From Candidatus Dormiibacterota bacterium (GTDB lineage: Bacteria; Chloroflexota; Dormibacteria; Aeolococcales; Aeolococcaceae), in the NCBI GenBank assembly GCA_963754015.1, contig CAVWEG010000004.1, forward strand, positions 262,455-326,454: DNA of 64,000 nucleotides, in the 5' to 3' direction. This document shows positions 1 to 64,000 of the stretch, one piece after another. Positions within the stretch are counted from its first letter, which is position 1; every line of letters begins with the position of its first letter. Both the position numbers and the translations under genes were made by a program. A model generated the notes under the pieces. It was not told where the DNA came from. It made no database searches and was given only the letters and a program-made list of their open reading frames with translations.

Positions 1-469
1 CAACTTTCGAGTCGGCGCCGCTTCGAAACCTTCTCCGGTTACCCAATCCCCAACTAACGAAGATCAGACGCGCTAAGCGGATATACCGCATTGGGAAAGC
101 GGTGTCGCAATACTGTCCGCGTCGCTGAAGCCGATGATGCTCCTGGCTAGAACGTTCCAGGCCTAACCGCGACAATGCTCAACCCGGCCGGCATCGTGAG
201 TGTGTCCAGATAACAGTTGCGGCCCCCGTGCTCCCTCGTCGGTTCGCCCTCCGCGTCCAAGTCCAGAAAGACCGAATCCGGCTTCTTCTCGCCCACAGCT
301 TCAAACTCAAAGTAGGCGGTGCCCACTTCTGATGAGCCTTTATCAACCCCGCCATGCGTCCTCCCCTACAAGCCGCCGCGGCAGCGAGGCATCGTGCCGA
401 GGAGAGCAGTAGGTGCCCCCGTTGTCGACATGACGCCCCGACGGTGAAGGCCCGAGGAACAAGGTCGCT

Positions 470-500
470 CTGGGTACATTCGCGGATGCTCGCCTGGGGG
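470..500 (+). repeat. Interspersed ~31-bp repeat, copy R1
   Basis: CTGGGTACATTCGCGGATGCTCGCCTGGGGG; matches consensus C(T/A)(G/A)GG(T/G)ACATTGGCGGATGCTGGCCTG seen 6-7 times in the first 3.7 kb. Confidence 0.8.
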
Positions 501-553
501 ACGCTCCTCACCCCAAGGACCGGCCATGGGCTTGGGAGGTAGGCTTCGGCCGC

Positions 554-961
554 ATGAGACGCAACGCAGCCTGCCGTGGGCGATGTTGTGCAGTTCTCTT
601 TGCCCGACGGGCGCTACGCCTGCTGCGTGATGCGTCTGTGGCTTTTTACCGAGTGACTACGCGGGAACCGGGCAAACCTCCGATCGGGAGTCGCGACTAC
701 CAGTTCGTAGTCGGTGTTTACGCCGACGTGCTTAGGTCAAAGGAAGTGCCGATCGTTGGCCGCGATCCGAGCACGGACGTTGATGACGAATGGCCGCCTC
801 CGTACTCGGTGCACCATCCACTAACAGCCCGGACGGACCGGTACGAGAGGGGCTCAATGCGCGGTGCTAAGGAGGACGAGACGCGTGGTCTTGAACCCGC
901 GGCGGCGTGGGACCTGAACCACCTGGTCGACCGACTGATGGGCGTTCAGCGGGGAAACTGA
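554..961 (+). pseudogene. Mini-cassette gene, immunity-protein-like, probably frameshifted near 620-640
   Basis: The ORF-track frame gives a plausible body (FYRVTTREPGKPPIGSRDYQFVVGVYADVLRSKEVPIVGRDP...AAWDLNHLVDRLMG). The expected N-terminal motif GDVVQFSLPDGRYACCVMR lies in another frame (about 583-655) and hits a stop. It resembles the 3214..3654 product. Confidence 0.35.
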
Positions 962-1002
962 TTTCACCTGGTCTTTTCGGCTGCGTTGGCAGCGCCCCGC
1001 AT

Positions 1003-1035
1003 CAAGGGACATTGGCGGATGCTGGCCTGCGCGAG
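1003..1035 (+). repeat. Interspersed ~31-bp repeat, copy R2
   Basis: CAAGGGACATTGGCGGATGCTGGCCTGCGCGAG; 533 bp after R1. Confidence 0.85.
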
Positions 1036-1557
1036 TCACCCGGTCGTCGATATCACCGTCCACTTTCCTGGGTTAATCCCGAAGAACGGCGCCTTGTATT
1101 CGATCGCGACAACTTGGCCATCGGGAACCTGGATCGTTATCGACAAGTCCCCGCCGCGAGAAAGGAAGTTCATCGGGTAATAGCATCGGACGACATGGCG
1201 GCCGGGCTTGAGGGGAATGAAGGAAGTGCCCCATCGCCGAACCACGGGAGAACCGCCATCGACCACGAGCCGGGCGTGTCGAAAGGTGTTGAGTTGCGTG
1301 CGACGGGTCGTGACCTTGATTCCCGTTGGGTGCGTCGTTGCTACCTTCGGGATCTGCTCGGATCCGTGGCTGAACTTCGCGACGAGAATCCGCTGGGCTT
1401 GTTGTTCGTCGTCCTCGGGACTAGGACGGTGGGTCCACCGGCTCCAGCGCGACGGCCTGCTCACGATTCGGAGCATACGCGCGACTGAACGGAGGGTAGC
1501 CTTGGACACAGCAAGTGCGAGCTGATCCGGCTGAGACGACCTTGGCTCTGGGTACAT
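1036..1557 (-). CDS. Hypothetical protein; only the C-terminal ~100 aa look convincingly coding
   Basis: C-terminal part HPTGIKVTTRRTQLNTFRHARLVVDGGSPVVRRWGTSFIPLKPGRHVVRCYY...APFFGINPGKWTVI looks like a real beta-rich domain. The N-terminal part reads through repeat R3 and is doubtful, so the true start is unknown. Confidence 0.35.
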   Translation of the reverse strand: MYPEPRSSQPDQLALAVSKATLRSVARMLRIVSRPSRWSRWTHRPSPEDDEQQAQRILVAKFSHGSEQIPKVATTHPTGIKVTTRRTQLNTFRHARLVVDGGSPVVRRWGTSFIPLKPGRHVVRCYYPMNFLSRGGDLSITIQVPDGQVVAIEYKAPFFGINPGKWTVISTTG

Positions 1558-1580
1558 TGACGGACGCTGGCCTGGCGAGC
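1548..1580 (+). repeat. Interspersed ~31-bp repeat, copy R3
   Basis: CTGGGTACATTGACGGACGCTGGCCTGGCGAGC; 545 bp after R2. Confidence 0.8.
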
Positions 1581-1695
1581 AGCGCTCTCGCTCGGGCAGC
1601 CGAGGCTAGCACCCTGCCGAGCTATCGGCCGGAGGTTCTGTGGAATCCAAGGTCCTTAGATGCAGTGGTTAGTACCTTGAGCGGATGATCTCGCC

Positions 1696-1914
1696 ATGCC
1701 GCTGGTCCGCGCTCCATCAGCACGGCGCGCACGCCGCGGCAGTATCGCTTTGATACTGCTCGCTATGCTCTTCGTTGCAATCGGCCTGTTCTGCATGATC
1801 GCGGGGGGACGTGTTCAGGCTGCGGGTGTTCCGAATCTCTCCGCCGGCGCGGTTCTGTGTGTGCTGGCGGGTGTCGCGTGGTTCTACGTTGCCCCGCGGG
1901 CATCTGGGCCGTGA
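1696..1914 (+). CDS. Small two-TM membrane protein (72 aa)
   Basis: Basic N-terminus followed by two hydrophobic helices (IALILLAMLFVAIGLFCMIAGG and AVLCVLAGVAWFYVA); sole occupant of the R3-R4 cassette. Confidence 0.4.
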   Translation: MPLVRAPSARRARRGSIALILLAMLFVAIGLFCMIAGGRVQAAGVPNLSAGAVLCVLAGVAWFYVAPRASGP

Positions 1915-2045
1915 GGGCACAGCCGCGCGCACGCAAGCACGCATGAGCCCTCACAGGGCGGACGTGTGACTGACGCGGGGCCGGGTGATTGTTGTCCGCC
2001 GGCTACGGGGTCGAGGTCGCAGATCGCTGATCGTTGATTCGCCCT

Positions 2046-2078
2046 CAAGGGACATTGCCGGATGCTGGCGTGGGCAAC
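2046..2078 (+). repeat. Interspersed ~31-bp repeat, copy R4
   Basis: CAAGGGACATTGCCGGATGCTGGCGTGGGCAAC; 498 bp after R3. Confidence 0.8.
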
Positions 2079-2131
2079 ACCAGTGCCCCCAGGCAGCACC
2101 TAACCGCCGCCGACCTTAAGCGGACAGCTCC

Positions 2132-2554
2132 TTGGCATACCGTCTGAAGTGTTCGAAATCGTGGCGCCACGGGATGAACCCGCGTGATGCGGAAGTTGCC
2201 ATCTGCAACACCATCGGACCTGAAAAGAAGAGGCGCGAGTGCTGTTCTGCTTCATCACGACTGCATGACCATGGTGATTCTCATCTGGCTGATGTTGCCG
2301 CCCGGCGCGCCGAAGTTGTTGATCGAAATCGTGGCCGTTGCAGCTTTCGTTGGAATCACGTATCTCCAGATGTTGGTGCGACGGAGTTTGGGCCGCTAAG
2401 GCAGCAACTCGGGCTGTACTTCGAACCCGAGGAGTATGAGGACGAAATTGCCGACGCGGCTCGGCAGTCATCAAACTTCGCAGCGGCGCTCCGGACGGTC
2501 TATCCAACTCCGAACGCGCTCTTGTTATGGGATCGCGTCGGCGCTGATGGATAG
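2132..2554 (+). CDS. Hypothetical cassette protein, possibly frameshifted
   Basis: Only the C-terminal part (GPLRQQLGLYFEPEEYEDEIADAARQSSNFAAALRTVYPTPNALLLW) looks coding. A TM-like segment sits in overlapping ORF 2184..2399 in another frame. Confidence 0.25.
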   Translation: MAYRLKCSKSWRHGMNPRDAEVAICNTIGPEKKRRECCSASSRLHDHGDSHLADVAARRAEVVDRNRGRCSFRWNHVSPDVGATEFGPLRQQLGLYFEPEEYEDEIADAARQSSNFAAALRTVYPTPNALLLWDRVGADG

Positions 2555-2580
2555 AGTTCGGCATCTCATCGCCGATGGTC

Positions 2581-2613
2581 GCTCCCCAGGCCTGCATCCG
2601 CCAATGTACCCAG
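2581..2613 (-). repeat. Interspersed ~31-bp repeat, copy R5 (inverted)
   Basis: Reverse complement reads CTGGGTACATTGGCGGATGCAGGCCTGGGGAGC; 535 bp after R4. Confidence 0.85.
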
Positions 2614-2647
2614 AACGAATCTCTCGCCTTGAAGGAAGCGAAGTGTC

Positions 2648-3094
2648 GTGTCTAGGATGGTCGAGGTGAGCGAAGTCACGACGAATTCCATCGATGCCAA
2701 CGGGCGGGAGATCGGCACCGTCCTCGAATGGTGGCGAGAACCAGCGACGTCTGGCGGCTCGCGCGGAGACTGTCGAGTTGACTGCCACGTCGTTGGTTTC
2801 AGCAACTTTACTGGTGCGGGTCCGGATTATTTCGAGGCGCTCCGTGAGGCAAGGCTCGCGATGGAGGACGCCGGCCTTCGGCCCTGCTGTGCTGGCGCGC
2901 GACGCGACACGTGGGCGTCCGGAATGCAGCGAGATATGGGTCAAGGCCTCACCTGCTACGTGCTCTCTTTTCCGCGTACAAAGGTCCGCCCTCCGGTACT
3001 CGGGACCTTCGATGCAGCCACACCAGATGTGATTGGCAGCGTTGCCGATCAGGAGGCTTTCCAGAAGGCTTGGATGGCCACCCCGCTAACCTGA
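2648..3094 (+). CDS. Hypothetical cassette protein (148 aa)
   Basis: Clean ORF filling the R5-R6 interval, starting 35 bp after R5 and ending 24 bp before R6; no recognisable family. Confidence 0.45.
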   Translation: MSRMVEVSEVTTNSIDANGREIGTVLEWWREPATSGGSRGDCRVDCHVVGFSNFTGAGPDYFEALREARLAMEDAGLRPCCAGARRDTWASGMQRDMGQGLTCYVLSFPRTKVRPPVLGTFDAATPDVIGSVADQEAFQKAWMATPLT

Positions 3095-3117
3095 GGAAGG
3101 GTCCGGAGCGGTTAAAC

Positions 3118-3150
3118 GTCGCGCAGGCCAGCATCCGCCAATGTACCTTG
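3118..3150 (-). repeat. Interspersed ~31-bp repeat, copy R6 (inverted)
   Basis: Reverse complement reads CAAGGTACATTGGCGGATGCTGGCCTGCGCGAC; 537 bp after R5. Confidence 0.85.
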
Positions 3151-3213
3151 GCGAAGGTCTGGGCGGCGGCGAAGGAGCGCGCGGCCGAAGTCCCGCATCA
3201 TCCTATCGAAGCC

Positions 3214-3654
3214 ATGACGAAACCAGGCAACAAGAAGAGCGCCAAAGCCAAGATCGGCGACATATTCAGGGTTCCCATCGCTCAGGAGGTCTGCGCTTAT
3301 GGGCAAGTCATCGGCCAGCAACAGCCGAGGACCTTTCTCGTCGTCATCTTTCGAGTGACCGATCGTGGAGCGGCCTCTATCGACGATGCGATAGAAAGCG
3401 GGTTCGATCTGGCTGGGATCGTGTTCGACGCGAAGTTGGCGAATGGTGATTGGCCGATATTAGAAGCGAGGCCGTCCGTGGCGATGCCACGTCTCTGGTT
3501 TGTGGATGGGCACCCTGACCTCGAGGGACTGCGCCTCACCAACTTCGATCGGACCGTTAGGCAACCACAAGAATCGCTTGGACGGCGGCACGCAGCCTGG
3601 GATGATGACTCACGTCGACCGAGCCACTGGTGCTGGCCCCCCAGCCGAGGGTGA
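3214..3654 (+). CDS. Immunity-protein-like cassette protein (Imm26-like pattern; family assignment from memory only)
   Basis: Internal ATG of ORF 2911..3654. Reads MTKPGNKKSAKAKIGDIFRVPIAQEVCAYGQVIG...GIVFDAKLANGDWPILEARP. The lysine-rich N-terminus, GD-hydrophobic-x-hydrophobic-P motif and later W-P-I motif are typical of small polymorphic-toxin immunity proteins. The C-terminal 40 aa look off-frame. Confidence 0.4.
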   Translation: MTKPGNKKSAKAKIGDIFRVPIAQEVCAYGQVIGQQQPRTFLVVIFRVTDRGAASIDDAIESGFDLAGIVFDAKLANGDWPILEARPSVAMPRLWFVDGHPDLEGLRLTNFDRTVRQPQESLGRRHAAWDDDSRRPSHWCWPPSRG

Positions 3655-3663
3655 CCTGCCTCC

Positions 3664-3694
3664 TATGTTATTGGCCACCGCTGGCCGTATTTGC
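3664..3694 (+). repeat. Possible degenerate copy R7 of the 31-bp repeat
   Basis: ATGTTATTGGCCACCGCTGGCCGTATTTGCG keeps the ATTGGC and CTGGCC blocks at the expected ~546-bp spacing; weak. Confidence 0.35.
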
Positions 3695-3819
3695 GGGAGT
3701 AATTCGAGGGTCTAGATTTTTCGATTTCCCATACCTTTGAGATGATCTCGGCCGCCGTCAGGATCTGTAGAAAGATAGGGTCTGCCTCCGGACCCTACGA
3801 CCCCCCGTCGACGGGTGCC

Positions 3820-4428
3820 TCAGCACGAATTGTCGACGGTATATCCAAAGTACGTTGGCATATATTGTCTAACGTAGTTGCCGCCCGACTGTAGCTCCAA
3901 CCAGTCGCCGCCAGATACGTAACCGACTGTCATACCATCGCAATTCGACCCGTTGTACATATCGACAGGGGGAGTTGATGTGTATACGTCAGTGGGACCA
4001 TTCTGGACGACGTTCGCGTATTGGCTGTATTCCCCTGTAATGCGACCATTATCCGAAGTCCAAGCGCACGGCCCGCAGTGGTTGAGGATGTCTGACTCGC
4101 CGTTGGCATTGTCAGTTGCCCACGACCAATTGGGCAGAAAGCTCTCAGAAGCGATGATCGTATATTTCGAGGTGACCGAAACATTGATTTCCGTTTCCGT
4201 GTCGCCGTAGTCATGTCCTGCCCATTGTGTACAGCCCGTCGAGCTAGGAATCCACCACACCTGAACAGACTGAGTTAGGTATTGACCGTTGCCGAGCGAG
4301 ACCTTTTGGCTTGCAGATGATACGTTGTAGTAACACGGAGTTGAAGCATGCGCGGTATATGGCAGCGCGAGGCCAACGGCCACGCTGACGAATGCCGCGG
4401 AACAGACTGCAATTAGCTTGCGCATCAC
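3820..4428 (-). CDS. Secreted cysteine-containing protein, paralog family A
   Basis: Signal peptide MMRKLIAVCSAAFVSVAVGLALPYTAHA/S, then TPCYY, GCTQWAGHDYGD and a C-terminal Cys (DNSC). Paralogs at 43629..44294 and 52529..53200. Confidence 0.8.
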   Translation of the reverse strand: MMRKLIAVCSAAFVSVAVGLALPYTAHASTPCYYNVSSASQKVSLGNGQYLTQSVQVWWIPSSTGCTQWAGHDYGDTETEINVSVTSKYTIIASESFLPNWSWATDNANGESDILNHCGPCAWTSDNGRITGEYSQYANVVQNGPTDVYTSTPPVDMYNGSNCDGMTVGYVSGGDWLELQSGGNYVRQYMPTYFGYTVDNSC

Positions 4429-4657
4429 TCGACTCCTTCCTTGGTCGCAACAACGGCCACTATGTGAACTTCAGATTGCTACCGGCATTGCCCGTTCGTG
4501 GGGACGTTTACATCTGTTCGCTAATCCGAGTCCAACCCGCGACTGGGCTTGACCCCGGAGGCGGATCCACAAGATGTCGGACACATTCCATCAGAACCAC
4601 TTCGATGACGCGACGGAGCGTCAGAAGTAAAGTAAGCGCATAAGAAATAAGTTGACC

Positions 4658-4673
4658 GTCAATTGTTGACAGT
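4658..4673. promoter_or_regulatory. 16-bp palindromic motif, site 1 (GTCAATTGTTGACAGT)
   Basis: Perfect GTCAA-TTG-TTGAC inverted repeat, 230 bp upstream of the minus-strand secreted-protein gene ending at 4428. Confidence 0.5.
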
Positions 4674-4870
4674 CGTCGCACCTTGAATTGCTATCTACGG
4701 CCCCATCCATGCCGGATTGCGAGCGCAGGCTCCTCACCCTCAGCGCGTTTATGACGGAGTTGCCCCTGTCAATGGTATCCCGACCAGAAGGTCGATCCAC
4801 CGCAAACGCCTCGGAGCCGAGACAGCAGCTCTGCAACACCTACCTGAACAGCCGCCTGATTCCGAAATGT

Positions 4871-5350
4871 CTACGGCCGGTTCGATGGCTTTGCGCCTCG
4901 CCTTCCTTCCCGCAACTGAGCCGATGACGACGGGCGACGACCAGGTGCGCGCTGTCGGCGTTGAATCTCCAGGCGCTCTTGGATATAGCTCTCGACTGCG
5001 GCGATCGGTACGAGCCTCCGGGCGCCGACGGTGAAGTACGGCAGGTCCCGCTGCAGAAGCTTATAGACGGTATTTCGCGACACTCCCAGAGCTGCGGCAA
5101 CATCGTCGACCCCTAAAGACAGGCGCACGCCCGAGACTCTGCGATCAGCCGATGGAGGCTCGTCCCCGGCGCTTGCCAGCTTCGAGCCCTCGCTCTCGAC
5201 ATCGCTCGCGCTAGTCACGATCAGCGACGTGTACCCGCGTTGACGCCAACAAGCACCCCACCTGATGCAGTGCCGGCGCGACCGTCTGCATTCCTTCGAC
5301 GCGCGCACGACTCGCCAAGTACTTCGATTGGAGTTCAAGTTGAATGTCAA
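4871..5350 (-). CDS. Excisionase/MerR-type helix-turn-helix DNA-binding protein (start uncertain, probably shorter)
   Basis: LSLGVDDVAAALGVSRNTVYKLLQRDLPYFTVGARRLVPIAAVESYIQERL matches the excisionase-family HTH pattern. Confidence 0.6.
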   Translation of the reverse strand: MTFNLNSNRSTWRVVRASKECRRSRRHCIRWGACWRQRGYTSLIVTSASDVESEGSKLASAGDEPPSADRRVSGVRLSLGVDDVAAALGVSRNTVYKLLQRDLPYFTVGARRLVPIAAVESYIQERLEIQRRQRAPGRRPSSSAQLREGRRGAKPSNRP

Positions 5351-5458
5351 CAGGCGGTCGCCGTGCTAACGCTGCAATGTCATCGGCGCAACTTCTCAGC
5401 GCCTCATCCGCTCGGCCGCTTTGGAGCTCACATCCTCCCGATCGGATTCGGGGCTGTT

Positions 5459-6145
5459 TCATGGAGAGCTGCTAGCTCGACCGAGTTGGTTGAGCAGGCT
5501 TTCGGCCAGATTCACAACCAACCGCCTCCCCGCCTGCTCCTCCATCCACCGTGCCGCACGAAGCTGCTGCGACACATTCTGCTTCGTGGTTCCCACTGTC
5601 TCTGCAATCAAGGCCTGACTCAGACCCGTCGATCGCAGCCTTGCAACCGCTTCCGCCGCCGGTAAGGCCTTCCGACTGTCGAAGAGCGCCTTCATTAACA
5701 GCAGCGCGGCTTCGAAGCTGCTCGCATCCATCCCCTCAGCAAGCACCCGCAGACCTCCGACACGACCACGCTTAGCCGCCGTGAGCGCTCGTCGCGCGAG
5801 CAGAAACGCACTCCCACGACTTTCGCGGACGCTCGCAGGTAGCGGCCTCTGTACAGAACCGATCCCCACCCCCACCCACCACTCCGCAGCCTCCAGCGCT
5901 CGCAGCGCGACCGCCGCTACCGTCTCTGCTTCGCGGATCAATCCTTCCACCTCGTCGCCGGCGGTCCGTTCGAACGGGAGCACAAACCGGAGCGACGCGT
6001 CGGCCCGTGTCTGATCCAGCCAGGCACCGACCATGTCTGGCCGCGCACGACTACGCCGTTGATCCAGGAGCACTGCCGCCAATGGCGGAACACCTACCTC
6101 GCCGAGCCACGTCACTACGCGCAGGGGTTGACTTCGCACAGTCAA
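5459..6145 (-). CDS. Putative DNA-binding regulator with C-terminal HTH (SatD-like pattern, uncertain)
   Basis: C-terminal LSQALIAETVGTTKQNVSQQLRAARW is an HTH; central TAGDEVEGL resembles the GDEFQG motif I associate with SatD-type proteins. Confidence 0.5.
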   Translation of the reverse strand: MTVRSQPLRVVTWLGEVGVPPLAAVLLDQRRSRARPDMVGAWLDQTRADASLRFVLPFERTAGDEVEGLIREAETVAAVALRALEAAEWWVGVGIGSVQRPLPASVRESRGSAFLLARRALTAAKRGRVGGLRVLAEGMDASSFEAALLLMKALFDSRKALPAAEAVARLRSTGLSQALIAETVGTTKQNVSQQLRAARWMEEQAGRRLVVNLAESLLNQLGRASSSP

Positions 6146-6203
6146 CCCCGAGGCATTGACGCGTCGAGAGATCCCATCAACCCCATCGTCGCGATCCCTG
6201 GTT

Positions 6204-7010
6204 TCACCAATCTATCACCGAAACCGATGCGAGCACATCGCTGCTCAGGACATCCAAATCCAACACAGCGCAGTGACCATTGGCGTGACTACCGGCGCCG
6301 CTGTCGCAGTTGAGGGAGACCACGCGCACCGCTTGCTCTTCGGCCCCGCGATGGAAGCGCTGATCGCTCGGGACATGCCAGTGGCCGTGCACCTGCAAGC
6401 TCGGTCGTACCGTGTACACGATGCGCTCAAGCGCCATGCGGTTCGCGTATACCGCGTTGCGCACCTGGAGCGGGAGGTCATCGAGATCGAAGTCAGCCCG
6501 GAGTTGCACATCGAGATTGATGTCATGGCTGAACAAGACGTCCGCTCGCCCAGGCGTAATGCAGGCCTCAAACTCGGCGCTGGTGATCGCCTCTTGCGGC
6601 CACCAGCTCCGCCGGGGAGTCCGATACATCACGTCAATCGAGCTCGCTCCGCCACACGCCAGCAGCGTCCTCCCCGCCCAGGTCCAGCGATGACCGCGCG
6701 GCAAATGCATGATGTGCGGGCGCACCGGACGCCGGCCTGCCGCATCAAGAGGAAGGGCATAGAGCTGCGCGACATCCTCGTGATTGCCGTCGATGAACCA
6801 GATCGGTATCCGCGTTGCCGCAGCCCTACGATCCAACGCGTCGAGATACCGCTTCCCGTCGAGATCCGGCCAGATCCCAAAATCACCCATCTGCAAAATC
6901 AGATCGCACTGCTGCCGTTTCGCCTGCGGAAAAACATGCGTCAGCATCCACTCGCCGTTGCCATGTACATCACCGGTCAGCAGAACTCGGCGCATCGCGG
7001 TCTTGGTCAT
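6204..7010 (-). CDS. Calcineurin-like metallophosphoesterase
   Basis: Motifs GDVHGN, MGDFG, DGNHED, SHD and VHGHWH in canonical order. Confidence 0.85.
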   Translation of the reverse strand: MTKTAMRRVLLTGDVHGNGEWMLTHVFPQAKRQQCDLILQMGDFGIWPDLDGKRYLDALDRRAAATRIPIWFIDGNHEDVAQLYALPLDAAGRRPVRPHIMHLPRGHRWTWAGRTLLACGGASSIDVMYRTPRRSWWPQEAITSAEFEACITPGRADVLFSHDINLDVQLRADFDLDDLPLQVRNAVYANRMALERIVYTVRPSLQVHGHWHVPSDQRFHRGAEEQAVRVVSLNCDSGAGSHANGHCAVLDLDVLSSDVLASVSVIDW

Positions 7011-7273
7011 TCGCCTGAATGCCAGAGCGCTGGTCCTTCGTGGACTCGAGCCTCCGTCTCAGGATGCATCCTTCCGGGAGGCGCCAGACGCGCAGCGTAG
7101 TGCTCCTCATCGGGCTCCGCATGCACCACCAGCGAGGGGCCGTCCTCGCCGGCAAACGTGATGGTGCACGCGGAGCCGGCTGGGAACCCTGCCAATTTGG
7201 CGAGCAGCGAGAGCAAATTGCGCTGACTAAGGGTGATCACGACCTTTTCGCGAGTCAGCAGATCAAGGCGCAC
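7007..7273 (-). CDS. Small conserved hypothetical protein, TLSxRNLLxLLAKL family, copy 1
   Basis: VVITLSQRNLLSLLAKLAGFPAGSACTITFAGEDGPSLVVHAEPDEEHY; 4-nt ATGA overlap with the phosphoesterase gene; paralogs at 7305..7610 and 51882..52298. Confidence 0.6.
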   Translation of the reverse strand: MRLDLLTREKVVITLSQRNLLSLLAKLAGFPAGSACTITFAGEDGPSLVVHAEPDEEHYAARLAPPGRMHPETEARVHEGPALWHSGE

Positions 7274-7304
7274 GACTAGATCCAGCTCCAGATGGTCTGG
7301 ACAC

Positions 7305-7610
7305 TCATCGCCGCACCGAAGTCAAGAAAATCACTCGCGCCCCCCGGAGTCGCACCATCGAGTCCAACTCGATCGTCGTCGTCAAGCTGCGCCTCCACCT
7401 CTGCAGGCATGCGACGGGCGGGATAGCACGACTTGTGTAGCGGGTCGCGTCCTCCTCCGCATTGCCGATCAGAAGCGGCCACGGCGGATCGAAGAAGACA
7501 AGGATCGGATCCTCGCGGGGTGCCCCGTCCAACATCGCGAGCAAACTCCGAAGGTTCCGCCGGCTCAGCGTGGTCTCGATTTCCGTCAATGTCCGCTGAT
7601 CTATGCGCAT
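7305..7610 (-). CDS. Small conserved hypothetical protein, TLSxRNLLxLLAKL family, copy 2
   Basis: TEIETTLSRRNLRSLLAMLDGAPREDPILVFF...NAEEDATRY; diverged tandem paralog of 7007..7273. Confidence 0.55.
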   Translation of the reverse strand: MRIDQRTLTEIETTLSRRNLRSLLAMLDGAPREDPILVFFDPPWPLLIGNAEEDATRYTSRAIPPVACLQRWRRSLTTTIELDSMVRLRGARVIFLTSVRR

Positions 7611-7619
7611 CGGAAATGC

Positions 7620-8093
7620 TCAGTTCTCTCGGGAGCTGCGCGGCCCCGCGCCGCGATTGCCACGCAGGCCCACGTCCATAGCCGATGTCGAACGACGATA
7701 CGAGCCACGTGCGGGTTGCGCCCCAACCGCGGCAACGCGCCCAACAAGGCCTCGTCCACCCTTCGCATTCACGGCGACGCGTTCCCCCAGCGCCTGCTCG
7801 AGCCCGCGCGCGATAACCAGCAACACCACTCGATGCCGACAAGGATCGCCAGTCTCCAAGTTCAAGCGCAGCGCCGTCGCAGCAAACCGCAGCCACCCCA
7901 ACCCATCGGCGAGCGCATCGTCGTGCTGGGCGGCCCAGGCCAAGACGTCATCAGTGAATGCTTCGAAGGCCTGCGCATACCCCACCAGCTCCGCCCGATC
8001 ATCGTCGCCAAGACGCTCAGCCAGCGACCACACCTGCACATATGCTCGCTCCAACGCCACGAAGGCTTCGGGATTTGGTTCCACCAGCGCCAC
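7620..8093 (-). CDS. Hypothetical protein (157 aa)
   Basis: First gene of the minus-strand operon, 9 nt upstream of 7610; helical acidic sequence with no family recognised. Confidence 0.45.
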   Translation of the reverse strand: MALVEPNPEAFVALERAYVQVWSLAERLGDDDRAELVGYAQAFEAFTDDVLAWAAQHDDALADGLGWLRFAATALRLNLETGDPCRHRVVLLVIARGLEQALGERVAVNAKGGRGLVGRVAAVGAQPARGSYRRSTSAMDVGLRGNRGAGPRSSREN

Positions 8094-8191
8094 GGCCTCA
8101 GCGCCCTCCTGCTTGCTTCACCGTACTGGCCGTATCGTGACAGATGTATCCCTAGAAAGTCAACTCTCCTCGATCCGCTACGCTTCCGCGG

Positions 8192-8557
8192 ATGGACCTA
8201 CCTGCCGGTCTGGGCCCAATGCTGCGCCAGCTTCGGCGCTCCAAAGGAGCCACGGTCAAGGAGCTTGCCCAAACCGCAGACGTCTCGCCCTCCTATCTCT
8301 TCCGCCTCGAGCGCGGCGAGGCACCGAACCCCTCGATCGCATTGCTGCGACGATTGGCCGCCGCTCTTGAAGTTCAGGTGGAGACGCTAACCGAGGCCGG
8401 ACGCGCCCCTGCGCCAAGCGGCGATGCGGCGCTTGCCAATGAGATCGCCGCCGGAGTCCGTACTCTCAGTCACGACGATCTCGAACTCATCCGAGAAGTG
8501 GTACGCCTTCTCCTCCGAAGGTCTCGACGCCAGCGCTTGCCGACGACGCCAGAGTGA
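8192..8557 (+). CDS. XRE-family helix-turn-helix transcriptional regulator
   Basis: LRQLRRSKGATVKELAQTADVSPSYLFRLERGEAPNPSIALLRRLAAALEV is a canonical HTH_3 motif; divergent from the 8093 operon. Confidence 0.8.
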   Translation: MDLPAGLGPMLRQLRRSKGATVKELAQTADVSPSYLFRLERGEAPNPSIALLRRLAAALEVQVETLTEAGRAPAPSGDAALANEIAAGVRTLSHDDLELIREVVRLLLRRSRRQRLPTTPE

Positions 8558-8561
8558 GGGT

Positions 8562-8631
<70 letters not shown>

Positions 8632-8696
8632 AATTCCCTTCGTGGGTAAGGCTTTGTACGGGTGGGGAGGTTGGGAGTCGCGGGGGCCGGCGTGGA

Positions 8697-8730
8697 GTTG
8701 ACAGCAGTGTTTGACAGCAGTTTTGACCGA
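8697..8730 (+). repeat. Short tandem direct repeats TTGACAGCAGT x2 plus partial third (TTGACCGA)
   Basis: GTTGACAGCAGT GTTTGACAGCAGT TTTGACCGA, 66 bp downstream of the tRNA-like CCA end. Confidence 0.7.
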
Positions 8731-9100
8731 GGGAGCGCGGCGATTGGGGGGTTCAGGGTGGCTGAGGGTGCCCGTCTGATGGTGCCTGGGTGGGCAGATG
8801 GAAGCGTGGGGCTCTGCGAACGGGAGGGATTGAGCGCCTCTGGGAAATGTGGGGAGTGTCCGCACCATCAAGCTGAGGTCGCTCAACGTGTGCAATACCG
8901 AGGCACACTACTCGTCTCCAGGTCACTGCTCCCGCCGTTGAACCCCCAGTGGATCCTGGCTGATAAACGGGCCATCAGACGGTCGCTCTGCTGCCTAACG
9001 AACTCGAATGAATTCGCACTTCTCGTCCGATTCGTCGTCGCGTTGCCATACGGGCTATCCCCCTCCGTCGCGCGGAGCAGTCATCGACCGGTTCATGCGT

Positions 9101-9116
9101 GTTGATTGTCGACAGT
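9101..9116. promoter_or_regulatory. 16-bp palindromic motif, site 2 (GTTGATTGTCGACAGT)
   Basis: 14/16 match to GTCGATTGTTGACAGT; about 265 bp upstream of secreted-protein gene 9379..9873. Confidence 0.45.
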
Positions 9117-9378
9117 TATCGAGATGCCGTCACCGGCAGCCGTCTAGCATGTAGATTCGCCCTTTGAGTGCTGCGCGCATTGCACGGCTCTCCGCCAGGT
9201 CACCGGTACTGCAACGTGCACATAACCATGTGAACTCCTCAACCATGTCGCCACTCTTGACGGGCGTATCGAACCTTTGCTAGTCTCCGCTGGAAAGCGG
9301 ACCATTCCGGGGAGCTGCACCGCCGTGATGTGTGCCGGCACGCTGGGTGGTCGTCGACGGAAGTGGAGGATGCACCAT

Positions 9379-9873
9379 ATGGGCGGGACGAAGTCACGAA
9401 GTGGCTCTGGCGTTGCCATGACAGACGTCACCGCTCGCAGACGGCGCCAACGTCCGTCACGGAGAGTCGCGTTCGTTGTCCTCCTCGCTTGCCTGAGCGC
9501 CTCCACTGCCGTTGCCCTCACGCGTCCCCTCGACGCCGGCGCAGTGGGATGCAACGGCTACTCGAAGTATGCCTACGGCCCGGAAAACGCCTATGCATCC
9601 CTGCTCGGAGTGCCGGGTGCTTGCGGCACCGAAGCCTGGTGGGGCAACGCCTCAAACCGCGCGGGCGGCCTCTTTTATAGTATCGACATCACCCTCAAGG
9701 CGTGGGTGTGCGGCCCGCTCGTGTACAACCAGTCACGCAGCGGCAACAACCAACAGCAAGAGACGTTAAACACTCCGACGTATACCTACGGCAGCTGCGG
9801 ACCGCAGTCCCAGAACTCTGGTGAAATCATCACGAACGATGGCACCCATTGGGATTTCGGGCTGAATTTCTGA
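9379..9873 (+). CDS. Secreted cysteine-containing protein
   Basis: GGAGGA 7 nt before the ATG at 9379. Arg-rich n-region then hydrophobic core VAFVVLLACLSASTAVALT. Mature part has paired Cys (GCNGYSKY, GACGTEAWWG, WVCGP, GSCGP). ATG 9418 is an alternative start. Confidence 0.7.
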   Translation: MGGTKSRSGSGVAMTDVTARRRRQRPSRRVAFVVLLACLSASTAVALTRPLDAGAVGCNGYSKYAYGPENAYASLLGVPGACGTEAWWGNASNRAGGLFYSIDITLKAWVCGPLVYNQSRSGNNQQQETLNTPTYTYGSCGPQSQNSGEIITNDGTHWDFGLNF

Positions 9874-9919
9874 TCATGAGACCCAGATCAAGCCACCCCG
9901 GAAGAGGAGCACAGCCACT

Positions 9920-10441
9920 ATGAGCAGCATGCGACGACACATCCCAGGCGTGGTGCAACTGCCAGCCATCGGCGTCGTCCTTGTCGCAATCGTGCTCGGC
10001 ATCGTACTTGGCCTCCGGCACTCACCGGCGGGCGTGCATCGTTCCTCGCTCATGAACTTCGCCATCACGACGCAGGCAGAAACAGGTTCGTCACCGACAT
10101 TGAGCACCGCGCAAGCCGACGCGGCTGGGCGCCAGCTACTGGCCGACGACCCCAACAACCCCTTCACTAATTACGTGCTCGCCAGTGCAGCCTTCGAACC
10201 TGGGCTGACGCAAGTCGCCGATCCAAGCGGGGTCCTCTGGTTTCAAGCCAACCCGCCAGAGAATGACTACGTTCTCGTCTATACCGCGCCGGCTCAAGGA
10301 GGCTACAAGTACATCGCATCCATGATCGTGGTCGACGCCGACACGGGCAAGGAGAGCGAGTACCAGCTGCGCTACTCGAACACCCAGAGTGCCGTGCTCC
10401 CGGCGCCGCCATCCACGCCGTGCGCCGCCTGCGCTAACTAG
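9920..10441 (+). CDS. Membrane-anchored hypothetical protein (single N-terminal TM)
   Basis: GGAAGAGGAG upstream of the ATG; TM segment VVQLPAIGVVLVAIVLGIVLGL; co-directional 46 nt after the secreted-protein gene. Confidence 0.65.
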   Translation: MSSMRRHIPGVVQLPAIGVVLVAIVLGIVLGLRHSPAGVHRSSLMNFAITTQAETGSSPTLSTAQADAAGRQLLADDPNNPFTNYVLASAAFEPGLTQVADPSGVLWFQANPPENDYVLVYTAPAQGGYKYIASMIVVDADTGKESEYQLRYSNTQSAVLPAPPSTPCAACAN

Positions 10442-10817
10442 CGGCCTCCGTCGTCGCGCGCCGGACTGAGGTTGAGCTTCGCAGCGTTGCCTTTCGGTTA
10501 GCTCGTTCTCACACGCGCATCTTCAGGGATTCGTCGGACGCATACATCCCCATCGTCGAAGAGGCCGATTGGCACGGCCGAAGTTGTATCCGTGCCTCAA
10601 TCGCACCGCGGTTCGTGACAAGAAGGATATCGCCACTAGCGACCCTGCCGGCAGCCTTCCACCCCAACTCTATCGGCTCCTCCGCTGGGGCCACGCTTCC
10701 TCTCTCGAACGAGAGCGTGTCCGCCTCGCGGTCTGCGCGTTGAGACGCGTTCGAGCAAAGGATACCGCCCTCGTTTGCCCTGCTCACGCAGCGATTGGCG
10801 CTGGTGCGTGCCCGGGC

Positions 10818-11141
10818 CTATGGAGTCGAGAGCGCCACACCGCTCATGCACGTCGCGTGTGCTGTTTGGAAGACGGTCGACCGAAGGTTGACCGAACTCG
10901 CGTAGGTGAACGTAATTCCACCGCCTGCAAACGACGGATCGTTGGCGGGCACTCCATGCGCGCGCATGCACTCTGCATACACCAGTGCTTGAGATCGGTC
11001 CCTCTGGCTGACGGTCGCGACTGCATGTTGTGTCCCGCTAGTACCACACGCGCTCAACAGGCCGGCAACGCCGGTCACGGCGAGCCATTGACGCCCGCCG
11101 CGACTGGCGCTCACGCGCCGATATGCCGACAGTTGTGTCAC
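10818..11141 (-). CDS. Putative lipoprotein
   Basis: Lipobox-like VAGLLSAC-G after a basic N-terminus; the YAECMRAHGVP motif is common in small actinobacterial-type lipoproteins. Confidence 0.6.
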   Translation of the reverse strand: MTQLSAYRRVSASRGGRQWLAVTGVAGLLSACGTSGTQHAVATVSQRDRSQALVYAECMRAHGVPANDPSFAGGGITFTYASSVNLRSTVFQTAHATCMSGVALSTP

Positions 11142-11179
11142 CCGTGAGGTGACCCTAACCGCTTCACGTCACGCCCGGC

Positions 11180-11569
11180 TCAGTTTTCCCCGGGGACCGC
11201 TACCCAGAACCAGTTGTTGTTGTCTTGATAGACCGGAACGTTGTACCAGTTCCTGCCTGCATATCCGACGCCTGGCGGATAACTCCAGTACCCTTGCACC
11301 TGAATTGATCCTTTCCACCAGTGCCCGGTGTCATACACCGGGAAGTCCGGGACGCAATCATTCTCTGGGAGCGCCGCTGGGACCTCAACCCAACGCTCCG
11401 TGTTGACCCCGTTTTGGTTATCACCGATGGTCAGCGCCCAGTTCGCGGTGCACGACGGAATATACACAAGCTCCTGCCCATTGCTCCCCGCCAGCGCCAC
11501 GCTCCCCAGCCCTAGCAGGAGGGAGAGCGCGACACCGGCGCCGCACAGCTGTTTGAATCCACGCCTCAT
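11180..11569 (-). CDS. Secreted cysteine-containing protein, Trp/Tyr-rich
   Basis: Signal peptide MRRGFKQLCGAGVALSLLLGLGSVALAG; two Cys (IPSCTANW, ENDCVPDF). Confidence 0.7.
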   Translation of the reverse strand: MRRGFKQLCGAGVALSLLLGLGSVALAGSNGQELVYIPSCTANWALTIGDNQNGVNTERWVEVPAALPENDCVPDFPVYDTGHWWKGSIQVQGYWSYPPGVGYAGRNWYNVPVYQDNNNWFWVAVPGEN

Positions 11570-12079
11570 GTTCGTCGCCTCCTGTCGCGGTCGATTCGGA
11601 ACGATGACAACACCCAGACAGCAAAAGGAATATCAACCCAGATTGCCGACGCTCGCAGAAGCTCGAGGACGGGCATGTGCATGAGAAACGGCTCGACCAC
11701 GATCCAGATCAGCACGGCGCCGGTAAGGGTCATCAGCATCCCCCCAGTCGCCGAGAACGGCTTGCAGCTCATGCCAGGTCCGTGAACGCTGGCGTCGCTT
11801 CCGTTGCGCGCGAAGGAATTGCATCCCAGAGCGCAACGGATGGCTTCCGCCAATGAGCATCACAGTCGATGACCGCGACGCCGCCGAGAGCGCCTCTCAG
11901 ACTCCTGCTCATCCAGTTGCTCCTACTGCGGATGGGCCTGAAAACCCCTGACAGTCGGGCCCGAGGGTGAATGAAACGCCGTCGCGTCAAACACTGTCGT
12001 CTGCAGCGAGAGATCAGGAACCATCAAACGGAGTGTGCGGATCGCGCGATGCCGGGCACATCCCTCCGGGAGGGAGTTC

Positions 12080-12742
12080 TCATGCCGTATCGGAGTTTTG
12101 ACCCTCCGAAGGGGTTTGCAGTACATATGAAAGCTCCCATCGAGAGTGTAGGTTCAGCTTCCGCAAGATGACTTTCATATGGCTCTTCACAGTGTTCGTG
12201 CTAAGGCCAAGAGCGGCTGCAATCGCACCGTCCCGCACCCCTTGCGCCGCACAGAGCGCAACCCTGCACTCCTGCTTTGTCAAGTTCGTGAGAGGCATCG
12301 CTTGGGGGGTCCAAACAACTGCGACGGCGCCCGATATCACAGCTTTTGCCGCTCGCGCCGTCGCCTCACAGTCGCGCTCTATCCCTCCTAGGGCGACTCT
12401 GAGGCGCGCGACCGTCCCTTGAAGTCGCTGCAAATGGCGCTCAAGCTCCAGCAGATCCACGCTCAGCTCACTCGGCGGTTGTGTCACGCTCAATGAGCCG
12501 TCGTGGTTGTTGGCACGGTCCCGCAACGCCGCCGTGCCAAACAAATCAACGCGACGGGCATTGTTGCCAGGAGTTGAGGGATCGCTTGTGCGAACCAGGC
12601 CGCGCTCGATGGGTGTTGCGGCTTGACGCTGGTTCCCTTCCATGCGCGACTCCTCCCTGACGGCCTCCGCATTCAGGTCGGAGAGTGGCTCTCTGTCACA
12701 CAGTCGTGGGGTCGCTTTTAGGCTGAGAGTACCCTCCGCCAA
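12080..12742 (-). CDS. LuxR/GerE-family transcriptional regulator
   Basis: C-terminal LTKQECRVALCAAQGVRDGAIAAALGLSTNTVKSHMKVILRKLNLHSRWEL is a canonical GerE HTH. Confidence 0.8.
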   Translation of the reverse strand: MAEGTLSLKATPRLCDREPLSDLNAEAVREESRMEGNQRQAATPIERGLVRTSDPSTPGNNARRVDLFGTAALRDRANNHDGSLSVTQPPSELSVDLLELERHLQRLQGTVARLRVALGGIERDCEATARAAKAVISGAVAVVWTPQAMPLTNLTKQECRVALCAAQGVRDGAIAAALGLSTNTVKSHMKVILRKLNLHSRWELSYVLQTPSEGQNSDTA

Positions 12743-12895
12743 CTGCGCACGACTTTAGCGCCCACGGCGTGATTCTGCTGACCTTCGCCCACCCGTTCGT
12801 CTGCACACGATGTCCGAGCCATCACCCGCGGTCACTCACCTGCGCCGCGCCCCGTATCACGATCCGAACTATTCCACGCTGGCGCCCGCTTTCGG

Positions 12896-13213
12896 TCATG
12901 CGAAGCGATCAGCCTCGAGATGTGCAAGAAATGCATCCGCGAGCGCATGGAGTTCCATCGATGCGCTCTCATCGTCGACCACGGCAGTTGCCAGCCGGTG
13001 CGCGCGCTCGACGAGCTCGCCCAAAACGTCTGGATCTTCGGTCGTCCAACCACGCGAGGCGATCAACCGGAGGACCTTGCCAAACTGCCCTTTTGTGCTG
13101 CTCACACCAATAATTCTGAACGATTCGAATTGATAAGTCGAGCCCGCCATACCGAACGCAACGTTAGGAGAACTGGGGCTAACGGGCACCCGTCGACTGT
13201 CGAATGTTGACAA
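12896..13213 (-). CDS. Hypothetical protein (start uncertain, maybe 13150)
   Basis: Plausible helical C-terminal half (WTTEDPDVLGELVERAHRLATAVVDDESASMELHALADAFLAHLE); no family recognised. Confidence 0.4.
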   Translation of the reverse strand: MSTFDSRRVPVSPSSPNVAFGMAGSTYQFESFRIIGVSSTKGQFGKVLRLIASRGWTTEDPDVLGELVERAHRLATAVVDDESASMELHALADAFLAHLEADRFA

Positions 13214-13214
13214 T
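13199..13214. promoter_or_regulatory. 16-bp palindromic motif, site 3 (GTCGAATGTTGACAAT)
   Basis: 14/16 match to the consensus; 86 bp upstream of the ATG of secreted-protein gene 13300..13887. Confidence 0.5.
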
Positions 13215-13299
13215 CAGGGAGTTGGCTCGTGTTCCGCATATCGTCGATCTGTGGAGTACTCTGTCGCCCTTGAGAAACATCGGGTCAGGAGGAACCTCA

Positions 13300-13887
13300 A
13301 TGGCGCGTAGCCGCACACAGCGTATAGCCTTTGCGGCCCTGGCAGCAGCCGTGAGCATCACTGGCTTCGCGGTCGGCACCGCGCCCAACATCGCCCATGC
13401 GGCCTCCTGCACGGAACAGAGTGGAGAGGTTTATGACTTCAATCACATTGCGTATGGCAGCGGCTATCTGCAGCTCGATCTCAGCTGGGCCTTGACCACT
13501 AATAACTACTGCTCGCATCCGATCGACACCATGGAAGTCATCAACAATTTCACGTCGAGTGTCAAGGACCTCTTCGACGCGAGCCACTCCGTGCTCTTCG
13601 ATGAACTGGTCGATGACAATAGCGGCGCCGTCTATGAAACGGATGGGAGACCAACCATGTATAACCCCAGCGATCCGTACTCTGGATACCTTGAGGGCTA
13701 CGTGCTCAATTGGCCAACCTGTCAAGGTGGGGCGCCTTGTACCGCGACAGCTTACAACTCGTTCGTAAGCAGCCCATGTGCCAACAGTCTGATTGACAGC
13801 TACGAGGATCAACAGAGCTTTGTGATTGGTCCCGCGAGCTGTAGGAATCCTGTTGCCGGCGAAGGCGCACTCAGCGTCTCGAGTTAA
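13300..13887 (+). CDS. Secreted cysteine-containing protein
   Basis: AGGAGG 8 nt upstream of ATG 13300; signal peptide MARSRTQRIAFAALAAAVSITGFAVGTAPNIAHA/AS, then a Cys at mature position 3; further Cys pairs. The ORF-track start at 13204 is rejected. Confidence 0.75.
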   Translation: MARSRTQRIAFAALAAAVSITGFAVGTAPNIAHAASCTEQSGEVYDFNHIAYGSGYLQLDLSWALTTNNYCSHPIDTMEVINNFTSSVKDLFDASHSVLFDELVDDNSGAVYETDGRPTMYNPSDPYSGYLEGYVLNWPTCQGGAPCTATAYNSFVSSPCANSLIDSYEDQQSFVIGPASCRNPVAGEGALSVSS

Positions 13888-14305
13888 CGATCCCCTGGCC
13901 GTCAGGGCACACGTCCCCGCCCTGAACCCGCGTTGAGCCGATCGCTGTTGCATCCCGCGCGTCCATCGGCGGTGCCGCGGGCCAGCATGCCACCCCGCCC
14001 AAGCTCGCGAGGATTCTGACAACGATTGGATGTGGAGCCAGTCGAGGCGCAGCAATGCGCTCCAAATCACGATCAGGTGCCACGATCGTTCGCGCCCAAG
14101 AGCGAGCGTCGTATCGAGTCTCATTGGAACGCGAGGACTGACTGAAACGTCAACACACGACCCTACCCCGATATCCGACTGACGATGATGGGGCCGCAGT
14201 GGCGGGACGGCCATTCCGAGATGAGAACTCATCCGAACTCACCCTTTCCCCTTTTCGGCCCTCATTTGAGGTAACATAAGAGGAAACCTACAAACGAGGA
14301 TAACT

Positions 14306-14983
14306 GTGACTGAACAGGCCCACACGTTCGCGGATCCTCTGGATGTCGCGCCTCGCCTAGCCGCCCTCGGCCTGACGGAGGGAGTGCTCAGGGATGCCCT
14401 TGCGAGCGGGGTCCAGCAGGCATCCTCATGCACGCGGCACGATCCTCCCACGATGGCCGGCACCCTCATCTGGGGGAAGTCGATCCGGTATCTACGGGAT
14501 GCCCTAGTAGTTGAAGGCTGGCGAGCCAGCAACACGCGTAACTACCCGACGACGGTACATCCCGACTGCAATTGGCAGATTGCGGTCTCCAGTGGCGACG
14601 AGAACACAGGAGTCCTTCATCCTGTCCATCCGCCTCGTACCAAGAATCCAAAGGGTCCGGCAACGAAGGACGCCGCGGAGCGCAATACCCAGCAGATGGT
14701 CATGTTTCCGGAGTTAGATCCTCCGCAGGACACCGTAGAGGAGATCATCCCGGCTCAGACTTGGTTGCTTGTTTACCATCCGGATCGGAGTCGCAAGATA
14801 ATTCGGTGTGAGTTGTCGCTCCCGAAGTCGGTAGGAGACGACGGGCGAATCGATGATTGGTTGGATCGGTTGATCTTGCATCCAATCTCACTTGATCACG
14901 GTGATGATCAGGAGGAGATCTTCACTGATCCGAGTGACGACTTAGGTGATGAGGAAATCGATATTCGCATCGATCGTCGCTAG
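14306..14983 (+). CDS. Hypothetical protein with acidic C-terminal tail (225 aa)
   Basis: GTG start; ends 11 nt before the XRE-ImmA gene, so probably one operon; no family recognised. Confidence 0.6.
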   Translation: MTEQAHTFADPLDVAPRLAALGLTEGVLRDALASGVQQASSCTRHDPPTMAGTLIWGKSIRYLRDALVVEGWRASNTRNYPTTVHPDCNWQIAVSSGDENTGVLHPVHPPRTKNPKGPATKDAAERNTQQMVMFPELDPPQDTVEEIIPAQTWLLVYHPDRSRKIIRCELSLPKSVGDDGRIDDWLDRLILHPISLDHGDDQEEIFTDPSDDLGDEEIDIRIDRR

Positions 14984-14994
14984 CCGTATCCGCA

Positions 14995-16167
14995 ATGTCA
15001 CCTGAGTTCAAACCATCGCGTCTCGTCTTAGCTCGTGAGAGACGGGGTATGACCAAGGCCACCCTAGCGGCAAGCGCTGGCGTCACCATTCGAAGCATCA
15101 CGAACTACGAAGGTGGCTATCATTACCCGGCCGCGACAACTCTTCATCGGCTAGCCTCTGCACTGGATTTCCCTCCAGGTTTCTTCCTAGGCCCAGACCT
15201 GCAGCCGGCTCCCATCGAGGCCGCGAGCTTCCGTGCCCTCAAGAACCTCACCGCACGGCGACGGGATCAAGCGAAGGCTTCTGCCACATTCGCACTCGCT
15301 CTCAGCAGGTGGATCGACAAGCGATTTAAGCTGCCGCCACCAAGCATTCCTCGTCTCAGTTATCTCGCTTCCCCGGAGATCGGCGCCGAGGTCGTCCGAC
15401 GCGATTGGGGAATCGGCGAGAGGCCCATCACCAACGTGATCCATCTTTTGGAATCCCATGGCGTTCGAGTGTTCTCGCTTGTTGAGGAGTGCGCGGAACT
15501 GAATGCGTTCTCTCTGTGGATTGAGGACGTCCCGTATATCTTCCTCAACACCATGAAGTCGGCTGAGAACAGCCGCATGGATGCCGCGCACGAACTCGGG
15601 CATCTAGTCATGCACTGGGAGCACGGATCATCGATTGGACGGGACAAGGAACGCGATGCCCAAGCATTCGGCGCAGCGTTCCTGATGCCGCGCGGCAGTA
15701 TTCTAGCGAATGCGCCTAGGACAGGGCACCTGACAGAGATCAATCGTGCGAAGCTCATTTGGAAGGTATCGTTGGCGAGTTTAGTCTTCCGTCTTCACGC
15801 ACTGGGCTTGTTGTCCGATTGGCAATATCGCAGTGCGTTCATCGAACTGTCGAGCCTCGGCTATCGTCGGGCAGAGGCCGACGGGATTCCGCGAGAAACT
15901 TCGCAGGTGCTCACCAAAGTATTCGATGCCCTGCGATCTGAAAACGTGTCGAAGTCAGACTTGGCGGAAGAGCTGGCAATTCCGGTCGAGGAACTCAATC
16001 GTGTCGTCTTTGGACTGTCACTAACCACGCTTCGAGGAACTGAATACGCTACCGGTGCATCGCGGTCGTCGCCGCCACTTCGCGTAGTGAATTCGTCAAA
16101 GGGCGCTGCTGATATTCGCGATCCATCGGTAGTTCCAACAGACCTTGCATCCCACCCATCGGCCTGA
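14995..16167 (+). CDS. XRE HTH fused to ImmA/IrrE-family (DUF955) zinc metallopeptidase
   Basis: N-terminal RERRGMTKATLAASAGVTIRSITNYEGGYHYPAATTLHRLASAL (HTH_3); central AAHELGHLVMH HEXXH motif followed by AQAFGAAFLMP. Confidence 0.85.
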   Translation: MSPEFKPSRLVLARERRGMTKATLAASAGVTIRSITNYEGGYHYPAATTLHRLASALDFPPGFFLGPDLQPAPIEAASFRALKNLTARRRDQAKASATFALALSRWIDKRFKLPPPSIPRLSYLASPEIGAEVVRRDWGIGERPITNVIHLLESHGVRVFSLVEECAELNAFSLWIEDVPYIFLNTMKSAENSRMDAAHELGHLVMHWEHGSSIGRDKERDAQAFGAAFLMPRGSILANAPRTGHLTEINRAKLIWKVSLASLVFRLHALGLLSDWQYRSAFIELSSLGYRRAEADGIPRETSQVLTKVFDALRSENVSKSDLAEELAIPVEELNRVVFGLSLTTLRGTEYATGASRSSPPLRVVNSSKGAADIRDPSVVPTDLASHPSA

Positions 16168-16348
16168 TCTACTCCGGCGGAAGTGACGCACTGGGGAACA
16201 TCCTCGACGGACAAGTCGTTAGCGCGAACTTGTACGAATACGAATGTACACCTTTGAGTGTTGCTCGGCCACGGAGGTTATGAACGTCACATAGGATGTA
16301 GGGTGGGGGTAGACTGGCCGTTGTACACGAAGGGGCAGGAACTGGAAC

Positions 16349-17458
16349 GTGGTCAGCGAAGAAACGTCAAGGGAAGTGGCTGCCCCTAGACAGAACAGCT
16401 CGACCGAGAAACCGCCAATGCCTCCCGCCGAGGTCCAACTCCTCAAGAAGGCCAGAGAGTCCGCCCTGCAAGCAGTCCGGGTCTATAACGACCCCGTAGG
16501 CGGATTTCGCACAGAGACGTTCATCGTCTTGATGGTCATCGCCTGGAACGCCATATTCCAGGCGATGCTCGAACGGGACCACATCGACTGCTACGAGCAC
16601 GATGCCCTAGGCCACGAGATCCTGATCGAGGGCCGGCCTAAGGTCTGCGATACCTGGGCGCTTGCCGGCCTCGCCATTCCCCAACATGAGACGCGAGCCG
16701 TGCGGGCGAACCTGGACTTTTTCTTACGCCTTCGCCACCGCATCTCGCACCGCTACCTGCCTGCGCTTGACCTCCACGTGACCAGTGAGGCGCAGGCGAT
16801 GCTCCTCAACTTCGAGAACTTGCTATCCAAGGAGTTCGGAGAAGAAGCAGCCCTGGGCGATCAACTCGCGGTACCCCTTCAGCTGTCGGGATTTCGTGAC
16901 GCGAGCCGGATGCGCTCGCTTCGGGTCGCACAAGCACAGCTCCCGGTGGACGTACAGGAGTTCTTGCGCCGCCACCGCTTGGAAGTCGACGATGACGTTC
17001 TGCGTTTCTCGGAATATGCGCTCCCCATCTTCTTTGTACCGGTTGCCGCCAATCGGGAGCGCTCGGCAGACGCGATCGTCCGCTTCGTTCGTCCAGCTGA
17101 TGTGTCCCCAGAACTCGAAGCTGCCCTCGAGCAACTCGCCGTCGTGGCCAAGCCCAAGAAGGTGCCGGTCGCGTCGAACGACCTTCTCCGAGCCAAAGAG
17201 GTCATCAAACTCGTGAGCGACAGTGCCTCCTTTCGGTTCACGTCGGACCTCCACCAGAAAGCCTGGAAGTTTTTTCATGTCCGCCCATCGCCCGGAGCGC
17301 CAGACCCGGCCATGACAGACGAGCGCTACTGCCGATGGGACAGGCTGCTGGGCGGGTACGGGTATACGTCTGCCTGGGTGGACAAACTGACCAATGATTT
17401 GGGCGACCCCGACGTCTACCGGACGGTGGCGGACTACAAGTCACCGCAGCGGGACTGA
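16349..17458 (+). CDS. DUF3644-like domain protein (Abi-like context)
   Basis: ARESALQAVRVYNDPVGGFRTETFIVLMVIAWNAIFQAML matches the remembered DUF3644 N-terminal signature (AIE-YN-P...AWE-LLKA). Confidence 0.6.
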   Translation: MVSEETSREVAAPRQNSSTEKPPMPPAEVQLLKKARESALQAVRVYNDPVGGFRTETFIVLMVIAWNAIFQAMLERDHIDCYEHDALGHEILIEGRPKVCDTWALAGLAIPQHETRAVRANLDFFLRLRHRISHRYLPALDLHVTSEAQAMLLNFENLLSKEFGEEAALGDQLAVPLQLSGFRDASRMRSLRVAQAQLPVDVQEFLRRHRLEVDDDVLRFSEYALPIFFVPVAANRERSADAIVRFVRPADVSPELEAALEQLAVVAKPKKVPVASNDLLRAKEVIKLVSDSASFRFTSDLHQKAWKFFHVRPSPGAPDPAMTDERYCRWDRLLGGYGYTSAWVDKLTNDLGDPDVYRTVADYKSPQRD

Positions 17459-17759
17459 CTTCCGACGAGAGTGGAAGAAGCGCGTATTGGCCCCCGCAAG
17501 CACACAACTTCGCATCAGTTGCGTCACCCTCAGCGCCGGTGCGAACATATGTGCCCGGGAAGGGGAATCGCCACGGATGTACCCGTCGCCTTATAGCCCT
17601 TCCGGGGGCTTCATGGCCCAGCAGCGGGGCAGGATGCAATGGAAATCCAAGAAGCCGCCTTCAAATATGCGGCCCTTGACGGTTCGCAGCGGCTTAGTGC
17701 CCGACCGTGAAATGGGCTCGCCACTTTCTGATCGTCATCCGCATCCGAGGTCGTGTTCG

Positions 17760-18725
17760 ATGACTGCGAAGTCGACCGTTGCTGCTCCTCCCGATCCCGT
17801 AAGCTTCGCAACGCAGGGACATCATTTCAGCGCGGCCAACGCGGTCGACATCACCACACTCGCAGCACATGCCACTGCTCCGCTCTCGGTGATCGTCCAG
17901 ATAACGAAGCGATGTAACTTCGACTGCAGCTTCTGCTCTGAGACCCTTCAGATGCGGGATCCATCGATATCAGACCTCGCGACGATGGCGACGAATCTGT
18001 CGGGCACCAAACGTGTCTTTCTCTCAGGTGGCGAACCCCTCTTGCGGCGTGACTTCATCGAGGTCGTCGATCTCTTCCATGAGTACATCGTCGGCGTCCC
18101 GACTAATGCTACGCGGGGGCTCGTCCACGCGCGCGCGATGGTCGGCAAAGTCGCATTCGTAAACATTGGTCTCGAAGGTCCGCGGGCAACGACGAATCGC
18201 GTGCGCGGCGATTACGATAAGGTGATGAGTGGCGTACACGCCTTTGTGGAAGCACGCCTCCCGATCTCGTTGTCCGCCGTCGTGTATAGATCCACCCTCG
18301 CGGCACTCCCCTTCACTTACCAAATCGCTGATGTCCTGGGAGCAGGGAAGTTGAAGCTCATCCTCCCGCTGCGCAAAGGCAACGCCCTCCATCTCGAGAA
18401 GGGTGAGTTTATTTCGCACGAGGAAGCTGGCCTCACCTTTGATCGTCTGCTCGAGCTCCGGTCGACTTTCGATTGGCGTCCAGCGCTCCGGATGACGACG
18501 TGGACCCCAGAGACCGAGGGACACATGATTGTCATCGAGCCGAACGGCACCGCGAACGCCTGGCCGGTGTACGACGCACCCGATCTCTTTCAACCGCTCG
18601 GCAATGTGCTAGAAGAGCCGATCACGACCTTGTGGGCACGATACCGATTCCGTGCCAACCATTTCGCGAAGTACCTCGGCCAAAGCATCCGCAGCGTGGA
18701 ACACTCCGAACCTTCGCGTGCGTGA
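17760..18725 (+). CDS. Radical SAM enzyme, small viperin-sized (about 321 aa)
   Basis: CNFDCSFC (CX3CX2C) cluster motif in VIVQITKRCNFDCSFCSE; downstream SGGEPLL glycine-rich SAM motif; no extra Cys clusters, so not SPASM-type. Start taken at ATG 17760 (GAGG 9 nt upstream), with ATG 17712 as an alternative. The ORF-track start at 17394 overlaps the upstream gene and is rejected. Confidence 0.85.
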   Translation: MTAKSTVAAPPDPVSFATQGHHFSAANAVDITTLAAHATAPLSVIVQITKRCNFDCSFCSETLQMRDPSISDLATMATNLSGTKRVFLSGGEPLLRRDFIEVVDLFHEYIVGVPTNATRGLVHARAMVGKVAFVNIGLEGPRATTNRVRGDYDKVMSGVHAFVEARLPISLSAVVYRSTLAALPFTYQIADVLGAGKLKLILPLRKGNALHLEKGEFISHEEAGLTFDRLLELRSTFDWRPALRMTTWTPETEGHMIVIEPNGTANAWPVYDAPDLFQPLGNVLEEPITTLWARYRFRANHFAKYLGQSIRSVEHSEPSRA

Positions 18726-19371
18726 CTTTACGAACCTTTCGTGGGCTGAAGAGCCTTTCGGCGCTGCTCATCGACCGGGCATGCGCCGCGGCGAGGTCGG
18801 GATCGGGATCCATATCGCCTGGTCAAATTCGCACAAGTATCTGGGCTTCGACGCCGCATATCTCCGCTTCCCGCGCCGCCAACCACTCCATGCCACCAGC
18901 GCGACGCTGGACTTCGGGTTCCGCTCGCTACGTATCGAATCTCCGCTCGATGAACCATCAGCTCTTGAGGCGCTAAGTGCTGTTCTTGTGGCTGCGCGAC
19001 GGGGTTCGTGCCTGCTAGCGGCCTCCCATCTGGGGGCAGACTTGTCGCTGCTGCGCAGTGAGTCCTCGACCTCCTATCGAGGTATCTCGGCGCTCGCGTT
19101 CGATTGGGGGCGGCGCGCAACCGCGAGCCCAGCGCTAGCCACGCTCGTCGACACAGAGATCGATGTGCCTCCGAAAGATGAGACCTCGATCAACCACCTA
19201 ACCGGTTCACCGCTGCCCGCGTCCTCCGATACCACCGTTGTCGCGGGCGTTACCGAAGCTTTGCGGCGGCTAATACGTGCGGCCGCTGCGATCTCTCGAA
19301 TCGTGGTGCTCGACGACTTCGATCTGGCCGAAACCGTCGATGCTGCGACCTGGGACGCCGTCCCAACCTAA
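18718..19371 (+). CDS. Degenerate paralog of the exonuclease-like protein 20023..20793
   Basis: GTG 18718 overlaps the radical SAM stop (GTGCGTGA). VGIGIHIAWSN...YLRFP...CLLAASHLGADLSLL aligns with VIAAVDVEWTKN...YIRFP...CVVGHQLSSDLAVL of the paralog, but the D-x-E acidic pair is replaced by H-x-A. ATG 18781 is an alternative start. Confidence 0.55.
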   Translation: MRDFTNLSWAEEPFGAAHRPGMRRGEVGIGIHIAWSNSHKYLGFDAAYLRFPRRQPLHATSATLDFGFRSLRIESPLDEPSALEALSAVLVAARRGSCLLAASHLGADLSLLRSESSTSYRGISALAFDWGRRATASPALATLVDTEIDVPPKDETSINHLTGSPLPASSDTTVVAGVTEALRRLIRAAAAISRIVVLDDFDLAETVDAATWDAVPT

Positions 19372-19412
19372 CACCGTCTTGCGGTCACGATCCTAATCTA
19401 TGGCGTTTGCAA

Positions 19413-20021
19413 CTACGTTCCGAGCAGCCCCCGCGTCTCGAGCTGATCACTCGTCCAATGGACGCGTGCCGGCGTGGGGAGGTCGAGTGGGAGCAGCATC
19501 ACCTCAGTTCCTACCTGTTGGAGCACCTCGCGCAGTTGCACGTCGATGTCCTTCCGATGCGCCACCACCTTGGAGCGAAGAGGGTCGGCGACGAGATCTT
19601 GCCGAAACTCGTCTGCGCAATATACGACCGCGTCATACATCGATCTCATCGCTCTACAGAATGTCTCCATCGCCATGCAGATGTCCGCCATACGGACGTC
19701 GCTCATATCAAGGAGCGCTCGGACATGAGCCGGGACGTTCATGATTGTCTTGTCCGCAACGAGGAGCTGATGTCCGCGTGCGGCGCGAAGCTGTGCGCTC
19801 AGCTGAGCGCCGAAAAGGTCCGCTTCTGCGACCACATCGAAGGTCCCGACACCGTGTAGCACGATCTCATCGATGAAGGGGGAGACGCGTGCAGCCTCGC
19901 CCGCATACCCGGCATTGATGCCGTTTTCGCGGCAATGCGCGACGAGCGCAAGCGCGAGCGTTGTCTTGCCGCTCGCCTGTGCCCCCTCGACAGCGACGAC
20001 CACACAATCGCGCACTGTCAT
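19413..20021 (-). CDS. P-loop NTPase, AAA_28/NadR-kinase-like
   Basis: Walker A VEGAQASGKTTLALAL; overall pattern resembles NadR-type ATPase/nucleoside kinase domains. ATG 20021 lies 1 nt after the stop of the upstream gene. Confidence 0.7.
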   Translation of the reverse strand: MTVRDCVVVAVEGAQASGKTTLALALVAHCRENGINAGYAGEAARVSPFIDEIVLHGVGTFDVVAEADLFGAQLSAQLRAARGHQLLVADKTIMNVPAHVRALLDMSDVRMADICMAMETFCRAMRSMYDAVVYCADEFRQDLVADPLRSKVVAHRKDIDVQLREVLQQVGTEVMLLPLDLPTPARVHWTSDQLETRGLLGT

Positions 20022-20022
20022 C

Positions 20023-20793
20023 TCACGCGACCAGCGCCTGGAAGGCCGGTGCTGACAGCCACTCATACTGTCCCTCGAGCTCCGTCATCAGCAGATGATT
20101 GACGTTGAGCTGCCCGCTCCAACGGACGCCGTATGTGGTGGTGAGTGCAACCAACGCAGTCGAGAGGCTGTGCCGAAGATTGAGGATGGTTATCCGCTCT
20201 CGTGCTGCAATCGTTCTGCTCACGAGCCAACGACGATGAAGCGCAGTCATTGAGATGCCCCATAGCTCCGGTTGCGTTACCTCGAGTCCGAGCTCACCGC
20301 ATACATCGACGAGGCGCCGCGACTTGCCAGTGAGCGCCTCGCTCACGTCATACCGAGTGTCGATAACAGTACGCTCGCAAACATCCGCGTCCCTTCGCGC
20401 ATGCCAGGCGGTGCGCAGCGCCTGAACGCCGAGAAGCCGCCTCGGACCGGCCTGCGCGAGCACCGCTAGGTCGCTCGAGAGTTGGTGGCCAACCACGCAG
20501 TCGACCTCCTGCCGAATCGCTCGGAGGCGATGGTCGATGCGTCGAACGAGATCTCCAGTTTCCTCGTCGGACTCAACGTAGGAACTCTCGTAGAAAAAGC
20601 GCGCCGACGAGTCGATATCCGTTGATCGCGAGTTGGGAAAGCGGATATACACGATGGAATAGCAAAACGGGACGTTGCCGCCCCGAATCCGATAGTTCTT
20701 TGTCCACTCCACATCGACTGCCGCAATGACCCTATGGCCGCGGCCAGATAGGGATGCATCTCCCTTTCTTGGAAGGTTGCCAGCAGAGATCAC
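20023..20793 (-). CDS. Putative DEDD/DnaQ-like 3'-5' exonuclease-fold protein
   Basis: AAVDVEWT (Exo I D-x-E), VGHQLSSDLAVL (Exo II-like) and later VIDTRYD and RHSLS acidic/His positions. Assignment is from motif spacing only. Confidence 0.6.
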   Translation of the reverse strand: MISAGNLPRKGDASLSGRGHRVIAAVDVEWTKNYRIRGGNVPFCYSIVYIRFPNSRSTDIDSSARFFYESSYVESDEETGDLVRRIDHRLRAIRQEVDCVVGHQLSSDLAVLAQAGPRRLLGVQALRTAWHARRDADVCERTVIDTRYDVSEALTGKSRRLVDVCGELGLEVTQPELWGISMTALHRRWLVSRTIAARERITILNLRHSLSTALVALTTTYGVRWSGQLNVNHLLMTELEGQYEWLSAPAFQALVA

Positions 20794-20921
20794 CGGCCTG
20801 AGACCGCCCGCTCGTGCAACTGGGCGCGTCGCCGCTGGCCCGCTCTCCGTTGATGCGCTTGTGGCTTCTGTAGAATACCTAAACGAATCATGCCGTTTTC
20901 AGGATAACCGAAATTAGACTT

Positions 20922-21242
20922 ATGACACGATATTATCCACCCGATGAGAAGCTGATCGATCAGCCCAATACGTTCGTGCTGACCGTGCGCCTGCCTGCGC
21001 CGCTTGAGCGCCGGGTCAAGGATCTAGAGAATCAAGCTCGCAACGCCGGCATGCCTGTTCAGCGCTACACCCTGATTGGAGGCTTGCTCATGCACGTCCG
21101 ATTCACCGACCAGGAACTCGTGGAGCTATTGCTCGCGTATAACACCGATCTCGTGGCATCCGTCGGTGAGGTCGATCCCCGATACGGGCTACGGGTCGTG
21201 CACGGGAAGCGCGGCCGTCCGTCACACGTGGACGCAGTCTAG
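20922..21242 (+). CDS. Small hypothetical protein, possibly ribbon-helix-helix-like
   Basis: TFVLTVRLPAPLERRVKDLENQARNAGMPVQRYTLIGGLL resembles a beta-strand plus two-helix RHH layout; AT-richer upstream region. Confidence 0.45.
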   Translation: MTRYYPPDEKLIDQPNTFVLTVRLPAPLERRVKDLENQARNAGMPVQRYTLIGGLLMHVRFTDQELVELLLAYNTDLVASVGEVDPRYGLRVVHGKRGRPSHVDAV

Positions 21243-21307
21243 AATCCCACCCGGGAGTTGCCAGGCGGTCGCTGTCTAATAGTCGCTGCGAATCGATCCG
21301 GGCGGGG

Positions 21308-22108
21308 TCAGTCCAGCGCGAAGCCCGATCGCAATGTAGCTCGCGACGCGTCCGTGCCCCGCGCCTCTCGCAGTTGCTCGCGGAGCCCGATGCACGCGCA
21401 CCACGGCAAAGACATGGCATGCCCGCAATCCGGGCACAACACACGCTGTTCGTGCACCATCGCCTCACGCACGCCGGCGATGCGCATTCGTTGCAAGAGG
21501 ATGTGCATCACCGCGACATCAAAGTAAGCCGCAGCAGCCTCGTCCGAGAGCTGACTCAACGTCGCGAGTTCCGCTGTAGGCGCTAGCAGCTCTCGGGCGA
21601 ACCAATCTGCGGTCCATTCCTCGGACTCGTGGCAGTGAGGGAGCTGTCCACGCTGCACCAGAATATGACCGAGTTCGTGCGCGACGACCCAACGCCACCG
21701 CGGTGAGGACGTAATCGTTGAGGCTACGAAGATGGTCCGGCCGGCCTGAGCCATTCCTTGAATACAGTCGAAATCGGCCGCCTTGATGGTGATCCCGAGT
21801 TGGCGGCATGCGACCGCCAGTGATGCTTCCCCAACTGCGCCAGCGCCCAGCATCGCGACGCTGCGGACTGCCTGAGCAACCCCGGGTATGAGCGGGCGAA
21901 TCTCTGGGTGCGAGCTCCGTTCGGAACGCACGTCCACGAACCAGAGCGGAAACTGCCCCGCCTCCTGGGGTGGCGCCCCCAGCTGAGCCCCGTGCGAGCG
22001 GCGCGCCAACAACGCCGGCCGCAGAGCTTTCGGACGAGTCAACACGCCGGGTATCCAAACATACGTTCGATTCAGTGTCAACCCACCATGCGGTCGGGAC
22101 CAGGACAA
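21308..22108 (-). CDS. ImmA/IrrE-like HEXXH metallopeptidase with C-terminal Cys cluster
   Basis: VVAHELGHILV, then ADWFARELLAP, then CPDCGHAMSLPWCAC; starts 36 nt after the HD gene stop. Confidence 0.7.
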   Translation of the reverse strand: MSWSRPHGGLTLNRTYVWIPGVLTRPKALRPALLARRSHGAQLGAPPQEAGQFPLWFVDVRSERSSHPEIRPLIPGVAQAVRSVAMLGAGAVGEASLAVACRQLGITIKAADFDCIQGMAQAGRTIFVASTITSSPRWRWVVAHELGHILVQRGQLPHCHESEEWTADWFARELLAPTAELATLSQLSDEAAAAYFDVAVMHILLQRMRIAGVREAMVHEQRVLCPDCGHAMSLPWCACIGLREQLREARGTDASRATLRSGFALD

Positions 22109-22144
22109 AGCGTCCAGCGCAGTGGCGGCTCGATCGACGTCCGG

Positions 22145-23950
22145 TCATTCCTCGCCGGCCGGTCGTTCCTCCAGGGCGTGACGCCAATTCAAAAGAAGCT
22201 GCTCGATGCTCGGTCGGTCACCCTCCGACTCGGGGAGCGCAAGCTGGACCGCCTCGACCGCGCTGCCGGCGACTGCATCCAGTTCGCTCGCTGTCATGCT
22301 GAGGTCAAGCCCGACTTGGCGAGCCACCTCCTGTTGAAGGAAGGACAGTTGCGAGAGGTTGACTTGGTCCATCCAACCGGTCGGATATGTGACACCTAAG
22401 TCATACAACGACGGCGCTTCGAACTCCTCGGCACAAAGGGCGGCGAGCGTTTGCCGGCGACGGGTGGTGTCGGCTGCGCTCTCTGCGGGCCGAACATAGA
22501 CGAGGATTCTCCAGAGGAGCCGATGAGCCTCGTTCAAGGCCGTCACCCGGTTCGAGCGTGCTCGATCCCATTCGTGCAGTGACGTGATCGAACCGTCAGA
22601 GCGCTCCACGCGCACCGCAGCCACCTTCTCCATCATCCGCTCCGCCGGGATGTGTACGAGCACGTCTCCCGGCTCCAACCCCATTTGTCGTGCAACCCGA
22701 TCCTCAAAGGCACTGCGTTGCTTAGCCGTCCGATACCGATCGGTGATCGCCTTGACGTTGTGCCCAAGCTCGGCGTGCGTGGCCAGGTACGCGACCTTAT
22801 ATAGGCGACGCTCCAACAAGTCCGAACCAATACGTGCCGCCCTCGCGCGCCGCTGTGGGTCTGCCGTTGCTGGGATACCCAGGGCATCGGCCAGATCCGG
22901 AACGGCGAGCATTCGGAGCAAGAGGTCATCGGAGATAGCAATCCCTCGCGGCAGCCCCGGCGCATTGGCAAAGAGCATTCGTGTGGCAGGTCCAGACTTG
23001 AGACCGGTTCCTCGAGGGTCCGCTTCGTGAAGGCCGAGCTCTTGCACCGCTCGGCCAACCATGACCGACGCGGCATTCTTGGCGTGGTGAAAGTAGACTC
23101 GCTCGGCCAGTTCGTAACGGTAGGTGAGAAGTTTGATCACCTCGAACTCGACATCCGGTCGCGGCATTCCGTGCTTCTCAAGCCGCAATGCCATGCGGTT
23201 GATGTCGTAGCCTCCACTGATTGCTCCCATGGGTGACTTGGTGATGACGAAATACGTGAGGAAACGGTCACCGAGAGCAACTGGCATCCCGCAAGCTTCA
23301 AGGTCGCGCACGACATAATCGAGCAAGTCGGCGCAGACCGTGTTGCCCACGATGTCAGCGACGAACGGATATGTGAGCTTGGCGATGTCGGCCTCATTCT
23401 TGGCCGTGAGAATCCTGCCGAGCTCGTCAATTTCTCCGTCTGCGAGATCACGGTGTTGGTGTGCTCGCGCCAAGGCCCGGGCGATGCCCCCCGTCTTGAA
23501 GAGGAGCTGCCACCGCTCAGCGTCCTCATCGTGACGTGGGAACAGATTAAACTCGTCCTCAAGGGTATGCCCGAACGGGATATGTGGCAGATCGTGTAAC
23601 AGAGCAGCGAGTCGCGTCAGGCGGCGTGCCTTCGCGTCCATCGGGACCATGTATGTCGCGTCCGGGTTTTTCTCGAGAGCGTCGATGACGCGTTGCGCCG
23701 TATGCAATGTCCCGAGCGAATGCTCGAACCGGGTATGCAGCGCGGAACGGAAAACATAATTGCTAGACCCGAGCTGGCGCACTCCGGCCAGACGCTGGAA
23801 CTCTGGAGTGTCGACAATGTCAATCTCCACCCCGAAGAGGCGCACGTCCTGCGAGGACGCGAGCGTGAACAGCTTGGTTCGAACGTCGTGGGTGTAGGGC
23901 GATCGCGGCGGTGGGTCGGGACGGCGAACAGGGACTCCGGAGACCGACAT
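22145..23950 (-). CDS. HD-domain phosphohydrolase, SAMHD1/dNTP triphosphohydrolase-like (601 aa)
   Basis: IVDTPEFQRLAGVRQLGSSNYVFRSALHTRFEHSLGTLH and LAALLHDLPHIPFGH are the canonical H...HD motifs and the N-terminal FQRL box of this family. Confidence 0.85.
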   Translation of the reverse strand: MSVSGVPVRRPDPPPRSPYTHDVRTKLFTLASSQDVRLFGVEIDIVDTPEFQRLAGVRQLGSSNYVFRSALHTRFEHSLGTLHTAQRVIDALEKNPDATYMVPMDAKARRLTRLAALLHDLPHIPFGHTLEDEFNLFPRHDEDAERWQLLFKTGGIARALARAHQHRDLADGEIDELGRILTAKNEADIAKLTYPFVADIVGNTVCADLLDYVVRDLEACGMPVALGDRFLTYFVITKSPMGAISGGYDINRMALRLEKHGMPRPDVEFEVIKLLTYRYELAERVYFHHAKNAASVMVGRAVQELGLHEADPRGTGLKSGPATRMLFANAPGLPRGIAISDDLLLRMLAVPDLADALGIPATADPQRRARAARIGSDLLERRLYKVAYLATHAELGHNVKAITDRYRTAKQRSAFEDRVARQMGLEPGDVLVHIPAERMMEKVAAVRVERSDGSITSLHEWDRARSNRVTALNEAHRLLWRILVYVRPAESAADTTRRRQTLAALCAEEFEAPSLYDLGVTYPTGWMDQVNLSQLSFLQQEVARQVGLDLSMTASELDAVAGSAVEAVQLALPESEGDRPSIEQLLLNWRHALEERPAGEE

Positions 23951-24235
23951 TGCCTTCCTGAAATAAGCAGATTGAAGGCATAGGATGCCCTATCGACGCC
24001 AGGCGTGCAAGCGGTCGACTGCGACCCCGCGTCAACCGGCGCGTTCGAGCCAAACGAATCACCTGCGCGAATCCGATGCCTGGAGAGTCGTTCGATCTCT
24101 CCGTCACGATCTGGGCGGAGCGGACCCGAGGTGAGGGTGCTCGCTACCGACTCCACCCGCGCCGTCCGACACTGACTCGCCTGTTGTCGGAGGCCAGTGC
24201 GCCGGGAGCAGTCAGTAATCGAGGAATCTTCACGC

Positions 24236-24856
24236 TTAGCCCTCGTCGCAGTCCCGACAGATGGATGCTCCAGCCCTGAACTGCGATTTTCCTTTTGTCA
24301 GATGACACTTCGTGCAGGTCCTGGTGGCCGGCGCTGGAGCACCGCATCCGCAACGTTTACACACGCGGCAGCGAGCGTCACCACAGGTCTCACAAGCCCG
24401 CGTTCCCCAGGCTGGCCCTCCACAGTGGCGACATGTTCCGGAGTACGCCTGAGGCGCCGCCTTCGTCACCCCTGGGTCATCCAAGAGAGTTAGCCCAGTA
24501 TGTGGCCAATAGCAGTACGCGGAGAACACCGCAATGACAATGGCTCCGGCTCCGACCGCATCGACCCAGAAACGCTTCCGGTATCGACTTGCCCAGACAA
24601 CATCTCCCTGACCGACGAAGGTACCGCTGACTCCGGCCTGCCACACGGAATGGTCGATGGGAAGAGACGTTCCACGAAGCCACGCGTACTCGCACTCTCC
24701 TGACTGTGATGCATATCGGACCTGCCTCCGCTCCCGATCGAGCAGGGCAACGTACCCTTCGCAGCCGATTCGGTCGGCAAGTCGGACTGCGCATGCTTCC
24801 ATAGACCCGGCGGTTGCGTTGTAAAGCGCTTGGACATCTGCCGCCGGGGTCGTCAA
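24236..24856 (-). CDS. Hypothetical protein with TM segment and C-terminal multi-CxxC zinc-ribbon region
   Basis: C-terminal CRHCGG...CETCGDARCRVCKRCGCG...CTKCH...CRDC; overlaps the upstream ImmA-like gene by 4 nt. Confidence 0.6.
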   Translation of the reverse strand: MTTPAADVQALYNATAGSMEACAVRLADRIGCEGYVALLDRERRQVRYASQSGECEYAWLRGTSLPIDHSVWQAGVSGTFVGQGDVVWASRYRKRFWVDAVGAGAIVIAVFSAYCYWPHTGLTLLDDPGVTKAAPQAYSGTCRHCGGPAWGTRACETCGDARCRVCKRCGCGAPAPATRTCTKCHLTKGKSQFRAGASICRDCDEG

Positions 24857-25302
24857 CCGACAAGCACAGCGGCAACCGCCTCATCAGGAATCAGGATCCG
24901 TCCCGCGATCGCATCACAGAGGCGTTCTTCCGCTCCTATTCCTCCATCCGCATCCACATCAGCCAGCTCCGACAACAAGTCGTCATCGGACATCACCAGG
25001 TGATGCCCGAACTCATGGAGCACCGTGAAGTTCTCACGCCGACTTCGCGGCATGGCGACATAGCAGATGGCTTGCTGATCGTGGAAATACGCACCATCGC
25101 AAGAACACACATCGGTGGTGTCGCTGCTCGACACCTCACCGACACGTAGCCCGGCTCCCCGCACCGCTGTGACAGGCGAGCTGGCGAGTTCGCGGCGCGC
25201 CTCCATGCTGAGCGCCGCGTCGAGCCGCTTCGCATATGCGCTCCAGTCTCGATTCACATTTCCCCAGTAATCACCTGATAGACGTCGATGAGGCGCTGCC
25301 AA
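24853..25302 (-). CDS. Small ImmA/IrrE-like HEXXH metallopeptidase
   Basis: VLHEFGHHLV motif, then ERLCDAIAGRILIP, which resembles the family's second conserved block. Confidence 0.65.
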   Translation of the reverse strand: MAAPHRRLSGDYWGNVNRDWSAYAKRLDAALSMEARRELASSPVTAVRGAGLRVGEVSSSDTTDVCSCDGAYFHDQQAICYVAMPRSRRENFTVLHEFGHHLVMSDDDLLSELADVDADGGIGAEERLCDAIAGRILIPDEAVAAVLVG

Positions 25303-25381
25303 TCGGTTGGCGACAGTTCCTCACGCCGCGCCAACCACGAATACGACCGCTGTCGCTTCGCTTGCTTACGAATGTGCTCAA

Positions 25382-25927
25382 CTATCCCGGTGGGTGTTGC
25401 CGTGGCCATCCCCAGTGAGCAGGACTCGCTGCAACTTCGGAGTGGCTGTCGCTCGCCTCGATCTTGAAGTACGGCCCGACGATGGCGTCATCGGCCACTT
25501 CCCCAACAAACATCACCGGGTCCACGCCGTGGGGCGCCAATGTGTCCGCCACCTGCGTGGTGGTCTTGCCCTTGACAGTGATGGTGATCAGGCAGCCAGC
25601 CTCGTTGAACGGCAGGACCGCCACATCAGGCGCGCTGATGTGGAAGTTTACGTCCGCCAGCCACGCGTCCACAGCCGCCGTGTGCGGCCACACCGTGATC
25701 GATGTCGGGAACATGTCGCAGTCCGGGTCGATCACGGTGCCGCCGCCTGTTTGCGGTCCTCCCGCCAATGCCGCTTGAACAGCTTGCAGCAGGAAGTTGT
25801 AGCTCTCCGCGCCCACCAACGTCTGCGCGATAAGCGCTGGTTCATCGTTCGCCTCAGCCCACTGAATCAGGGTGTCTTCCCGCCAGATCGCGACGCCGAT
25901 CGCCTGCGCATCCGCATTGCTCAGCAA
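25382..25927 (-). CDS. Hypothetical protein (181 aa), possible beta-grasp segment
   Basis: 6 nt downstream of the E1-like fragment. CLITITVKGKTTTQVADTLAPHGVDP loosely resembles ubiquitin-like beta-grasp starts; speculative. Confidence 0.45.
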   Translation of the reverse strand: MLSNADAQAIGVAIWREDTLIQWAEANDEPALIAQTLVGAESYNFLLQAVQAALAGGPQTGGGTVIDPDCDMFPTSITVWPHTAAVDAWLADVNFHISAPDVAVLPFNEAGCLITITVKGKTTTQVADTLAPHGVDPVMFVGEVADDAIVGPYFKIEASDSHSEVAASPAHWGWPRQHPPG

Positions 25928-25933
25928 GCCCCC

Positions 25934-26335
25934 TTATTGGTTGATAACCGCCGGCGAATCGCCAATCCGGTAGATGCCCATCCCGCTGTCGATGAATGGA
26001 ATACCACATGCCTCGAGCGCGCCGATGACGTACTCTTTGGCTGGCCCTCCATCCATGCTCAGGAACACAAAGTCCATGCCCTGCAGAGCAGAGACATTGT
26101 GTTCACCAATGCTCATCCCATGGGCGAAGATTGCTCTGCGCATTGGGTCGCACGTCTGGCGTAGGTACTCCACCATTGCCGGACTGCCTGCAAGTTCAAC
26201 GAGCGACGCAGCGCCGGGCACTGAAACAGCCGCGCTCGCCGTATTGAACGTATCGGTGTTCCTGCACCGCCCGTAGATGTTGAGGCGGTAGCGAATGACC
26301 TCGGCCTTGTCGTGAGATTTGACTCGCTTCCCCAC
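25934..26335 (-). pseudogene. ThiF/E1-like adenylyltransferase fragment (C-terminal half of the Rossmann domain only)
   Basis: MDFVFLSMDGGPAKEYVIGALEACGIPFIDSGMG matches the D-x-V-x-D...R...giP-x-I-x-gG block of ThiF/E1 proteins. No GxGxxG nucleotide loop is present, and its 5' end abuts or overlaps the divergent ImmA pseudogene. Confidence 0.4.
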
Positions 26336-26738
26336 GGTGTGTCTGGGATGCTCTTATGCCGCAATGGCCTCGCACTTGTCGCGGTAAACGCGGCACATTC
26401 CGAGCACCGTCAACGGTTTACGATCGCGCACGAGATTGGGCACTTCATGTTGCATAAAGGGTGTCTACATCGACAAGACGACCCGCATCAACGAGCGTCC
26501 TTCTGGAACGCGCTCGAAGTCGGCGATGGGGATATACACTGACGAAGTCCAGGCCAATGCATTTGCCGCGGAGTTGTTGATGCCCGGCGATATGTTGGTG
26601 CGTGAGTTTACGCTGCGTCTCCGCTCCGGGTCGCGCGTGGTATCCGCAATCGTTGCATCGTTAGCTGAACGCTTCAACGTGAGTGCCCAGGCTATGGAGA
26701 TTCGCCTCAAAGTGACCGGAGCGCTCGCCCCGTACTAA
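26312..26738 (+). pseudogene. ImmA/IrrE-family metallopeptidase split by a frameshift
   Basis: ORF 26312..26542 carries FTIAHEIGHFMLH. The overlapping ORF 26436..26738, in another frame, carries EVQANAFAAELLMP and the family C-terminus. Confidence 0.6.
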
Positions 26739-26783
26739 ATCGGCGACACCTCCATAGCAGCGAGCGCATTGCGGCGCGGCGCG

Positions 26784-26981
26784 CTACCTGCCTCCGCGGC
26801 GCTGGCGCTCTGCCTCCCGCGCCGCCATGTTCTCTTGAATAACATCAGAGTCATAGAGACTCTTCCCGATCTTGGCACCCGCAATGAGTGGGCCAACGTG
26901 CGGAATGAAGCTCGCGGCTCCCCACGCAGCTTCGCCCAAATCCTGATCTTGTGCCTTTCTGGACAGCTTCCTAGGAGTCAT
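26784..26981 (-). CDS. Small hypothetical protein (65 aa)
   Basis: ORF only; short hydrophobic/glycine segment AAWGAASFIPHVGPLIAGA. Confidence 0.3.
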   Translation of the reverse strand: MTPRKLSRKAQDQDLGEAAWGAASFIPHVGPLIAGAKIGKSLYDSDVIQENMAAREAERQRRGGR

Positions 26982-27130
26982 AGCCTCTCCTTCCTTGTGA
27001 CGGACGGCGCCACTCGCATTCTAGGGTTAGCAGCGGACGCGCGCAGCTCGCCGGTACGGCGCGTGCGAGATCGCTGCCAGCCTCCACCCAAATCCTGCGC
27101 CGCAGCACGGGTGAAACCCTGTTTCATGCC

Positions 27131-27643
27131 TCACGCCGCTGTGTCGTCAGCCTCACCACTCTGCGACGCCGCTACTCCAAAGAGGAAACCACCGAGCGCC
27201 CCCACCAATCCCGCGATCGCTGGAGGGAACTCCCCTGCTGTCGGGAGTGGCAGCACCTGTTGCAGCCGATCTTCGCACCCGCTCCACGGACACCGCCGCA
27301 TGATGAATTGATCGGACGCGGTGACGACCCGTTTGCAACTGGGGCACTGACCCACCCTCACCGTCTGCAGCTGCCCCTGGATCGAGTTGGCCCATGCGCG
27401 CCAATTCCGGTCCCGCTCCTGCATGACCGCGAGGTCCTGATTCCGCTGTTGGATGAGCTGCTCCAAGTTGGCAACCGAGCGCTCATTGGCAGCGGCCTCG
27501 AGGCCACGCTCCACGAGAAACGAAAGGGCTGAGCTCAGCGTCATCCCCCGCTCAAGCGCGTACTCCTCGGCGTCCTCGCGAAGTTTCGCTGACGCTCGAA
27601 AGTACAGGCTTTCGGAGCGCGTCGCCGGATCGTTGGCGGGCAA
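27131..27643 (-). CDS. Ribbon-helix-helix-like N-terminus + coiled coil + zinc ribbon + C-terminal TM protein
   Basis: LYFRASAKLREDAEEYALERGMTLSSALSFLVERGL (RHH-like); CPSC...CPWSGC; GEFPPAIAGLVGALGGFLFGVAA (TM). Confidence 0.6.
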   Translation of the reverse strand: MPANDPATRSESLYFRASAKLREDAEEYALERGMTLSSALSFLVERGLEAAANERSVANLEQLIQQRNQDLAVMQERDRNWRAWANSIQGQLQTVRVGQCPSCKRVVTASDQFIMRRCPWSGCEDRLQQVLPLPTAGEFPPAIAGLVGALGGFLFGVAASQSGEADDTAA

Positions 27644-28038
27644 CGCCTACGATCCCAGGAGCCGAGCGAAAAATCCCTTTTTCTTGGGTCCTCGTGGCTT
27701 GCCGACGTCACTGCGCTTGCGCCGCCAACCACCCGATTTGGTCCGAGATCGCGGTTCCTTGCCGACATGAGGGATACGTCCTCCAGCTCGACGATCTGCT
27801 GGCATCGCATGGCCTCCATATGGTCAATTTGGTGGCGTTGGTGTGGACTGTACCAGATTCTCTGGCAATTGTGTCAGATTATCGATACGAATCGATACAT
27901 TCACCGGTTAAAGCTATTCGTAACCCAGCGAGCTAGGGAACGACAGCAGTCGTAGCTCCCCCGGTTGTTGCGGCGACGTCCGAGAGGACCAAAGGGGGCC
28001 CATCGGAGGGGACATTAGAAGGGACATCAGGCGCGCCG

Positions 28039-28054
28039 TTCGATTGTCGACTGT
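28039..28054. promoter_or_regulatory. 16-bp palindromic motif, site 4 (TTCGATTGTCGACTGT)
   Basis: 13/16 match; 28 bp upstream of the Fic gene ATG, with a TATATT box at 28067-28072. Confidence 0.4.
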
Positions 28055-28081
28055 CTTGTTTTTGAGTATATTTGGTGAGTT

Positions 28082-29356
28082 ATGACCGAGACATTACTAG
28101 GGACATCTGAGAGGACATGCGAAGGGACCTTTCAGGGGACCCTCCGTCTGAAACCAGAACTCACATGCCTCGAGACCCACCCGTGGCTGACGTTCGTTCT
28201 CGACCTGAGTAAGGCGCAGTACCCGCTCTGGCTGGGTCTAGGAGAAGCCCGTTCAAAGATCGAACACATTGCCGGCGTTCCCATTCAGCCGGAATTCGCC
28301 GAGCGGCTCCACGAGGTGTTTCTAGCCAAGGGGGCCCAGGCAACGACAGCAATCGAAGGAAACACGCTCTCCGAGGAGCAGGTCCTCGAGCAGGTGCAGG
28401 GGCGCCTGACTGTCCCCCCTTCACAGGAGTACCTCAAGCAGGAGGTCAAGAATATCCTAGACGCGCTGAACCTAGTAGCGAAGCAGACAGTGCAGTCGCA
28501 TCGCTCAGCGGAGGTGCGGCTCTCCCCTGACCGGATCAAGGAATTCAATCGCCTGGTGCTCCGGGATTTGCCCCTGAACGACCCGGATATCGTTCCAGGC
28601 GAATACCGCGGGGACCGCCGAGTTGTCGGCATGTACCGGACGCCACCGCCCGGGGAGTGCGCACCCCTCATGGAGCTCTACTGTGACTGGCTGAACGGCG
28701 ACGATTTTCACACGGTGTCGGGCGATCTGGACCCTGTATCCATCGCGATTCTCAAGGCCGTAATCGCGCATATCTACTTCGTCTGGATCCACCCTTTCGG
28801 CGATGGGAACGGCCGAGCCGCGCGATTGATCGAATTCCAAATCTTGCTGGAAGCTGGCGTACCCCAACCGGCCGCTCACCTCTTGAGCAATCACTACAAC
28901 CAGACACGTGCCGAGTACTACCGGCAACTGAGCGCTGCCAGTGTGTCCGGGGGAAATATCGTGCCGTTTCTCACGTACGCTGTCGGCGGCCTCGTCGATC
29001 AACTGAAGGGCCAGATCGCTTGGATCCGCGAACAGCAAATGAAGGTGACCTGGGTCAACTACGTTCATGAGCAGTTTGCGAATGACTCGACGACAACAGC
29101 GGTACGTCGTAGGAAGCTCGTGCTTGCCTTGACCGAGCGTGATAAGCCGATGCCGCGAGGTTCGCTGCGCAAGCTGACGCCTCAGCTCACCGAGCTGTAC
29201 GTCGGAAAGACAGTCAAGACACTCGCTCGTGACTTGAATGTTCTGCTCGATGACTCGCTGATCGTCCGCGAGCGCGGCGGATATCGTGCCCATCGAGAGA
29301 TCGTCGCCGGTCTACTTCCGACCCGCCGCCGGGGGCAAGGTACACAGATCAGTTAG
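28082..29356 (+). CDS. Fic/DOC family protein
   Basis: HPFGDGNGRAARL is the canonical Fic motif HxFx(D/E)GNGRxxR; probable C-terminal winged-helix-like region. Confidence 0.9.
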   Translation: MTETLLGTSERTCEGTFQGTLRLKPELTCLETHPWLTFVLDLSKAQYPLWLGLGEARSKIEHIAGVPIQPEFAERLHEVFLAKGAQATTAIEGNTLSEEQVLEQVQGRLTVPPSQEYLKQEVKNILDALNLVAKQTVQSHRSAEVRLSPDRIKEFNRLVLRDLPLNDPDIVPGEYRGDRRVVGMYRTPPPGECAPLMELYCDWLNGDDFHTVSGDLDPVSIAILKAVIAHIYFVWIHPFGDGNGRAARLIEFQILLEAGVPQPAAHLLSNHYNQTRAEYYRQLSAASVSGGNIVPFLTYAVGGLVDQLKGQIAWIREQQMKVTWVNYVHEQFANDSTTTAVRRRKLVLALTERDKPMPRGSLRKLTPQLTELYVGKTVKTLARDLNVLLDDSLIVRERGGYRAHREIVAGLLPTRRRGQGTQIS

Positions 29357-29757
29357 GGCGAGCAGGAAGGAGTTGGCGCGAATGTGAGTCGGTTCATTTC
29401 ACTTGTTGCATTACGTCGGACCGGACCTGGGAAAGGGAATACGAGCTTCAAGGTCTTCCTTCTGTAGTCGGGTCGACGCGGCGTCCACGAAGGGGCCGCA
29501 AGTCGGCATAGCGGGCTTCTCTCGCTTTGCCTAATCGGAACAGTTGCGCGCCGCGCGGAGGCAGTTATCTATGATGGATATGCCTCCTCACGCCGGTTGC
29601 GGCGCTTCTCTTTCCCCGCGATCAACTGCCGACGGAAAAACACGACTGCGCCAGCCACCGGTCACCGCTTCGTGCGCGCGGTGTCGCCTCTGGCCGGGTC
29701 GCCTGCTGCGGACCGGCGCGAAACGCTTGCTTCGACGTGTGCAGACCTGCACTCACG

Positions 29758-30351
29758 TCACGGCGGATTCGACCACTCCCGAATCCGTATCGAGTGATGA
29801 CAGTGTGCCCCTGCTGGAATGACAATCTCCGCAGACGGGTCGTGATACCTTCGATGCCCATCGAGAATCTCACGGCAGCTGATGCCAGGCCCTTCAAGGT
29901 GCGTGCATGAGCGGCGCGGCCTCGCAGCGTCTCCAGCCCGGTACACCTCACACGTTGCGATGCCTTGCTCAAGCGCAAGACCTGCCACCGCCATCGTGTA
30001 CGCGGTGCTGAACTCCGTGTAGCAGAGCTTCCTCGCGGCGTCCGGCACGTTGATGGGGTGCAAGTACGGCCCACTCTTTCCCATCTGCCTTCGGTTCGGG
30101 TTCCACTGCCGACGGTCGTTCATCGTCGTCGCAAGCCATCCCATATCCCGCTCACCCAACGCAACCGGCATCGCCTCGAGGAAGTGATCCCATCCTGCCA
30201 CCGTCAGATCGCGCCCATACGGCCACTCCGTTTTCGACGCTCGGTCTTTGACGAGACCTTCGAGCTCTGCGCTCCAGTCCGCGAGCATTCGCGCGCGAAC
30301 ACCCTCTCGTTCGAGATGATCGAGGCGAAGCGGTGGATGCACGCGAGGCAC
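29758..30351 (-). CDS. Hypothetical protein (197 aa)
   Basis: Clean ORF with plausible composition; no family recognised. Confidence 0.5.
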   Translation of the reverse strand: MPRVHPPLRLDHLEREGVRARMLADWSAELEGLVKDRASKTEWPYGRDLTVAGWDHFLEAMPVALGERDMGWLATTMNDRRQWNPNRRQMGKSGPYLHPINVPDAARKLCYTEFSTAYTMAVAGLALEQGIATCEVYRAGDAARPRRSCTHLEGPGISCREILDGHRRYHDPSAEIVIPAGAHCHHSIRIREWSNPP

Positions 30352-30400
30352 GAAGTCGATTCTCTAAGCGTGATGAGGCTTTTGATCCAAATCCGCCGAC

Positions 30401-30567
30401 CTAGCTGACGTACTCCCAGGTACATCCCTTCGGATGGCTCTCATGCCAGTTGTCGCACGGTGGGAATGTCTCGCCCTTCTTGACGTTCTTCTGCGTCCCT
30501 GCTACTGCGTGCACTGCACCCGGCCGTCCTTCGGCACGGTATCTCCAGGCTTGTACTGGTCCGCCAT
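30401..30567 (-). pseudogene. Small Cys-containing protein gene interrupted by a frameshift
   Basis: GGAGGG 7-8 nt upstream of ATG 30567. Frame 1 reads MADQYKPGDTVPKDGRVQCTQ then a stop. Frame 3 continues AGTQKNVKKGETFPPCDNWHESHPKGCTWEYVS then a stop at 30401. Confidence 0.35.
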
Positions 30568-30710
30568 GGCTCGCCCTCCTGAATATCCGCCGGGAAAGCC
30601 CCCGACGCGCATCAGGATAGCGAGCGGGGGCACCTGCCGCGGCTGTCAGCCCGGAGACGAAAGTTGATCCTCACCAAACATCTGTACGGAGTAGACTAAG
30701 CGGGAGTCCG

Positions 30711-32099
30711 ATGAATCCTTTACCTCCGCCGGCTGAAGGGCTATTAAGGTCCAGCAACCTCTCCGACGACGCCATCCCACGCACACCGCTCGGCACGACG
30801 CCGCCGCCGCGGCTCCGCCCAGGTCAATTCCCGCCTTCGTCTTTCGGGACCATCGACACCGGGCCACTACGCCACGACCTCTTCCGCCTCATTCGCAGGC
30901 ACCCCGAGCGAACTCGGCTTTGGCAGGCGCTCCATCTCAGCGCCGCCCGTGTCTTCACGGCTCCCAACGTGATCGCCGAGATGGACCGCGACCTGCCGAT
31001 GCATGCTGCGAAGGCAAACGTCGAGCTCGAAGTGGCTCGGACCCAATGGGAAACCCAATACCGACCGTGGCTCCGTGTCGTCGACGTATCCGACCTCGTT
31101 CCCGAAGTCGGGGACCACCCAGACGTACTCGCCGTGTACGCCCGGGGCAGCGACGGCCCTCTCGCCTTGCTGTCCGCCCTCCTTGGGGTCAGAGCATGGA
31201 CCGAAGACAAGGATCTCGGTGTCCTTGGAATCGGTCGGGAGCTCTGGCTTTCGCATGCCGTCGCCACCGTTGACGAGGCGCAGCTCTCTTCGGTCGGTGC
31301 CGTCGCATACATCGCTACCGCAAAGTCGATTGAAGTCACCGCGTCTCAGGCCGTCGCCCTCTACCGCAAGGCAGAGCTCACGATTGGCCGGCCCGCCACG
31401 CTCCTGCTGAGTGCGCTACTCGCGCTTGGCGCCGTGTGGTACCTGTGGGATGACGATCGGCGCAAGCTCGTGCTCGATTCCCATGTGATGCGTGGTCTTG
31501 GCTCAGCGACCGGCTCTTTGATGACAGTCGCCGTTGACATGCACACCCGTCACGAGGCAGCCAATGGGTTCCTGCAGCAACACCTCCGTGATGACCCTCG
31601 CCCTCCAACCATCCATATGCGCTTGGCGCGTGTTCTTGCGGGCGCGCGTCACCCACTAGCAGTCGAAGAAATCGCCCAGCAAGCATCGGTTAGCGCGGCG
31701 GTGGCGAGTGCCGTCCTCAACAATCACACTGCGTTCGTCAGCGATCCGTATGGTCGTTGGGAGCTTGGCTCGCTACTGACTCCCCGAGTGGAGGAGCCGC
31801 CACATTCCTGGACACAGGTCACTCAATTAAAGAGCCTCGCCCGCGCGAGTCTCGAGAGAACGTCGCTGCACGTAGGTTCCATCGGTCTACAGTACGAGGT
31901 CGACGACGTTGCTTGTCATGCCCTATTGATTCGTATGACTCAGACTGCGTCAGCAACAATCCGACGCGGTCGCGGTGAATTCGTCATTAGGGTGCGACCA
32001 TCAAACCCGACGTCCACTTCGATGACTGCGTCGGAATGTTGTCGTGGCCGAATCCCCTTCGGCGCGCCGGTCGCCTCGACGACGTTCTCGATGCTGTGA
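30711..32099 (+). CDS. Hypothetical protein with PIN-like N-domain, TM segment and winged-helix-like C-region
   Basis: FGTIDTGPL...NVIAEMDRDL...AWTEDKDL suggests PIN acidic positions; LLLSALLALGAVWYLW is a TM segment; PLAVEEIAQQASVSAAVASAVLNNHTAFV is wHTH-like. All from pattern only. Confidence 0.5.
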   Translation: MNPLPPPAEGLLRSSNLSDDAIPRTPLGTTPPPRLRPGQFPPSSFGTIDTGPLRHDLFRLIRRHPERTRLWQALHLSAARVFTAPNVIAEMDRDLPMHAAKANVELEVARTQWETQYRPWLRVVDVSDLVPEVGDHPDVLAVYARGSDGPLALLSALLGVRAWTEDKDLGVLGIGRELWLSHAVATVDEAQLSSVGAVAYIATAKSIEVTASQAVALYRKAELTIGRPATLLLSALLALGAVWYLWDDDRRKLVLDSHVMRGLGSATGSLMTVAVDMHTRHEAANGFLQQHLRDDPRPPTIHMRLARVLAGARHPLAVEEIAQQASVSAAVASAVLNNHTAFVSDPYGRWELGSLLTPRVEEPPHSWTQVTQLKSLARASLERTSLHVGSIGLQYEVDDVACHALLIRMTQTASATIRRGRGEFVIRVRPSNPTSTSMTASECCRGRIPFGAPVASTTFSML

Positions 32100-32174
32100 G
32101 CACCTTGAAACCACTTGATGGATGATTGTTCAGGCCCCCTCAGATGGCGGGCTTGATCTTGGTCCTCCGGCTAG

Positions 32175-32405
32175 TCATGACCCCGTCAGCGGCGGCGCTG
32201 CTGAGATCAATAGTTCTGGTGGTAGCAGTTTCAGAGCACCCACAACCTCGATTCCAATCAACCTGCCGTTTGCGTCGAAGTCCAGATTCAGCATACCGCC
32301 AATCTTTTTAGGATGACACTTATATGTCGACTTGGCGTCACCCGGGCCGATATGCACCAGGGCGATGTATGCCGCGTCTACGGACGGGTCATAGGTAACC
32401 TTCAC
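32175..32405 (-). CDS. DUF2283-like small protein; predicted immunity/antitoxin for the Rhs C-terminal toxin
   Basis: MKVTYDPSVDAAYIALV...GRLIGIEV matches the DUF2283 signature. GTG start lies 1 nt after the Rhs stop. Confidence 0.8.
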   Translation of the reverse strand: MKVTYDPSVDAAYIALVHIGPGDAKSTYKCHPKKIGGMLNLDFDANGRLIGIEVVGALKLLPPELLISAAPPLTGS

Positions 32406-32406
32406 C

Positions 32407-35400
32407 CTATCCTCCTCCGATGAGCCAGCGAATATACGCTCGAGTCACATCGGCGATCACCGTGACAACAGTCCCTCCAGGGACCTTTCCGACAAAAATA
32501 CCCGAACGCGAATCAAAGTAGCCTGTCCTCAACTCGCCGCTGGCCGGATCATTATATGCAAATGGAGTGCGTGTCATGGCTGCGTCCACCTGAGCTTGAC
32601 TAATGCCTCGGTCGGCCATTTGCTGCGCCGCATGTGACGAGAGATCACATTCGGTGTCGTTGTGGACAAGAACATCGGAGCCGGCAATCCCGATGAAAAA
32701 GTCGTGATCTCTGTTAACTGTGAGGTCATACATCCACCCAGTCCCCGCCACAGACGTGAGTTGCACGACCGTCGCTAGCTGACCATTTGCGGTGAGTAAC
32801 TGGTCACCGATACGAAGATTGAACGCCGGCGTCCAGCTATGCGATGTGACATCCCAGAAGAGGTGATTGGCGGTGGAGTGCACCGTTGACCGCGCCGTTG
32901 TCGTGAGCACCGTGATGTCCATCAGATCGGCATCATCGTGAAGCCATAGAGCCGTGACGGTTTCAGACTGGATCTTCCCAGTCGCAGGATCGGTGGCCAT
33001 GACCTGGTCACCGGCCAACACTTGGCTGATAGGGATCGTGCTGCCGTCCGCCAGGAGCACCTCCGTGCCAGCCGAGAAACTCTCTCCGCCGCACATCGTC
33101 GGAGTGCCAGCGTCGTCACCGATATCTCCAGCTTCCCCGTCGGCTGAGGTCAGGGCATCCCAAGCTGCCGTAGCTCCCTCGTCGGCCGGCAAAAGGGCGT
33201 CAATAGCCGCCCCCACCCACTCGAACAACTCGGCACCTACGAAGCCCTCAGCACAAGCCACCGCCGCATTGACAAATGCGTCGCCCCAGTTGACCTTCCG
33301 TCCGCTCAGCACGTCGGCGATATCCGGGACAAGGCTAATTACAGCACCGACCGCACATCCCTCGAGAAGGAATTGTCCCGTCGGATCCGTGATGTCCACA
33401 GGGTCGCCCGCGGCATACGAGTACAGATCAGTACTTCTGCCGTTGAACCCGAGCGGGTCCTGGCTAATGAAACGAGCCTCGGATGGGCTGTAATACCGAG
33501 CTTGGTCGTAGTCCAACCCAGTGCCGTCATTCTGCTGCCCGACAAACTCGAATGGATTCGCACTGCTCGTTCCGTTCGTCGACGCGTTGCCATATGGATC
33601 GTAGGTGTACGTGGTCGGCACCGCCCCCGACGAGTTCCCCAACCCCACCGTGGTCCCCAACGAATCAGTCAGCAGTGACGACGTCCCGGTGCCGTCGGTG
33701 CGGGAGAATACCTCGTCGAGCCCTTGTCCGGTGAGCGTGCTGGCGGTCACGGTCCCTCCAACCAGGTTCTCGAGCACATTGCCGCCGTCCGTCAGGTAAT
33801 CCGTGGTCAAACCGCCTACAGTCGACGACTGACGTACTCCGAACGGGTCATAGCTGTACGTCGCATTGCTTACTCCGCTTATACCCGTCAGCTGTCCCCG
33901 ATCGTTCCAGCTGTACGTGTTGCTCGGATCGCTGGTCAGATTTCCATCGTTGTTGTAGTGCAGCGTCGATCCGTTCTGACTCGCGAGCTCGTTGTCAGCG
34001 TTATACGTCCACGTCGATGTCGTCGCCGTCGGCAGTGCGACCTGCGAGAGTGTCCCGCCGACGGAGGTACGTTGCCCATCCCCGTCGTACCCATACGTCA
34101 ATGTGCCCACCGTGGTCGAGCCCGATGTGTCGGTTATGCCGGTCACCTGGCTGGCAGCGTCGTAGCCGTACGTCTCAACAATTCCGTCAGGCAGTGTGAC
34201 CGTGCTGGGGCGCAGGTCCGCGTCTGGCACGATGCTAACACTCTGCGAACTGGTGCTTTCACCTGTCAGCGCCCCGGCGGCGTCGTAGCCGTACGTAACC
34301 ATTGAGCCGCTTGATGGTGTCATCGTGTGTCGGTTACCGTCCGCGTCATACGCGTAAGCGACCGATCCTTCGGGACCGCTATCAGAGGTGAGGCGATCGA
34401 ACCTGTCGTATCCGAGAGTGTAGGTGCCTGACGCTGAGTCCACGATTCCGGTGAGCCTGTTCCCTAGGTCATAGCTGTCACTGATCTTCGATTGCTGCGT
34501 TGTAGGTCCCGTAACTCCATAGCGAGCCGTCGCCAGGCGGTTCATCGGGTCATAGGTGAACTTGTCCACCGCCCCGTTCCCGTCCGTGACCTGCACAATG
34601 TTGCCGAGACCGTCATACACGTACGAAGTCGTGTTCGTCAGCGCGTCCGCAACGCTCCCTGCCTGATCCATGTCGTTCGGGCTCACGGTGGTCAGGTTGG
34701 TGTCTGGGTCTTCGACTAAGGTGACGTCGCCGTTAGGATTGTAGGTGTACTGCGTGGTGTCGCCCAACGCGTCTTCCACCGCGGTGACTTGGTTCATCGC
34801 ATCGACGGTGTACTGCGTGGTATTCCCATCGGGGTCCGTCGACTGCAGAACTCGCCCGCCGGCATCAACGTACTGCGTGGATACATTGCCGTCCGGATCG
34901 GCTACCGCCACCAAGTCGCCGTTGAGATAGCTGTAGTAGGTCACATTCCCAAGCGGATCCGTGACCGAGGTCGGCTCACCGTTCTGGGTGGTAGTGATCG
35001 TCTGGTTCCCGAGCGCATCAGTCGCGGTGATGACGCCGACTCCGCCACTGTCGTCTTGGTACCCAATGGTGCTGGTGTTGGTCAGCGGGTCTTCGACTGA
35101 TGCGAGTTGGTGGGATATGGGTTCGTACGTGAAGGTAGTCGTCTCGGCCGACGCGGTTCCGTACATCATCGTGATGGTCAGGACACCTCCATACGCGTCG
35201 TACGTGTAGTGCGCGTCACGACCCAACTGGTCGACGGCGTCGGTGACCTGATGCGTGGTCCCGTCCAACGTATATGTCGTTTCCTCTTGATCGGCAGTGC
35301 CCGATGCATCGGTGGTTGAGGTGAGATGTCCAGAGCTATCGAATGTCGAGACGCTTACATTGCTGTCTGGATCCGTCACAGTGGTCGCAGTGACGCTCGA

Positions 35401-38199
35401 GCCGCTGAGCGTGTAGTTGAACTGGTAGGTACCGGAGTCCGCGTCTGTCTGCAGATGGACGCGTCCATTTGCGTCGTACATCGTTTGGATCCACGTATCT
35501 AGCGTTGGGTCCTCTATAGACGCGATCTGCGTACAGGCGAGGTCGCCACCAGTGCACGTGCCCCAGTTGTACATCGTTGTCTTGGTAGCTGCATCCTCAA
35601 CGGACGTCAACCGCCCCGCGCCATCGTAGCCATACTCGACGCTTCGGCCCGTGTTGTCCGCGGCTTGCGTAATGCATGACGCCGGGTCCATCCCGGTCAC
35701 GCAACTACCCCATGTAAACGCGATCCAACGGCCGTCAGGCGAAGTCACCTGCTCTAGCTCGGAATTGGTCGCGTTCCGCTCTACACTGATTGAATTCCCA
35801 TACTCATCCGTGATCCCGGTGAGTGACGGATGGTACGTCCCGAACTGGTACTGAGTTCCATTGGGCATGGTGACGATGAGATCACTGTCGACAATCTCGT
35901 CAAGGGTGGCACCCGCATAGCTCGTTGAACCCGTAGCGTCATAGATATAGCTTGTCCCAGAGGGAGCAAAGGTCACGTCAGCCCCATCCGGCATTTGCAG
36001 GTCGTAGTTGCCGCTCGAATCGGGCGACACGAACATATCGAGGTTGTCGCTCTGGCTGTACCCGAATGCGCGTAGCTCTGGATCGCCCTGGCGGTATGAG
36101 CGGGTGACTGAGATGGGAAGGATGTCTGGCAATTCGAGATCGGTGTGGGTGCTATTCCAATTCCCGCTTTCGAGGTCCACAGGATCGCCGGCGGCGAGCA
36201 GGCTATCGACTAGTGGACAGAAGAGTCCGAGGATCGACCCCGCGAGTACGGTGCACAGCGGGTCCGACGAGATCGAATAGGACTCGATGTACTTGAGACG
36301 CAGGGTCGCCGGAGGGACGATATGCGCTGCATCCGCGCTGACCCTTCCCACCCCATACGCGTACCAGCCGGTGCCGTTCTTTGAGGCATCGTTGTCATCA
36401 AATTGGTAGTACGACCCCGGGCGCGCCTGCGTCAGGTTCGGGTAGATGATCTGGAGTCCAGGCCCGGCCACCACGCTGGCGTCCGACGGCTGCAATGTGT
36501 AGAAGAAGGACATGCCTGGGGCCAACGGAAGAGGCGTCCGCGTCAGCGGTGTCTCCGTCAACGAAAGCTGGTGAACGACCTTTCCATAGTGGTCGCGTAT
36601 CACTGTTCCTTTGGGAATCACGACTTGAAGCCCCGGAATCGCCGGCGATGAGTACACGATCTGCTTGGTCGTCGGCGACGCTATGGTGATCGCGTTAGCC
36701 AGATCGAGGGCCGGTAACCACACCGTCCATGGCAGCACCGCTGTGACGTGTGCCGTGACAACCACGCCTTCCTCGTAGGCGCCGTGATTTATGCTGTCGG
36801 TCGGCTCTGTGGCGTCGATCCACAGTTCCTGATGCCCCGCGGCGACCCCGGTCAAGAGAAAACGTCCCTGGCTGTCTGTCGTCGTTAGCTTCTTCCCAAT
36901 AGAGACGGACACACCCTGCAGCGGGAGCGAGTTCACATCTTCGATGACCCCAGCGAGCGCTGTAACGCTCTTCGCGGCCTGTAGCGGCGCAACCTCGGAC
37001 GCACGTCCCGAGCTGATCGGCGCGGGCGTCTCAGCCGCGACGAACACCTGGCTCAGCTCGGCATTCGCCGAAGAACTCACCGATCCCGCTGGCGTCACCA
37101 GAGTGACCGTGCCCGGGAGCGTTCCCCGCGGTACTCGACCGCTCAGCCTTGTCGAGGTCGCCGACACCACGTCGACATCTGTCGCGCCAACTCGAAGGCG
37201 GTCCAGTCCACTACTGCTTGCAAAGTGCGCACCTGTGACCGTGAGGGTGATCCGCGATCCACTCGTGGCTGCGCTGACAGCGCTGATCGTCGGGGCCTGA
37301 GCGGCGGTTTTATTGCTACCCGCACGGTGCATCAGACCACCGGTCGTTCTGCTGATGGAGAGTAGGTTGCCGGCGGCGTCGTAGTTGTATGTAGCCGTGC
37401 CTGCCGCGGTCGTCACTGTCGAGAGACGACCGGCGGCGTCATAGGTATACGTCGCCCCAGTTCCCACTACCGTGAACGTGGCCACGATGTCGCCCCACTC
37501 AACTGCGGTGGACAGGGTGGCGCCATATGACTGCGAGCCTGTGCTACTCGTGACCTGGTAGGCGCTCTGAACGTTGTTCAGGAGACTGGTCGGCGTCGAC
37601 TGATGCGCGCTGTTGTGCGTGTACCCGGCCGTCTGCGCAGAGATCGTTGGCCCAGAGTTCCACCCGATCCCGGCCACCACTAACTCGATTGCCTGCGCTG
37701 TCGCGCTCGTTGAACCACTGCTCGGTGCCGTGCCGCTGCTCGAACTCGCTCCTGCATCCACGCCCAGCGGGGTCGTCGGACTGACTCCCGCGAACTCCTG
37801 CACCGATTCCACGATCGTTGCCGACGCACTCGCATGTACCGTCACCGAAGACACCGCTGACGCGTCCGCCGCGTAGAACATGCCGGTCACGTTGGTGCCC
37901 GACGCCTTGGTCAAGACGGTGGCGAAAGTGTCCCCCGCCGAGTCAGTCACCGCAGGCGAGCCGAAGCTGCTCACACCCCGCAGACTCGCAGTGACGACGA
38001 GCAGGTCCCCGGCTGAGCTCGTGATTGTCGCCACGAGCGTCGCGGACTGGGTCGTCTCGGTGGCTCCAACCTCTTGCACCTGGGCGATCCCTGATGCCTT
38101 GACTGCCGACGCGCCGGATGCGAAGAAACTCACAGTTACGACCGAGGCCGCCGCGATCGCGCTGCCGAGAGCCCGCCAACGCCGCTTCTGCCTTTGCAT
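32407..38199 (-). CDS. Rhs/YD-repeat polymorphic toxin (1930 aa): signal peptide, shared N-domain, IPT/TIG-like and CarboxypepD_reg-like domains, YD-repeat shell, Hint domain, C-terminal toxin
   Basis: Dozens of YD repeats (YTYDAAGRL, YGYDGAGRL and others). Shell-plug motif DPVDLESGNWNSTHTDLELP. Core end YDQARYYSPSEARFISQDPLG...GDPVDITDPTGQ. Hint domain and short variable C-terminus. Confidence 0.95.
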   Translation of the reverse strand: MQRQKRRWRALGSAIAAASVVTVSFFASGASAVKASGIAQVQEVGATETTQSATLVATITSSAGDLLVVTASLRGVSSFGSPAVTDSAGDTFATVLTKASGTNVTGMFYAADASAVSSVTVHASASATIVESVQEFAGVSPTTPLGVDAGASSSSGTAPSSGSTSATAQAIELVVAGIGWNSGPTISAQTAGYTHNSAHQSTPTSLLNNVQSAYQVTSSTGSQSYGATLSTAVEWGDIVATFTVVGTGATYTYDAAGRLSTVTTAAGTATYNYDAAGNLLSISRTTGGLMHRAGSNKTAAQAPTISAVSAATSGSRITLTVTGAHFASSSGLDRLRVGATDVDVVSATSTRLSGRVPRGTLPGTVTLVTPAGSVSSSANAELSQVFVAAETPAPISSGRASEVAPLQAAKSVTALAGVIEDVNSLPLQGVSVSIGKKLTTTDSQGRFLLTGVAAGHQELWIDATEPTDSINHGAYEEGVVVTAHVTAVLPWTVWLPALDLANAITIASPTTKQIVYSSPAIPGLQVVIPKGTVIRDHYGKVVHQLSLTETPLTRTPLPLAPGMSFFYTLQPSDASVVAGPGLQIIYPNLTQARPGSYYQFDDNDASKNGTGWYAYGVGRVSADAAHIVPPATLRLKYIESYSISSDPLCTVLAGSILGLFCPLVDSLLAAGDPVDLESGNWNSTHTDLELPDILPISVTRSYRQGDPELRAFGYSQSDNLDMFVSPDSSGNYDLQMPDGADVTFAPSGTSYIYDATGSTSYAGATLDEIVDSDLIVTMPNGTQYQFGTYHPSLTGITDEYGNSISVERNATNSELEQVTSPDGRWIAFTWGSCVTGMDPASCITQAADNTGRSVEYGYDGAGRLTSVEDAATKTTMYNWGTCTGGDLACTQIASIEDPTLDTWIQTMYDANGRVHLQTDADSGTYQFNYTLSGSSVTATTVTDPDSNVSVSTFDSSGHLTSTTDASGTADQEETTYTLDGTTHQVTDAVDQLGRDAHYTYDAYGGVLTITMMYGTASAETTTFTYEPISHQLASVEDPLTNTSTIGYQDDSGGVGVITATDALGNQTITTTQNGEPTSVTDPLGNVTYYSYLNGDLVAVADPDGNVSTQYVDAGGRVLQSTDPDGNTTQYTVDAMNQVTAVEDALGDTTQYTYNPNGDVTLVEDPDTNLTTVSPNDMDQAGSVADALTNTTSYVYDGLGNIVQVTDGNGAVDKFTYDPMNRLATARYGVTGPTTQQSKISDSYDLGNRLTGIVDSASGTYTLGYDRFDRLTSDSGPEGSVAYAYDADGNRHTMTPSSGSMVTYGYDAAGALTGESTSSQSVSIVPDADLRPSTVTLPDGIVETYGYDAASQVTGITDTSGSTTVGTLTYGYDGDGQRTSVGGTLSQVALPTATTSTWTYNADNELASQNGSTLHYNNDGNLTSDPSNTYSWNDRGQLTGISGVSNATYSYDPFGVRQSSTVGGLTTDYLTDGGNVLENLVGGTVTASTLTGQGLDEVFSRTDGTGTSSLLTDSLGTTVGLGNSSGAVPTTYTYDPYGNASTNGTSSANPFEFVGQQNDGTGLDYDQARYYSPSEARFISQDPLGFNGRSTDLYSYAAGDPVDITDPTGQFLLEGCAVGAVISLVPDIADVLSGRKVNWGDAFVNAAVACAEGFVGAELFEWVGAAIDALLPADEGATAAWDALTSADGEAGDIGDDAGTPTMCGGESFSAGTEVLLADGSTIPISQVLAGDQVMATDPATGKIQSETVTALWLHDDADLMDITVLTTTARSTVHSTANHLFWDVTSHSWTPAFNLRIGDQLLTANGQLATVVQLTSVAGTGWMYDLTVNRDHDFFIGIAGSDVLVHNDTECDLSSHAAQQMADRGISQAQVDAAMTRTPFAYNDPASGELRTGYFDSRSGIFVGKVPGGTVVTVIADVTRAYIRWLIGGG
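32410..32658 (-). other. C-terminal toxin domain of Rhs (83 aa), DUF4258-like
   Basis: LSSHAAQQMADRGISQAQVDAAM resembles the H-A-x-x-R-M-x-x-R-G-I start of DUF4258, a family classically paired with DUF2283. Confidence 0.6.
32659..33093 (-). other. Hint (pre-toxin HINT) domain of Rhs (145 aa)
   Basis: Starts CGGESFSAGTEVLLADGSTIPISQV and ends DFFIGIAGSDVLVHN, the Cys1 and terminal HN signatures of Hint/intein-fold domains. Confidence 0.85.
37450..38090 (-). repeat. Shared N-terminal domain module (Rhs copy)
   Basis: About 79% aa identity by hand count over ~207 aa to 41860..42500, with long identical DNA runs such as CTGATGCGCGCTGTTGTGCGTGTACCC. Confidence 0.85.
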
Positions 38200-38202
38200 C
38201 GC

Positions 38203-41200
38203 TCAGTGCCCTCGCAACGAATAGTGGGTGCTTACCTGGGTTGAGGTAAGCGCCGAGTTGTAGACCGCAAGTTCGTCGAGGCCGCCGGACCAGGCGTACA
38301 GCGTTGGCCCTGAGTAGTAGGGGGCGTAGCCAAGCTCTAACCCGACGGCATTCGCGGTGCTCGGTGTTGTTGCAAACGACTGCGGCGATCCCAAGCTACT
38401 CCCATCCAAATACGCAGACACCGAGGTGCCGTTGTACGTAACGACGAGGTAATGCCAGGCACTGTCGATATCGGTGCCGCCTGGGTATGCAAATTGCACG
38501 TCGTTGCCTCCCGTGATCACGTCCAGCCCTGCCGACGATGTGGCAATGGCGAATTCCTGTCCAACCCCGGTCATGACCGTTGGACCCCACGCCACAATTT
38601 CGCAGTAGCTTGTCGTCGCACACGAGGTGGTAGACGCAAGATTCACCCAGACTTCCACGGTGCGTGCGCTGTTGCCCGTCGGCAGCGAGGTGGGGTCAGT
38701 CGTAAGCGTCGTCGCCGAGCAGCACGCCCCATTCAAGGTAATCGCCGGATCCGTGCCCACAGCACCCGGTTGGTCGGGGGTAACTCCGTTGCCTCCGTCG
38801 AAACGGCCCTCGAACTCCGTTGACGACGAGTCCGCGAAGACGGGTCCGTGTGCTTCCGAGAAACGGTAGTACGGACCCGCACCGTCGGCAATCACCGCAC
38901 TCGCGTAGGTCGATGACACTCCTGCCGGCGAGGACGAGTTCGTTGATGTTGCGGTCGGCCCTGAGCCCCACGCGTTCGTGGCAGTGACCGTGAACGTGTA
39001 CGCCACGCCTCCCGCGAGTCCGTCGATCCGCGCGGCAGTTTGCGTACCCAACACATACACGGCATTGGCAACGTGCCCACCGCCCGTGGCTTGGACGAGG
39101 TAGTAGTTGATCGGAACCCCTCGAGGTCCGGGCACGCCCCACGACACGGTGGCTGCATTGGATCCTCCGTAAGCGCCGTGCACCAACATCGGTGCCCCAG
39201 GCTGGGAATGCCCGCTTTGGGCGAAGTGCGTCGCGATCGCCGACCCGCTCAACACGGCGGGATAGACAGCCACATCGTCCAGCCCACTATTCGCGCCGAG
39301 CGGCTGGTCGCACCCGCCGCAGTATACCAATCCACCGATGACCAAAGGCCCTTGCGTCGTCGTGAGCGCGGGACTGACCGCCGCGCTACCAACCAGCTGC
39401 CCGTCGAGGTAAGCGGTCGCCGTCGTGGTCCCGTTGTAGGTCACATCGAGAAGGTGCCAGCTCCCATCGTTCACTGGATGAGACGGCGACCAGTTATAGC
39501 TGTGCCCATTGGTGTAGATCCCGAAGGACCCCTGGCCGTAGACACTCGAGTTGCTGACGACCAGTGACAGCGACTGATCTGTGCCTGTACCGCCGTAGCT
39601 CAAGACAGTTTGATACGCGTCGCTCGTTGTGCGGATCCAGCCTTCAAGCGTCACAGCTGACCCCGCAGTGGGCTCGCCGGCCCCTACGAGATATGTGCCG
39701 ATAGTATTCCCGTTCGGTTCCACTGCAGCGTCGCCGTCGGAGCTCACTGCCCCTGCAATGCCACTGACAAACCCGCTGCCAGCAAGTGCGTGGTACGGGA
39801 CTCCCAACGATGTGGTTCCCGTCGAATCGGTCATTAACGGACCGCCGCTGTCATCGAGGCGGTAATAAAAGGCCGGGCTGTCTCCCAGAATGGTGCTTGC
39901 ATATGTTGTCGCGCTACCGGTTGGCGTGTGGGCACTCGATGCTCCAACACTCCCCGAACCAAATGGGTCGATCCCATGCACCTGGAAGGTATAAGACGTC
40001 CCTCCCTTCAAACCTTTCAGTGTTGCGGATGTTGCCGAACTCGCCACAGACGTTGAGTTGCGGGCCGTACCGCCGATGTATGCCGTCACGACATAACCCT
40101 GTACTGTCGGCTCAGTTCCTGGAACGGTGGCCGTCGACGCCGTCCACGAAACTGTTGCTTGGTTGCTCCCGCCGGAGACGACCGCGGTCACGCTCCCGGG
40201 AGCAGACGGCACGGTGTTCCCGCTCGCCGTGAAGTGCGCGAGAATCTGGCTCGAGCTGAGTGCAGCTGGGTAGATCGCCACCTCATCCAGCCCACTGTTG
40301 CTCCCTTGCGGTGGATCGCACCCACCGCAGTACACGAGCCCCCCGATCGCGAGTGGTCCGACGGTCGTAGCGAGGGACACCGATCCATATGCAGTCCCTA
40401 CCGACACTCCGTCCATGTAACCCGTCACAGTCGAGCCGTCATATGTGACGTCGAGGAGATGCCAGTTGCCATCGTCCACCGGCCGCGCTGGTGTGAACCA
40501 GTACGCGCTACTGTCGGTCACCACACCGAAGTCGCCGCCGCCGTACGCTAAGTTGTTCGATGTCATCAGCGAGAGTGACTGGCCGCTAGCAGTGCCGCCA
40601 TAGCTCAGCACGGTTTGCTGGCCGGCGCTCGTTGTTCGAATCCAGCCTTCCAGTGTTACTGGCGAGGTCCCGGTTGGCTCCAGAAGCGGGCTGAGGTCAC
40701 TCCCCACGACATTCCCATTGGGCTCCAAGGCAGCGTCGGTATCACTACTGAGCGCGCCACCAATACCAGTTGTGGTGCCGGCGCTGGCCGACGCCGGATT
40801 CGCACTCCCAGAAGAGTCGGCCATCATTGGCCCGCTGTCGTCCAAACGGTAATATGCCTTTGGACTATCAGCCAGAACCGTGCTCGCATAGGTCGTTGAG
40901 CTGCCCGTCGGCGTGTGCGAGCTCGAAGTTCCTGCCGTACTAGGCCCGAACGCGTTCACCGCGACCACCTGGAAGGTATACGCCGTGCTTCCCTTGAGTC
41001 CAGTTAGGGTGGCGCTCGTGGCAGTGCTGCCAACTGAGGTGGCATTGCCCGCCGCACCACCCACGTAGGCGGTGGCGACATACCCTTGCACGGCGGCTTC
41101 GCCGCTCGGGACCGCTGCGCTCGATGCCGTCCAAGTGACCGTCGCCTGGTTGGCGCCCGAAATCGCTGCCACACTCCCCGGCGCCGTCGGGACTGTGTTG

Positions 41201-42624
41201 CCGCTCGCTGCGAAGTGGCTCATGATCTGACTAGAACTCAGCGCGCTCGGGTAGAGCGCTACCTCGTCAAGCCCGCTGGTGCTCCCTTGGAACGGGTCGC
41301 AGCCGCCGCAGTACATCAGGCCACCCACGTCCAGTGAACCGGCGGTCGTGGTGAGCGTCACCGAACTGATCCCACTCCCGACCGCGACCCCATCGAGATA
41401 GCCTTCGAGGGTCGTTCCGTTGTAAGTGACGTCGAGCAGGTGCCAATTACCATCGTCGACAGGGCGAGAGGGTGTGAACCAGTAGAAACCGCCATCGGTC
41501 ACCACACCGAAATCGCCGCCGCCGTAAGGCTGGTTGTTGCTAGTCATCAGCGAGAGTGACTGGCCGCTTCCGGTGCCGCCATAACTCAGCACGGTTTGCT
41601 GTCCGGCGCTCGTCGTCCGAACCCATCCCTCTAATGTCACCGCTGCTGCTCCGGTTGGCTCTCCCGCCGTTCCCGTCTCGGTGCCGACCAGATTCCCATT
41701 CGGCTCGGCCGCAGTGTCACTGTCGCCGCTCAGCGCCCCCGCAATACCGTACGTGAAGCCGCTGCCGTATGTCCCACTCCGCCCATTTCCGGAGGAATCG
41801 GCCATCACCGTGCCGCTACTCTCGTCGAGGCGGTAGTAGAACGAGGGAGCGTCGCCAACGACCGTCGCCGCGTACGACCCGCCCTTGAATGTGGCGACGA
41901 TGTCTCCCCAGAACGTCGAGGCGGACAGCGTTGCTCCGTATGCCTGCGTTCCCGTGCTGGCGGTCACCATGTATGCGCTCTGCACGTTGTTCAACAAGCT
42001 CGCGGGCGTCGACTGATGCGCGCTGTTGTGCGTGTACCCAGAGGTTTGCGCAGAGATCGTCGGTCCAGAGTTCCAGCCGATCCCCGCCACGACCAACTCC
42101 ACCGCCTGTGCCGTGGTCGCCGTCGATCCGCTTGCGGGGGCTGTGCCCGTGGAAGTCGCTCCCGCGTCGACATCCAACGGTGCGCTCGTCCGAACGCCGG
42201 CGAACTCTTGGACTGACTCGACGATCGTTGCGGATGCGCTCGCGTGCACCGTAACCGAGGTCACCGCCGGGGCGTTGGCGACATAGAACATCCCCGTGAC
42301 ATTCCCCCCTGTGACCTTTGTCAGCACCGTCGTGTAGGCATCACTCGCGGAGTCCGTTACAGCGGTTGCTCCAAACGAGCTCACTCCGCGCAGGCTTGCG
42401 GTGACCACCAGCAGATCACCGGCAGTGGTGGTGACGGACGCTGCCAACGTCGTTGACTGCGTACTTTCCGTGGCGCCGACCTCCTGCACCTGCGTGATCG
42501 CTGACGCCGCAACCGGTATTGCAAGAGCGCCGGCGGTCACGCCGATGAGTGAGGCGAGCGAGAGAGTTCCTACAGTACTCAGCGCAATCCGACGACGCCA
42601 CGGGGTGGACGTAAGTCTCGCCAT
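38203..42624 (-). CDS. Giant secreted LamG/FN3 modular protein (1473 aa): shared N-domain + 4 LamG-like + 3 FN3-like modules
   Basis: Signal peptide MARLTSTPWRRRIALSTVGTLSLASLIGVTAGALAIPVAASA. Repeated blocks YYRLDDS...LEGWIRTTS...DDGNWHLLDVTY...GLDEVAIYPAALS (LamG). Each is followed by P-APGSV...ATVSWTAS...YTFQV (FN3). Stop lies 3 nt before the Rhs start. Confidence 0.9.
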   Translation of the reverse strand: MARLTSTPWRRRIALSTVGTLSLASLIGVTAGALAIPVAASAITQVQEVGATESTQSTTLAASVTTTAGDLLVVTASLRGVSSFGATAVTDSASDAYTTVLTKVTGGNVTGMFYVANAPAVTSVTVHASASATIVESVQEFAGVRTSAPLDVDAGATSTGTAPASGSTATTAQAVELVVAGIGWNSGPTISAQTSGYTHNSAHQSTPASLLNNVQSAYMVTASTGTQAYGATLSASTFWGDIVATFKGGSYAATVVGDAPSFYYRLDESSGTVMADSSGNGRSGTYGSGFTYGIAGALSGDSDTAAEPNGNLVGTETGTAGEPTGAAAVTLEGWVRTTSAGQQTVLSYGGTGSGQSLSLMTSNNQPYGGGDFGVVTDGGFYWFTPSRPVDDGNWHLLDVTYNGTTLEGYLDGVAVGSGISSVTLTTTAGSLDVGGLMYCGGCDPFQGSTSGLDEVALYPSALSSSQIMSHFAASGNTVPTAPGSVAAISGANQATVTWTASSAAVPSGEAAVQGYVATAYVGGAAGNATSVGSTATSATLTGLKGSTAYTFQVVAVNAFGPSTAGTSSSHTPTGSSTTYASTVLADSPKAYYRLDDSGPMMADSSGSANPASASAGTTTGIGGALSSDTDAALEPNGNVVGSDLSPLLEPTGTSPVTLEGWIRTTSAGQQTVLSYGGTASGQSLSLMTSNNLAYGGGDFGVVTDSSAYWFTPARPVDDGNWHLLDVTYDGSTVTGYMDGVSVGTAYGSVSLATTVGPLAIGGLVYCGGCDPPQGSNSGLDEVAIYPAALSSSQILAHFTASGNTVPSAPGSVTAVVSGGSNQATVSWTASTATVPGTEPTVQGYVVTAYIGGTARNSTSVASSATSATLKGLKGGTSYTFQVHGIDPFGSGSVGASSAHTPTGSATTYASTILGDSPAFYYRLDDSGGPLMTDSTGTTSLGVPYHALAGSGFVSGIAGAVSSDGDAAVEPNGNTIGTYLVGAGEPTAGSAVTLEGWIRTTSDAYQTVLSYGGTGTDQSLSLVVSNSSVYGQGSFGIYTNGHSYNWSPSHPVNDGSWHLLDVTYNGTTTATAYLDGQLVGSAAVSPALTTTQGPLVIGGLVYCGGCDQPLGANSGLDDVAVYPAVLSGSAIATHFAQSGHSQPGAPMLVHGAYGGSNAATVSWGVPGPRGVPINYYLVQATGGGHVANAVYVLGTQTAARIDGLAGGVAYTFTVTATNAWGSGPTATSTNSSSPAGVSSTYASAVIADGAGPYYRFSEAHGPVFADSSSTEFEGRFDGGNGVTPDQPGAVGTDPAITLNGACCSATTLTTDPTSLPTGNSARTVEVWVNLASTTSCATTSYCEIVAWGPTVMTGVGQEFAIATSSAGLDVITGGNDVQFAYPGGTDIDSAWHYLVVTYNGTSVSAYLDGSSLGSPQSFATTPSTANAVGLELGYAPYYSGPTLYAWSGGLDELAVYNSALTSTQVSTHYSLRGH
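41860..42500 (-). repeat. Shared N-terminal domain module (LamG-protein copy)
   Basis: Paralogous to 37450..38090, as described in that entry. Confidence 0.85.
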
Positions 42625-42710
42625 TCACCATCCTGACGGCGCGACAACGTGGTCACGCCCCATCACCGCCATGGGAACGCATCCCTCGGTTTCGGCCGAG
42701 CGAGCGCAGC
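42588..42710 (-). repeat. 123-bp segment (first 13 codons plus 86 bp of upstream leader of the LamG gene) duplicated at 59446..59568
   Basis: 122/123 identical to 59446..59568 by hand alignment; the single difference is at the start codon. Confidence 0.9.
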
Positions 42711-43628
42711 GTAGTGCGGTCCGGCAACAAACGCAAGTAGCAGCAATGTAACAGCGCGAGCCATGCGATCATTGTGCTTCCACAGCTGTATCCATCTGTA
42801 CGCCGCATGACTAATCGCGGTGCCGCCAGTTTCGCCTATGCTCAAGCTCTTGAGGCACGTCGACGTAGACGCATCCGCGCATGTATATGACGTCTAGCAG
42901 GGGCAGAGCACCTGCAGCATCGATGTCCGCATCCAGGTTACTTCATGCGAGTGCGAGCCGTCGGCGCGTCCATCGCTTAACCGGAGCCACAGATCCCCCA
43001 GCGCTGGCGGTAACGTACCCGCTGTGTTGATCTTGGGGGTGCGGACCCCTCCTAATCACAGCCCACTAACCGTAGCGAGTGGCCTGCATATCTGGCCTTC
43101 CGGCTGCGCTCAGTAGAAGTGGCACATCCGCCGGACGCGTTCGTCCGAGATACAAGCGTGGAAAACAGGAGCCTACCGCAGACCTTGACCGCTGGCGCAA
43201 CGATCGGGATTCTGGCCGCGTGGGATGGGGCGCTCCTGATGCGATTTGTCTACTGCGGCATCACGCCACTGTTCGATCGGTTCACTGATGCCGGTCTAAC
43301 CGCTGGAATGGGTCGATAAGCATCGACGGTCAAGTCGCTGGCGCGAATACCGCCGTGAAGTAGGTGGCACACGCCTAGCGAAGCGGTCAACTCTGGCGAA
43401 GCTGGCCCGACGCCGATGCGCGCTGCTTCGAGCACCCCCACGCGTCGAGTTCCCCGACGACGGCACAGACGCGGGGTGCGGCGGTTCCTCTGACGCCCAC
43501 CCCGCGCCGCCGAGGGTGTGCGGTTTTCTGACGCCCTCTCCGCCGCCCGTCTGGCATAGGAAAGTGCCGCCCAGCCAAAGCTGAGCGGCACTCCAAGAAC
43601 CGACCGGCAGTGTTTAGGCTACCTCCGG

Positions 43629-44294
43629 TTAGCAATCATTATTGGGTGTCCATCCCACAGGCTCGTCATACACCTTAGTCGGCACTGTGACATCTTGGTT
43701 GCTGATGACAAGTGTCGTGTTGGCGTTCGCGTTGCCGAAGGAATCGAAGTTACCGTCACAAAGCGTGCTATATGTCTGTTCTGTGCTGGTAACCTCGAGA
43801 TTAGTGTTGCCGTTTGTTCCGCCCAGGTAGTACGGGGCATTGAACGCGCCGATTTGCCCGATATCCCATGGCACGCCGGTACAACTAGTCCATCCCACGC
43901 CAACAATGGCGCAATCCGAGAAGTAATTCGGACCGCCGGGATAGGCGGTACCGTACCACGTAGTATCCCAACCCTCGACACGCAACCCGCTGCCTTGGTT
44001 GTTGTTGAAGAAGTCTGCCGTCGATCCAAGTTGATAGTCTTGGATGACATACATATCCCCCCAGTCGTGGCCTGCCCATTGCGTACATCCTGACGCCGGA
44101 ATCTGCTCGAAGCTTGACGTCATGTCGATGTAATTGCCGTCAGCCAGATTCTTGATGTCGTACCAAGGGTGCGTGTAGGTTGTGAAATAGCAATCATTGG
44201 ATGCGTGTGCAATCTTCGCCGCCCCGAAGGTAAACGCTGTTGCCCCGACCAACAGAGCGGCCAGCCCGATTGAGGCCTTCCTAGGTAGTCGCAT
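43629..44294 (-). CDS. Secreted cysteine-containing protein, paralog family A
   Basis: AGGAGGAG upstream of ATG 44294; signal peptide MRLPRKASIGLAALLVGATAFTFGAAKIAHA/S; NDCYF, GCTQWAGHDWGD, C-terminal NNDC. The long ORF-track N-extension is rejected. Confidence 0.8.
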   Translation of the reverse strand: MRLPRKASIGLAALLVGATAFTFGAAKIAHASNDCYFTTYTHPWYDIKNLADGNYIDMTSSFEQIPASGCTQWAGHDWGDMYVIQDYQLGSTADFFNNNQGSGLRVEGWDTTWYGTAYPGGPNYFSDCAIVGVGWTSCTGVPWDIGQIGAFNAPYYLGGTNGNTNLEVTSTEQTYSTLCDGNFDSFGNANANTTLVISNQDVTVPTKVYDEPVGWTPNNDC

Positions 44295-44871
44295 GCGTCT
44301 CACGAATCTCCTCCTGTGTTGCCTGGCGTGGGATGGTGATGCTATGCGCCGAGTGTCATACAGGCGCAGCGCGCCCATCTTGGTCCTTTTATAGCCGCTT
44401 TGCACGGCGCGGTTTGATACGGCAGTGGCGGTGCGACCATTGACCGGAGAGCGGACAGCTTCGCCTAGTGCGCCCTCGGTGCAGGATTCCGGCGACGCCG
44501 ATGACCCCAAGGGCGATAGTGGCGGTCATCGCGACGATGGGCAGGCGGCCCATGCAAAGATCGCGCCGATCCAGCGAGACGGCTACGGGCTGACCGCAAT
44601 GATCGTCCCGACGAAGGGTGTGATGATGAGGGCGAAGCCACTACTGATCACTGCACCGGTGCCCACAGGAGCCTCGATTGGTCGCGTTCAAGCGTTTGCA
44701 ATCCGCTTAGCCCTACTAACCATGACGTTTCAAGGCTGTCGGCCTTCTGAGATCGGGCGAGGATCAACGTCCCGTAGAAGGCAGGCCGACGTTCACCGCA
44801 ACGAGCGACGGGAAGAGTGTTGCAGCTGCGAACGCGCTTCGCGGACCGAGGAAGCGCGGATCGAAGGAGGG

Positions 44872-45414
44872 TTAGTGGATCTTGTGTGCGGGGTTGCCGG
44901 CCCAGACCTCGCCGGCTGGGACGTCGCGGATCACAACTGCCCCCATGCCAATTCGCGCGCCTTCTCCAATCACGATGAACGGCTTGAAAAGTGCTCCTTG
45001 GCCCACCCGATTGCCACCGACAAGCGTGACGTGGCCGCCGACTGATGAATGTGGCGCAATCTCACACCCATCACCGATCACGGCGTCATGACCGATGTGG
45101 ACTCCCTTCATCAACCAGCACTTCCCAATCCGTGTTGGACCGAGGAGTCCCGCATCGATCGTACACAAAGCCTCGATCCGTGCTTGTCGATCAATGATGG
45201 GAACGATCCCGGGTGTACCGATCGGATGGTCACGGTGCTCTGGGGGTCTTCCGATGACGGCAGTTGGATCCACGAACTTCCCCCAATGCGAAGCGTCCGT
45301 GCAGCGGTCGCATGTGCCGTGATTAACGGCGGGCAGCTTCCGGCCGCAAAAGTAGCAGCGCGGCGGAAGATACGCATCGAGAGCAAGCGTCTTTCGTGCG
45401 GGTGCTGTTGCCAT
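44872..45414 (-). CDS. Left-handed beta-helix (hexapeptide-repeat) acyltransferase with N-terminal Cys4 motif
   Basis: Hexapeptide repeats IGHDAVIGDGCEIAPHSSVGGHVTLVGGNRVGQGALF...IGEGARIGMGAVV; N-terminal CYFCG...CDRC. Confidence 0.8.
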   Translation of the reverse strand: MATAPARKTLALDAYLPPRCYFCGRKLPAVNHGTCDRCTDASHWGKFVDPTAVIGRPPEHRDHPIGTPGIVPIIDRQARIEALCTIDAGLLGPTRIGKCWLMKGVHIGHDAVIGDGCEIAPHSSVGGHVTLVGGNRVGQGALFKPFIVIGEGARIGMGAVVIRDVPAGEVWAGNPAHKIH

Positions 45415-45568
45415 GCATCTGCCTTTACACCACCAACTCGCCAGCCTGAGTAAAGGCCGAAACGGTCGTGGTGGGCGAGCTTAAGCCCTGCCGCACTCCG
45501 CGTCTGCTCGGTAACAGACATAGGCTTACCCATCACGTATGAGATCTCCGGGAAGGCACTCTGCCGCA

Positions 45569-46121
45569 CTACCGCCGCATACGTCGCCACCAAGGCCGCC
45601 CGACGTATCGACGGGTGGCATCCAGATGCGCTCGGACGCCAGGCGGGAAGTCGAGGGTTGGGACGGAGTCACCGGCGAGCCCCGAGCTCCGATAGCTCGT
45701 GATCAGCCAACGCCACGGCTCGGCGTCATATTCGTCGAGCGTCTCCCGCGCGTTGCGGCCGATCATCGTGCAAAGTCGGACGAACTCTTCAGGATGCCCC
45801 TGGGTTGCCGCTTCGAACATCGCGCGCTCGCGTGCCGTCGGCGGTCTTTCGCTCTCGGCCATCGGCACCGAGGCTAGCACCGGTACCAATCGGTGCAGAA
45901 CAAGCTTGCACCGCGTCACGACCTGAAAGAGTCGCGGGCTCACCCAGGCAAATGGCGGGACCGCAAACCGGCACGGTCGAACGCCTGGATTGCAGCAAAC
46001 CCAGCTCCGCGGCCTGCTGATCCGCTCTCTCCTGGACATAAGCCAGCGCAAGTCGCCACGGCCTAAGGAAGAACCCACACTCCCGAACGAAAGCCGGATT
46101 CTCGGAGATATTCATCGGCAC
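45569..46121 (-). pseudogene. Hypothetical gene, possibly split between two frames
   Basis: ORF 45789..46121 has a plausible N-terminal part (MNISENPAFVRECGFFLRPWRLALAYVQERADQQAAELGLLQ). ORF 45569..46078 has a plausible C-terminal part (PTARERAMFEAATQGHPEEFVRLCTMIGRNARETLDEYDAEPWRWL). They are in different frames. Confidence 0.3.
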
Positions 46122-46157
46122 GTCTCGATTCGCCCTTCAGCCCAAACTCCTCGATGA

Positions 46158-46799
46158 TCAGGGCTCCCCGAAGCCGACGCCTCGACACCCTCTCATCAGG
46201 TCATTAGCTGACGGTGCGCGGCTCAATCCATGGCGATGGCGAAGAAGCCCGATGAAGACGAGATGGAATTTCGAGGGTGTCATCAACTCCACCCATTCCA
46301 GCAGACGTTCCAGGGTTCGTCGCGGATTCGTGCGACGTTTGCAGCAGCGACGCCAGGGAGAGTTGAAGTCCAGCGATCCGGTGCGGAGTCTGTAACTGTC
46401 GGCTCGCCCGAACTCGGAGAATGAGCTGGCGAATCGTATTCGCAATGTCGCTGTGCGGTGCACCGAGGAACAAGTCACGGCGAGCCTGGCTGACGTCGGC
46501 TTCGATGAGCAGCAGCGGGGCCGACGCGTAAAGCGAAGCCAATTGGGGGGGCTTGTACGCGCCTCGACAGCAGCGACTTCGTTCCCAATCATCGCTCCTA
46601 AATCGGCTGCCTCGATCTGGAACGCTAGCTGGGTCGTGAGGTGCGGGGACCTGCACAAGTAGGTCGAGATCATGGCCAGCGTGGCGGCTCGGCGCGCTCT
46701 GCGACCGCGTCGAAGTCGTGGGGAGCAAGATAATTCGCCAACCTTACGCGTTGTCTTTGCGCCCAGTTTGTGCGATGAGCGCATCTGCAAAACGGTCAC
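46158..46799 (-). pseudogene. Hypothetical gene with coding-like segments alternating between two frames
   Basis: Overlapping ORFs 46158..46799 and 46204..46728 each contain stretches that look coding (APLLLIEADVSQARRDLFLGAPHSDIANTIRQLIL; TLERLLEWVELMTPSKFHLVFIG). Confidence 0.25.
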
Positions 46800-48477
46800 T
46801 CAACGCGGCGATCGTCAGTGACGGATTGGGCCCGACTGGTCCAGGCATGACAGATCCGTCTGCAATGAAGAGGCCGGGGTAGTTGAAGACCTCCCCGTTG
46901 GCGTCGACTACGCCGTCGTCTGCGCTTCGGCCCATGGGGCAGCCACCGAGCCCGTGGACCGTAATGACTTTTCGCAAATACCAAAGCGGGTTGATCTCAA
47001 AGTCCGCATCGAGCTCGTCAGCCAAGCGCGCCATTGTTGCCTTCACTCGATCGAAATAGGTCGTGGAACGAGACAAGTCCCAGTGCAGCTGCAACCACTT
47101 GTCCCGCAGTGACATCACTCCATTAGGGGTGTCACGCCCCATGCCGAGCAGGATCATGAAGCCGTCAGAAGCTTCTCCGTCACCCAAAAAGAGTGAGAGC
47201 TCGCCACCCAGATCGCTCTTGGGCGTATGCCGAAGAGCTCCCCAGATCTCTCGCGCTGCAAACCTTGTGGCGCGAATCGCCTCGTTGGGTGTGTCGGCAG
47301 CCTCGAGCGCCCATTGCGCGAAAGTTGGTAGACCGCCTTCTTGGATGTAGTAGCCGGGGCCATCACCGCCGTCGACGGTGTCCGCAACACGTAGGGTACT
47401 TGTGATCACCGGTCCGAACGATGGTGCAAAGCTCGAGTCACGATCTTTCGCCGTCCACCCTTTGGGCCGGCGGATGAAGCCGAGAAGATCGCCATTGCCG
47501 GACAGGCGTGTGCCCAACGCTTTGCTGAGCAACGGAAAGTGAGCACTGTTTCTCAACAATAAGTAGGTGGTCCCGAACGTACCCGCGGACAGCACCGAGC
47601 GATCACAGGTGACAACATTGAGCGTCAGCGCCGCCGTATCCGTCTTACGACCCTCATCGTCGGGCGAATGCTCCACATAGCAAACGCTGAAACCTCCGTC
47701 CGGATGAGGGGCGAAACTACGGACCTCGCAGCGTGTTCGCAGCAATGCGCCTTCGCGTTGCGCCATGCTCAGATAGTTGTAGTCAAGACTGTTCTTCGAT
47801 CCGTAATTGCACCCTACGTCGCATTCACCGACCAGGCGGCAGGTGTATCGCGTGCGACCGTGCAGGTTGGGCTCCGCTTCCGCGATTGGCTCACCTGGGA
47901 TCGCGCTATGCCCCGGATTGCTGAATGTCACGGCAAGGTTCGGTAAGCTCCAATCCAACCCCGCTCGCTGTGCAGCCTCGCGAAAAGCCACTGTTTTCGG
48001 TGTCGAGGCGTACGGTTCGACGTCCAGCGGATAGCGCTGCGGTGCCAGCACCCGCTCGGCCTGGTCGTAATGCGGGTCAAGCTCGGCGCGAGACACCGGC
48101 CATTCCTCGGCTGCGCCCGTCACGGGGTTCGGTTGGACAAACCAGCGCTCATCCTTGCGAATGAGCACATTCGCATAGATCAGCGATCCGCCGCCGAGTC
48201 CGGCGGAGGCGACTGCCTCGATCTCGGACGACGCCCAGGCCTGAAACAGACCATGGCCGCCCTCGCTGGGATCCCAAAAATTGCCGGTCATCGCGCGCGG
48301 ACTTCGCGGAAACGATCCTGGCGGGTACGGCTTGCCGCGCTCAAGAACGCAGACGCTCAGCTTGGCAGCGGCCGTCTTATACGCCATGACTGATCCGCCA
48401 AAGCCTGAGCCAACGACGACCACATCGAAGTGGCCCCTAGCCTTCACAGTCGCTCGCATGAACGCAGTCATCGTCAA
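46744..48477 (-). CDS. GMC-family FAD-dependent oxidoreductase (cholesterol-oxidase-like)
   Basis: N-terminal FDVVVVGSGFGGSVMAYK...VLERG (FAD GxGxxG); C-terminal HGLGGCPMG...GLFIADGSVMPGPVGPNPSLTIAALS. Confidence 0.9.
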   Translation of the reverse strand: MTMTAFMRATVKARGHFDVVVVGSGFGGSVMAYKTAAAKLSVCVLERGKPYPPGSFPRSPRAMTGNFWDPSEGGHGLFQAWASSEIEAVASAGLGGGSLIYANVLIRKDERWFVQPNPVTGAAEEWPVSRAELDPHYDQAERVLAPQRYPLDVEPYASTPKTVAFREAAQRAGLDWSLPNLAVTFSNPGHSAIPGEPIAEAEPNLHGRTRYTCRLVGECDVGCNYGSKNSLDYNYLSMAQREGALLRTRCEVRSFAPHPDGGFSVCYVEHSPDDEGRKTDTAALTLNVVTCDRSVLSAGTFGTTYLLLRNSAHFPLLSKALGTRLSGNGDLLGFIRRPKGWTAKDRDSSFAPSFGPVITSTLRVADTVDGGDGPGYYIQEGGLPTFAQWALEAADTPNEAIRATRFAAREIWGALRHTPKSDLGGELSLFLGDGEASDGFMILLGMGRDTPNGVMSLRDKWLQLHWDLSRSTTYFDRVKATMARLADELDADFEINPLWYLRKVITVHGLGGCPMGRSADDGVVDANGEVFNYPGLFIADGSVMPGPVGPNPSLTIAALSDRFADALIAQTGRKDNA

Positions 48478-48567
48478 CAGCGCATGGATGGTTCATCGAC
48501 AATCCAAGGCGCGCGACGATCGACCCATAGGCGAGGGGGGCCGCCACGAGCTGTGCGCACCGGCGGC

Positions 48568-49492
48568 TCATGCGGCCGCGAGCTTCAAGGTTGCGACAGT
48601 GACATGGGGCCAGCTCAGTCCGTTGAAATTGAGCAGCACGGTCTGGCTGTACTGCAGTTGCTGAATGTTGGGCGTCCCCTGCACCGTTTCCAGCCAGAAT
48701 GTCGCCGTCACCAGTGCAGCATTGGCGTTCGGACCGCCGCTGCCGCCCACCAGGAAGGCTGTGTTGAGCGTCCCGCCGCCTTCGACTGGAAGATCCGTGG
48801 TGGAGACCTGCAAGGTAATCGTCTGCACGATGGTTTGCCCCGCTAACGCACCCACGAGCACGCTATTGGGATCATCAACCATCGCCTGGGTAATCCCCTC
48901 TAACTGCGCAGGCGGCGTGCGGAAGGCCGTCGTTGTCGCAAGGTTTTGCTCCGGAAATGGTGAGGGGCCAGGTGGATTACCGATGCTGAAGGGGTTGAGG
49001 TTGATCACCGGGATGGAGGGACCACCCGTCGCGACGCTCGCGAGTCCTTGGGCCAGAATCGTCGTCCCATGAGGGATCGAGCCGAGTTCGCGCAATGCTC
49101 GCTGAGACAGCCGGATTGGTAGTCGACGGAATGTTCAGCCATACGCCAGGTTCGATGTGCAAGCCGTTGTTCGATGGAGGCAGGTTGACATCGCTGATCT
49201 GCTGCAGATAGCGCAGACCTCCCATGGTGATATCTGATTGCAGCAGACCCCGGTTCGGAATGCCCCCTGGAATCTGATCAAACTCCAGGATCTCACTGGT
49301 GCTGTTCAGTTCGAGAAAGCGGTCTTGTCCGCTTGTCAAAGTGTTTGGTCTCCAAATCGCATTGAAGCCACTCCCGGACCACTTTCCGACAAAGCCGGCA
49401 AGCGATCCGAGATCGTCGGCCGGAGCCGGTTCCGGGGTGGGCGGCGGCGGCGATGGGTTCGGGTTATACGCGAAGGTCGGCTCAAGGTTCAT
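48568..49492 (-). pseudogene. Conserved hypothetical protein interrupted by a single frameshift near 49080-49095
   Basis: GGAG upstream of ATG 49492. ORF 48977..49534 reads well up to ...WLNIPSTTNPAVSASIA, then degenerates. ORF 48568..49095 continues RELGSIPHGTTILAQG... to a clean end in another frame. Confidence 0.6.
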
Positions 49493-50358
49493 CGTTTCTC
49501 CTCGATGCTCCAGCGAGCGATATCCATCCAACAAATCGACTTTCCATCCGCCACGTGGGCATCGTTGGCTGGGATGGATCCGCCGTTCTCAATCCAACCC
49601 AGGTAGTGTGTTGCTCTCCGGGCAAACTGGCGCCCTCGTAAGCCGCCGCGACGGTGCACCATGGCGCTCCTACCGTCGCAGATGCACAACCGTGAACGCA
49701 CCGTGTGTGATGGTCAAGACCTGTAAGAGAGGCCGCGCCAAGGAGACTGTTCACAACGCCGGCCTGACGACGCCAACCACCAAAGCCTCCCCGCCTGTTG
49801 CGAATCCACCTTCCGTTCCGAACAAGAACGGGGCGATGGTAGGCGCTTCCCTCGACACTGTCAAGTCGAATCTGCTCCTGGCGACCAGCTGACCGGCATC
49901 CCTCCCGGTTGAGCAAGTTCGTGGCTGCGCGGAGCGTCGAGCGATAGCAGCTGAAAGAGGCTATGGGCACGGAGGCGACGTCAAGGCCTTGTGTCGACGG
50001 GCACGCACGACGCCAGGAGGACCGTCATTTGCGGCGTACCCTGGCGCCTCTGGGCCCGGTGGCTTGAGTACTCGCTGACGCGAGCTGACGAGTTCACCGG
50101 GCTCACTCGTTTCAGGGATCGAATCAGCGAAGCCCCGTCGCGCATTGCTGAGATGACCAAGGTTCGGCTCCGACGGTGGGCTCGCTTGAGAACTGCACCG
50201 GGGAGAACCTCTCGTCGAACTCGTACTGTACGAGAAGCGCTTCCGCTACTACTGCGGGCCGTCGCGCCAAACTCGCCCCGCGCCGAGGAACCCATCCGCC
50301 CGGACCCGTTGCGAGAGAGCCGGTGCACGGCGGTGCTGGATTCTGTTTGTTTGACGAC

Positions 50359-51198
50359 TTACGAACTCGGGACGGCGACCTGCGTCAACGAGTGTTGGGC
50401 AAGTCGCTCCCAGACGTGATGCGGCACGATCCCCCGTTTGAGCATGTCGATATCCGAGGGGCTGATTTCCAACGCCAGCGCTTCGGCCTCAAGCGCGTCG
50501 GGGGAATCGCGCAGACGCATCAGCCGGTCGGCCAAGGCGAGCGTCAACTCGGTGACCCGGGCCGTCGTGTCAGTGATGTGCTCTGTGGACCGCTGAATTT
50601 CATCGGGATCGTAAGCCCTATTGCGGAGCGCCATGACCGGGAGCCGTCCGAGCGCCGCGACATCCTCCATCTTCAAGTTTGGGTCACGCGGTGTAAGGCT
50701 ATGCACACGCGTCGCCACCACCTTGGCGGCAATCTGCGCCCCACTGTGCTTCTGCGCCGGGCTGAGACCGAGCACAATGCCTGGCCCTGTTATGGAACTC
50801 AGCCGGTTGTAGAACATCGCCATGAGGATGAAGAGAGCCACGAAGCTAATGAGGGCCACCTCCACCGCGTCGGTTGCTGAGCTGTTCGTCTTCGTAACCA
50901 CCGTGCCCGTGACCGGCGACGGCGTTGCTGTGGGCGGTTCCTGTGATGCAGAGGTTGGCGAAGGGGCCGCCCCTGCGTAGGTCGTCGCCGTAACCGAGGA
51001 TGTCTCAAGGCTGTCGACAGCCCGCAAACCCGCTGCTAACGCAACCACCAGCGCGAGAAGGCCGAGGATGATCCGCGGCCCCCAATTTGCGTCGTCTCCG
51101 CCGACATGTCCGCTCACCCGAACTCCGTCCCGAAATCGCAGTCCATGACCGGCATCCCTCCGTGGCCAGCCCACGGACGCGGGCGGCGGCCGCATCAT
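50359..51198 (-). CDS. Hypothetical membrane protein (two TM segments)
   Basis: TM segments IILGLLALVVALAAGL and VALISFVALFILMAMFY; Ser/Thr/Pro-rich linker. Confidence 0.55.
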   Translation of the reverse strand: MMRPPPASVGWPRRDAGHGLRFRDGVRVSGHVGGDDANWGPRIILGLLALVVALAAGLRAVDSLETSSVTATTYAGAAPSPTSASQEPPTATPSPVTGTVVTKTNSSATDAVEVALISFVALFILMAMFYNRLSSITGPGIVLGLSPAQKHSGAQIAAKVVATRVHSLTPRDPNLKMEDVAALGRLPVMALRNRAYDPDEIQRSTEHITDTTARVTELTLALADRLMRLRDSPDALEAEALALEISPSDIDMLKRGIVPHHVWERLAQHSLTQVAVPSS

Positions 51199-51881
51199 AG
51201 TCCCGCCGGAACCCAGGAGACAAGAGGACCGTCACCGAACTCGGAACGACGGTCGCAGCATCGGTAGCAATCTGCTTGCTTGGGTCGCCACATGCCCTGC
51301 GACATGCACCGGAAATCCCCGAGACGCCAAACGGACCCAGCAGGGCAACTCCTCACAACGTACGTCAGCGCGACCAATCCACCCAGAACTCTGCGACGCT
51401 CAGGGGATACGCGCCACGAAGAGTCCAAAGGCTTTGAGCACGAAGCTGTCGAAAACGCAGCCGGCAACGCCAACGCTGCATCCCCAACCTCCGGCCGAGG
51501 GTCGTGACTCAAAAGTGAGACCCCCGGCACGCCGCCGAGGGCCTCATCAGGAAGGGAAATGAGTTTCGCAGTGACACCGGGAAAACGGATCCATGTCTTC
51601 CGGACAGCATCTTACCGTCTGTCGATTGTTGACCGTTACCGCTTCATATGCGCTCGGTTATTCGTCGCCATCAACGCGTCGATATCCGTTCGCATCGCAG
51701 GGGGACGCATGCAGGCCCTGCGTATTCCCCAGCTCGGGATGCCCCAGGTCCGGCAAGTCGGGCGCTGGCTCGATCGTCCCGTTCGCAGGAACCATCGGAG
51801 CGGCGACCGGGATCGTGGGGCAGGGGTCAACGTGTCCCGGACGTTGAGCCGGACTAGCAGCGGACGTGCCTTGCAACCCGC

Positions 51882-52298
51882 TCACTGTCGCCCTGCGGCC
51901 GACGCCGCCTCCGTGTCCGGATGCGCCGGAGCCGGCGGCTCGGAACGCTTCTCGTAATGCTCGTCGTTCTCCTCGGCTCGCACCAGCAACTGCGCACCTT
52001 CGCCGCCGGGGAGCAGGATGGTGCACGCCGAATGCGGCGGATGACCGTCCAGCTTCGCAAGCAACGTCAACAGGTTGCGCCGGCTGAGCGTTACCACCAT
52101 CTCGGTCCGCGTGACCCGACAGGTAGGCTCACGACGACCGAGGCTAAACGCTCTCATTTCCTCGCGTAGATTTCCTCTTTCGAGACCCTCGTCATGTGAC
52201 ATGCGAACACCGGACAGCGGAAGAACAACGACGCCCCTTGAGTCCAACGCCCGAGCGAAGGCGGGAGCCGCGTCGAGCGGATCCATGGGGCGAAGCAT
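51882..52298 (-). CDS. Small conserved hypothetical protein, TLSxRNLLxLLAKL family, copy 3 (start uncertain)
   Basis: RTEMVVTLSRRNLLTLLAKLDGHPPHSACTILLPGGEGAQLLVRAEENDEHY closely parallels 7007..7273. Confidence 0.55.
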   Translation of the reverse strand: MLRPMDPLDAAPAFARALDSRGVVVLPLSGVRMSHDEGLERGNLREEMRAFSLGRREPTCRVTRTEMVVTLSRRNLLTLLAKLDGHPPHSACTILLPGGEGAQLLVRAEENDEHYEKRSEPPAPAHPDTEAASAAGRQ

Positions 52299-52528
52299 CG
52301 AAGCACCCCTGATCGGTCAACCGTAAGGAGGACCGTCGATGACATCCTCCACCTCGGCTAGCGCCTGCTGTACGAAGCCTCCGGTTGCGGTGCAACGGCA
52401 TCGCTGAAAGCGCAGTCAGCGCGCCGAGGGCGACCCGGGACGACAAGATATCTCGGGAACCTTGCAAGCGCGCCAGAAAACCGTCAACATCGCCCGCAGA
52501 AGACCCTCTCTAGGGTCCATCTCAGGAG

Positions 52529-53200
52529 GTGGCATCCATGCGCAAGCCGCTCATCCTTGGCGTGGTGGCGCTGCTCGTTGGAGGCTCCGTCATCGGGTTT
52601 CCGAAGGCCGTTCACGCCTCGGCTCCTTGTTACTACTCAGAGTTTCAAGACCCATTGGGGAACGTCGTTTATCTTTCGCATGACAATGATTGGGTCAACG
52701 AGACTCTCAGCATTTGGCAGATTCGCGGAGCCGGCTCCATCGGATGCACGCCGTGGAAGAATCACGTGTACGGCGATACCGAGGTCGAGATTTCTTGGCA
52801 TACGGACAACGGCACGCTGTTGAGAGACGAGCCCAATAACCCGGACGTCTCACTGACTCTCGAGGCGTGGACCTACGATACGACCTACAACGATGCCTAC
52901 TTCACGTATGCACCTAGCTGGTACTTCTACTACGACACGGGCTCGGACCACGGGGGCTATAGCTGGTATTACACTGGCGGCGGTCCCGCAGGCACCGCGA
53001 GTTCTGGGAACTACGTGAGCGATATCGCGCTCCTCAACCCCAGCGGCAATGACGTTTGTGGTGTCGATCTCAGCGATGGTTGGGGATCTCCCGCCGGGGG
53101 CGGCGCCGCACACACCCGCTACGTAGACTACGACGGCTACATCTACACAACGTCGAGTCACGTCTTTCCTCTTGCCGATTACCTTGGGTGCCCCGGATGA
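52529..53200 (+). CDS. Secreted cysteine-containing protein, paralog family A
   Basis: Signal peptide MASMRKPLILGVVALLVGGSVIGFPKAVHA/S; APCYY, GCTPWKNHVYGD, C-terminal LGCPG. Confidence 0.8.
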   Translation: MASMRKPLILGVVALLVGGSVIGFPKAVHASAPCYYSEFQDPLGNVVYLSHDNDWVNETLSIWQIRGAGSIGCTPWKNHVYGDTEVEISWHTDNGTLLRDEPNNPDVSLTLEAWTYDTTYNDAYFTYAPSWYFYYDTGSDHGGYSWYYTGGGPAGTASSGNYVSDIALLNPSGNDVCGVDLSDGWGSPAGGGAAHTRYVDYDGYIYTTSSHVFPLADYLGCPG

Positions 53201-53635
53201 CCCAAGCATTACGCTCACCATGTAAAACGCCTCAAGGTGTCCGGCAGGGTCACGGGGACGGGCGAAGGCCCCAACTCCCGGGTCTCGCCAACAGGCATAT
53301 GCTGAGCGCGGGAACAGGAAAGGACAGCGGCTGCGCCGGCGCTACGCGAGGCTAATCGAGGACGACGAGGCTAGACGCTTGAGGACATATTCCCCTGTCT
53401 GAATGAGACCCTCGGCATCACGTCGGGGGTCTCTCGTTTCTCGCGGCCTCTAGGTCACCCTGTGCGCCCCTGGAGCTACTCCTCGCAGCACCGTCTTGAC
53501 GCGCCTCGGCCATTCAGCGTAAAACTCCTCCACCGACCGCCACACGGAGTCAGGAGGGACCGAGGACGCAATGGAAGTGTTAGACCTCAGCTACGTCTAC
53601 CACAATGGTCCGACGACATCCCGCGTACGCGCGGA

Positions 53636-53905
53636 ATGACAGGGCAGGTCGAGATTTGCATCACTGCCACCTGCCTCCTGGATGGAGCTCACATGGATGC
53701 TGCTATGGAGCGTGCTGCTGACGTTATATACAGGCGCCACCAGCGCGGAGGACCGTGCATTGCCGGCGACCTCGAGGCCGGCGTGATCAGCATCCTCACG
53801 TTCGTTGACGATGAAGATTGCGACGCGTGGCTGCCGCAGCTGCGCGCGCTGTGTTTGGCGATTGAGGGCAGCATAGACAGCGTCACCGTTGGTCCGCCGG
53901 TCTAG
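53636..53905 (+). CDS. Small hypothetical protein (89 aa)
   Basis: Internal ATG of ORF 53462..53905; the downstream part looks coding; no family recognised. Confidence 0.3.
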   Translation: MTGQVEICITATCLLDGAHMDAAMERAADVIYRRHQRGGPCIAGDLEAGVISILTFVDDEDCDAWLPQLRALCLAIEGSIDSVTVGPPV

Positions 53906-54444
53906 CTGCCTGATATCACCCACGGCTCGGCTTCACGGCTGCCGGTGACTGCGAACGTGTGGGAGCAACCCTTCATTGAGGTGTTGCAATGGCTCCAAAC
54001 GAGCTATTCGCAAGCTTCAATCCATGGAGCGCGCTCAGAACCGTGCCACACGGATGCTCCCATGGGCCGCGTAGTTCGTGCTGCAGATTCCACGAAGTCC
54101 CGCAGCCGCCGGGCTTTTCTTCCCTGTGCCGCCGAAGCGGGCCTAGGGTGACGCCGGTCGCTTCAGTCTGGGGCTTCCTGGCTTATGCGAAAGCTCGATT
54201 ACCTCGACAGATCGTGCTCTCTCGCCTTCCGTGGCGCGGCCTTGGCCGCGGCAGCCATCTGGCGCTGCGTTAGGAAGCGACTTGTCTCCAAGGGTCCTGT
54301 AGGCAGTTGCTCAAGGAATCCCTCGGGGGAGCCGACGAACGTGTCCTCTCCCAAGTTCTTCTGTGTCCGCTTAGCGGCCCATTTTCCGATCACTCTGCGA
54401 GTATAACGCTCCGCTGCCGGGACCAAACTTGCGTACAAGCTTCG

Positions 54445-56061
54445 TTACGCCCCTGCCCCTCGAGGGTCCGACCCGGCGATGACCATCGCACGGATCCATC
54501 CAATCGCCGTGAACACGAGGCAAAGGCCCGACACAAACATAGGGATGACCCAAAGGACTATCGGTGGTCGCGGCTCAACCGAAAGGAAGGCTGCCGCAAA
54601 CAACGACGCGCCGATCAACGCGATGGCAACGCCCCTCCAACTGCGGATCAACCACCTGACGCTGGCGTGCTGACCTGGTGGAAACACGATTGCCACGAAG
54701 ATCGCCGGCGCCGCAAGGATCAGCGTCGTGGCGCCCCCCTCATCGGAGTGATCACCCACAAGGTGTGCCGCGAGCCCTCCGATCAAGACCGCGAACGTAA
54801 GTGCCGCCAGTAGCAAAGTCGTCATCAAAACGCTCGGCGAGAGCGTGAGCGTGAGCACCGCCCGCTGCACAGCGATCGCGCCTTCGCGGTTGACATACAG
54901 GTGTGCGCGCTCGGCGCATGGCCGGCTGGCTTGAACGCTTGGAACAATCCCCCCGGCACCATCTTCGAAGCGTGCATCCGCTATGTGTATGCCCTCGGCG
55001 ACTGGGATCTCGGCGTGATAGGCGCTCGCGAGCTGAGCCTGAGGAACGAGAAACCCGACACGCGTCGAACTCAACCCGACGAGCACCGGTAGGTCTCCCC
55101 ACCGAAAGCTACGGCGCTCCGCCTCATTATCGAACTCGTACTTGAGGACGATTCGTTCGCGAGGCTGCGCATCGACGATGGCGTAGAGCGCGTAGCAGCG
55201 TGCAAAGTAGTTGCCAAGGACGGCGAGCCACTGTCGCGCGAACCACGCTGTGATCGCCGTCGTGAGATCTGCTGCTGCATGGTCGATTCGCGTCGCGATA
55301 TCTCCCAACTTCGCGTTGCGTCCGGAGTGAAGCCCCTTTCGCAAGGTCCGGACCGCATCGAGCGACCGTTCGACGGTAATAGTGGCGGCGTCAAACTCGT
55401 GACGTTCCAGCAACCCCGTGACCGTGTGCGCACTGGACATGAGACCCATTACATGCTCAAGATCCGCAAGCGTCACGCGCAGCCCAGAGCTGCCTGAGCT
55501 TCTGAGCTCTCGCAGGTCGGATTGTGCACGTTCAGCCGCAGTCACAAACCGTCGTCCGGTGGCTCGGATCGCGTCGCTGATTGCGCTCTCACTCGCGAGG
55601 TTAAGAAGCTGCACGCTGGAGGCCTGCGCCTGTGCCTCGTCCACTTCGGTCAGAAGCGCATCGATCAGCGCTTCGGCCTCCGGTGTGATCGGGGCGCCCA
55701 TCTGGGTGGTGCGAAACACTTGGTGGAAAACCGCAGTGGTCAGCTCCTGCCCGTCGCGTTTCGTCAAAATCGGCAGCGGTCCTCCGTCGGGCCGATACGA
55801 GTCGAAGTGTTGGAGTACCCCCGGCGTTTTCCCGATAAGCGTCAGAGGAACAATCAGGCCGCCGCGACGAGCGCGCATTCCCGCGAGCAGTTCATCGCTC
55901 AATGTCGGAATCGTGAGATCGACACTCGTATGCCGCCGAACCGTGCGAAAACTCACAAACTCTATGGTCTCGACGCGACGATGAACCCAATCGTCCCATC
56001 GATACAAGGGCTCCACCAGCCACCAAGCTTCTACGTCGAGATCGACACCGACGTCCTCCAC
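54445..56061 (-). CDS. Hypothetical protein with large soluble N-domain and about 4 C-terminal TM helices (538 aa)
   Basis: Long clean ORF. C-terminal hydrophobic segments LMTTLLLAALTFAVLIGGLAA, LILAAPAIFVAIVF, VAIALIGASLFAAAFL and IVLWVIPMFVSGLCLVFTAIGWI. Confidence 0.7.
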   Translation of the reverse strand: MEDVGVDLDVEAWWLVEPLYRWDDWVHRRVETIEFVSFRTVRRHTSVDLTIPTLSDELLAGMRARRGGLIVPLTLIGKTPGVLQHFDSYRPDGGPLPILTKRDGQELTTAVFHQVFRTTQMGAPITPEAEALIDALLTEVDEAQAQASSVQLLNLASESAISDAIRATGRRFVTAAERAQSDLRELRSSGSSGLRVTLADLEHVMGLMSSAHTVTGLLERHEFDAATITVERSLDAVRTLRKGLHSGRNAKLGDIATRIDHAAADLTTAITAWFARQWLAVLGNYFARCYALYAIVDAQPRERIVLKYEFDNEAERRSFRWGDLPVLVGLSSTRVGFLVPQAQLASAYHAEIPVAEGIHIADARFEDGAGGIVPSVQASRPCAERAHLYVNREGAIAVQRAVLTLTLSPSVLMTTLLLAALTFAVLIGGLAAHLVGDHSDEGGATTLILAAPAIFVAIVFPPGQHASVRWLIRSWRGVAIALIGASLFAAAFLSVEPRPPIVLWVIPMFVSGLCLVFTAIGWIRAMVIAGSDPRGAGA

Positions 56062-56347
56062 CGATGCGCCTCCTTCCTATCAGGCCGCGTAGCGATTGCG
56101 GAGCATAGGATCTTCCCGTAGGACTTGCAACCGCCAGTCGCGACTAGTCGGGGTGCCGCTCGACCTGACAGGTACGCTCGGCGTCGACGTTTCGCGAGGC
56201 TGGGGCGCCAACCACGCACGCCGACCGCTACCGTCGCACGAGAGCACAGGACGCTACCATCGAGGATCTGTGCTAGACGACTGATGCAACCAGTTTCGGA
56301 ATGGCTGCGGGAGGCGAGGGCGAATGCCCTGTGCTGCATGAGCGCCC

Positions 56348-56363
56348 GTCGATTGTTGACGAT
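56348..56363. promoter_or_regulatory. 16-bp palindromic motif, site 5 (GTCGATTGTTGACGAT)
   Basis: 14/16 match; about 325 bp upstream of secreted-protein gene 56688..57317. Confidence 0.45.
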
Positions 56364-56687
56364 TGCTGCGGTCTGCTCTGCAACTCACGGCCGCCGAACT
56401 TGAACTTGTCGACCTAGGCGCGGAACTTGGCGTCGACGTGCGTTCAATACTTCCCAACGACCGATTCGCTTCTGGTAGCTACCCGAACGACCCCGCGATC
56501 GCGTCCGCGACGTCATCGCGACGGGGAACACTCCAGCCTTCGAGCAAGAGGGCGCAGTGCGACGTTGCGTACAGCGTGGTCGCCGCCGTACCATCCCGCA
56601 CACGCGCAGTCCAGACCTCCGTAAATCGCTTCCTCGGTGCGACGAACCAAGTCGGATCAACCAGGGCATTAGGAGGAGCAACGCATC

Positions 56688-57317
56688 ATGCGACTTCGCA
56701 GGGATATTGTCGCGGGCGCAGCCGCGCTAGCGATCGTCGGAGCGGGTCTAGGCGTCCGGCCGACCTCGGCTAAAGCGTCTACGTCATGCGGCGCTTCGTC
56801 GACACTGCTCGGCGACTACGCGCAGTACTTCACCTTCAATGGCTTCACAAACGGCGCGTTGTACCAGATCGAGTTGCGAGGCACCTGGAGCAAGAAGAAT
56901 AAGGCTAACGATTGCATCTGGGGACGCGTAACCTACACGGCACAGGCGAGCTTGTTTTTCGACGTTGACGGTACCGCCTACCCCGCCGCAGGGCTCAGTG
57001 GAACCATTTGGTACTCGCCGAGCTTCGGTGTGTGGGATGCCGACCCTTACTCGGTAGAGAGCTTGAGCCAATCGTGGTACGGCGTCAGTAATAACTCGTC
57101 CGAGCCCGGTCCAGAGGATCCCAGCGTCCTACAGGTTCAGGGCCAGATGATAGCTGGCCCTCCGTCGTGGTCCGGCGATTGCATCGTTATGAATCCTGAA
57201 GGAAACGTCGGTCCGCCATACACTCAGGACTCTTATTTTGCCGACGCAAGCGGCAACACGTACACGGCTGGCTCCAACGTGCCAGGGAACAACACAACTC
57301 TTATCTGCCCGAGCTGA
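56688..57317 (+). CDS. Secreted cysteine-containing protein
   Basis: GGAGGAG upstream; signal peptide MRLRRDIVAGAAALAIVGAGLGVRPTSAKA/S, then TSC; further Cys at NDCIWG, GDCIVM and LICPS. Confidence 0.75.
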   Translation: MRLRRDIVAGAAALAIVGAGLGVRPTSAKASTSCGASSTLLGDYAQYFTFNGFTNGALYQIELRGTWSKKNKANDCIWGRVTYTAQASLFFDVDGTAYPAAGLSGTIWYSPSFGVWDADPYSVESLSQSWYGVSNNSSEPGPEDPSVLQVQGQMIAGPPSWSGDCIVMNPEGNVGPPYTQDSYFADASGNTYTAGSNVPGNNTTLICPS

Positions 57318-57973
57318 CGCCCCGTCAGTTCGGCTTGTACACCGTATTGAGGGCCGCCTACGCGGAGGTCGCGGCGCGGCCCTTAGGAGGTCTATATCCG
57401 TACTGACCCTCGCCTCTCCCGAGCGGCAGCAGACACGAGTTACACCTCAGCGCAAGACGTGCGGCTATACCAAGCGCGAGCTGCACGTCTTCGGGATGGA
57501 AGGTTGTGTCTCAAGTCAGTGCGAGTTGAACGAGGCGTCCGCGAGACATGGCGCTTGTGACGCGCAGTCGAGGTGCAGCGACCTGCGACGGCGGGCGATC
57601 GTTGGGCCACTGGTTACCGGCCCGAGGCAGCGCACGCGCTAGAGAGCGAGCTGATCTGGAAGCGCCTTTCTCGCGGTTGCGTGAGGACCAGTCAGCGGCG
57701 CGTATCGTTCGCCGCCGAACGCCAGATAGCGCGTGACCGGCCGGCGTACGTAGCCGTGCCGCTCCGCTGAATTGGTGTTCTCGACGTGAGGACTCGGCGA
57801 CGTCTTGTGGACTCGCGTTCACCACGTGGCGATTTGACAGCGAGAGGCTTACAGCATCGATTCGCCAGCGCGTGGCACCTTGCGCCGCACTCCCGCTACG
57901 ACAGAGAAGCTTGCAGCTAGTGCGGTCTGCGAAGTCATCGGTGCAGGTGGTCTAAGTCTCTGACTCAAGCGAT

Positions 57974-57989
57974 GTCGATTGTTGACAGT
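57974..57989. promoter_or_regulatory. 16-bp palindromic motif, site 6 (GTCGATTGTTGACAGT; equals the consensus)
   Basis: Lies in a gene-poor stretch just left of the IS1595 remnant; no obvious intact downstream gene. Confidence 0.45.
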
Positions 57990-58249
57990 GATGCGCGCTC
58001 ACTGCAAACTGGATTGGATCCTTGATATGACCACTTACGCAGACAATCGGCGAGTAGCTTGGTTCGGCGCTGTATCGTTCACGTATGGTGCTGAGCTCGC
58101 TTGACTCTCGCTTGCTCACTGCGCATGATCGTCACGCGCGCGGGTCCTGCACAACCACAGTGCTGTCCGCTTGGCCGACACGTCGTCGACGATCCGCGCT
58201 CACGCAACTTCCCGGCCGATGGTGCGCCCGCCATCGTCAGCGTCGATCA

Positions 58250-58690
58250 TGTGGCGACCGGACTCCCGCTCAACCAGGGGGCTCGACGCTGTGATGGATG
58301 CCGGAGATCACGCGCTGAACAGGCTCCAAAAGTTCTCGATGCCATGGGTATGGACGCGGCCACGCACATGCGCCTCGGAGTGGTCGATGACCTCATGGGT
58401 GTAGTCCTGCTCAAGGCCACGATATGACGCGAACGCGTCTGTGTAGACGATAGAGCCAGGAGCAACGTTGGTCCCAACCTCGGAGCGAAGCACATGGCCG
58501 GTACGCGTCGGAACCATCTTGGCGCGGACTTCGCCGTCGCGCACTCGTGGCTCGAGCCACGATCTTGCCCGAAGGCCGGATTCCTCACCAGCTCGCACTA
58601 TCAGAAGGGTTGCGGCGGGCTCGACCGCTGACGCTCTCCAAACCAGTTCTAAAGGGACTCTAGATCGCCGGAGGGTGATCACTGTGTGAG
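58250..58690 (-). mobile_element. IS1595-family (ISXO2-like DDE) transposase remnant, truncated and frameshifted
   Basis: IVYTDAFASYRGLEQDYTHEVIDHSEAHVRGRVHTHGIENFWSLFSA, then a stop. The family pattern continues after a frame change (VISGIHHSVEP). No intact N-terminus or terminal inverted repeats identified. Confidence 0.6.
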
Positions 58691-59080
58691 AGGTGGCTGG
58701 CAGCGACGTGGATCATCTTGCTTCCCGCTCCGCGTAGCGCGAAACGAGAAGTCAAGTCTCAGATTTGGTGTTTACTGTCGAAGGCGTCTGCGCCGACGAC
58801 CGTACATGCGCCGTCCGTCGCTAGTACCTGTTCACACGCGATTGAGCAAGCAAGATGCGGACGGCACACGTCCACGCCTCGGCACTGCTCGCGGTGGGTG
58901 GACTGGATGCCTTCGCCGGGGCGAAGCCGGATTTGACTGCGGCAATTAGCGCAGTTCATCGCAGACCAACATTAGCTCAGGTCCCTCGCACCTGGGGTCG
59001 CCGCGCCTAAGTTGGAGTAAGTCGGACGCCGGCGTGAATCGCTGCCCATCGCTATCGTGCTCGGTCGCCTACCATGAACG

Positions 59081-59350
59081 CTAGCTTTCGTCAAGTTGGT
59101 CCTCGACCGGCTTACCCGATATTCCCTGTCTCACAAAGCCGGTTCGTCGATTGATGATAATAGGCTCTCCTCCCGCGAGGGTATCGCGTATGTTGCCGCT
59201 CGCAATGAATTCGCTGGTGTTATAGCCCACTACCCAGCAATGTGCATTGCCAGTGACAGTCGTAATCGCGAGGGCATCGGGGACCTTGACTTGGATTGCG
59301 TTCTGGAGAAATTCCTCCGCCAGCAGTCTTGCCTGCTCCTCAGTAACCAT
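59081..59350 (-). CDS. Orphan immunity protein, YrhB/Imm35-like
   Basis: MVTEEQARLLAEEFLQN...NAHCWVVGYNTSEFIASGNIRDTLAGGEPIIINRRTGFV matches the remembered YrhB-type immunity pattern (gWvF-y-s..yl.tgd....l-G-gPiiVdk-tG). The ATG overlaps the TGA of a short upstream toxin-tail ORF. Confidence 0.7.
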   Translation of the reverse strand: MVTEEQARLLAEEFLQNAIQVKVPDALAITTVTGNAHCWVVGYNTSEFIASGNIRDTLAGGEPIIINRRTGFVRQGISGKPVEDQLDES

Positions 59351-59445
59351 CAGCCTCCCCCAGTCGTCATAAGAAGAAAGAACTTCACGTACCCAGCGAA
59401 CGATGCCCCGGTCCCCGTCTGAAAGTCGATAAAGTTAACAGCGCC

Positions 59446-59568
59446 TCCGACGACGCCACGGGGTGGACGTAAGTCTCGCCAGTCACCATCCTGACGGCGC
59501 GACAACGTGGTCACGCCCCATCACCGCCATGGGAACGCATCCCTCGGTTTCGGCCGAGCGAGCGCAGC
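59446..59568 (-). repeat. Second copy of the LamG-gene leader/5' end, start codon mutated to CTG
   Basis: 122/123 identical to 42588..42710. 59482 is G where 42624 is T, turning ATG into CTG. Reads LARLTSTPWRRR, then diverges to a stop. Confidence 0.9.
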
Positions 59569-59724
59569 CCTTTGGCGACCGGGCACCCGGATGACGTGCC
59601 CGTCTGCCGGTTCACGAGAGAACCACCGAATTGACCCGCACACGCAATCCACGCTGCCCTGCGAGGAACTGCCGAACACGGAGTAACAAGGCTACCCCAA
59701 GCAGCCGCTGACTAAGGAGCAAGG

Positions 59725-60308
59725 TTGAACATTCGCCGCAAGATCGGCGTGGGGACAATTACGTTCGTCGCAACTCTGGTCGCGTTCGGGGCATCGTCCC
59801 GACTCGCGCGTCCGGGCAATCGTTCTCGGTCGCCGCGACCACCACCGCCACGACCAGCTCAGCCACGGACATGCTGAACGTGCCGCTCAGTTCAACGCTG
59901 CCGGCTGGGGACTTGCTACTCGCCACGGTATCGATCACAGGTCCGGCCGATGGAGACGACTGGGACCCCGGGATCACCTTCTTCAGCAACACTACCTGCA
60001 CGCTGCCCTTTCTGGGGTCCAGCGCCTACACCTCCTATGACGTCATTTCGTACAACGACGGCAGCAGGACCACCGCTACCATGGTGGCTGTCGAGTTCAA
60101 CGTTGCGGTGAAGTGCATGATGGTCAACGTGGCCGGTGGCAACGCCTCATACGCTGTGAGCGTTGACGACGTTCATCCATCCAGTGCCGGGACATTCGGA
60201 CTTCTCGAAGACAACGCACCCACCCATGCCAATACCACAGGTGAGAACATCGCCGCGACCGCCTTTGATGGCCCCTACACCGGGGTTCGCCTGGACGTTG
60301 CGAGCTAG
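59725..60308 (+). pseudogene. Secreted protein gene with the signal peptide and mature part in different frames
   Basis: AAGGAG upstream of TTG 59725 gives MNIRRKIGVGTITFVATLVAFGAS (signal peptide), then runs to a stop at 59874. The mature-looking part (QSFSVAATTTATTSSATDMLNVPLSSTLPAGDLLLATVSITG...) is in the frame of ORF 59871..60308. Confidence 0.45.
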
Positions 60309-60821
60309 TTGTCGAGGGTGATGCGGCACCAAGCGTCAGCGACGGCACCGACACCCCCGCGTGGACCATCGGCGCGAATGCCCAGGGAACCGTGACCGGG
60401 TCCTACACCAACGCGCAGACCAACGTGGTGACTATCGCGGCCAGTGGGCGTCGCAACCCCTGACCGAATCCCAAACGAAGTCCGAGCAGGTGCTTGACTC
60501 TGCTTGGGTTTTTGAGTGCAGCTGAACTAGATCCCCAACTTCTTGGGGGCAAGGCCCGGTGGAGCAGTCTGCCGGGCCTTTCGCATGCCTGCATGATGGC
60601 CGATCTGTCTGCTTACCGTAGCCGCCGCTACGCCGAACACACCACAAGCGCAGCGCCGCCCGCTACGTTGAATCAGCCCGCCCCTCAATCATCCGCCGCT
60701 TCGTGCCTTGCTCGATGATCGCGCCGAACGCGGCTGTCTGGATCACGCTGGCAACGACCAGGTCGATGGCGATCGGGCCAAGCGTCAGCACGCCACCCTC
60801 GCCACGTCAGAGCATATCGTC

Positions 60822-61820
60822 TCATCCGTTACGAGCCAATCGACGGACTCGCCGTAAGTTCGCACGCAGGCGTGCGAGCGCTTCGCGCTTAAATAAAAGT
60901 GCTCGTTTCTCAAGCGGACTCACAACCATGCCGACGAGCGCGACGCCCGTGGAAGTCGCGTTCCCAGCGCCAACTGCTTCAGTATCGCGAACGAGGCTAA
61001 CGGATCGCAGTTGCCTGGCGCGTAGCAAATCACGATCGACCGACGCATCGAGGAGGCGGAGACCAACGGTGAATTCGTGCGATCCGATCTCCGTCGGAAA
61101 GAATGAGGCCACCTCGAAGTCGATGAGATCAAGACGGGCGAGCTTCGCAAAGAGGGCCAAGAACGAATCGGGGGTGAACACGTGACAGTGAACATCCACG
61201 AACTCGTTCTTCTCTTTCATGCGTCGACAGGCTTCGAGCGCGGCGACGTCAGCATCGTCGACATGTGCCGGAATGGTGGCGCTGTAGTCGGCCACGCCGA
61301 CCCACAAAGAGTCCGCGTCAACCATGCCGGCTATCGCCTTGGAGTAGAAGTCGTAGGCTTGTCGGTAGCTCGGTTGGCGCAGGTTTCGGAGGTAAGCGTC
61401 CACGACGTCACTGACGTGGGTGATCTCGCGATTGATATCGAACGAGTACCGTTTATCGGGAATCACGAGGGAGAAGATGCCACCGGGTGGCAACACAGCA
61501 GCCACCTCAGCTATCCATCCCACCGGATCTGGAATGTGCTCGATCACGTGTGAGGCGATGACGTAATCGAACGGCGCATCAGCTCCGACCGCGTCGGCGA
61601 TTGTCTTGTTATCACCAACGACGTAATCGACGTCTACTATCCTTTTGAGTCGGTTCTGCATCCCTGGATTCGTCGCATACTTCTGCTTGAGCGCTTCGCT
61701 GCTGGCATGATCGAGGTAACGGATCGGCCCTTCGTCCTTGGTAACGCGCGGCGTCGCTAACGGCCCGATCTCTAGACCACGCATGACGGCCACGTCGATG
61801 TTCATTAGTTCAGGACGCAT
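60822..61820 (-). CDS. Class I SAM-dependent methyltransferase
   Basis: FDYVIASHVIEHIPDPVGWIAEVAAVLPPGGIFSLVIPD is the typical post-motif-I/II region of Methyltransf_11/23-type enzymes. Confidence 0.8.
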   Translation of the reverse strand: MRPELMNIDVAVMRGLEIGPLATPRVTKDEGPIRYLDHASSEALKQKYATNPGMQNRLKRIVDVDYVVGDNKTIADAVGADAPFDYVIASHVIEHIPDPVGWIAEVAAVLPPGGIFSLVIPDKRYSFDINREITHVSDVVDAYLRNLRQPSYRQAYDFYSKAIAGMVDADSLWVGVADYSATIPAHVDDADVAALEACRRMKEKNEFVDVHCHVFTPDSFLALFAKLARLDLIDFEVASFFPTEIGSHEFTVGLRLLDASVDRDLLRARQLRSVSLVRDTEAVGAGNATSTGVALVGMVVSPLEKRALLFKREALARLRANLRRVRRLARNG

Positions 61821-62232
61821 GATCGCCTCGAAGGGATGCGGTCGGTTGGTGCAGCGCCAGTCGGCGCTAATCCCAGCAGCGGCCGCGGTGTTGGCCGCGC
61901 AGCTGGATTAAGCGCTTTGGCGCTGCCCTCGAATCGTTTCAGCCTGGGCACTTGAACCTGAATTGTATGCGGGCTCCGAATGAGGAGCGATATGCTACCG
62001 GCTCTTCATATCGCAAGGGGAACGCAGGCGGGCCGGCGTCGTCATTGGGGGATCTGGACACGCAACCGGGTTGGTGGCCCGTTGGAGAATTCAGCGGCTA
62101 CCGCGTCTTCGCACGATTGTGCTTGCTTCGACGCAACTCAAGATCGGCACCTCAAGACGCGGAGTGCTCAACACGATCGACACGGCGCGAACCCTTGGAC
62201 GCAGTCGGGTGCAACTCTCAGGTGACAGTGGG

Positions 62233-62685
62233 TCAGTGAGGAGGCGTGAGGGTGAGCGACCAAGGGCAACCGATCGCCCCGACCGTTCCACGCTCTGGTA
62301 CAGGGAGCGACCACGTGGCTGCGCCCGGTGGCATATAACCGGAAATCCCTCTCCATCGCCCAGCCGTCAAATACACCGACCCGTCGTCGTGACCTGTGGA
62401 GCCCTCCGGTTCGCTAACCGCGCCACGCGGACTGACGAGGCGAAACGTGGCGAAAGGAACACAGGGTTCCAACGGGAATCCAGAGACCCGCACCTGCGGA
62501 TACGTCAGGGTGAAACGGTAGGTTCCGGTCTCCGCGATTGGAATGACGGCCTGGACGGCCCCGGTCCAGGACGGCTCCGTCCCGGCTCGGCTTGTGATCG
62601 ATGTCGCGACTCGCGGGTTTGACGCACATCCGGCGAGCAGCCCGCACAACGCCAAACTCGCCAAGAGAGTTGATCGGCTACGCAT
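62233..62685 (-). CDS. Lipoprotein
   Basis: MRSRSTLLASLALCGLLAGC-AS contains a canonical lipobox (LLAGC). The internal ATG 62685 is preferred over the ORF-track start. Confidence 0.7.
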   Translation of the reverse strand: MRSRSTLLASLALCGLLAGCASNPRVATSITSRAGTEPSWTGAVQAVIPIAETGTYRFTLTYPQVRVSGFPLEPCVPFATFRLVSPRGAVSEPEGSTGHDDGSVYLTAGRWRGISGYMPPGAATWSLPVPERGTVGAIGCPWSLTLTPPH

Positions 62686-63165
62686 CTCACAAGGCTTACG
62701 CGCCGGATGGTCATAAAGTTCCCCGGCCTCGCGAAGGCTCAAGGTGATCGATCGTCCTGCCAGCCGGTTCCTGTGCCCTCGTTGGCCTACTCGGTCCCTC
62801 GGCACAAAATAACAGCGGAACGCCGACAGAAAGCACCATGGCGGCAGCGAAATTGTTCAGCGTCGACGGAGCGGGCGCGCGCCGACGTGGGATGACCGTC
62901 CTAAGACGAGTTGGGGGACGGCCAGGGTTGGGCGTCCGTTCGCGCGACCTGGGCACCCTGCGCGCTCGGGCTTAATGACTGCCGCCCGCAGCACGCGTAC
63001 AGCGGCCTTGCAGACTCCGAGTACGACGACGACGCCTTAGTGGCCGGAGCCGTCGTTGATGCGCGTCGTGTGCCGCTGTAAGGAGCCCATCCTGAGTGGC
63101 AGAGAAGCGATCAACCGACGAGCTCCGCGCTTCTTGGAGACTTTGCTGCTATCGCAATGACGGAA

Positions 63166-63181
63166 AGCGTTAACAATCGAC
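63166..63181. promoter_or_regulatory. 16-bp palindromic motif, site 7 (reverse complement GTCGATTGTTAACGCT)
   Basis: 13/16 match; 111 bp upstream of secreted-protein gene starting at 63292. Confidence 0.4.
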
Positions 63182-63291
63182 TTCCGACAATGAGCCACAA
63201 ATTCCCTATTGCCAGCAACGCTTCTTGGGTGTATCGTCGCGGAACGGTGTGCCGCAGCGCATACATGCATTGCACGTGAGTAGGTGAACCG

Positions 63292-64000
63292 ATGGCGAGA
63301 CGGCGACGGCTGATCCGACATTGTGCGATGGCCGCCTTACTTGGTAGCGCTACGTTCGGACTCGCCTCGGTTGCCGCGCAAGCGTCCACGTGCAGCGGCA
63401 GCCTTGTATATTCGTATACGGGCTTCGTTACCACCTCATTCGCCTATCGAGGTATGGAGGCGTTGGTCAGTGATGCCGCAGTCAATCTGGAGGCTGCGGG
63501 AATCCATATTCTCGAGTATGTCGATTCTCTGGACAAGCCAACAACCGGCTTGTGTAACGGCCAGACCTACTGTTGGGCGCAAAACGGCTGGGGCTTCGGA
63601 ACCGTGAATACCTCCCACTCCGGTGCAGACCAGCGTCCGTACTTCGAGCGCAACGACCCATATGGCTACTATCCGTACTTCGATACCTCGGTCGGCGTCC
63701 ACTGCTGTGGGAGCACCGCCACCAACGACATCAGTAACAACTGGGATGGGATGTACGACGTGAATGGCTACGGCCAGTACACGAGTTACTTCAACAACAC
63801 AGTAGGCAGTGGCACCGTGTTACTCGGTTATTCGTACCAGCCGCCGCCTATTACCAGTCTTCGCGAGGACATGACCGGTGAAGAGGAAAACAACTCCGGG
63901 ACCTGTGCCTATGTCGGAAACATGTATTTTGCCGCAGCCCAGCTACGTCCCGGCACGAGTTGGTCGCCCTGGACGAGCAATGGCTATGAGAACGAGTTGA
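63292..64000 (+). CDS. Secreted cysteine-containing protein, partial (runs off the window end)
   Basis: Absent from the ORF track because it has no stop. AGGTG 7 nt upstream of ATG 63292. MARRRRLIRHCAMAALLGSATFGLASVAAQA/S, then TCSGS; the open frame continues to 64000 with several Cys (GLCNGQTYCW, VHCCGS, GTCAY). Confidence 0.7.
   Translation, partial: MARRRRLIRHCAMAALLGSATFGLASVAAQASTCSGSLVYSYTGFVTTSFAYRGMEALVSDAAVNLEAAGIHILEYVDSLDKPTTGLCNGQTYCWAQNGWGFGTVNTSHSGADQRPYFERNDPYGYYPYFDTSVGVHCCGSTATNDISNNWDGMYDVNGYGQYTSYFNNTVGSGTVLLGYSYQPPPITSLREDMTGEEENNSGTCAYVGNMYFAAAQLRPGTSWSPWTSNGYENEL

Follow-up and report, generated by a model that had tools for sequence, protein, structure and literature searches.

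What is the domain with which two neighbouring secreted proteins of this Candidatus Dormiibacterota bacterium both begin, and why should a LamG/FN3 protein and an Rhs toxin have it in common? In the window, the whole stretch of 64,000 nucleotides analysed here, the genes lie in the order LamG/FN3, Rhs toxin, DUF2283, all on the minus strand. Both large open reading frames and the three nucleotides between them are as an earlier sequence-only reading had described; the junction is TGA-gcg-ATG, and a Shine-Dalgarno-like GAGGG precedes the Rhs start codon by about 10 nt. An identical 3-nt gap separates the two genes in another genome, L015 (end and start at 7997 and 8001). The operon comprises the following features:

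38203..42624, minus strand: gene for the secreted LamG/FN3 protein, 1473 aa; signal peptide, N-domain, three LamG-FN3 pairs, final LamG (ORF list, translation, Pfam)
42499..42624, minus strand: LamG/FN3 signal peptide, codons 1-42, ending ...PVAASA/ITQ (read from sequence)
41878..42498, minus strand: N-domain, LamG-type copy, codons 43-249 (BLASTP, MAFFT, core alignment, AF2)
38200..38202, minus strand: 3-nt spacer from LamG stop to Rhs start, translational coupling (sequence)
32407..38199, minus strand: Rhs polymorphic toxin gene, 1930 aa (ORF list, translation, Pfam)
37465..38088, minus strand: N-domain, Rhs-type copy, codons 38-245 (BLASTP, MAFFT, core alignment)
35968..36189, minus strand: DUF6531, the Rhs N-terminal plug or lid, codons 671-744 (Pfam E 5.1e-12)
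32656..33036, minus strand: pretoxin HINT domain, codons 1722-1848, ending ...LVHN (Pfam PT-HINT E 1.5e-13)
32410..32643, minus strand: variable C-terminal toxin, codons 1853-1930, weakly DUF4258-like (Pfam)
32175..32405, minus strand: DUF2283 protein, 76 aa, presumed immunity gene (ORF; Pfam DUF2283 E 3.5e-12)

The first protein alternates four Laminin_G_3 domains (Pfam, E 1.8e-57) with three fn3 domains (E 1.4e-24). The second, with twelve RHS_repeat stretches (Pfam, E 7.9e-55), is built of a signal peptide, the N-domain, one RHS repeat, a TIG domain, a CarboxypepD_reg-like domain and the DUF6531 plug, followed by the Rhs shell, the core end (DPLG..DPTG), PT-HINT and the C-terminal toxin. 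Its N-terminus opens with basic residues, continues with hydrophobic ones and closes with A-x-A/G, which reads as a predicted Sec signal peptide; its core end runs ...RFISQDPLGF...DPVDITDPTGQF, after which the variable toxin follows. The toxin matches DUF4258 at E 0.0028 and 18.4 bits, under the 25-bit Pfam cut-off. The DUF2283 frame begins 1 nt past the Rhs stop codon, and from this position the gene is presumed to encode the cognate immunity protein. Judged by Pfam neighbourhoods, DUF4258 and DUF2283 would be a toxin-immunity pair; we found no paper linking the two. Neither PAAR nor LXG is among the Pfam matches of the Rhs protein, and Pfam found in it none of the established N-terminal modules for wall binding, such as CWB2 or LysM. 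Wall-binding, LysM, SLH and sortase families are likewise missing from the Pfam matches of either large protein, and a scan of 10 neighbouring ORFs revealed no recognisable secretion-system gene. The N-domain apart, both proteins appear from their sequences to lack a recognisable anchor.

The Rhs gene is best read as encoding a probable Sec-dependent, WapA-like polymorphic toxin. What defines Gram-positive Rhs proteins of the WapA type is a signal peptide together with an N-terminal wall-anchoring region (PMC12704120). The likeness covers both the N-terminal side (predicted signal peptide, a non-Rhs region presumed to attach the protein to the wall, DUF6531 lid) and the C-terminal side (Rhs shell, DPxG core end, exchangeable toxin, adjacent presumed immunity gene). 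Unlike WapA-type proteins, the one described here has an uncurated domain rather than LysM, CWB2 or DNRLRE as its N-terminal module, carries PT-HINT before the toxin, and is preceded by a translationally coupled LamG/FN3 protein with a paralogous N-module. With polymorphic toxin systems that have pretoxin-HINT modules and DUF4258/DUF2283-type pairs the locus shares a HINT domain ending in HN, then a variable toxin of short length and a small presumed immunity gene, but it differs in its sub-threshold DUF4258 match.

The N-domain, about 205 aa long, is the first mature domain of both large proteins. The two copies are 79.7% identical over the QVQEVG..VATF core (202/203 aa), 78% identical in a MAFFT alignment and 74% identical by BLASTP over 228 aa including the edges (E 9e-105), so that the original hand estimate of about 79% was right. 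Two further claims of the sequence-only reading also held: tblastn against the window confines homology between the proteins to the N-terminal segment, and the signal peptides are unrelated, since their DNA is just 40-47% identical. The long runs of identical DNA that it described are not present, as nucleotide identity between the copies is 71% and exact matches extend to no more than 35 nt (near 42039), the next longest being 14 nt. Synonymous divergence is saturated (dS 2.36) and dN/dS is 0.06-0.11; both copies are under purifying selection. These data support the N-domain as a genuine autonomous module common to two translationally coupled secreted proteins. A candidate third copy at 59871..60308 was rejected, with a profile-profile probability of 0.26% over 14 columns (hhalign).

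The window copies match nothing in Pfam-A 2025, NCBIfam 20, PHROGs v4 or PDB sequences, in agreement with the initial statement that the domain could not be placed in a known family. An HMM of 12 sequences seeded with both window copies (profile A1) retrieved 29,909 representative proteins at E<=1e-3, of which 13,381 reach E<=1e-10. The family is thus very large and widespread, yet uncurated. The sequence-only reading was to fail if the domain proved both common and annotated, and half of this is the case: it is common, on many unrelated bodies, but it is not annotated. For P0034, a protein of seven tandem N-domains, neither Pfam (E<=1) nor NCBIfam returned a family. The 159 best proteins of the profile search carry 1-7 copies each, at N-terminal (108), internal (193) and C-terminal (65) positions. 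Two copies is the commonest count (90/159) among these top matches, a list skewed to multi-copy proteins because scores add up. The domain also occurs in single-copy stand-alone proteins, 7-copy arrays and signal-less proteins in phage contexts. Two close relatives, L002 and L008, carry two tandem N-domains in one chain. L002 is near-identical to locus L009 with a difference of one N-domain unit, which shows that units can be added to or dropped from a tandem array.

A census of carriers, which had been proposed as a check, identified FN3, TIG, Big_7, Kelch/galactose-oxidase, chitobiase C-terminal, RGI lyase and apiosidase domains as fusion partners, with RHS in 4 of 43 sampled family proteins. 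A PKD-CHAP wall hydrolase and further secreted proteins begin with close relatives (57-66% identical). The partners are extracellular or carbohydrate-active. A large part of the broader family resides in diderm Acidobacteria and archaea, and the N-domain is therefore not a dedicated Gram-positive wall anchor. Among 361 further copies aligned over >170 of the ~205 profile positions, a core of D49 (96%), E98-[FY]-x-G101 (92% and 96%) and W197 (91%) is conserved, together with the further acidic or polar residues N53, D109, E175 and D176. N53, E175 and D176 are replaced in both window copies. Position 109 is Gly in the Rhs-type copy and Asp in 91% of the family, and the two window copies may therefore not bind identically.

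Structure prediction, also suggested at the outset, gave a confident model of the LamG-type copy, the one member modelled, with 14 beta-strands (AF2 pLDDT 95.3, pTM 0.92). Foldseek against BFVD returned 66 matches at E<=1e-3 (E down to 8e-13, TM 0.7-0.86, 12-26% identity), among them 'minor tail protein' entries from Mycobacterium and Gordonia phages that are themselves predicted structures. Against the PDB the best E was 0.013 and every query-normalised TM was <=0.34, none exceeding 0.5; a GOLD-domain match of ~100 residues, over half of the N-domain, is the only one with a probability as high as 0.89. Foldseek and sequence searches of the PDB found neither a solved structure nor a characterised homologue, and neither sequence nor fold matches an enzyme family (Pfam, Foldseek PDB). 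The N-domain fold is thus predicted to be all-beta, with its sole fold matches among predicted phage minor tail proteins. This likeness to actinobacteriophage minor tail and uncharacterised Caudovirales proteins lies in predicted structures alone, and the N-domain differs from them in having no PHROG match and no tblastn match in 50,697 phage genomes. Stand-alone homologues, one of them 47% identical, occur in gene clusters that look phage-like, next to a tail-fibre PHROG match and a polysaccharide-lyase gene. Like CBMs and LamG/ConA-like beta-sandwiches, the N-domain is all-beta and autonomous, recurs within large extracellular proteins and adjoins carbohydrate-active domains, but it shows no sequence or fold match to them (Pfam, Foldseek PDB, PDB sequences).

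The LamG-Rhs pair is kept in three genomes (the window, L001 and L015), with the N-domain on both proteins throughout. The copies group by gene, into LamG-type and Rhs-type clades, and not by genome, and there has been no conversion or swapping since these genomes diverged; the split itself predates that divergence. Between the window and L001, the N-domain of the LamG protein is 83% identical as against 41-59% for the LamG body, and that of the Rhs protein is 92% identical as against 84% for the TIG region. The Rhs-type N-domain of the window is 91-92% identical to those of L001 and L015. The Rhs shell is 90-92% identical across the three genomes while the C-terminal toxin is unalignable, that of L015 diverging directly past LVHN, and the toxin and immunity pair has been replaced in a sister genome. 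Judged from these alignments, the N-domain is the best-conserved segment of both proteins, with variable LamG arms and toxin tips.

An anchoring or partner-binding role, as first predicted, is plausible, and it is favoured because the N-domain is the most conserved segment in the three genomes. We tentatively propose that the domain is a putative non-covalent foot of a WapA-like Rhs operon that binds the cell surface through envelope glycans, a reading to which we give somewhat less than an even chance. The N-domain would send the LamG/FN3 and Rhs proteins to one common place, most likely the producer's own envelope, as the wall-binding N-terminal region of WapA does. The variable LamG arms could then grip neighbouring cells while the Rhs cage delivers the exchangeable toxin. 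Surface or glycan binding, the ligand, and the choice between self-anchoring and target recognition are what we infer here. Against this reading, strong conservation of the N-domain fits a protein-protein assembly role equally well.

Alternatively, N-domains might bind each other in homo- or hetero-oligomers, so that a lectin protein and an Rhs toxin, secreted separately, are joined as one lectin-decorated toxin particle. We consider such an assembly module unlikely. Translational coupling of the two genes favours matched stoichiometry, and no other part of either product is as well conserved as the N-domain. The tandem pairs in L002 and L008, the two copies in 90/159 top matches and a weak internal two-fold repeat (hhalign E 0.0011, probability 20%) point the same way. 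Phage tail proteins, moreover, are usually oligomeric. Against this stand the single-copy stand-alone proteins, the 7-copy arrays and the bias of the top-match list toward multi-copy proteins. Heterotypic docking of the LamG/FN3 and Rhs proteins through their paralogous N-domains into a lectin-armed toxin particle is improbable in our judgement. Streptomyces umbrella (Umb) particles are polymorphic toxins decorated with lectin subunits. If docking did occur, the particle would be an Rhs-based functional analogue of them, built on a phage-tail-derived fold without a solved structure. The likeness is one of concept, an actinobacterial secreted polymorphic toxin beside lectin-domain proteins that would serve cell recognition. 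Unlike Umb, the present locus has no homologous component, with no ALF repeats, UmbA or UmbB.

The N-domain could instead be a target-recognition head that, in the manner of a phage receptor-binding protein, attaches to a receptor of the victim cell. The fold common to predicted phage minor tail proteins and the fusion of relatives to antibacterial bodies (CHAP, Rhs) agree with this idea, but receptor-binding parts normally diversify, whereas here the N-domain is the least variable part, with low dN/dS, and it is the LamG arms and the toxin that vary. We therefore regard a recognition head as decidedly unlikely. It is quite improbable that the N-domain is an enzyme, for example one that modifies or cleaves glycans, or a cleaved pro-domain or intramolecular chaperone. 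The family-wide D49, N53, E98, D109, E175 and D176 would suit such a role, but both window copies have lost three of these residues and the Rhs-type copy D109 in addition, and no enzyme family matches. Copy numbers of up to seven per protein, and sites within the chain or at its C-terminus, typify binding or spacer modules and not a pro-domain.

The suggestions that the domain serves as a recombination substrate for body swapping or as a dedicated trafficking signal to a special exporter are already largely refuted and highly improbable: the single 35-nt run and the one-unit difference between L002 and L009 speak for the former, but the low DNA identity, saturated dS and separate clades do not support it for the LamG/Rhs pair, and the latter is opposed by ordinary, Sec-type signal peptides (read from sequence) on both proteins, the lack of a recognised secretion-system gene nearby, and internal, C-terminal, 7-copy and signal-less occurrences.

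The start of the operon belongs to a 123-nt direct repeat whose second copy lies elsewhere in the window:

42588..42710, minus strand: leader copy 1 of a 123-nt direct repeat, 5' leader plus first 12 LamG/FN3 codons
59446..59568, minus strand: leader copy 2 of the 123-nt repeat (repeat search, alignment)
59081..59350, minus strand: orphan Imm35 immunity gene, 89 aa, downstream of leader copy 2 (Pfam E 6.5e-9)

The leader has no Rfam match and a fold z-score of -1.29. Its two copies are 99% identical (repeat search); in copy 2 the LamG ATG has become CTG, and the repeat is fused to ~95 nt of unrelated DNA leading into the Imm35 gene. Upstream of the LamG gene, the leader is not conserved in L001 and is 94% conserved in L015.

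The two genes that share the N-domain, a module of about 205 residues, adjoin on one strand:

38203..42624, reverse strand: LamG/FN3 protein gene, 1473 aa (ORF list)
32407..38199, reverse strand: Rhs toxin gene, 1930 aa (ORF list)

The LamG stop and the Rhs start are 3 nt apart, as a sequence-only reading had noted (junction ...CAC TGA gcg ATG...), and about 10 nt 5' of the Rhs ATG there is a GAGGG motif. Pfam matches comprise four Laminin_G_3 and three FN3 domains in the upstream protein, and RHS repeats (12 stretches), TIG, DUF6531, PT-HINT and a weak DUF4258-like C-terminus in the downstream protein. At the toxin tip (32410-32643, reverse strand), the DUF4258 match reaches 18.4 bits, which is below the Pfam threshold of 25; we use the label mainly because of the adjoining DUF2283 gene, a 76-aa ORF that starts 1 nt past the Rhs stop codon. 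A literature search found no paper naming DUF4258 and DUF2283 together. The operon belongs to a familiar type, the putatively Sec-dependent Rhs polymorphic toxin accompanied by a presumed immunity gene. What is new is its head module, the N-domain, whose large family has neither a curated entry nor a solved structure, together with the duplication of this module onto a lectin partner that is translationally coupled to the toxin, an arrangement kept across genomes.

In both proteins the N-domain starts directly past the A-x-A/G end of a putative signal peptide, and the two signal peptides are unrelated. The copies are 74% identical over 228 aa by BLASTP (E 9e-105), 78% identical in a MAFFT alignment and 79.7% identical across the QVQEVG...VATF core, which agrees with the earlier estimate of about 79%. 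Beyond this module no similarity was detected, and the two proteins are dissimilar in the remainder, as had been proposed. The long DNA-identical runs that had been described were not recovered: nucleotide identity is 71%, with a single exact run of 35 nt and none other above 14 nt. Synonymous divergence between the copies is saturated (dS 2.36, dN/dS 0.06). A suspected third relative at 59871..60308 proved to be an unrelated ORF (hhalign probability 0.26%).

The suspicion that the N-domain belongs to no known family was borne out by searches of Pfam, NCBIfam, PHROGs and PDB sequences, all of which were negative. A homologue consisting of seven tandem copies (P0034) matched nothing in NCBIfam and, with the cut-off relaxed to E<=1, still nothing in Pfam, and the domain is therefore truly missing from these libraries; depositor names of family members never refer to it, only to other domains. 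While a word-indexed search of 5.8 billion proteins returned only 12 matches, a profile built from them and scored against 1.84 billion cluster representatives recovered 29,909 proteins at E<=1e-3, of which 13,381 reached E<=1e-10 and 934 reached E<=1e-30. The family thus comprises roughly 30,000 representatives at 50% clustering, from Actinomycetota, Acidobacteriota, archaea and phage-like contigs. This census, which the sequence-only reading had suggested, did uncover many fused bodies and also established that the domain is common, yet uncurated. Partners include, among others, FN3, TIG, Big_7, Rha78A-type Ig and Kelch/galactose-oxidase domains, as well as a chitobiase C-terminal domain, RGI lyase and apiosidase; of 43 proteins sampled, 4 contain RHS repeats. 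The best 159 proteins carry between one and seven N-domains each, in N-terminal (108), internal (193) and C-terminal (65) positions.

Close relatives, 57-66% identical, head other proteins. One (L008) has two tandem N-domains followed by three PKD domains, CHAP and lectin-like repeats, and another (L010) has an N-domain and PKD. A further body is headed by one N-domain in locus L009 and by two in L002; past the N-domains, the L002 body has no match in Pfam or PDB sequences and, by impression, may be G1-peptidase-like. These two loci (L002 9803-13363 and L009 2452-5295) are near-identical but one N-domain unit apart, and the tandem copies in L002 are 99.8% identical in DNA where L009 has a single copy, a difference that reflects either a very recent tandem gain or loss of an N-domain or an assembly artefact. 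The conserved core of the family comprises D49 (96%), N53 (90%), Y72 (91%), E98 (92%), G101 (96%), D109 (91%) and W197 (91%). The Rhs-type copies of the window and of two metagenomic contigs, L001 and L015, carry Gly in place of D109 (window Rhs residue ~146, PLGVD), while the Asp is kept in the LamG-type copies as in 91% of the family at large; the substitution marks one type of copy and affects an acidic position that is otherwise conserved.

Structure prediction, also suggested earlier, yielded a confident all-beta AlphaFold2 model from the 12-sequence alignment (14 strands, pLDDT 95.3, pTM 0.92). A Foldseek search of the PDB gave nothing convincing (best E 0.013, query TM at most 0.34), a GOLD-domain match being the sole one to cover about half of the N-domain. 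Among predicted viral structures, 66 matches passed E<=1e-3, the highest TM score being 0.86, and they included 'minor tail proteins' of Mycobacterium and Gordonia phages. The nearest homologue outside the clade (P0003; 231 aa, 47% identity) lacks a signal peptide and is encoded in tightly packed phage-like gene clusters, adjoining a weak tail-fibre PHROG match; another homologue, P0012, adjoins a Big_7 and polysaccharide-lyase gene. No match was obtained by tblastn of the window N-domain and the homologue P0011 against 50,697 phage genomes, or by an IMG/VR scan with P0003. When its first half is aligned with its second, the N-domain shows weak internal similarity (hhalign E 0.0011, probability 20%), which may reflect an ancient internal duplication.

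The LamG-Rhs pair is kept on L001 and L015, where both proteins again begin with the N-domain. In L015 the 3-nt gap recurs and the Rhs protein is 86% identical over 1850 aa, diverging directly past the PT-HINT 'LVHN' into another toxin followed by a different gene, which is typical polymorphic-toxin behaviour. Divergence from L001 is uneven along the two proteins:

Identity between window and L001, by region
LamG protein, N-domain: 83%
LamG protein, body: 41-59%
Rhs protein, N-domain: 92%
Rhs protein, TIG region: 84%
Rhs protein, shell: 90%
Rhs protein, C-terminal toxin: not alignable

In a tree of N-domain copies from the three genomes, the Rhs-type copies (n=3) form one clade and the LamG-type copies (n=3) another, so the N-domain duplication predates these genomes and no homogenisation has occurred since. 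Orthologous N-domains have a dN/dS of 0.07-0.08. From dS, nucleotide identity and the tree we reject the idea that the two N-domains recombined or underwent gene conversion recently. The LamG/FN3 gene is intact in the window, unlike in L001 (10001-14378) and L015 (3575-7997), where a frameshift interrupts it, the two contigs differing in its position; these frameshifts could be long-read assembly errors or independent pseudogenisation of the lectin partner.

In layout the Rhs protein resembles the WapA class, which combines a signal peptide, an N-terminal wall-associated region, a DUF6531 lid, an Rhs shell and an exchangeable toxin, and in which wall positioning is still an open point (PMC12704120). 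Unlike in that class, the N-terminal region here is the N-domain module, and Pfam matches reveal no other recognisable anchor in either protein. Our tentative reading, held at somewhat less than even confidence, is that the N-domain is a putative shared non-covalent foot that binds a surface or glycan. It would hold both proteins on one surface, likeliest the producer's own envelope, so that the variable adhesin would sit next to the toxin. We favour this reading since the domain is autonomous and promiscuous, keeps company with carbohydrate-active, surface and phage tail proteins, is the constant part of an operon in which lectin arms and toxin vary, and is the only anchor candidate. A rival reading, heteromeric assembly mediated by the N-domains, would account for the conservation just as well and is also suggested by the tandem pairs in relatives. 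Since the N-domain does not diversify, a role in target recognition is less likely. A trafficking role, as first proposed, is largely excluded by the internal and C-terminal copies, as is a recombination-substrate role by the saturated dS, the 71% nucleotide identity and the by-gene clades.

Our analysis exposes a very large extracellular domain family for which Pfam, NCBIfam and PHROGs offer no model and no structure has been solved, and whose confident predicted fold makes it ripe for curation and structure determination. It also offers a concrete candidate for holding or aiming the Sec-exported Rhs toxins of uncultured actinobacteria. A fast-evolving lectin and a polymorphic toxin on a shared foot suggest a modular design of constant base, variable arms and warhead. 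Should the N-domain be one further module for adhesion or spacing, the locus would be an ordinary polymorphic-toxin operon; the locus itself would be surprising only if the assembly hypothesis held.

The start of the LamG gene is repeated elsewhere in the window, beside an orphan immunity gene:

42588-42710, reverse strand: 123-nt repeat, LamG 5' leader and first 12 codons
59446-59568, reverse strand: second copy, 98-99% identical, 17 kb off
59081-59350, reverse strand: orphan Imm35 immunity gene

In L015 the leader is conserved at 94%, in L001 it is not. An RNA element or riboregulator was rejected on the latter ground and for want of an Rfam match or a significant fold z-score (-1.29); we read the repeat as a recent duplication or deletion scar. 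A mutation has turned the ATG of the second copy into CTG, and the leader there joins abruptly to about 95 nt running into the Imm35 gene, which looks like a deletion scar or a promoter capture keeping Imm35 expressed without a toxin. Between a 209-aa secreted ORF and the Imm35 locus sits an ORF fragment (58308-58682, reverse strand) reading ...VYTDAFASYRGL...HTHGIENFWSLF, presumably, by the look of its sequence, an IS1595-type transposase remnant.

A fragment at 8919-9053 (reverse strand), in no long ORF, is 47% identical to the end of the Rhs core (Rhs residues 1535-1592) and probably represents what is left of another Rhs gene or of an orphan toxin module. The window further encodes a Fic-domain protein with a weak Rv0078B-antitoxin-like tail (28082-29356, forward strand), an HD phosphohydrolase (22145-23950, reverse strand; PF01966 and PF19276) with relatives at about 50% in Acidimicrobiales and Ilumatobacteraceae, and a 462-aa ORF of no family (30711-32099, forward strand), a neighbourhood that may represent a conflict- or defence-rich island.

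Follow-up and report, generated by a model that had tools for sequence, protein, structure and literature searches.

Locus B (positions 59081-59568, minus strand) of the window, i.e., the whole 64,000-nt stretch of DNA that was analyzed, is best read as a wrecked polymorphic-toxin module, which probably originated by one internal deletion in a second LamG-Rhs(Tox-PL1)-Imm35 operon. It consists of (i) an intact gene for an Imm35-type immunity protein, (ii) the last 31 codons of its cognate toxin, and (iii) a near-identical, 123-bp copy of the 5′ end of the LamG-Rhs operon that resides elsewhere in the window. Toxin loci ordinarily decay in this way; what is unusual is the junction to the resident operon 5′ end, and the locus represents a known kind of object and no new system. 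Its value lies in providing a clean, datable case of polymorphic-toxin decay, in which the toxin was lost and the immunity gene kept, with a junction that preserves both parents and makes the event reconstructable from sister strains. The host is probably a member of Candidatus Dormibacterota, a poorly studied soil lineage in which Rhs systems are essentially undescribed, and no literature naming both was found. For annotation purposes, the 54-codon ORF that spans the junction is better treated as a chimera and not as a gene, the CTG “LamG start” as a relic, and the 89-aa gene as an orphan Imm35.

Gene organization of locus B and the resident operon

The features of the two loci and their surroundings are the following:

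32175..32405, minus strand: DUF2283 protein, 76 aa (Pfam PF10049, E 3.5e-12)
32407..38199, minus strand: Rhs toxin, 1930 aa, with RHS core, PT-HINT, and a DUF4258-like C-terminal tip (Pfam, NCBIfam)
38203..42624, minus strand: secreted Laminin_G_3/fn3 protein, 1473 aa, first gene of the resident operon (Pfam)
42588..42710, minus strand: copy A, the native LamG leader together with 37 nt of coding start (upstream and operon homology to L004)
-126 relative to the LamG start, upstream of the copied 86 nt: TGTTACATT
58308..58682, minus strand: IS1595-family transposase fragment (Pfam PF12762, E 2.7e-14)
59081..59350, minus strand: intact Imm35 gene, 89 aa (Pfam PF15567)
59350..59514, minus strand: hybrid 54-codon ORF (ORF list; also called by a gene caller on contig L001)
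59353..59445, minus strand: 31-codon C-terminal remnant of a Rhs toxin of the Tox-PL1 type (Pfam Gln_amidase, papain fold) (BLASTP, family ending)
59432-59440: TGTTAACTT
59446..59568, minus strand: copy B, the ectopic 123-bp 5′ end of the LamG-Rhs operon (122/123 identity to 42588-42710)
59446-59482, minus strand: coding part of copy B, 37 nt, with the start changed from ATG to CTG at 59482
59483-59568, minus strand: leader of copy B, 86 nt
59530..59483, minus strand: uORF of copy B, intact, 15 codons, MAVMGRDHVVAPSGW followed by a stop

The resident operon opens with the 1473-aa ORF, in which Pfam recognizes four Laminin_G_3 and three fn3 stretches, and the Rhs gene begins 3 nt past its end. 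The 1930-aa Rhs product carries RHS repeats, a Rhs-associated core, and PT-HINT, and the match of its tip to DUF4258 is weak. The 76-aa DUF2283 protein is probably the immunity or antitoxin partner of this tip. A related genome, L004 (ENA ERZ25039482, 1.29-Mb contig), possesses a LamG-Rhs operon with 85% DNA identity to window positions 42884..32847, the toxin tip and immunity gene of which are unlike those of the window. On the 3′ side of the resident Rhs gene, the window (30587-32175) and L004 (18814-19766) are wholly unlike: the former has the DUF2283 gene plus ~1.6 kb with a 462-aa plus-strand ORF lacking a Pfam match, the latter has an immunity gene encoding a HEAT-repeat protein, and homology is back at window position 30587.

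The 123-bp repeat

Positions 59446-59568 and 42588-42710 are identical at 122 of 123 positions, as the preliminary description had claimed, both in a MAFFT alignment and in a repeat search of the window, where they constitute family D3. Blastn stretches the match to 59439-59568 and 42580-42710 (128/131, one gap), and outside the 123 bp the similarity ends on both sides except for a gapped 6-nt CAGCGC. Copies A and B are direct repeats in the same orientation with a spacing of 16,858 bp. The assignment of the repeat to an upstream leader and the coding start of the LamG/Rhs operon also holds, with copy A comprising the 86-nt leader, 12 codons, and 1 nt of the 1473-aa Laminin_G_3/fn3 ORF. The sole mismatch (59482 G vs 42624 T) turns ATG into CTG on the minus strand, and after the copied start copy B reads LARLTSTPWRRR, then RRC, then a stop at 59434-59432, so that the start-codon change and the early stop were both correctly described.

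Copy A is native and copy B ectopic, because homology to L004 runs on upstream, and downstream through the operon, only at the 42.6-kb copy, where the upstream part extends for ~175 nt further (to 42884) and is patchy beyond. Sequence divergence marks copy B as a recent copy of A and not an old paralogue, since it differs from A at 1 of 123 positions, whereas over these 123 bp its identity to the L004 orthologue is 94.3%.

Both junctions of copy B are real, as they are carried by independent short-read contigs. In the Logan contigs of run ERR11523676, L001 corresponds to 59475..57094 (99.87%) and L018 to 63012..59539 (99.91%), and each ends exactly 30 nt inside the repeat. A k=31 graph is expected to stop there if the repeat is common to another locus. 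Misassembly is ruled out by the coverage of both copy B junctions in L001 and L018.

The toxin remnant

Between the repeat and the Imm35 gene lies a frame that reads GAVNFIDFQTGTGASFAGYVKFFLLMTTGGG up to a stop codon at 59350-59352 and that, on the basis of its homology, is a genuine C-terminal remnant of the cognate toxin of Imm35. Its end (...FIDFQTGTGASFAGYVKFFLLMTTGGG, then stop) had been reported accurately, including the overlap of its TGA with the ATG of the 89-aa ORF at 59081..59350 (minus strand). Together with the preceding G, the stump is identical at 20 of 31 positions (65%, BLASTP E 3e-11) to the C-terminus of the Rhs toxin of L003, a protein that ends in ...GHVWNAVNQGGIVRFPDFQSGMGASFKGYKSFFFLLTSGGS and whose last ~110 residues match PF15644 Gln_amidase / “Papain fold toxin 1” (E 2e-11). 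By tblastx, it shares 63-73% identity with L002, L003, and L016. A profile search with the toxin domain and tail recovers 22 database proteins with the common ending ...GHVWNAVNQGGx[IV]RF[IP]DFQSG..ASF.GYK.F.FLLT.GG[GS], followed by the stop.

Homology of the stump to the Tox-PL1 C-terminus opens exactly at the repeat boundary and covers the last ~12 residues of the Tox-PL1 domain plus a ~19-residue C-terminal extension. The 31-aa stump and the 54-aa hybrid ORF both lack a Pfam match, and the homology is established by pairwise comparison to family members. The catalytic segments NCxxC ... GHV[WF]NAVNQ, which we take to carry the papain-like Cys and His, are missing from the stump, which starts after GHVWNAVNQ and has copied LamG sequence upstream of it. 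The toxin is dead because both of these segments are gone, and a comparison of 56000-60820 with Tox-PL1-bearing loci finds no other Tox-PL1-like sequence near locus B.

The lost toxin was most likely a Rhs protein with the same architecture as the resident Rhs, given that the Tox-PL1-tipped Rhs of L002 is colinear with the latter (37% identity over 1277 aa, including the post-cleavage linker). The proposal that both ends of one toxin gene are present needs a correction: the 3′ piece is the end of a cognate Rhs-type toxin, and the 5′ piece belongs to another gene, that of LamG.

In the hybrid 54-codon ORF, codons 1-23 stem from the copied leader in a non-LamG frame and the final 31 from the toxin tail. 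Its end coincides with the Imm35 start, which makes translational coupling into Imm35 conceivable.

A degenerate copy of a 16-bp motif, GTCGATAAAGTTAACAG, had been described at the junction. No second copy exists in the window at ≤3 mismatches, and on the minus strand the sequence encodes VNFID of the toxin tail. The 9-mer GCGCTGTTA, which recurs in the -126 region upstream of copy A, was noticed post hoc, is toxin-coding, and is attributed to chance.

The Imm35 immunity gene

The 89-aa gene is an intact Imm35 immunity gene with its own ribosome binding site. Its product matches PF15567 with 36.2 bits against a cut-off of 27.5 (E 6.5e-9, residues 6-82 of 89), which bears out the immunity-family affiliation first proposed for it, and a strong Shine-Dalgarno sequence, GGGGGAGG, is located 4-5 nt before the ATG, inside the stump, where start and stop codons overlap as ATGA. 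The protein is equal in length (89 aa) and 39-47% identical to homologues encoded behind Tox-PL1 toxins, and an alignment of five sequences (the window Imm35 and four homologues) has 28 invariant columns, including W39. Imm35 is listed as paired with Tox-PL1 and is characterized as an alpha+beta protein with a conserved W and [ST] (Zhang et al. 2012, PMC3482391). A search of 5.8 billion proteins with the window Imm35 returns itself and one cluster at 48% identity, a metagenome scan with the alignment adds nine further Imm35 loci at 43-49% identity, and among solved structures there is no sequence-level match to Imm35 or to the Tox-PL1 domain.

Imm35 proteins typically have ~85-90 aa, and their genes directly follow those of Tox-PL1 (or Ntox40) toxins. 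In L003 and L002, the Imm35 homologue lies 1-90 nt behind the Rhs gene, and in L003, L010, and L013 it directly follows an intact PF15644 toxin; the window Imm35 is preceded by a 31-codon stump of such a toxin, not by an intact one. The tail and Imm35 have a GC content of 0.54-0.55, the resident tip 0.57, the DUF2283 gene 0.54, and the LamG and Rhs bodies 0.61-0.63. The value for the tail and Imm35 is typical of exchangeable tip/immunity modules.

Most likely, Imm35 persists as an orphan that confers immunity to Tox-PL1 toxins delivered from neighboring cells. A protective role against the toxins of neighbors has been proposed for orphan immunity genes elsewhere (PMC5361080).

Imm35 homologues with 48-49% identity also stand alone beside housekeeping-type genes in L009, L014, and L015, with no upstream toxin or stump (the protein encoded upstream in L009 resembles pyruvate phosphate dikinase), which makes solitary Imm35 genes a common occurrence.

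Origin of the junction

A Rhs-type toxin with a Tox-PL1 (papain-fold glutamine-deamidase) tip would once have been encoded directly upstream of Imm35, and illegitimate recombination would have taken all of it but the last 31 codons, leaving the stump joined to a same-orientation, near-identical 123-bp copy of the resident operon 5′ end. The probable route to this arrangement begins with a second LamG-Rhs(Tox-PL1)-Imm35 operon that formerly occupied locus B. One large internal deletion would then have run from LamG codon 13 to toxin codon -31, removing ~10 kb if the operon was resident-like, and the ATG to CTG change would be later or irrelevant. An internal deletion is favored because the two pieces share a strand and keep the order of the operon, with the 5′ piece upstream. 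At the breakpoint, the last codon of the repeat, GGA, coincides with the would-be first Gly of the conserved GG of the toxin family, microhomology of ≤3 nt is possible, and the LamG sequence as well as the tail has a GCGCTG hexamer at a distance of 1-2 nt from the junction.

Copy B has a further novel junction at its upstream edge (-86). One deletion leaves this edge unexplained, and an extra event that placed the operon copy at locus B is therefore needed. An intact ancestor or another allele of locus B is absent from the results of the 5.8-billion-protein search, the genome-collection scan, and the profile search. The best named relatives of the methyltransferase adjoining locus B are Dormibacteria MAGs; the genome-collection scan with this methyltransferase yields one 2.7-kb Dormibacterota contig, and L006 and L007, reached via methyltransferase homologues, have no synteny with the window past the methyltransferase. 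Among the 22 profile-search relatives, none is near the tail of the window, the closest tails being ~65-73% identical. The joining by deletion that was first proposed is plausible in view of the order and strand of the pieces. The comparison with related genomes that was proposed for tracing the ancestral toxin leads to Tox-PL1/Imm35 pairs in L003, L010, and L013 and to none at locus B.

The serious rival to the deletion, to which we give a distinctly smaller but still appreciable chance, is a templated patch. Here, locus B would have held a Rhs-Tox-PL1-Imm35 module without a LamG-type 5′ end, and the 123 bp would have been copied as filler into a repaired break or deletion by end-joining or replication template switching. 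Such an event accounts for the novelty of both ends of copy B (59445/59446 and 59568/59569), which the deletion does at one end only with the help of an extra step. The shortness of copy B and its near-identity to A point to a recent event with A as the source, short microhomologies exist at or near the tail junction, and a second LamG-Rhs operon has left no other trace, there being no LamG/Rhs similarity near locus B besides the 123 bp. The patch, however, needs two coincidences, namely that the source happened to be the 5′ region of the one other Rhs operon in the window and that it was inserted in the same orientation and operon order, and direct evidence of such templated insertions did not emerge for this lineage.

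A lesser rival, and an improbable one, is the import of a truncated orphan, whereby the stump and Imm35 arrived pre-truncated, as a decayed module like those known from metagenomic orphan arrays, by horizontal transfer or IS1595-mediated rearrangement and the 123 bp was joined separately or at integration by homology-facilitated illegitimate recombination. Decayed Tox-PL1 stumps before Imm35 do exist independently in L008, L011, L012, and L016, the tail and Imm35 are low in GC, and there is a proposal that effectors are displaced through homology-facilitated illegitimate recombination (PMC5361080). The IS1595 remnant is present as claimed, at 58308..58682 on the minus strand and 399 bp downstream of the Imm35 stop, yet it is a short relic on the far side of Imm35: it spans only positions 49-125 of the 153 of the DDE profile, scores 48.6 bits against NCBIfam NF033547 (below the cut-off of 75), is thus not a full-length transposase, and its neighboring ORFs have no transposase match. 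Import also leaves unexplained why the stump and the operon 5′ end abut in the correct polarity.

The same-orientation direct repeats 16,858 bp apart could finally be read as attL/attR repeats of an integrated 16.8-kb element or as a chimeric assembly, but this has next to no probability, an integrative element being ruled out by L004 synteny at the upstream flank of copy A and not of copy B and by the lack of an integrase or recombinase among the ORFs scanned between the copies, and an artifact by the independent short-read contigs.

The conserved leader

The 86 nt that were copied represent a conserved 5′ leader, which holds a small uORF, and not a demonstrable promoter. Between L004 (8606-8691) and copy A (42625-42710, minus strand), the leader is identical at 84 of 86 positions, the first 37 coding nt at 33 of 37, and the adjoining segments at 75-94%. 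This degree of conservation between species is unusually high, considering that the operons are ~85% identical. The 15-codon uORF lies inside the leader, with its TGA abutting the LamG ATG (TGAATG), and the single substitution within it between L004 and the window is synonymous (GTT/GTC).

The preliminary description spoke of a duplicated promoter and of an immunity gene that stayed under the leader of the former toxin gene. In the promoter sense, neither statement is supported: a consensus scan of 58900-59900 and 42400-43400, confined to the sigma-70 type, finds no sigma-70-like site, and the 86 nt contains zero TA dinucleotides and hence no TANNNT -10 element. Upstream of the native copy, a stretch of 190 nt has a lone TANNNT, namely TACATT at -126, with TGT before it, which is conserved in L004 and located outside the duplicated segment. 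“Duplicated leader” or “5′ UTR” is the justified wording, and “duplicated promoter” is not. A structured RNA element in the leader is not supported either, as the leader has no Rfam family match and its folding energy is no better than that of shuffles (z -0.4 and -0.6).

It is conceivable, though doubtful, that the 86-nt leader serves LamG-Rhs operons of this lineage as a cis-regulatory module and that its copy before the orphan Imm35 represents regulatory capture rather than debris. Were this true, orphan immunity would share the post-transcriptional control of toxin production, and the 54-codon hybrid ORF would couple translation into Imm35.

Relation to known systems

Locus B fits the description of an orphan immunity gene with an effector remnant, having an intact Imm35, a 3′ remnant upstream, and no functional cognate effector nearby. 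Known examples include the T6SS immunity arrays of Vibrio cholerae (Kirchberger et al. 2017, PMC5361080) and the polyimmunity loci of polymorphic toxins (Zhang et al. 2012, PMC3482391). Like these orphans, locus B retains an intact immunity gene without a functional toxin and a 3′ piece of the effector upstream, is presumed to protect against the toxin of neighbors, and probably originated by illegitimate recombination. Unlike orphan immunity arrays, it lies 16.8 kb upstream of the resident operon with no array at the 3′ end of a toxin cluster, and its stump is fused to an operon 5′ leader and start instead of a newly inserted effector-immunity module.

Orphan toxin-immunity modules are reportedly also known from Rhs and CDI systems. 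In these classical orphans, which are found downstream of the main rhs gene, the toxin domain is complete and is accompanied by core or PT-HINT coding sequence. Locus B resembles them in being part of a Rhs polymorphic-toxin system, in having a tip/immunity GC content below that of the core, and in sharing a direct repeat with the main locus that could in principle mediate recombination. It differs in that only 31 toxin codons and no core are kept, the shared repeat is the operon 5′ end, the location is 16.8 kb upstream of the operon start, and no complete toxin domain is present. With the Tox-PL1 (PF15644)/Imm35 (PF15567) pair, locus B has in common a bona fide Imm35, a homologous stump, and the same stop/start overlap, but the deletion of the Cys and His segments of the toxin means that the two are not a functional pair.

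Decayed relatives take several forms. In L008 (JGI 3300086352, 1008-1463), a 61-aa ORF ending in GVMRFPDFQSGMGASFDGYDSIWFLLTSGGS and a stop directly precedes an 89-aa Imm35 and carries the same ~31-aa tail, and this orphan sits within an array of PT-HINT orphan fragments. Strong similarity of L008 to intact toxins opens at the same Gly codon as that of the window stump, with a weak in-register RG[IF]V upstream. A breakpoint or hotspot shared between the window and L008 is not claimed, because the weak similarity of L008 continues and the other loci decay elsewhere. The Tox-PL1 sequence before Imm35 is degenerate in L011, N-truncated in L012, and frameshifted in L016. In L002 (4080-4277), Tox-PL1 is frameshifted relative to the near-identical gene of L003 (980-1086), such that the called toxin terminates prematurely and the conserved tail falls into a different frame; either this reflects a sequencing error, or the toxin before an intact Imm35 was inactivated by a second route.

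Other features of the window

At 59725-60308 (plus strand), a signal-peptide-like 50-aa ORF (MNIRRKIGVGTITFVATLVAFGAS...) runs into a 145-aa ORF (59871-60308) in another frame, and the two represent either a frameshifted secreted-protein gene or separate ORFs. The frame break is not a long-read assembly error, as window and short-read contig L018 agree here without an indel.

The regions 8919-9053 (minus strand) and 8565-8628 (plus strand) hold a decayed, frameshifted fragment of a Rhs-associated core, which shares 46.6% identity with the resident Rhs at residues 1535-1592 (E 1.5e-6), and, ~300 bp from it, a tRNA-like 3′ fragment (...GGGGGTTCGAATCCCTCTCCCTCCGCCA), in which ARAGORN calls no tRNA. 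The core fragment is a second Rhs relic of the window and possibly marks an old island boundary.

Four copies of a 31-nt element with 74-87% identity recur at a spacing of ~500-545 bp in 467-2073, and 3119-3150 forms an inverted arm that is 97% complementary to 1003-1034.
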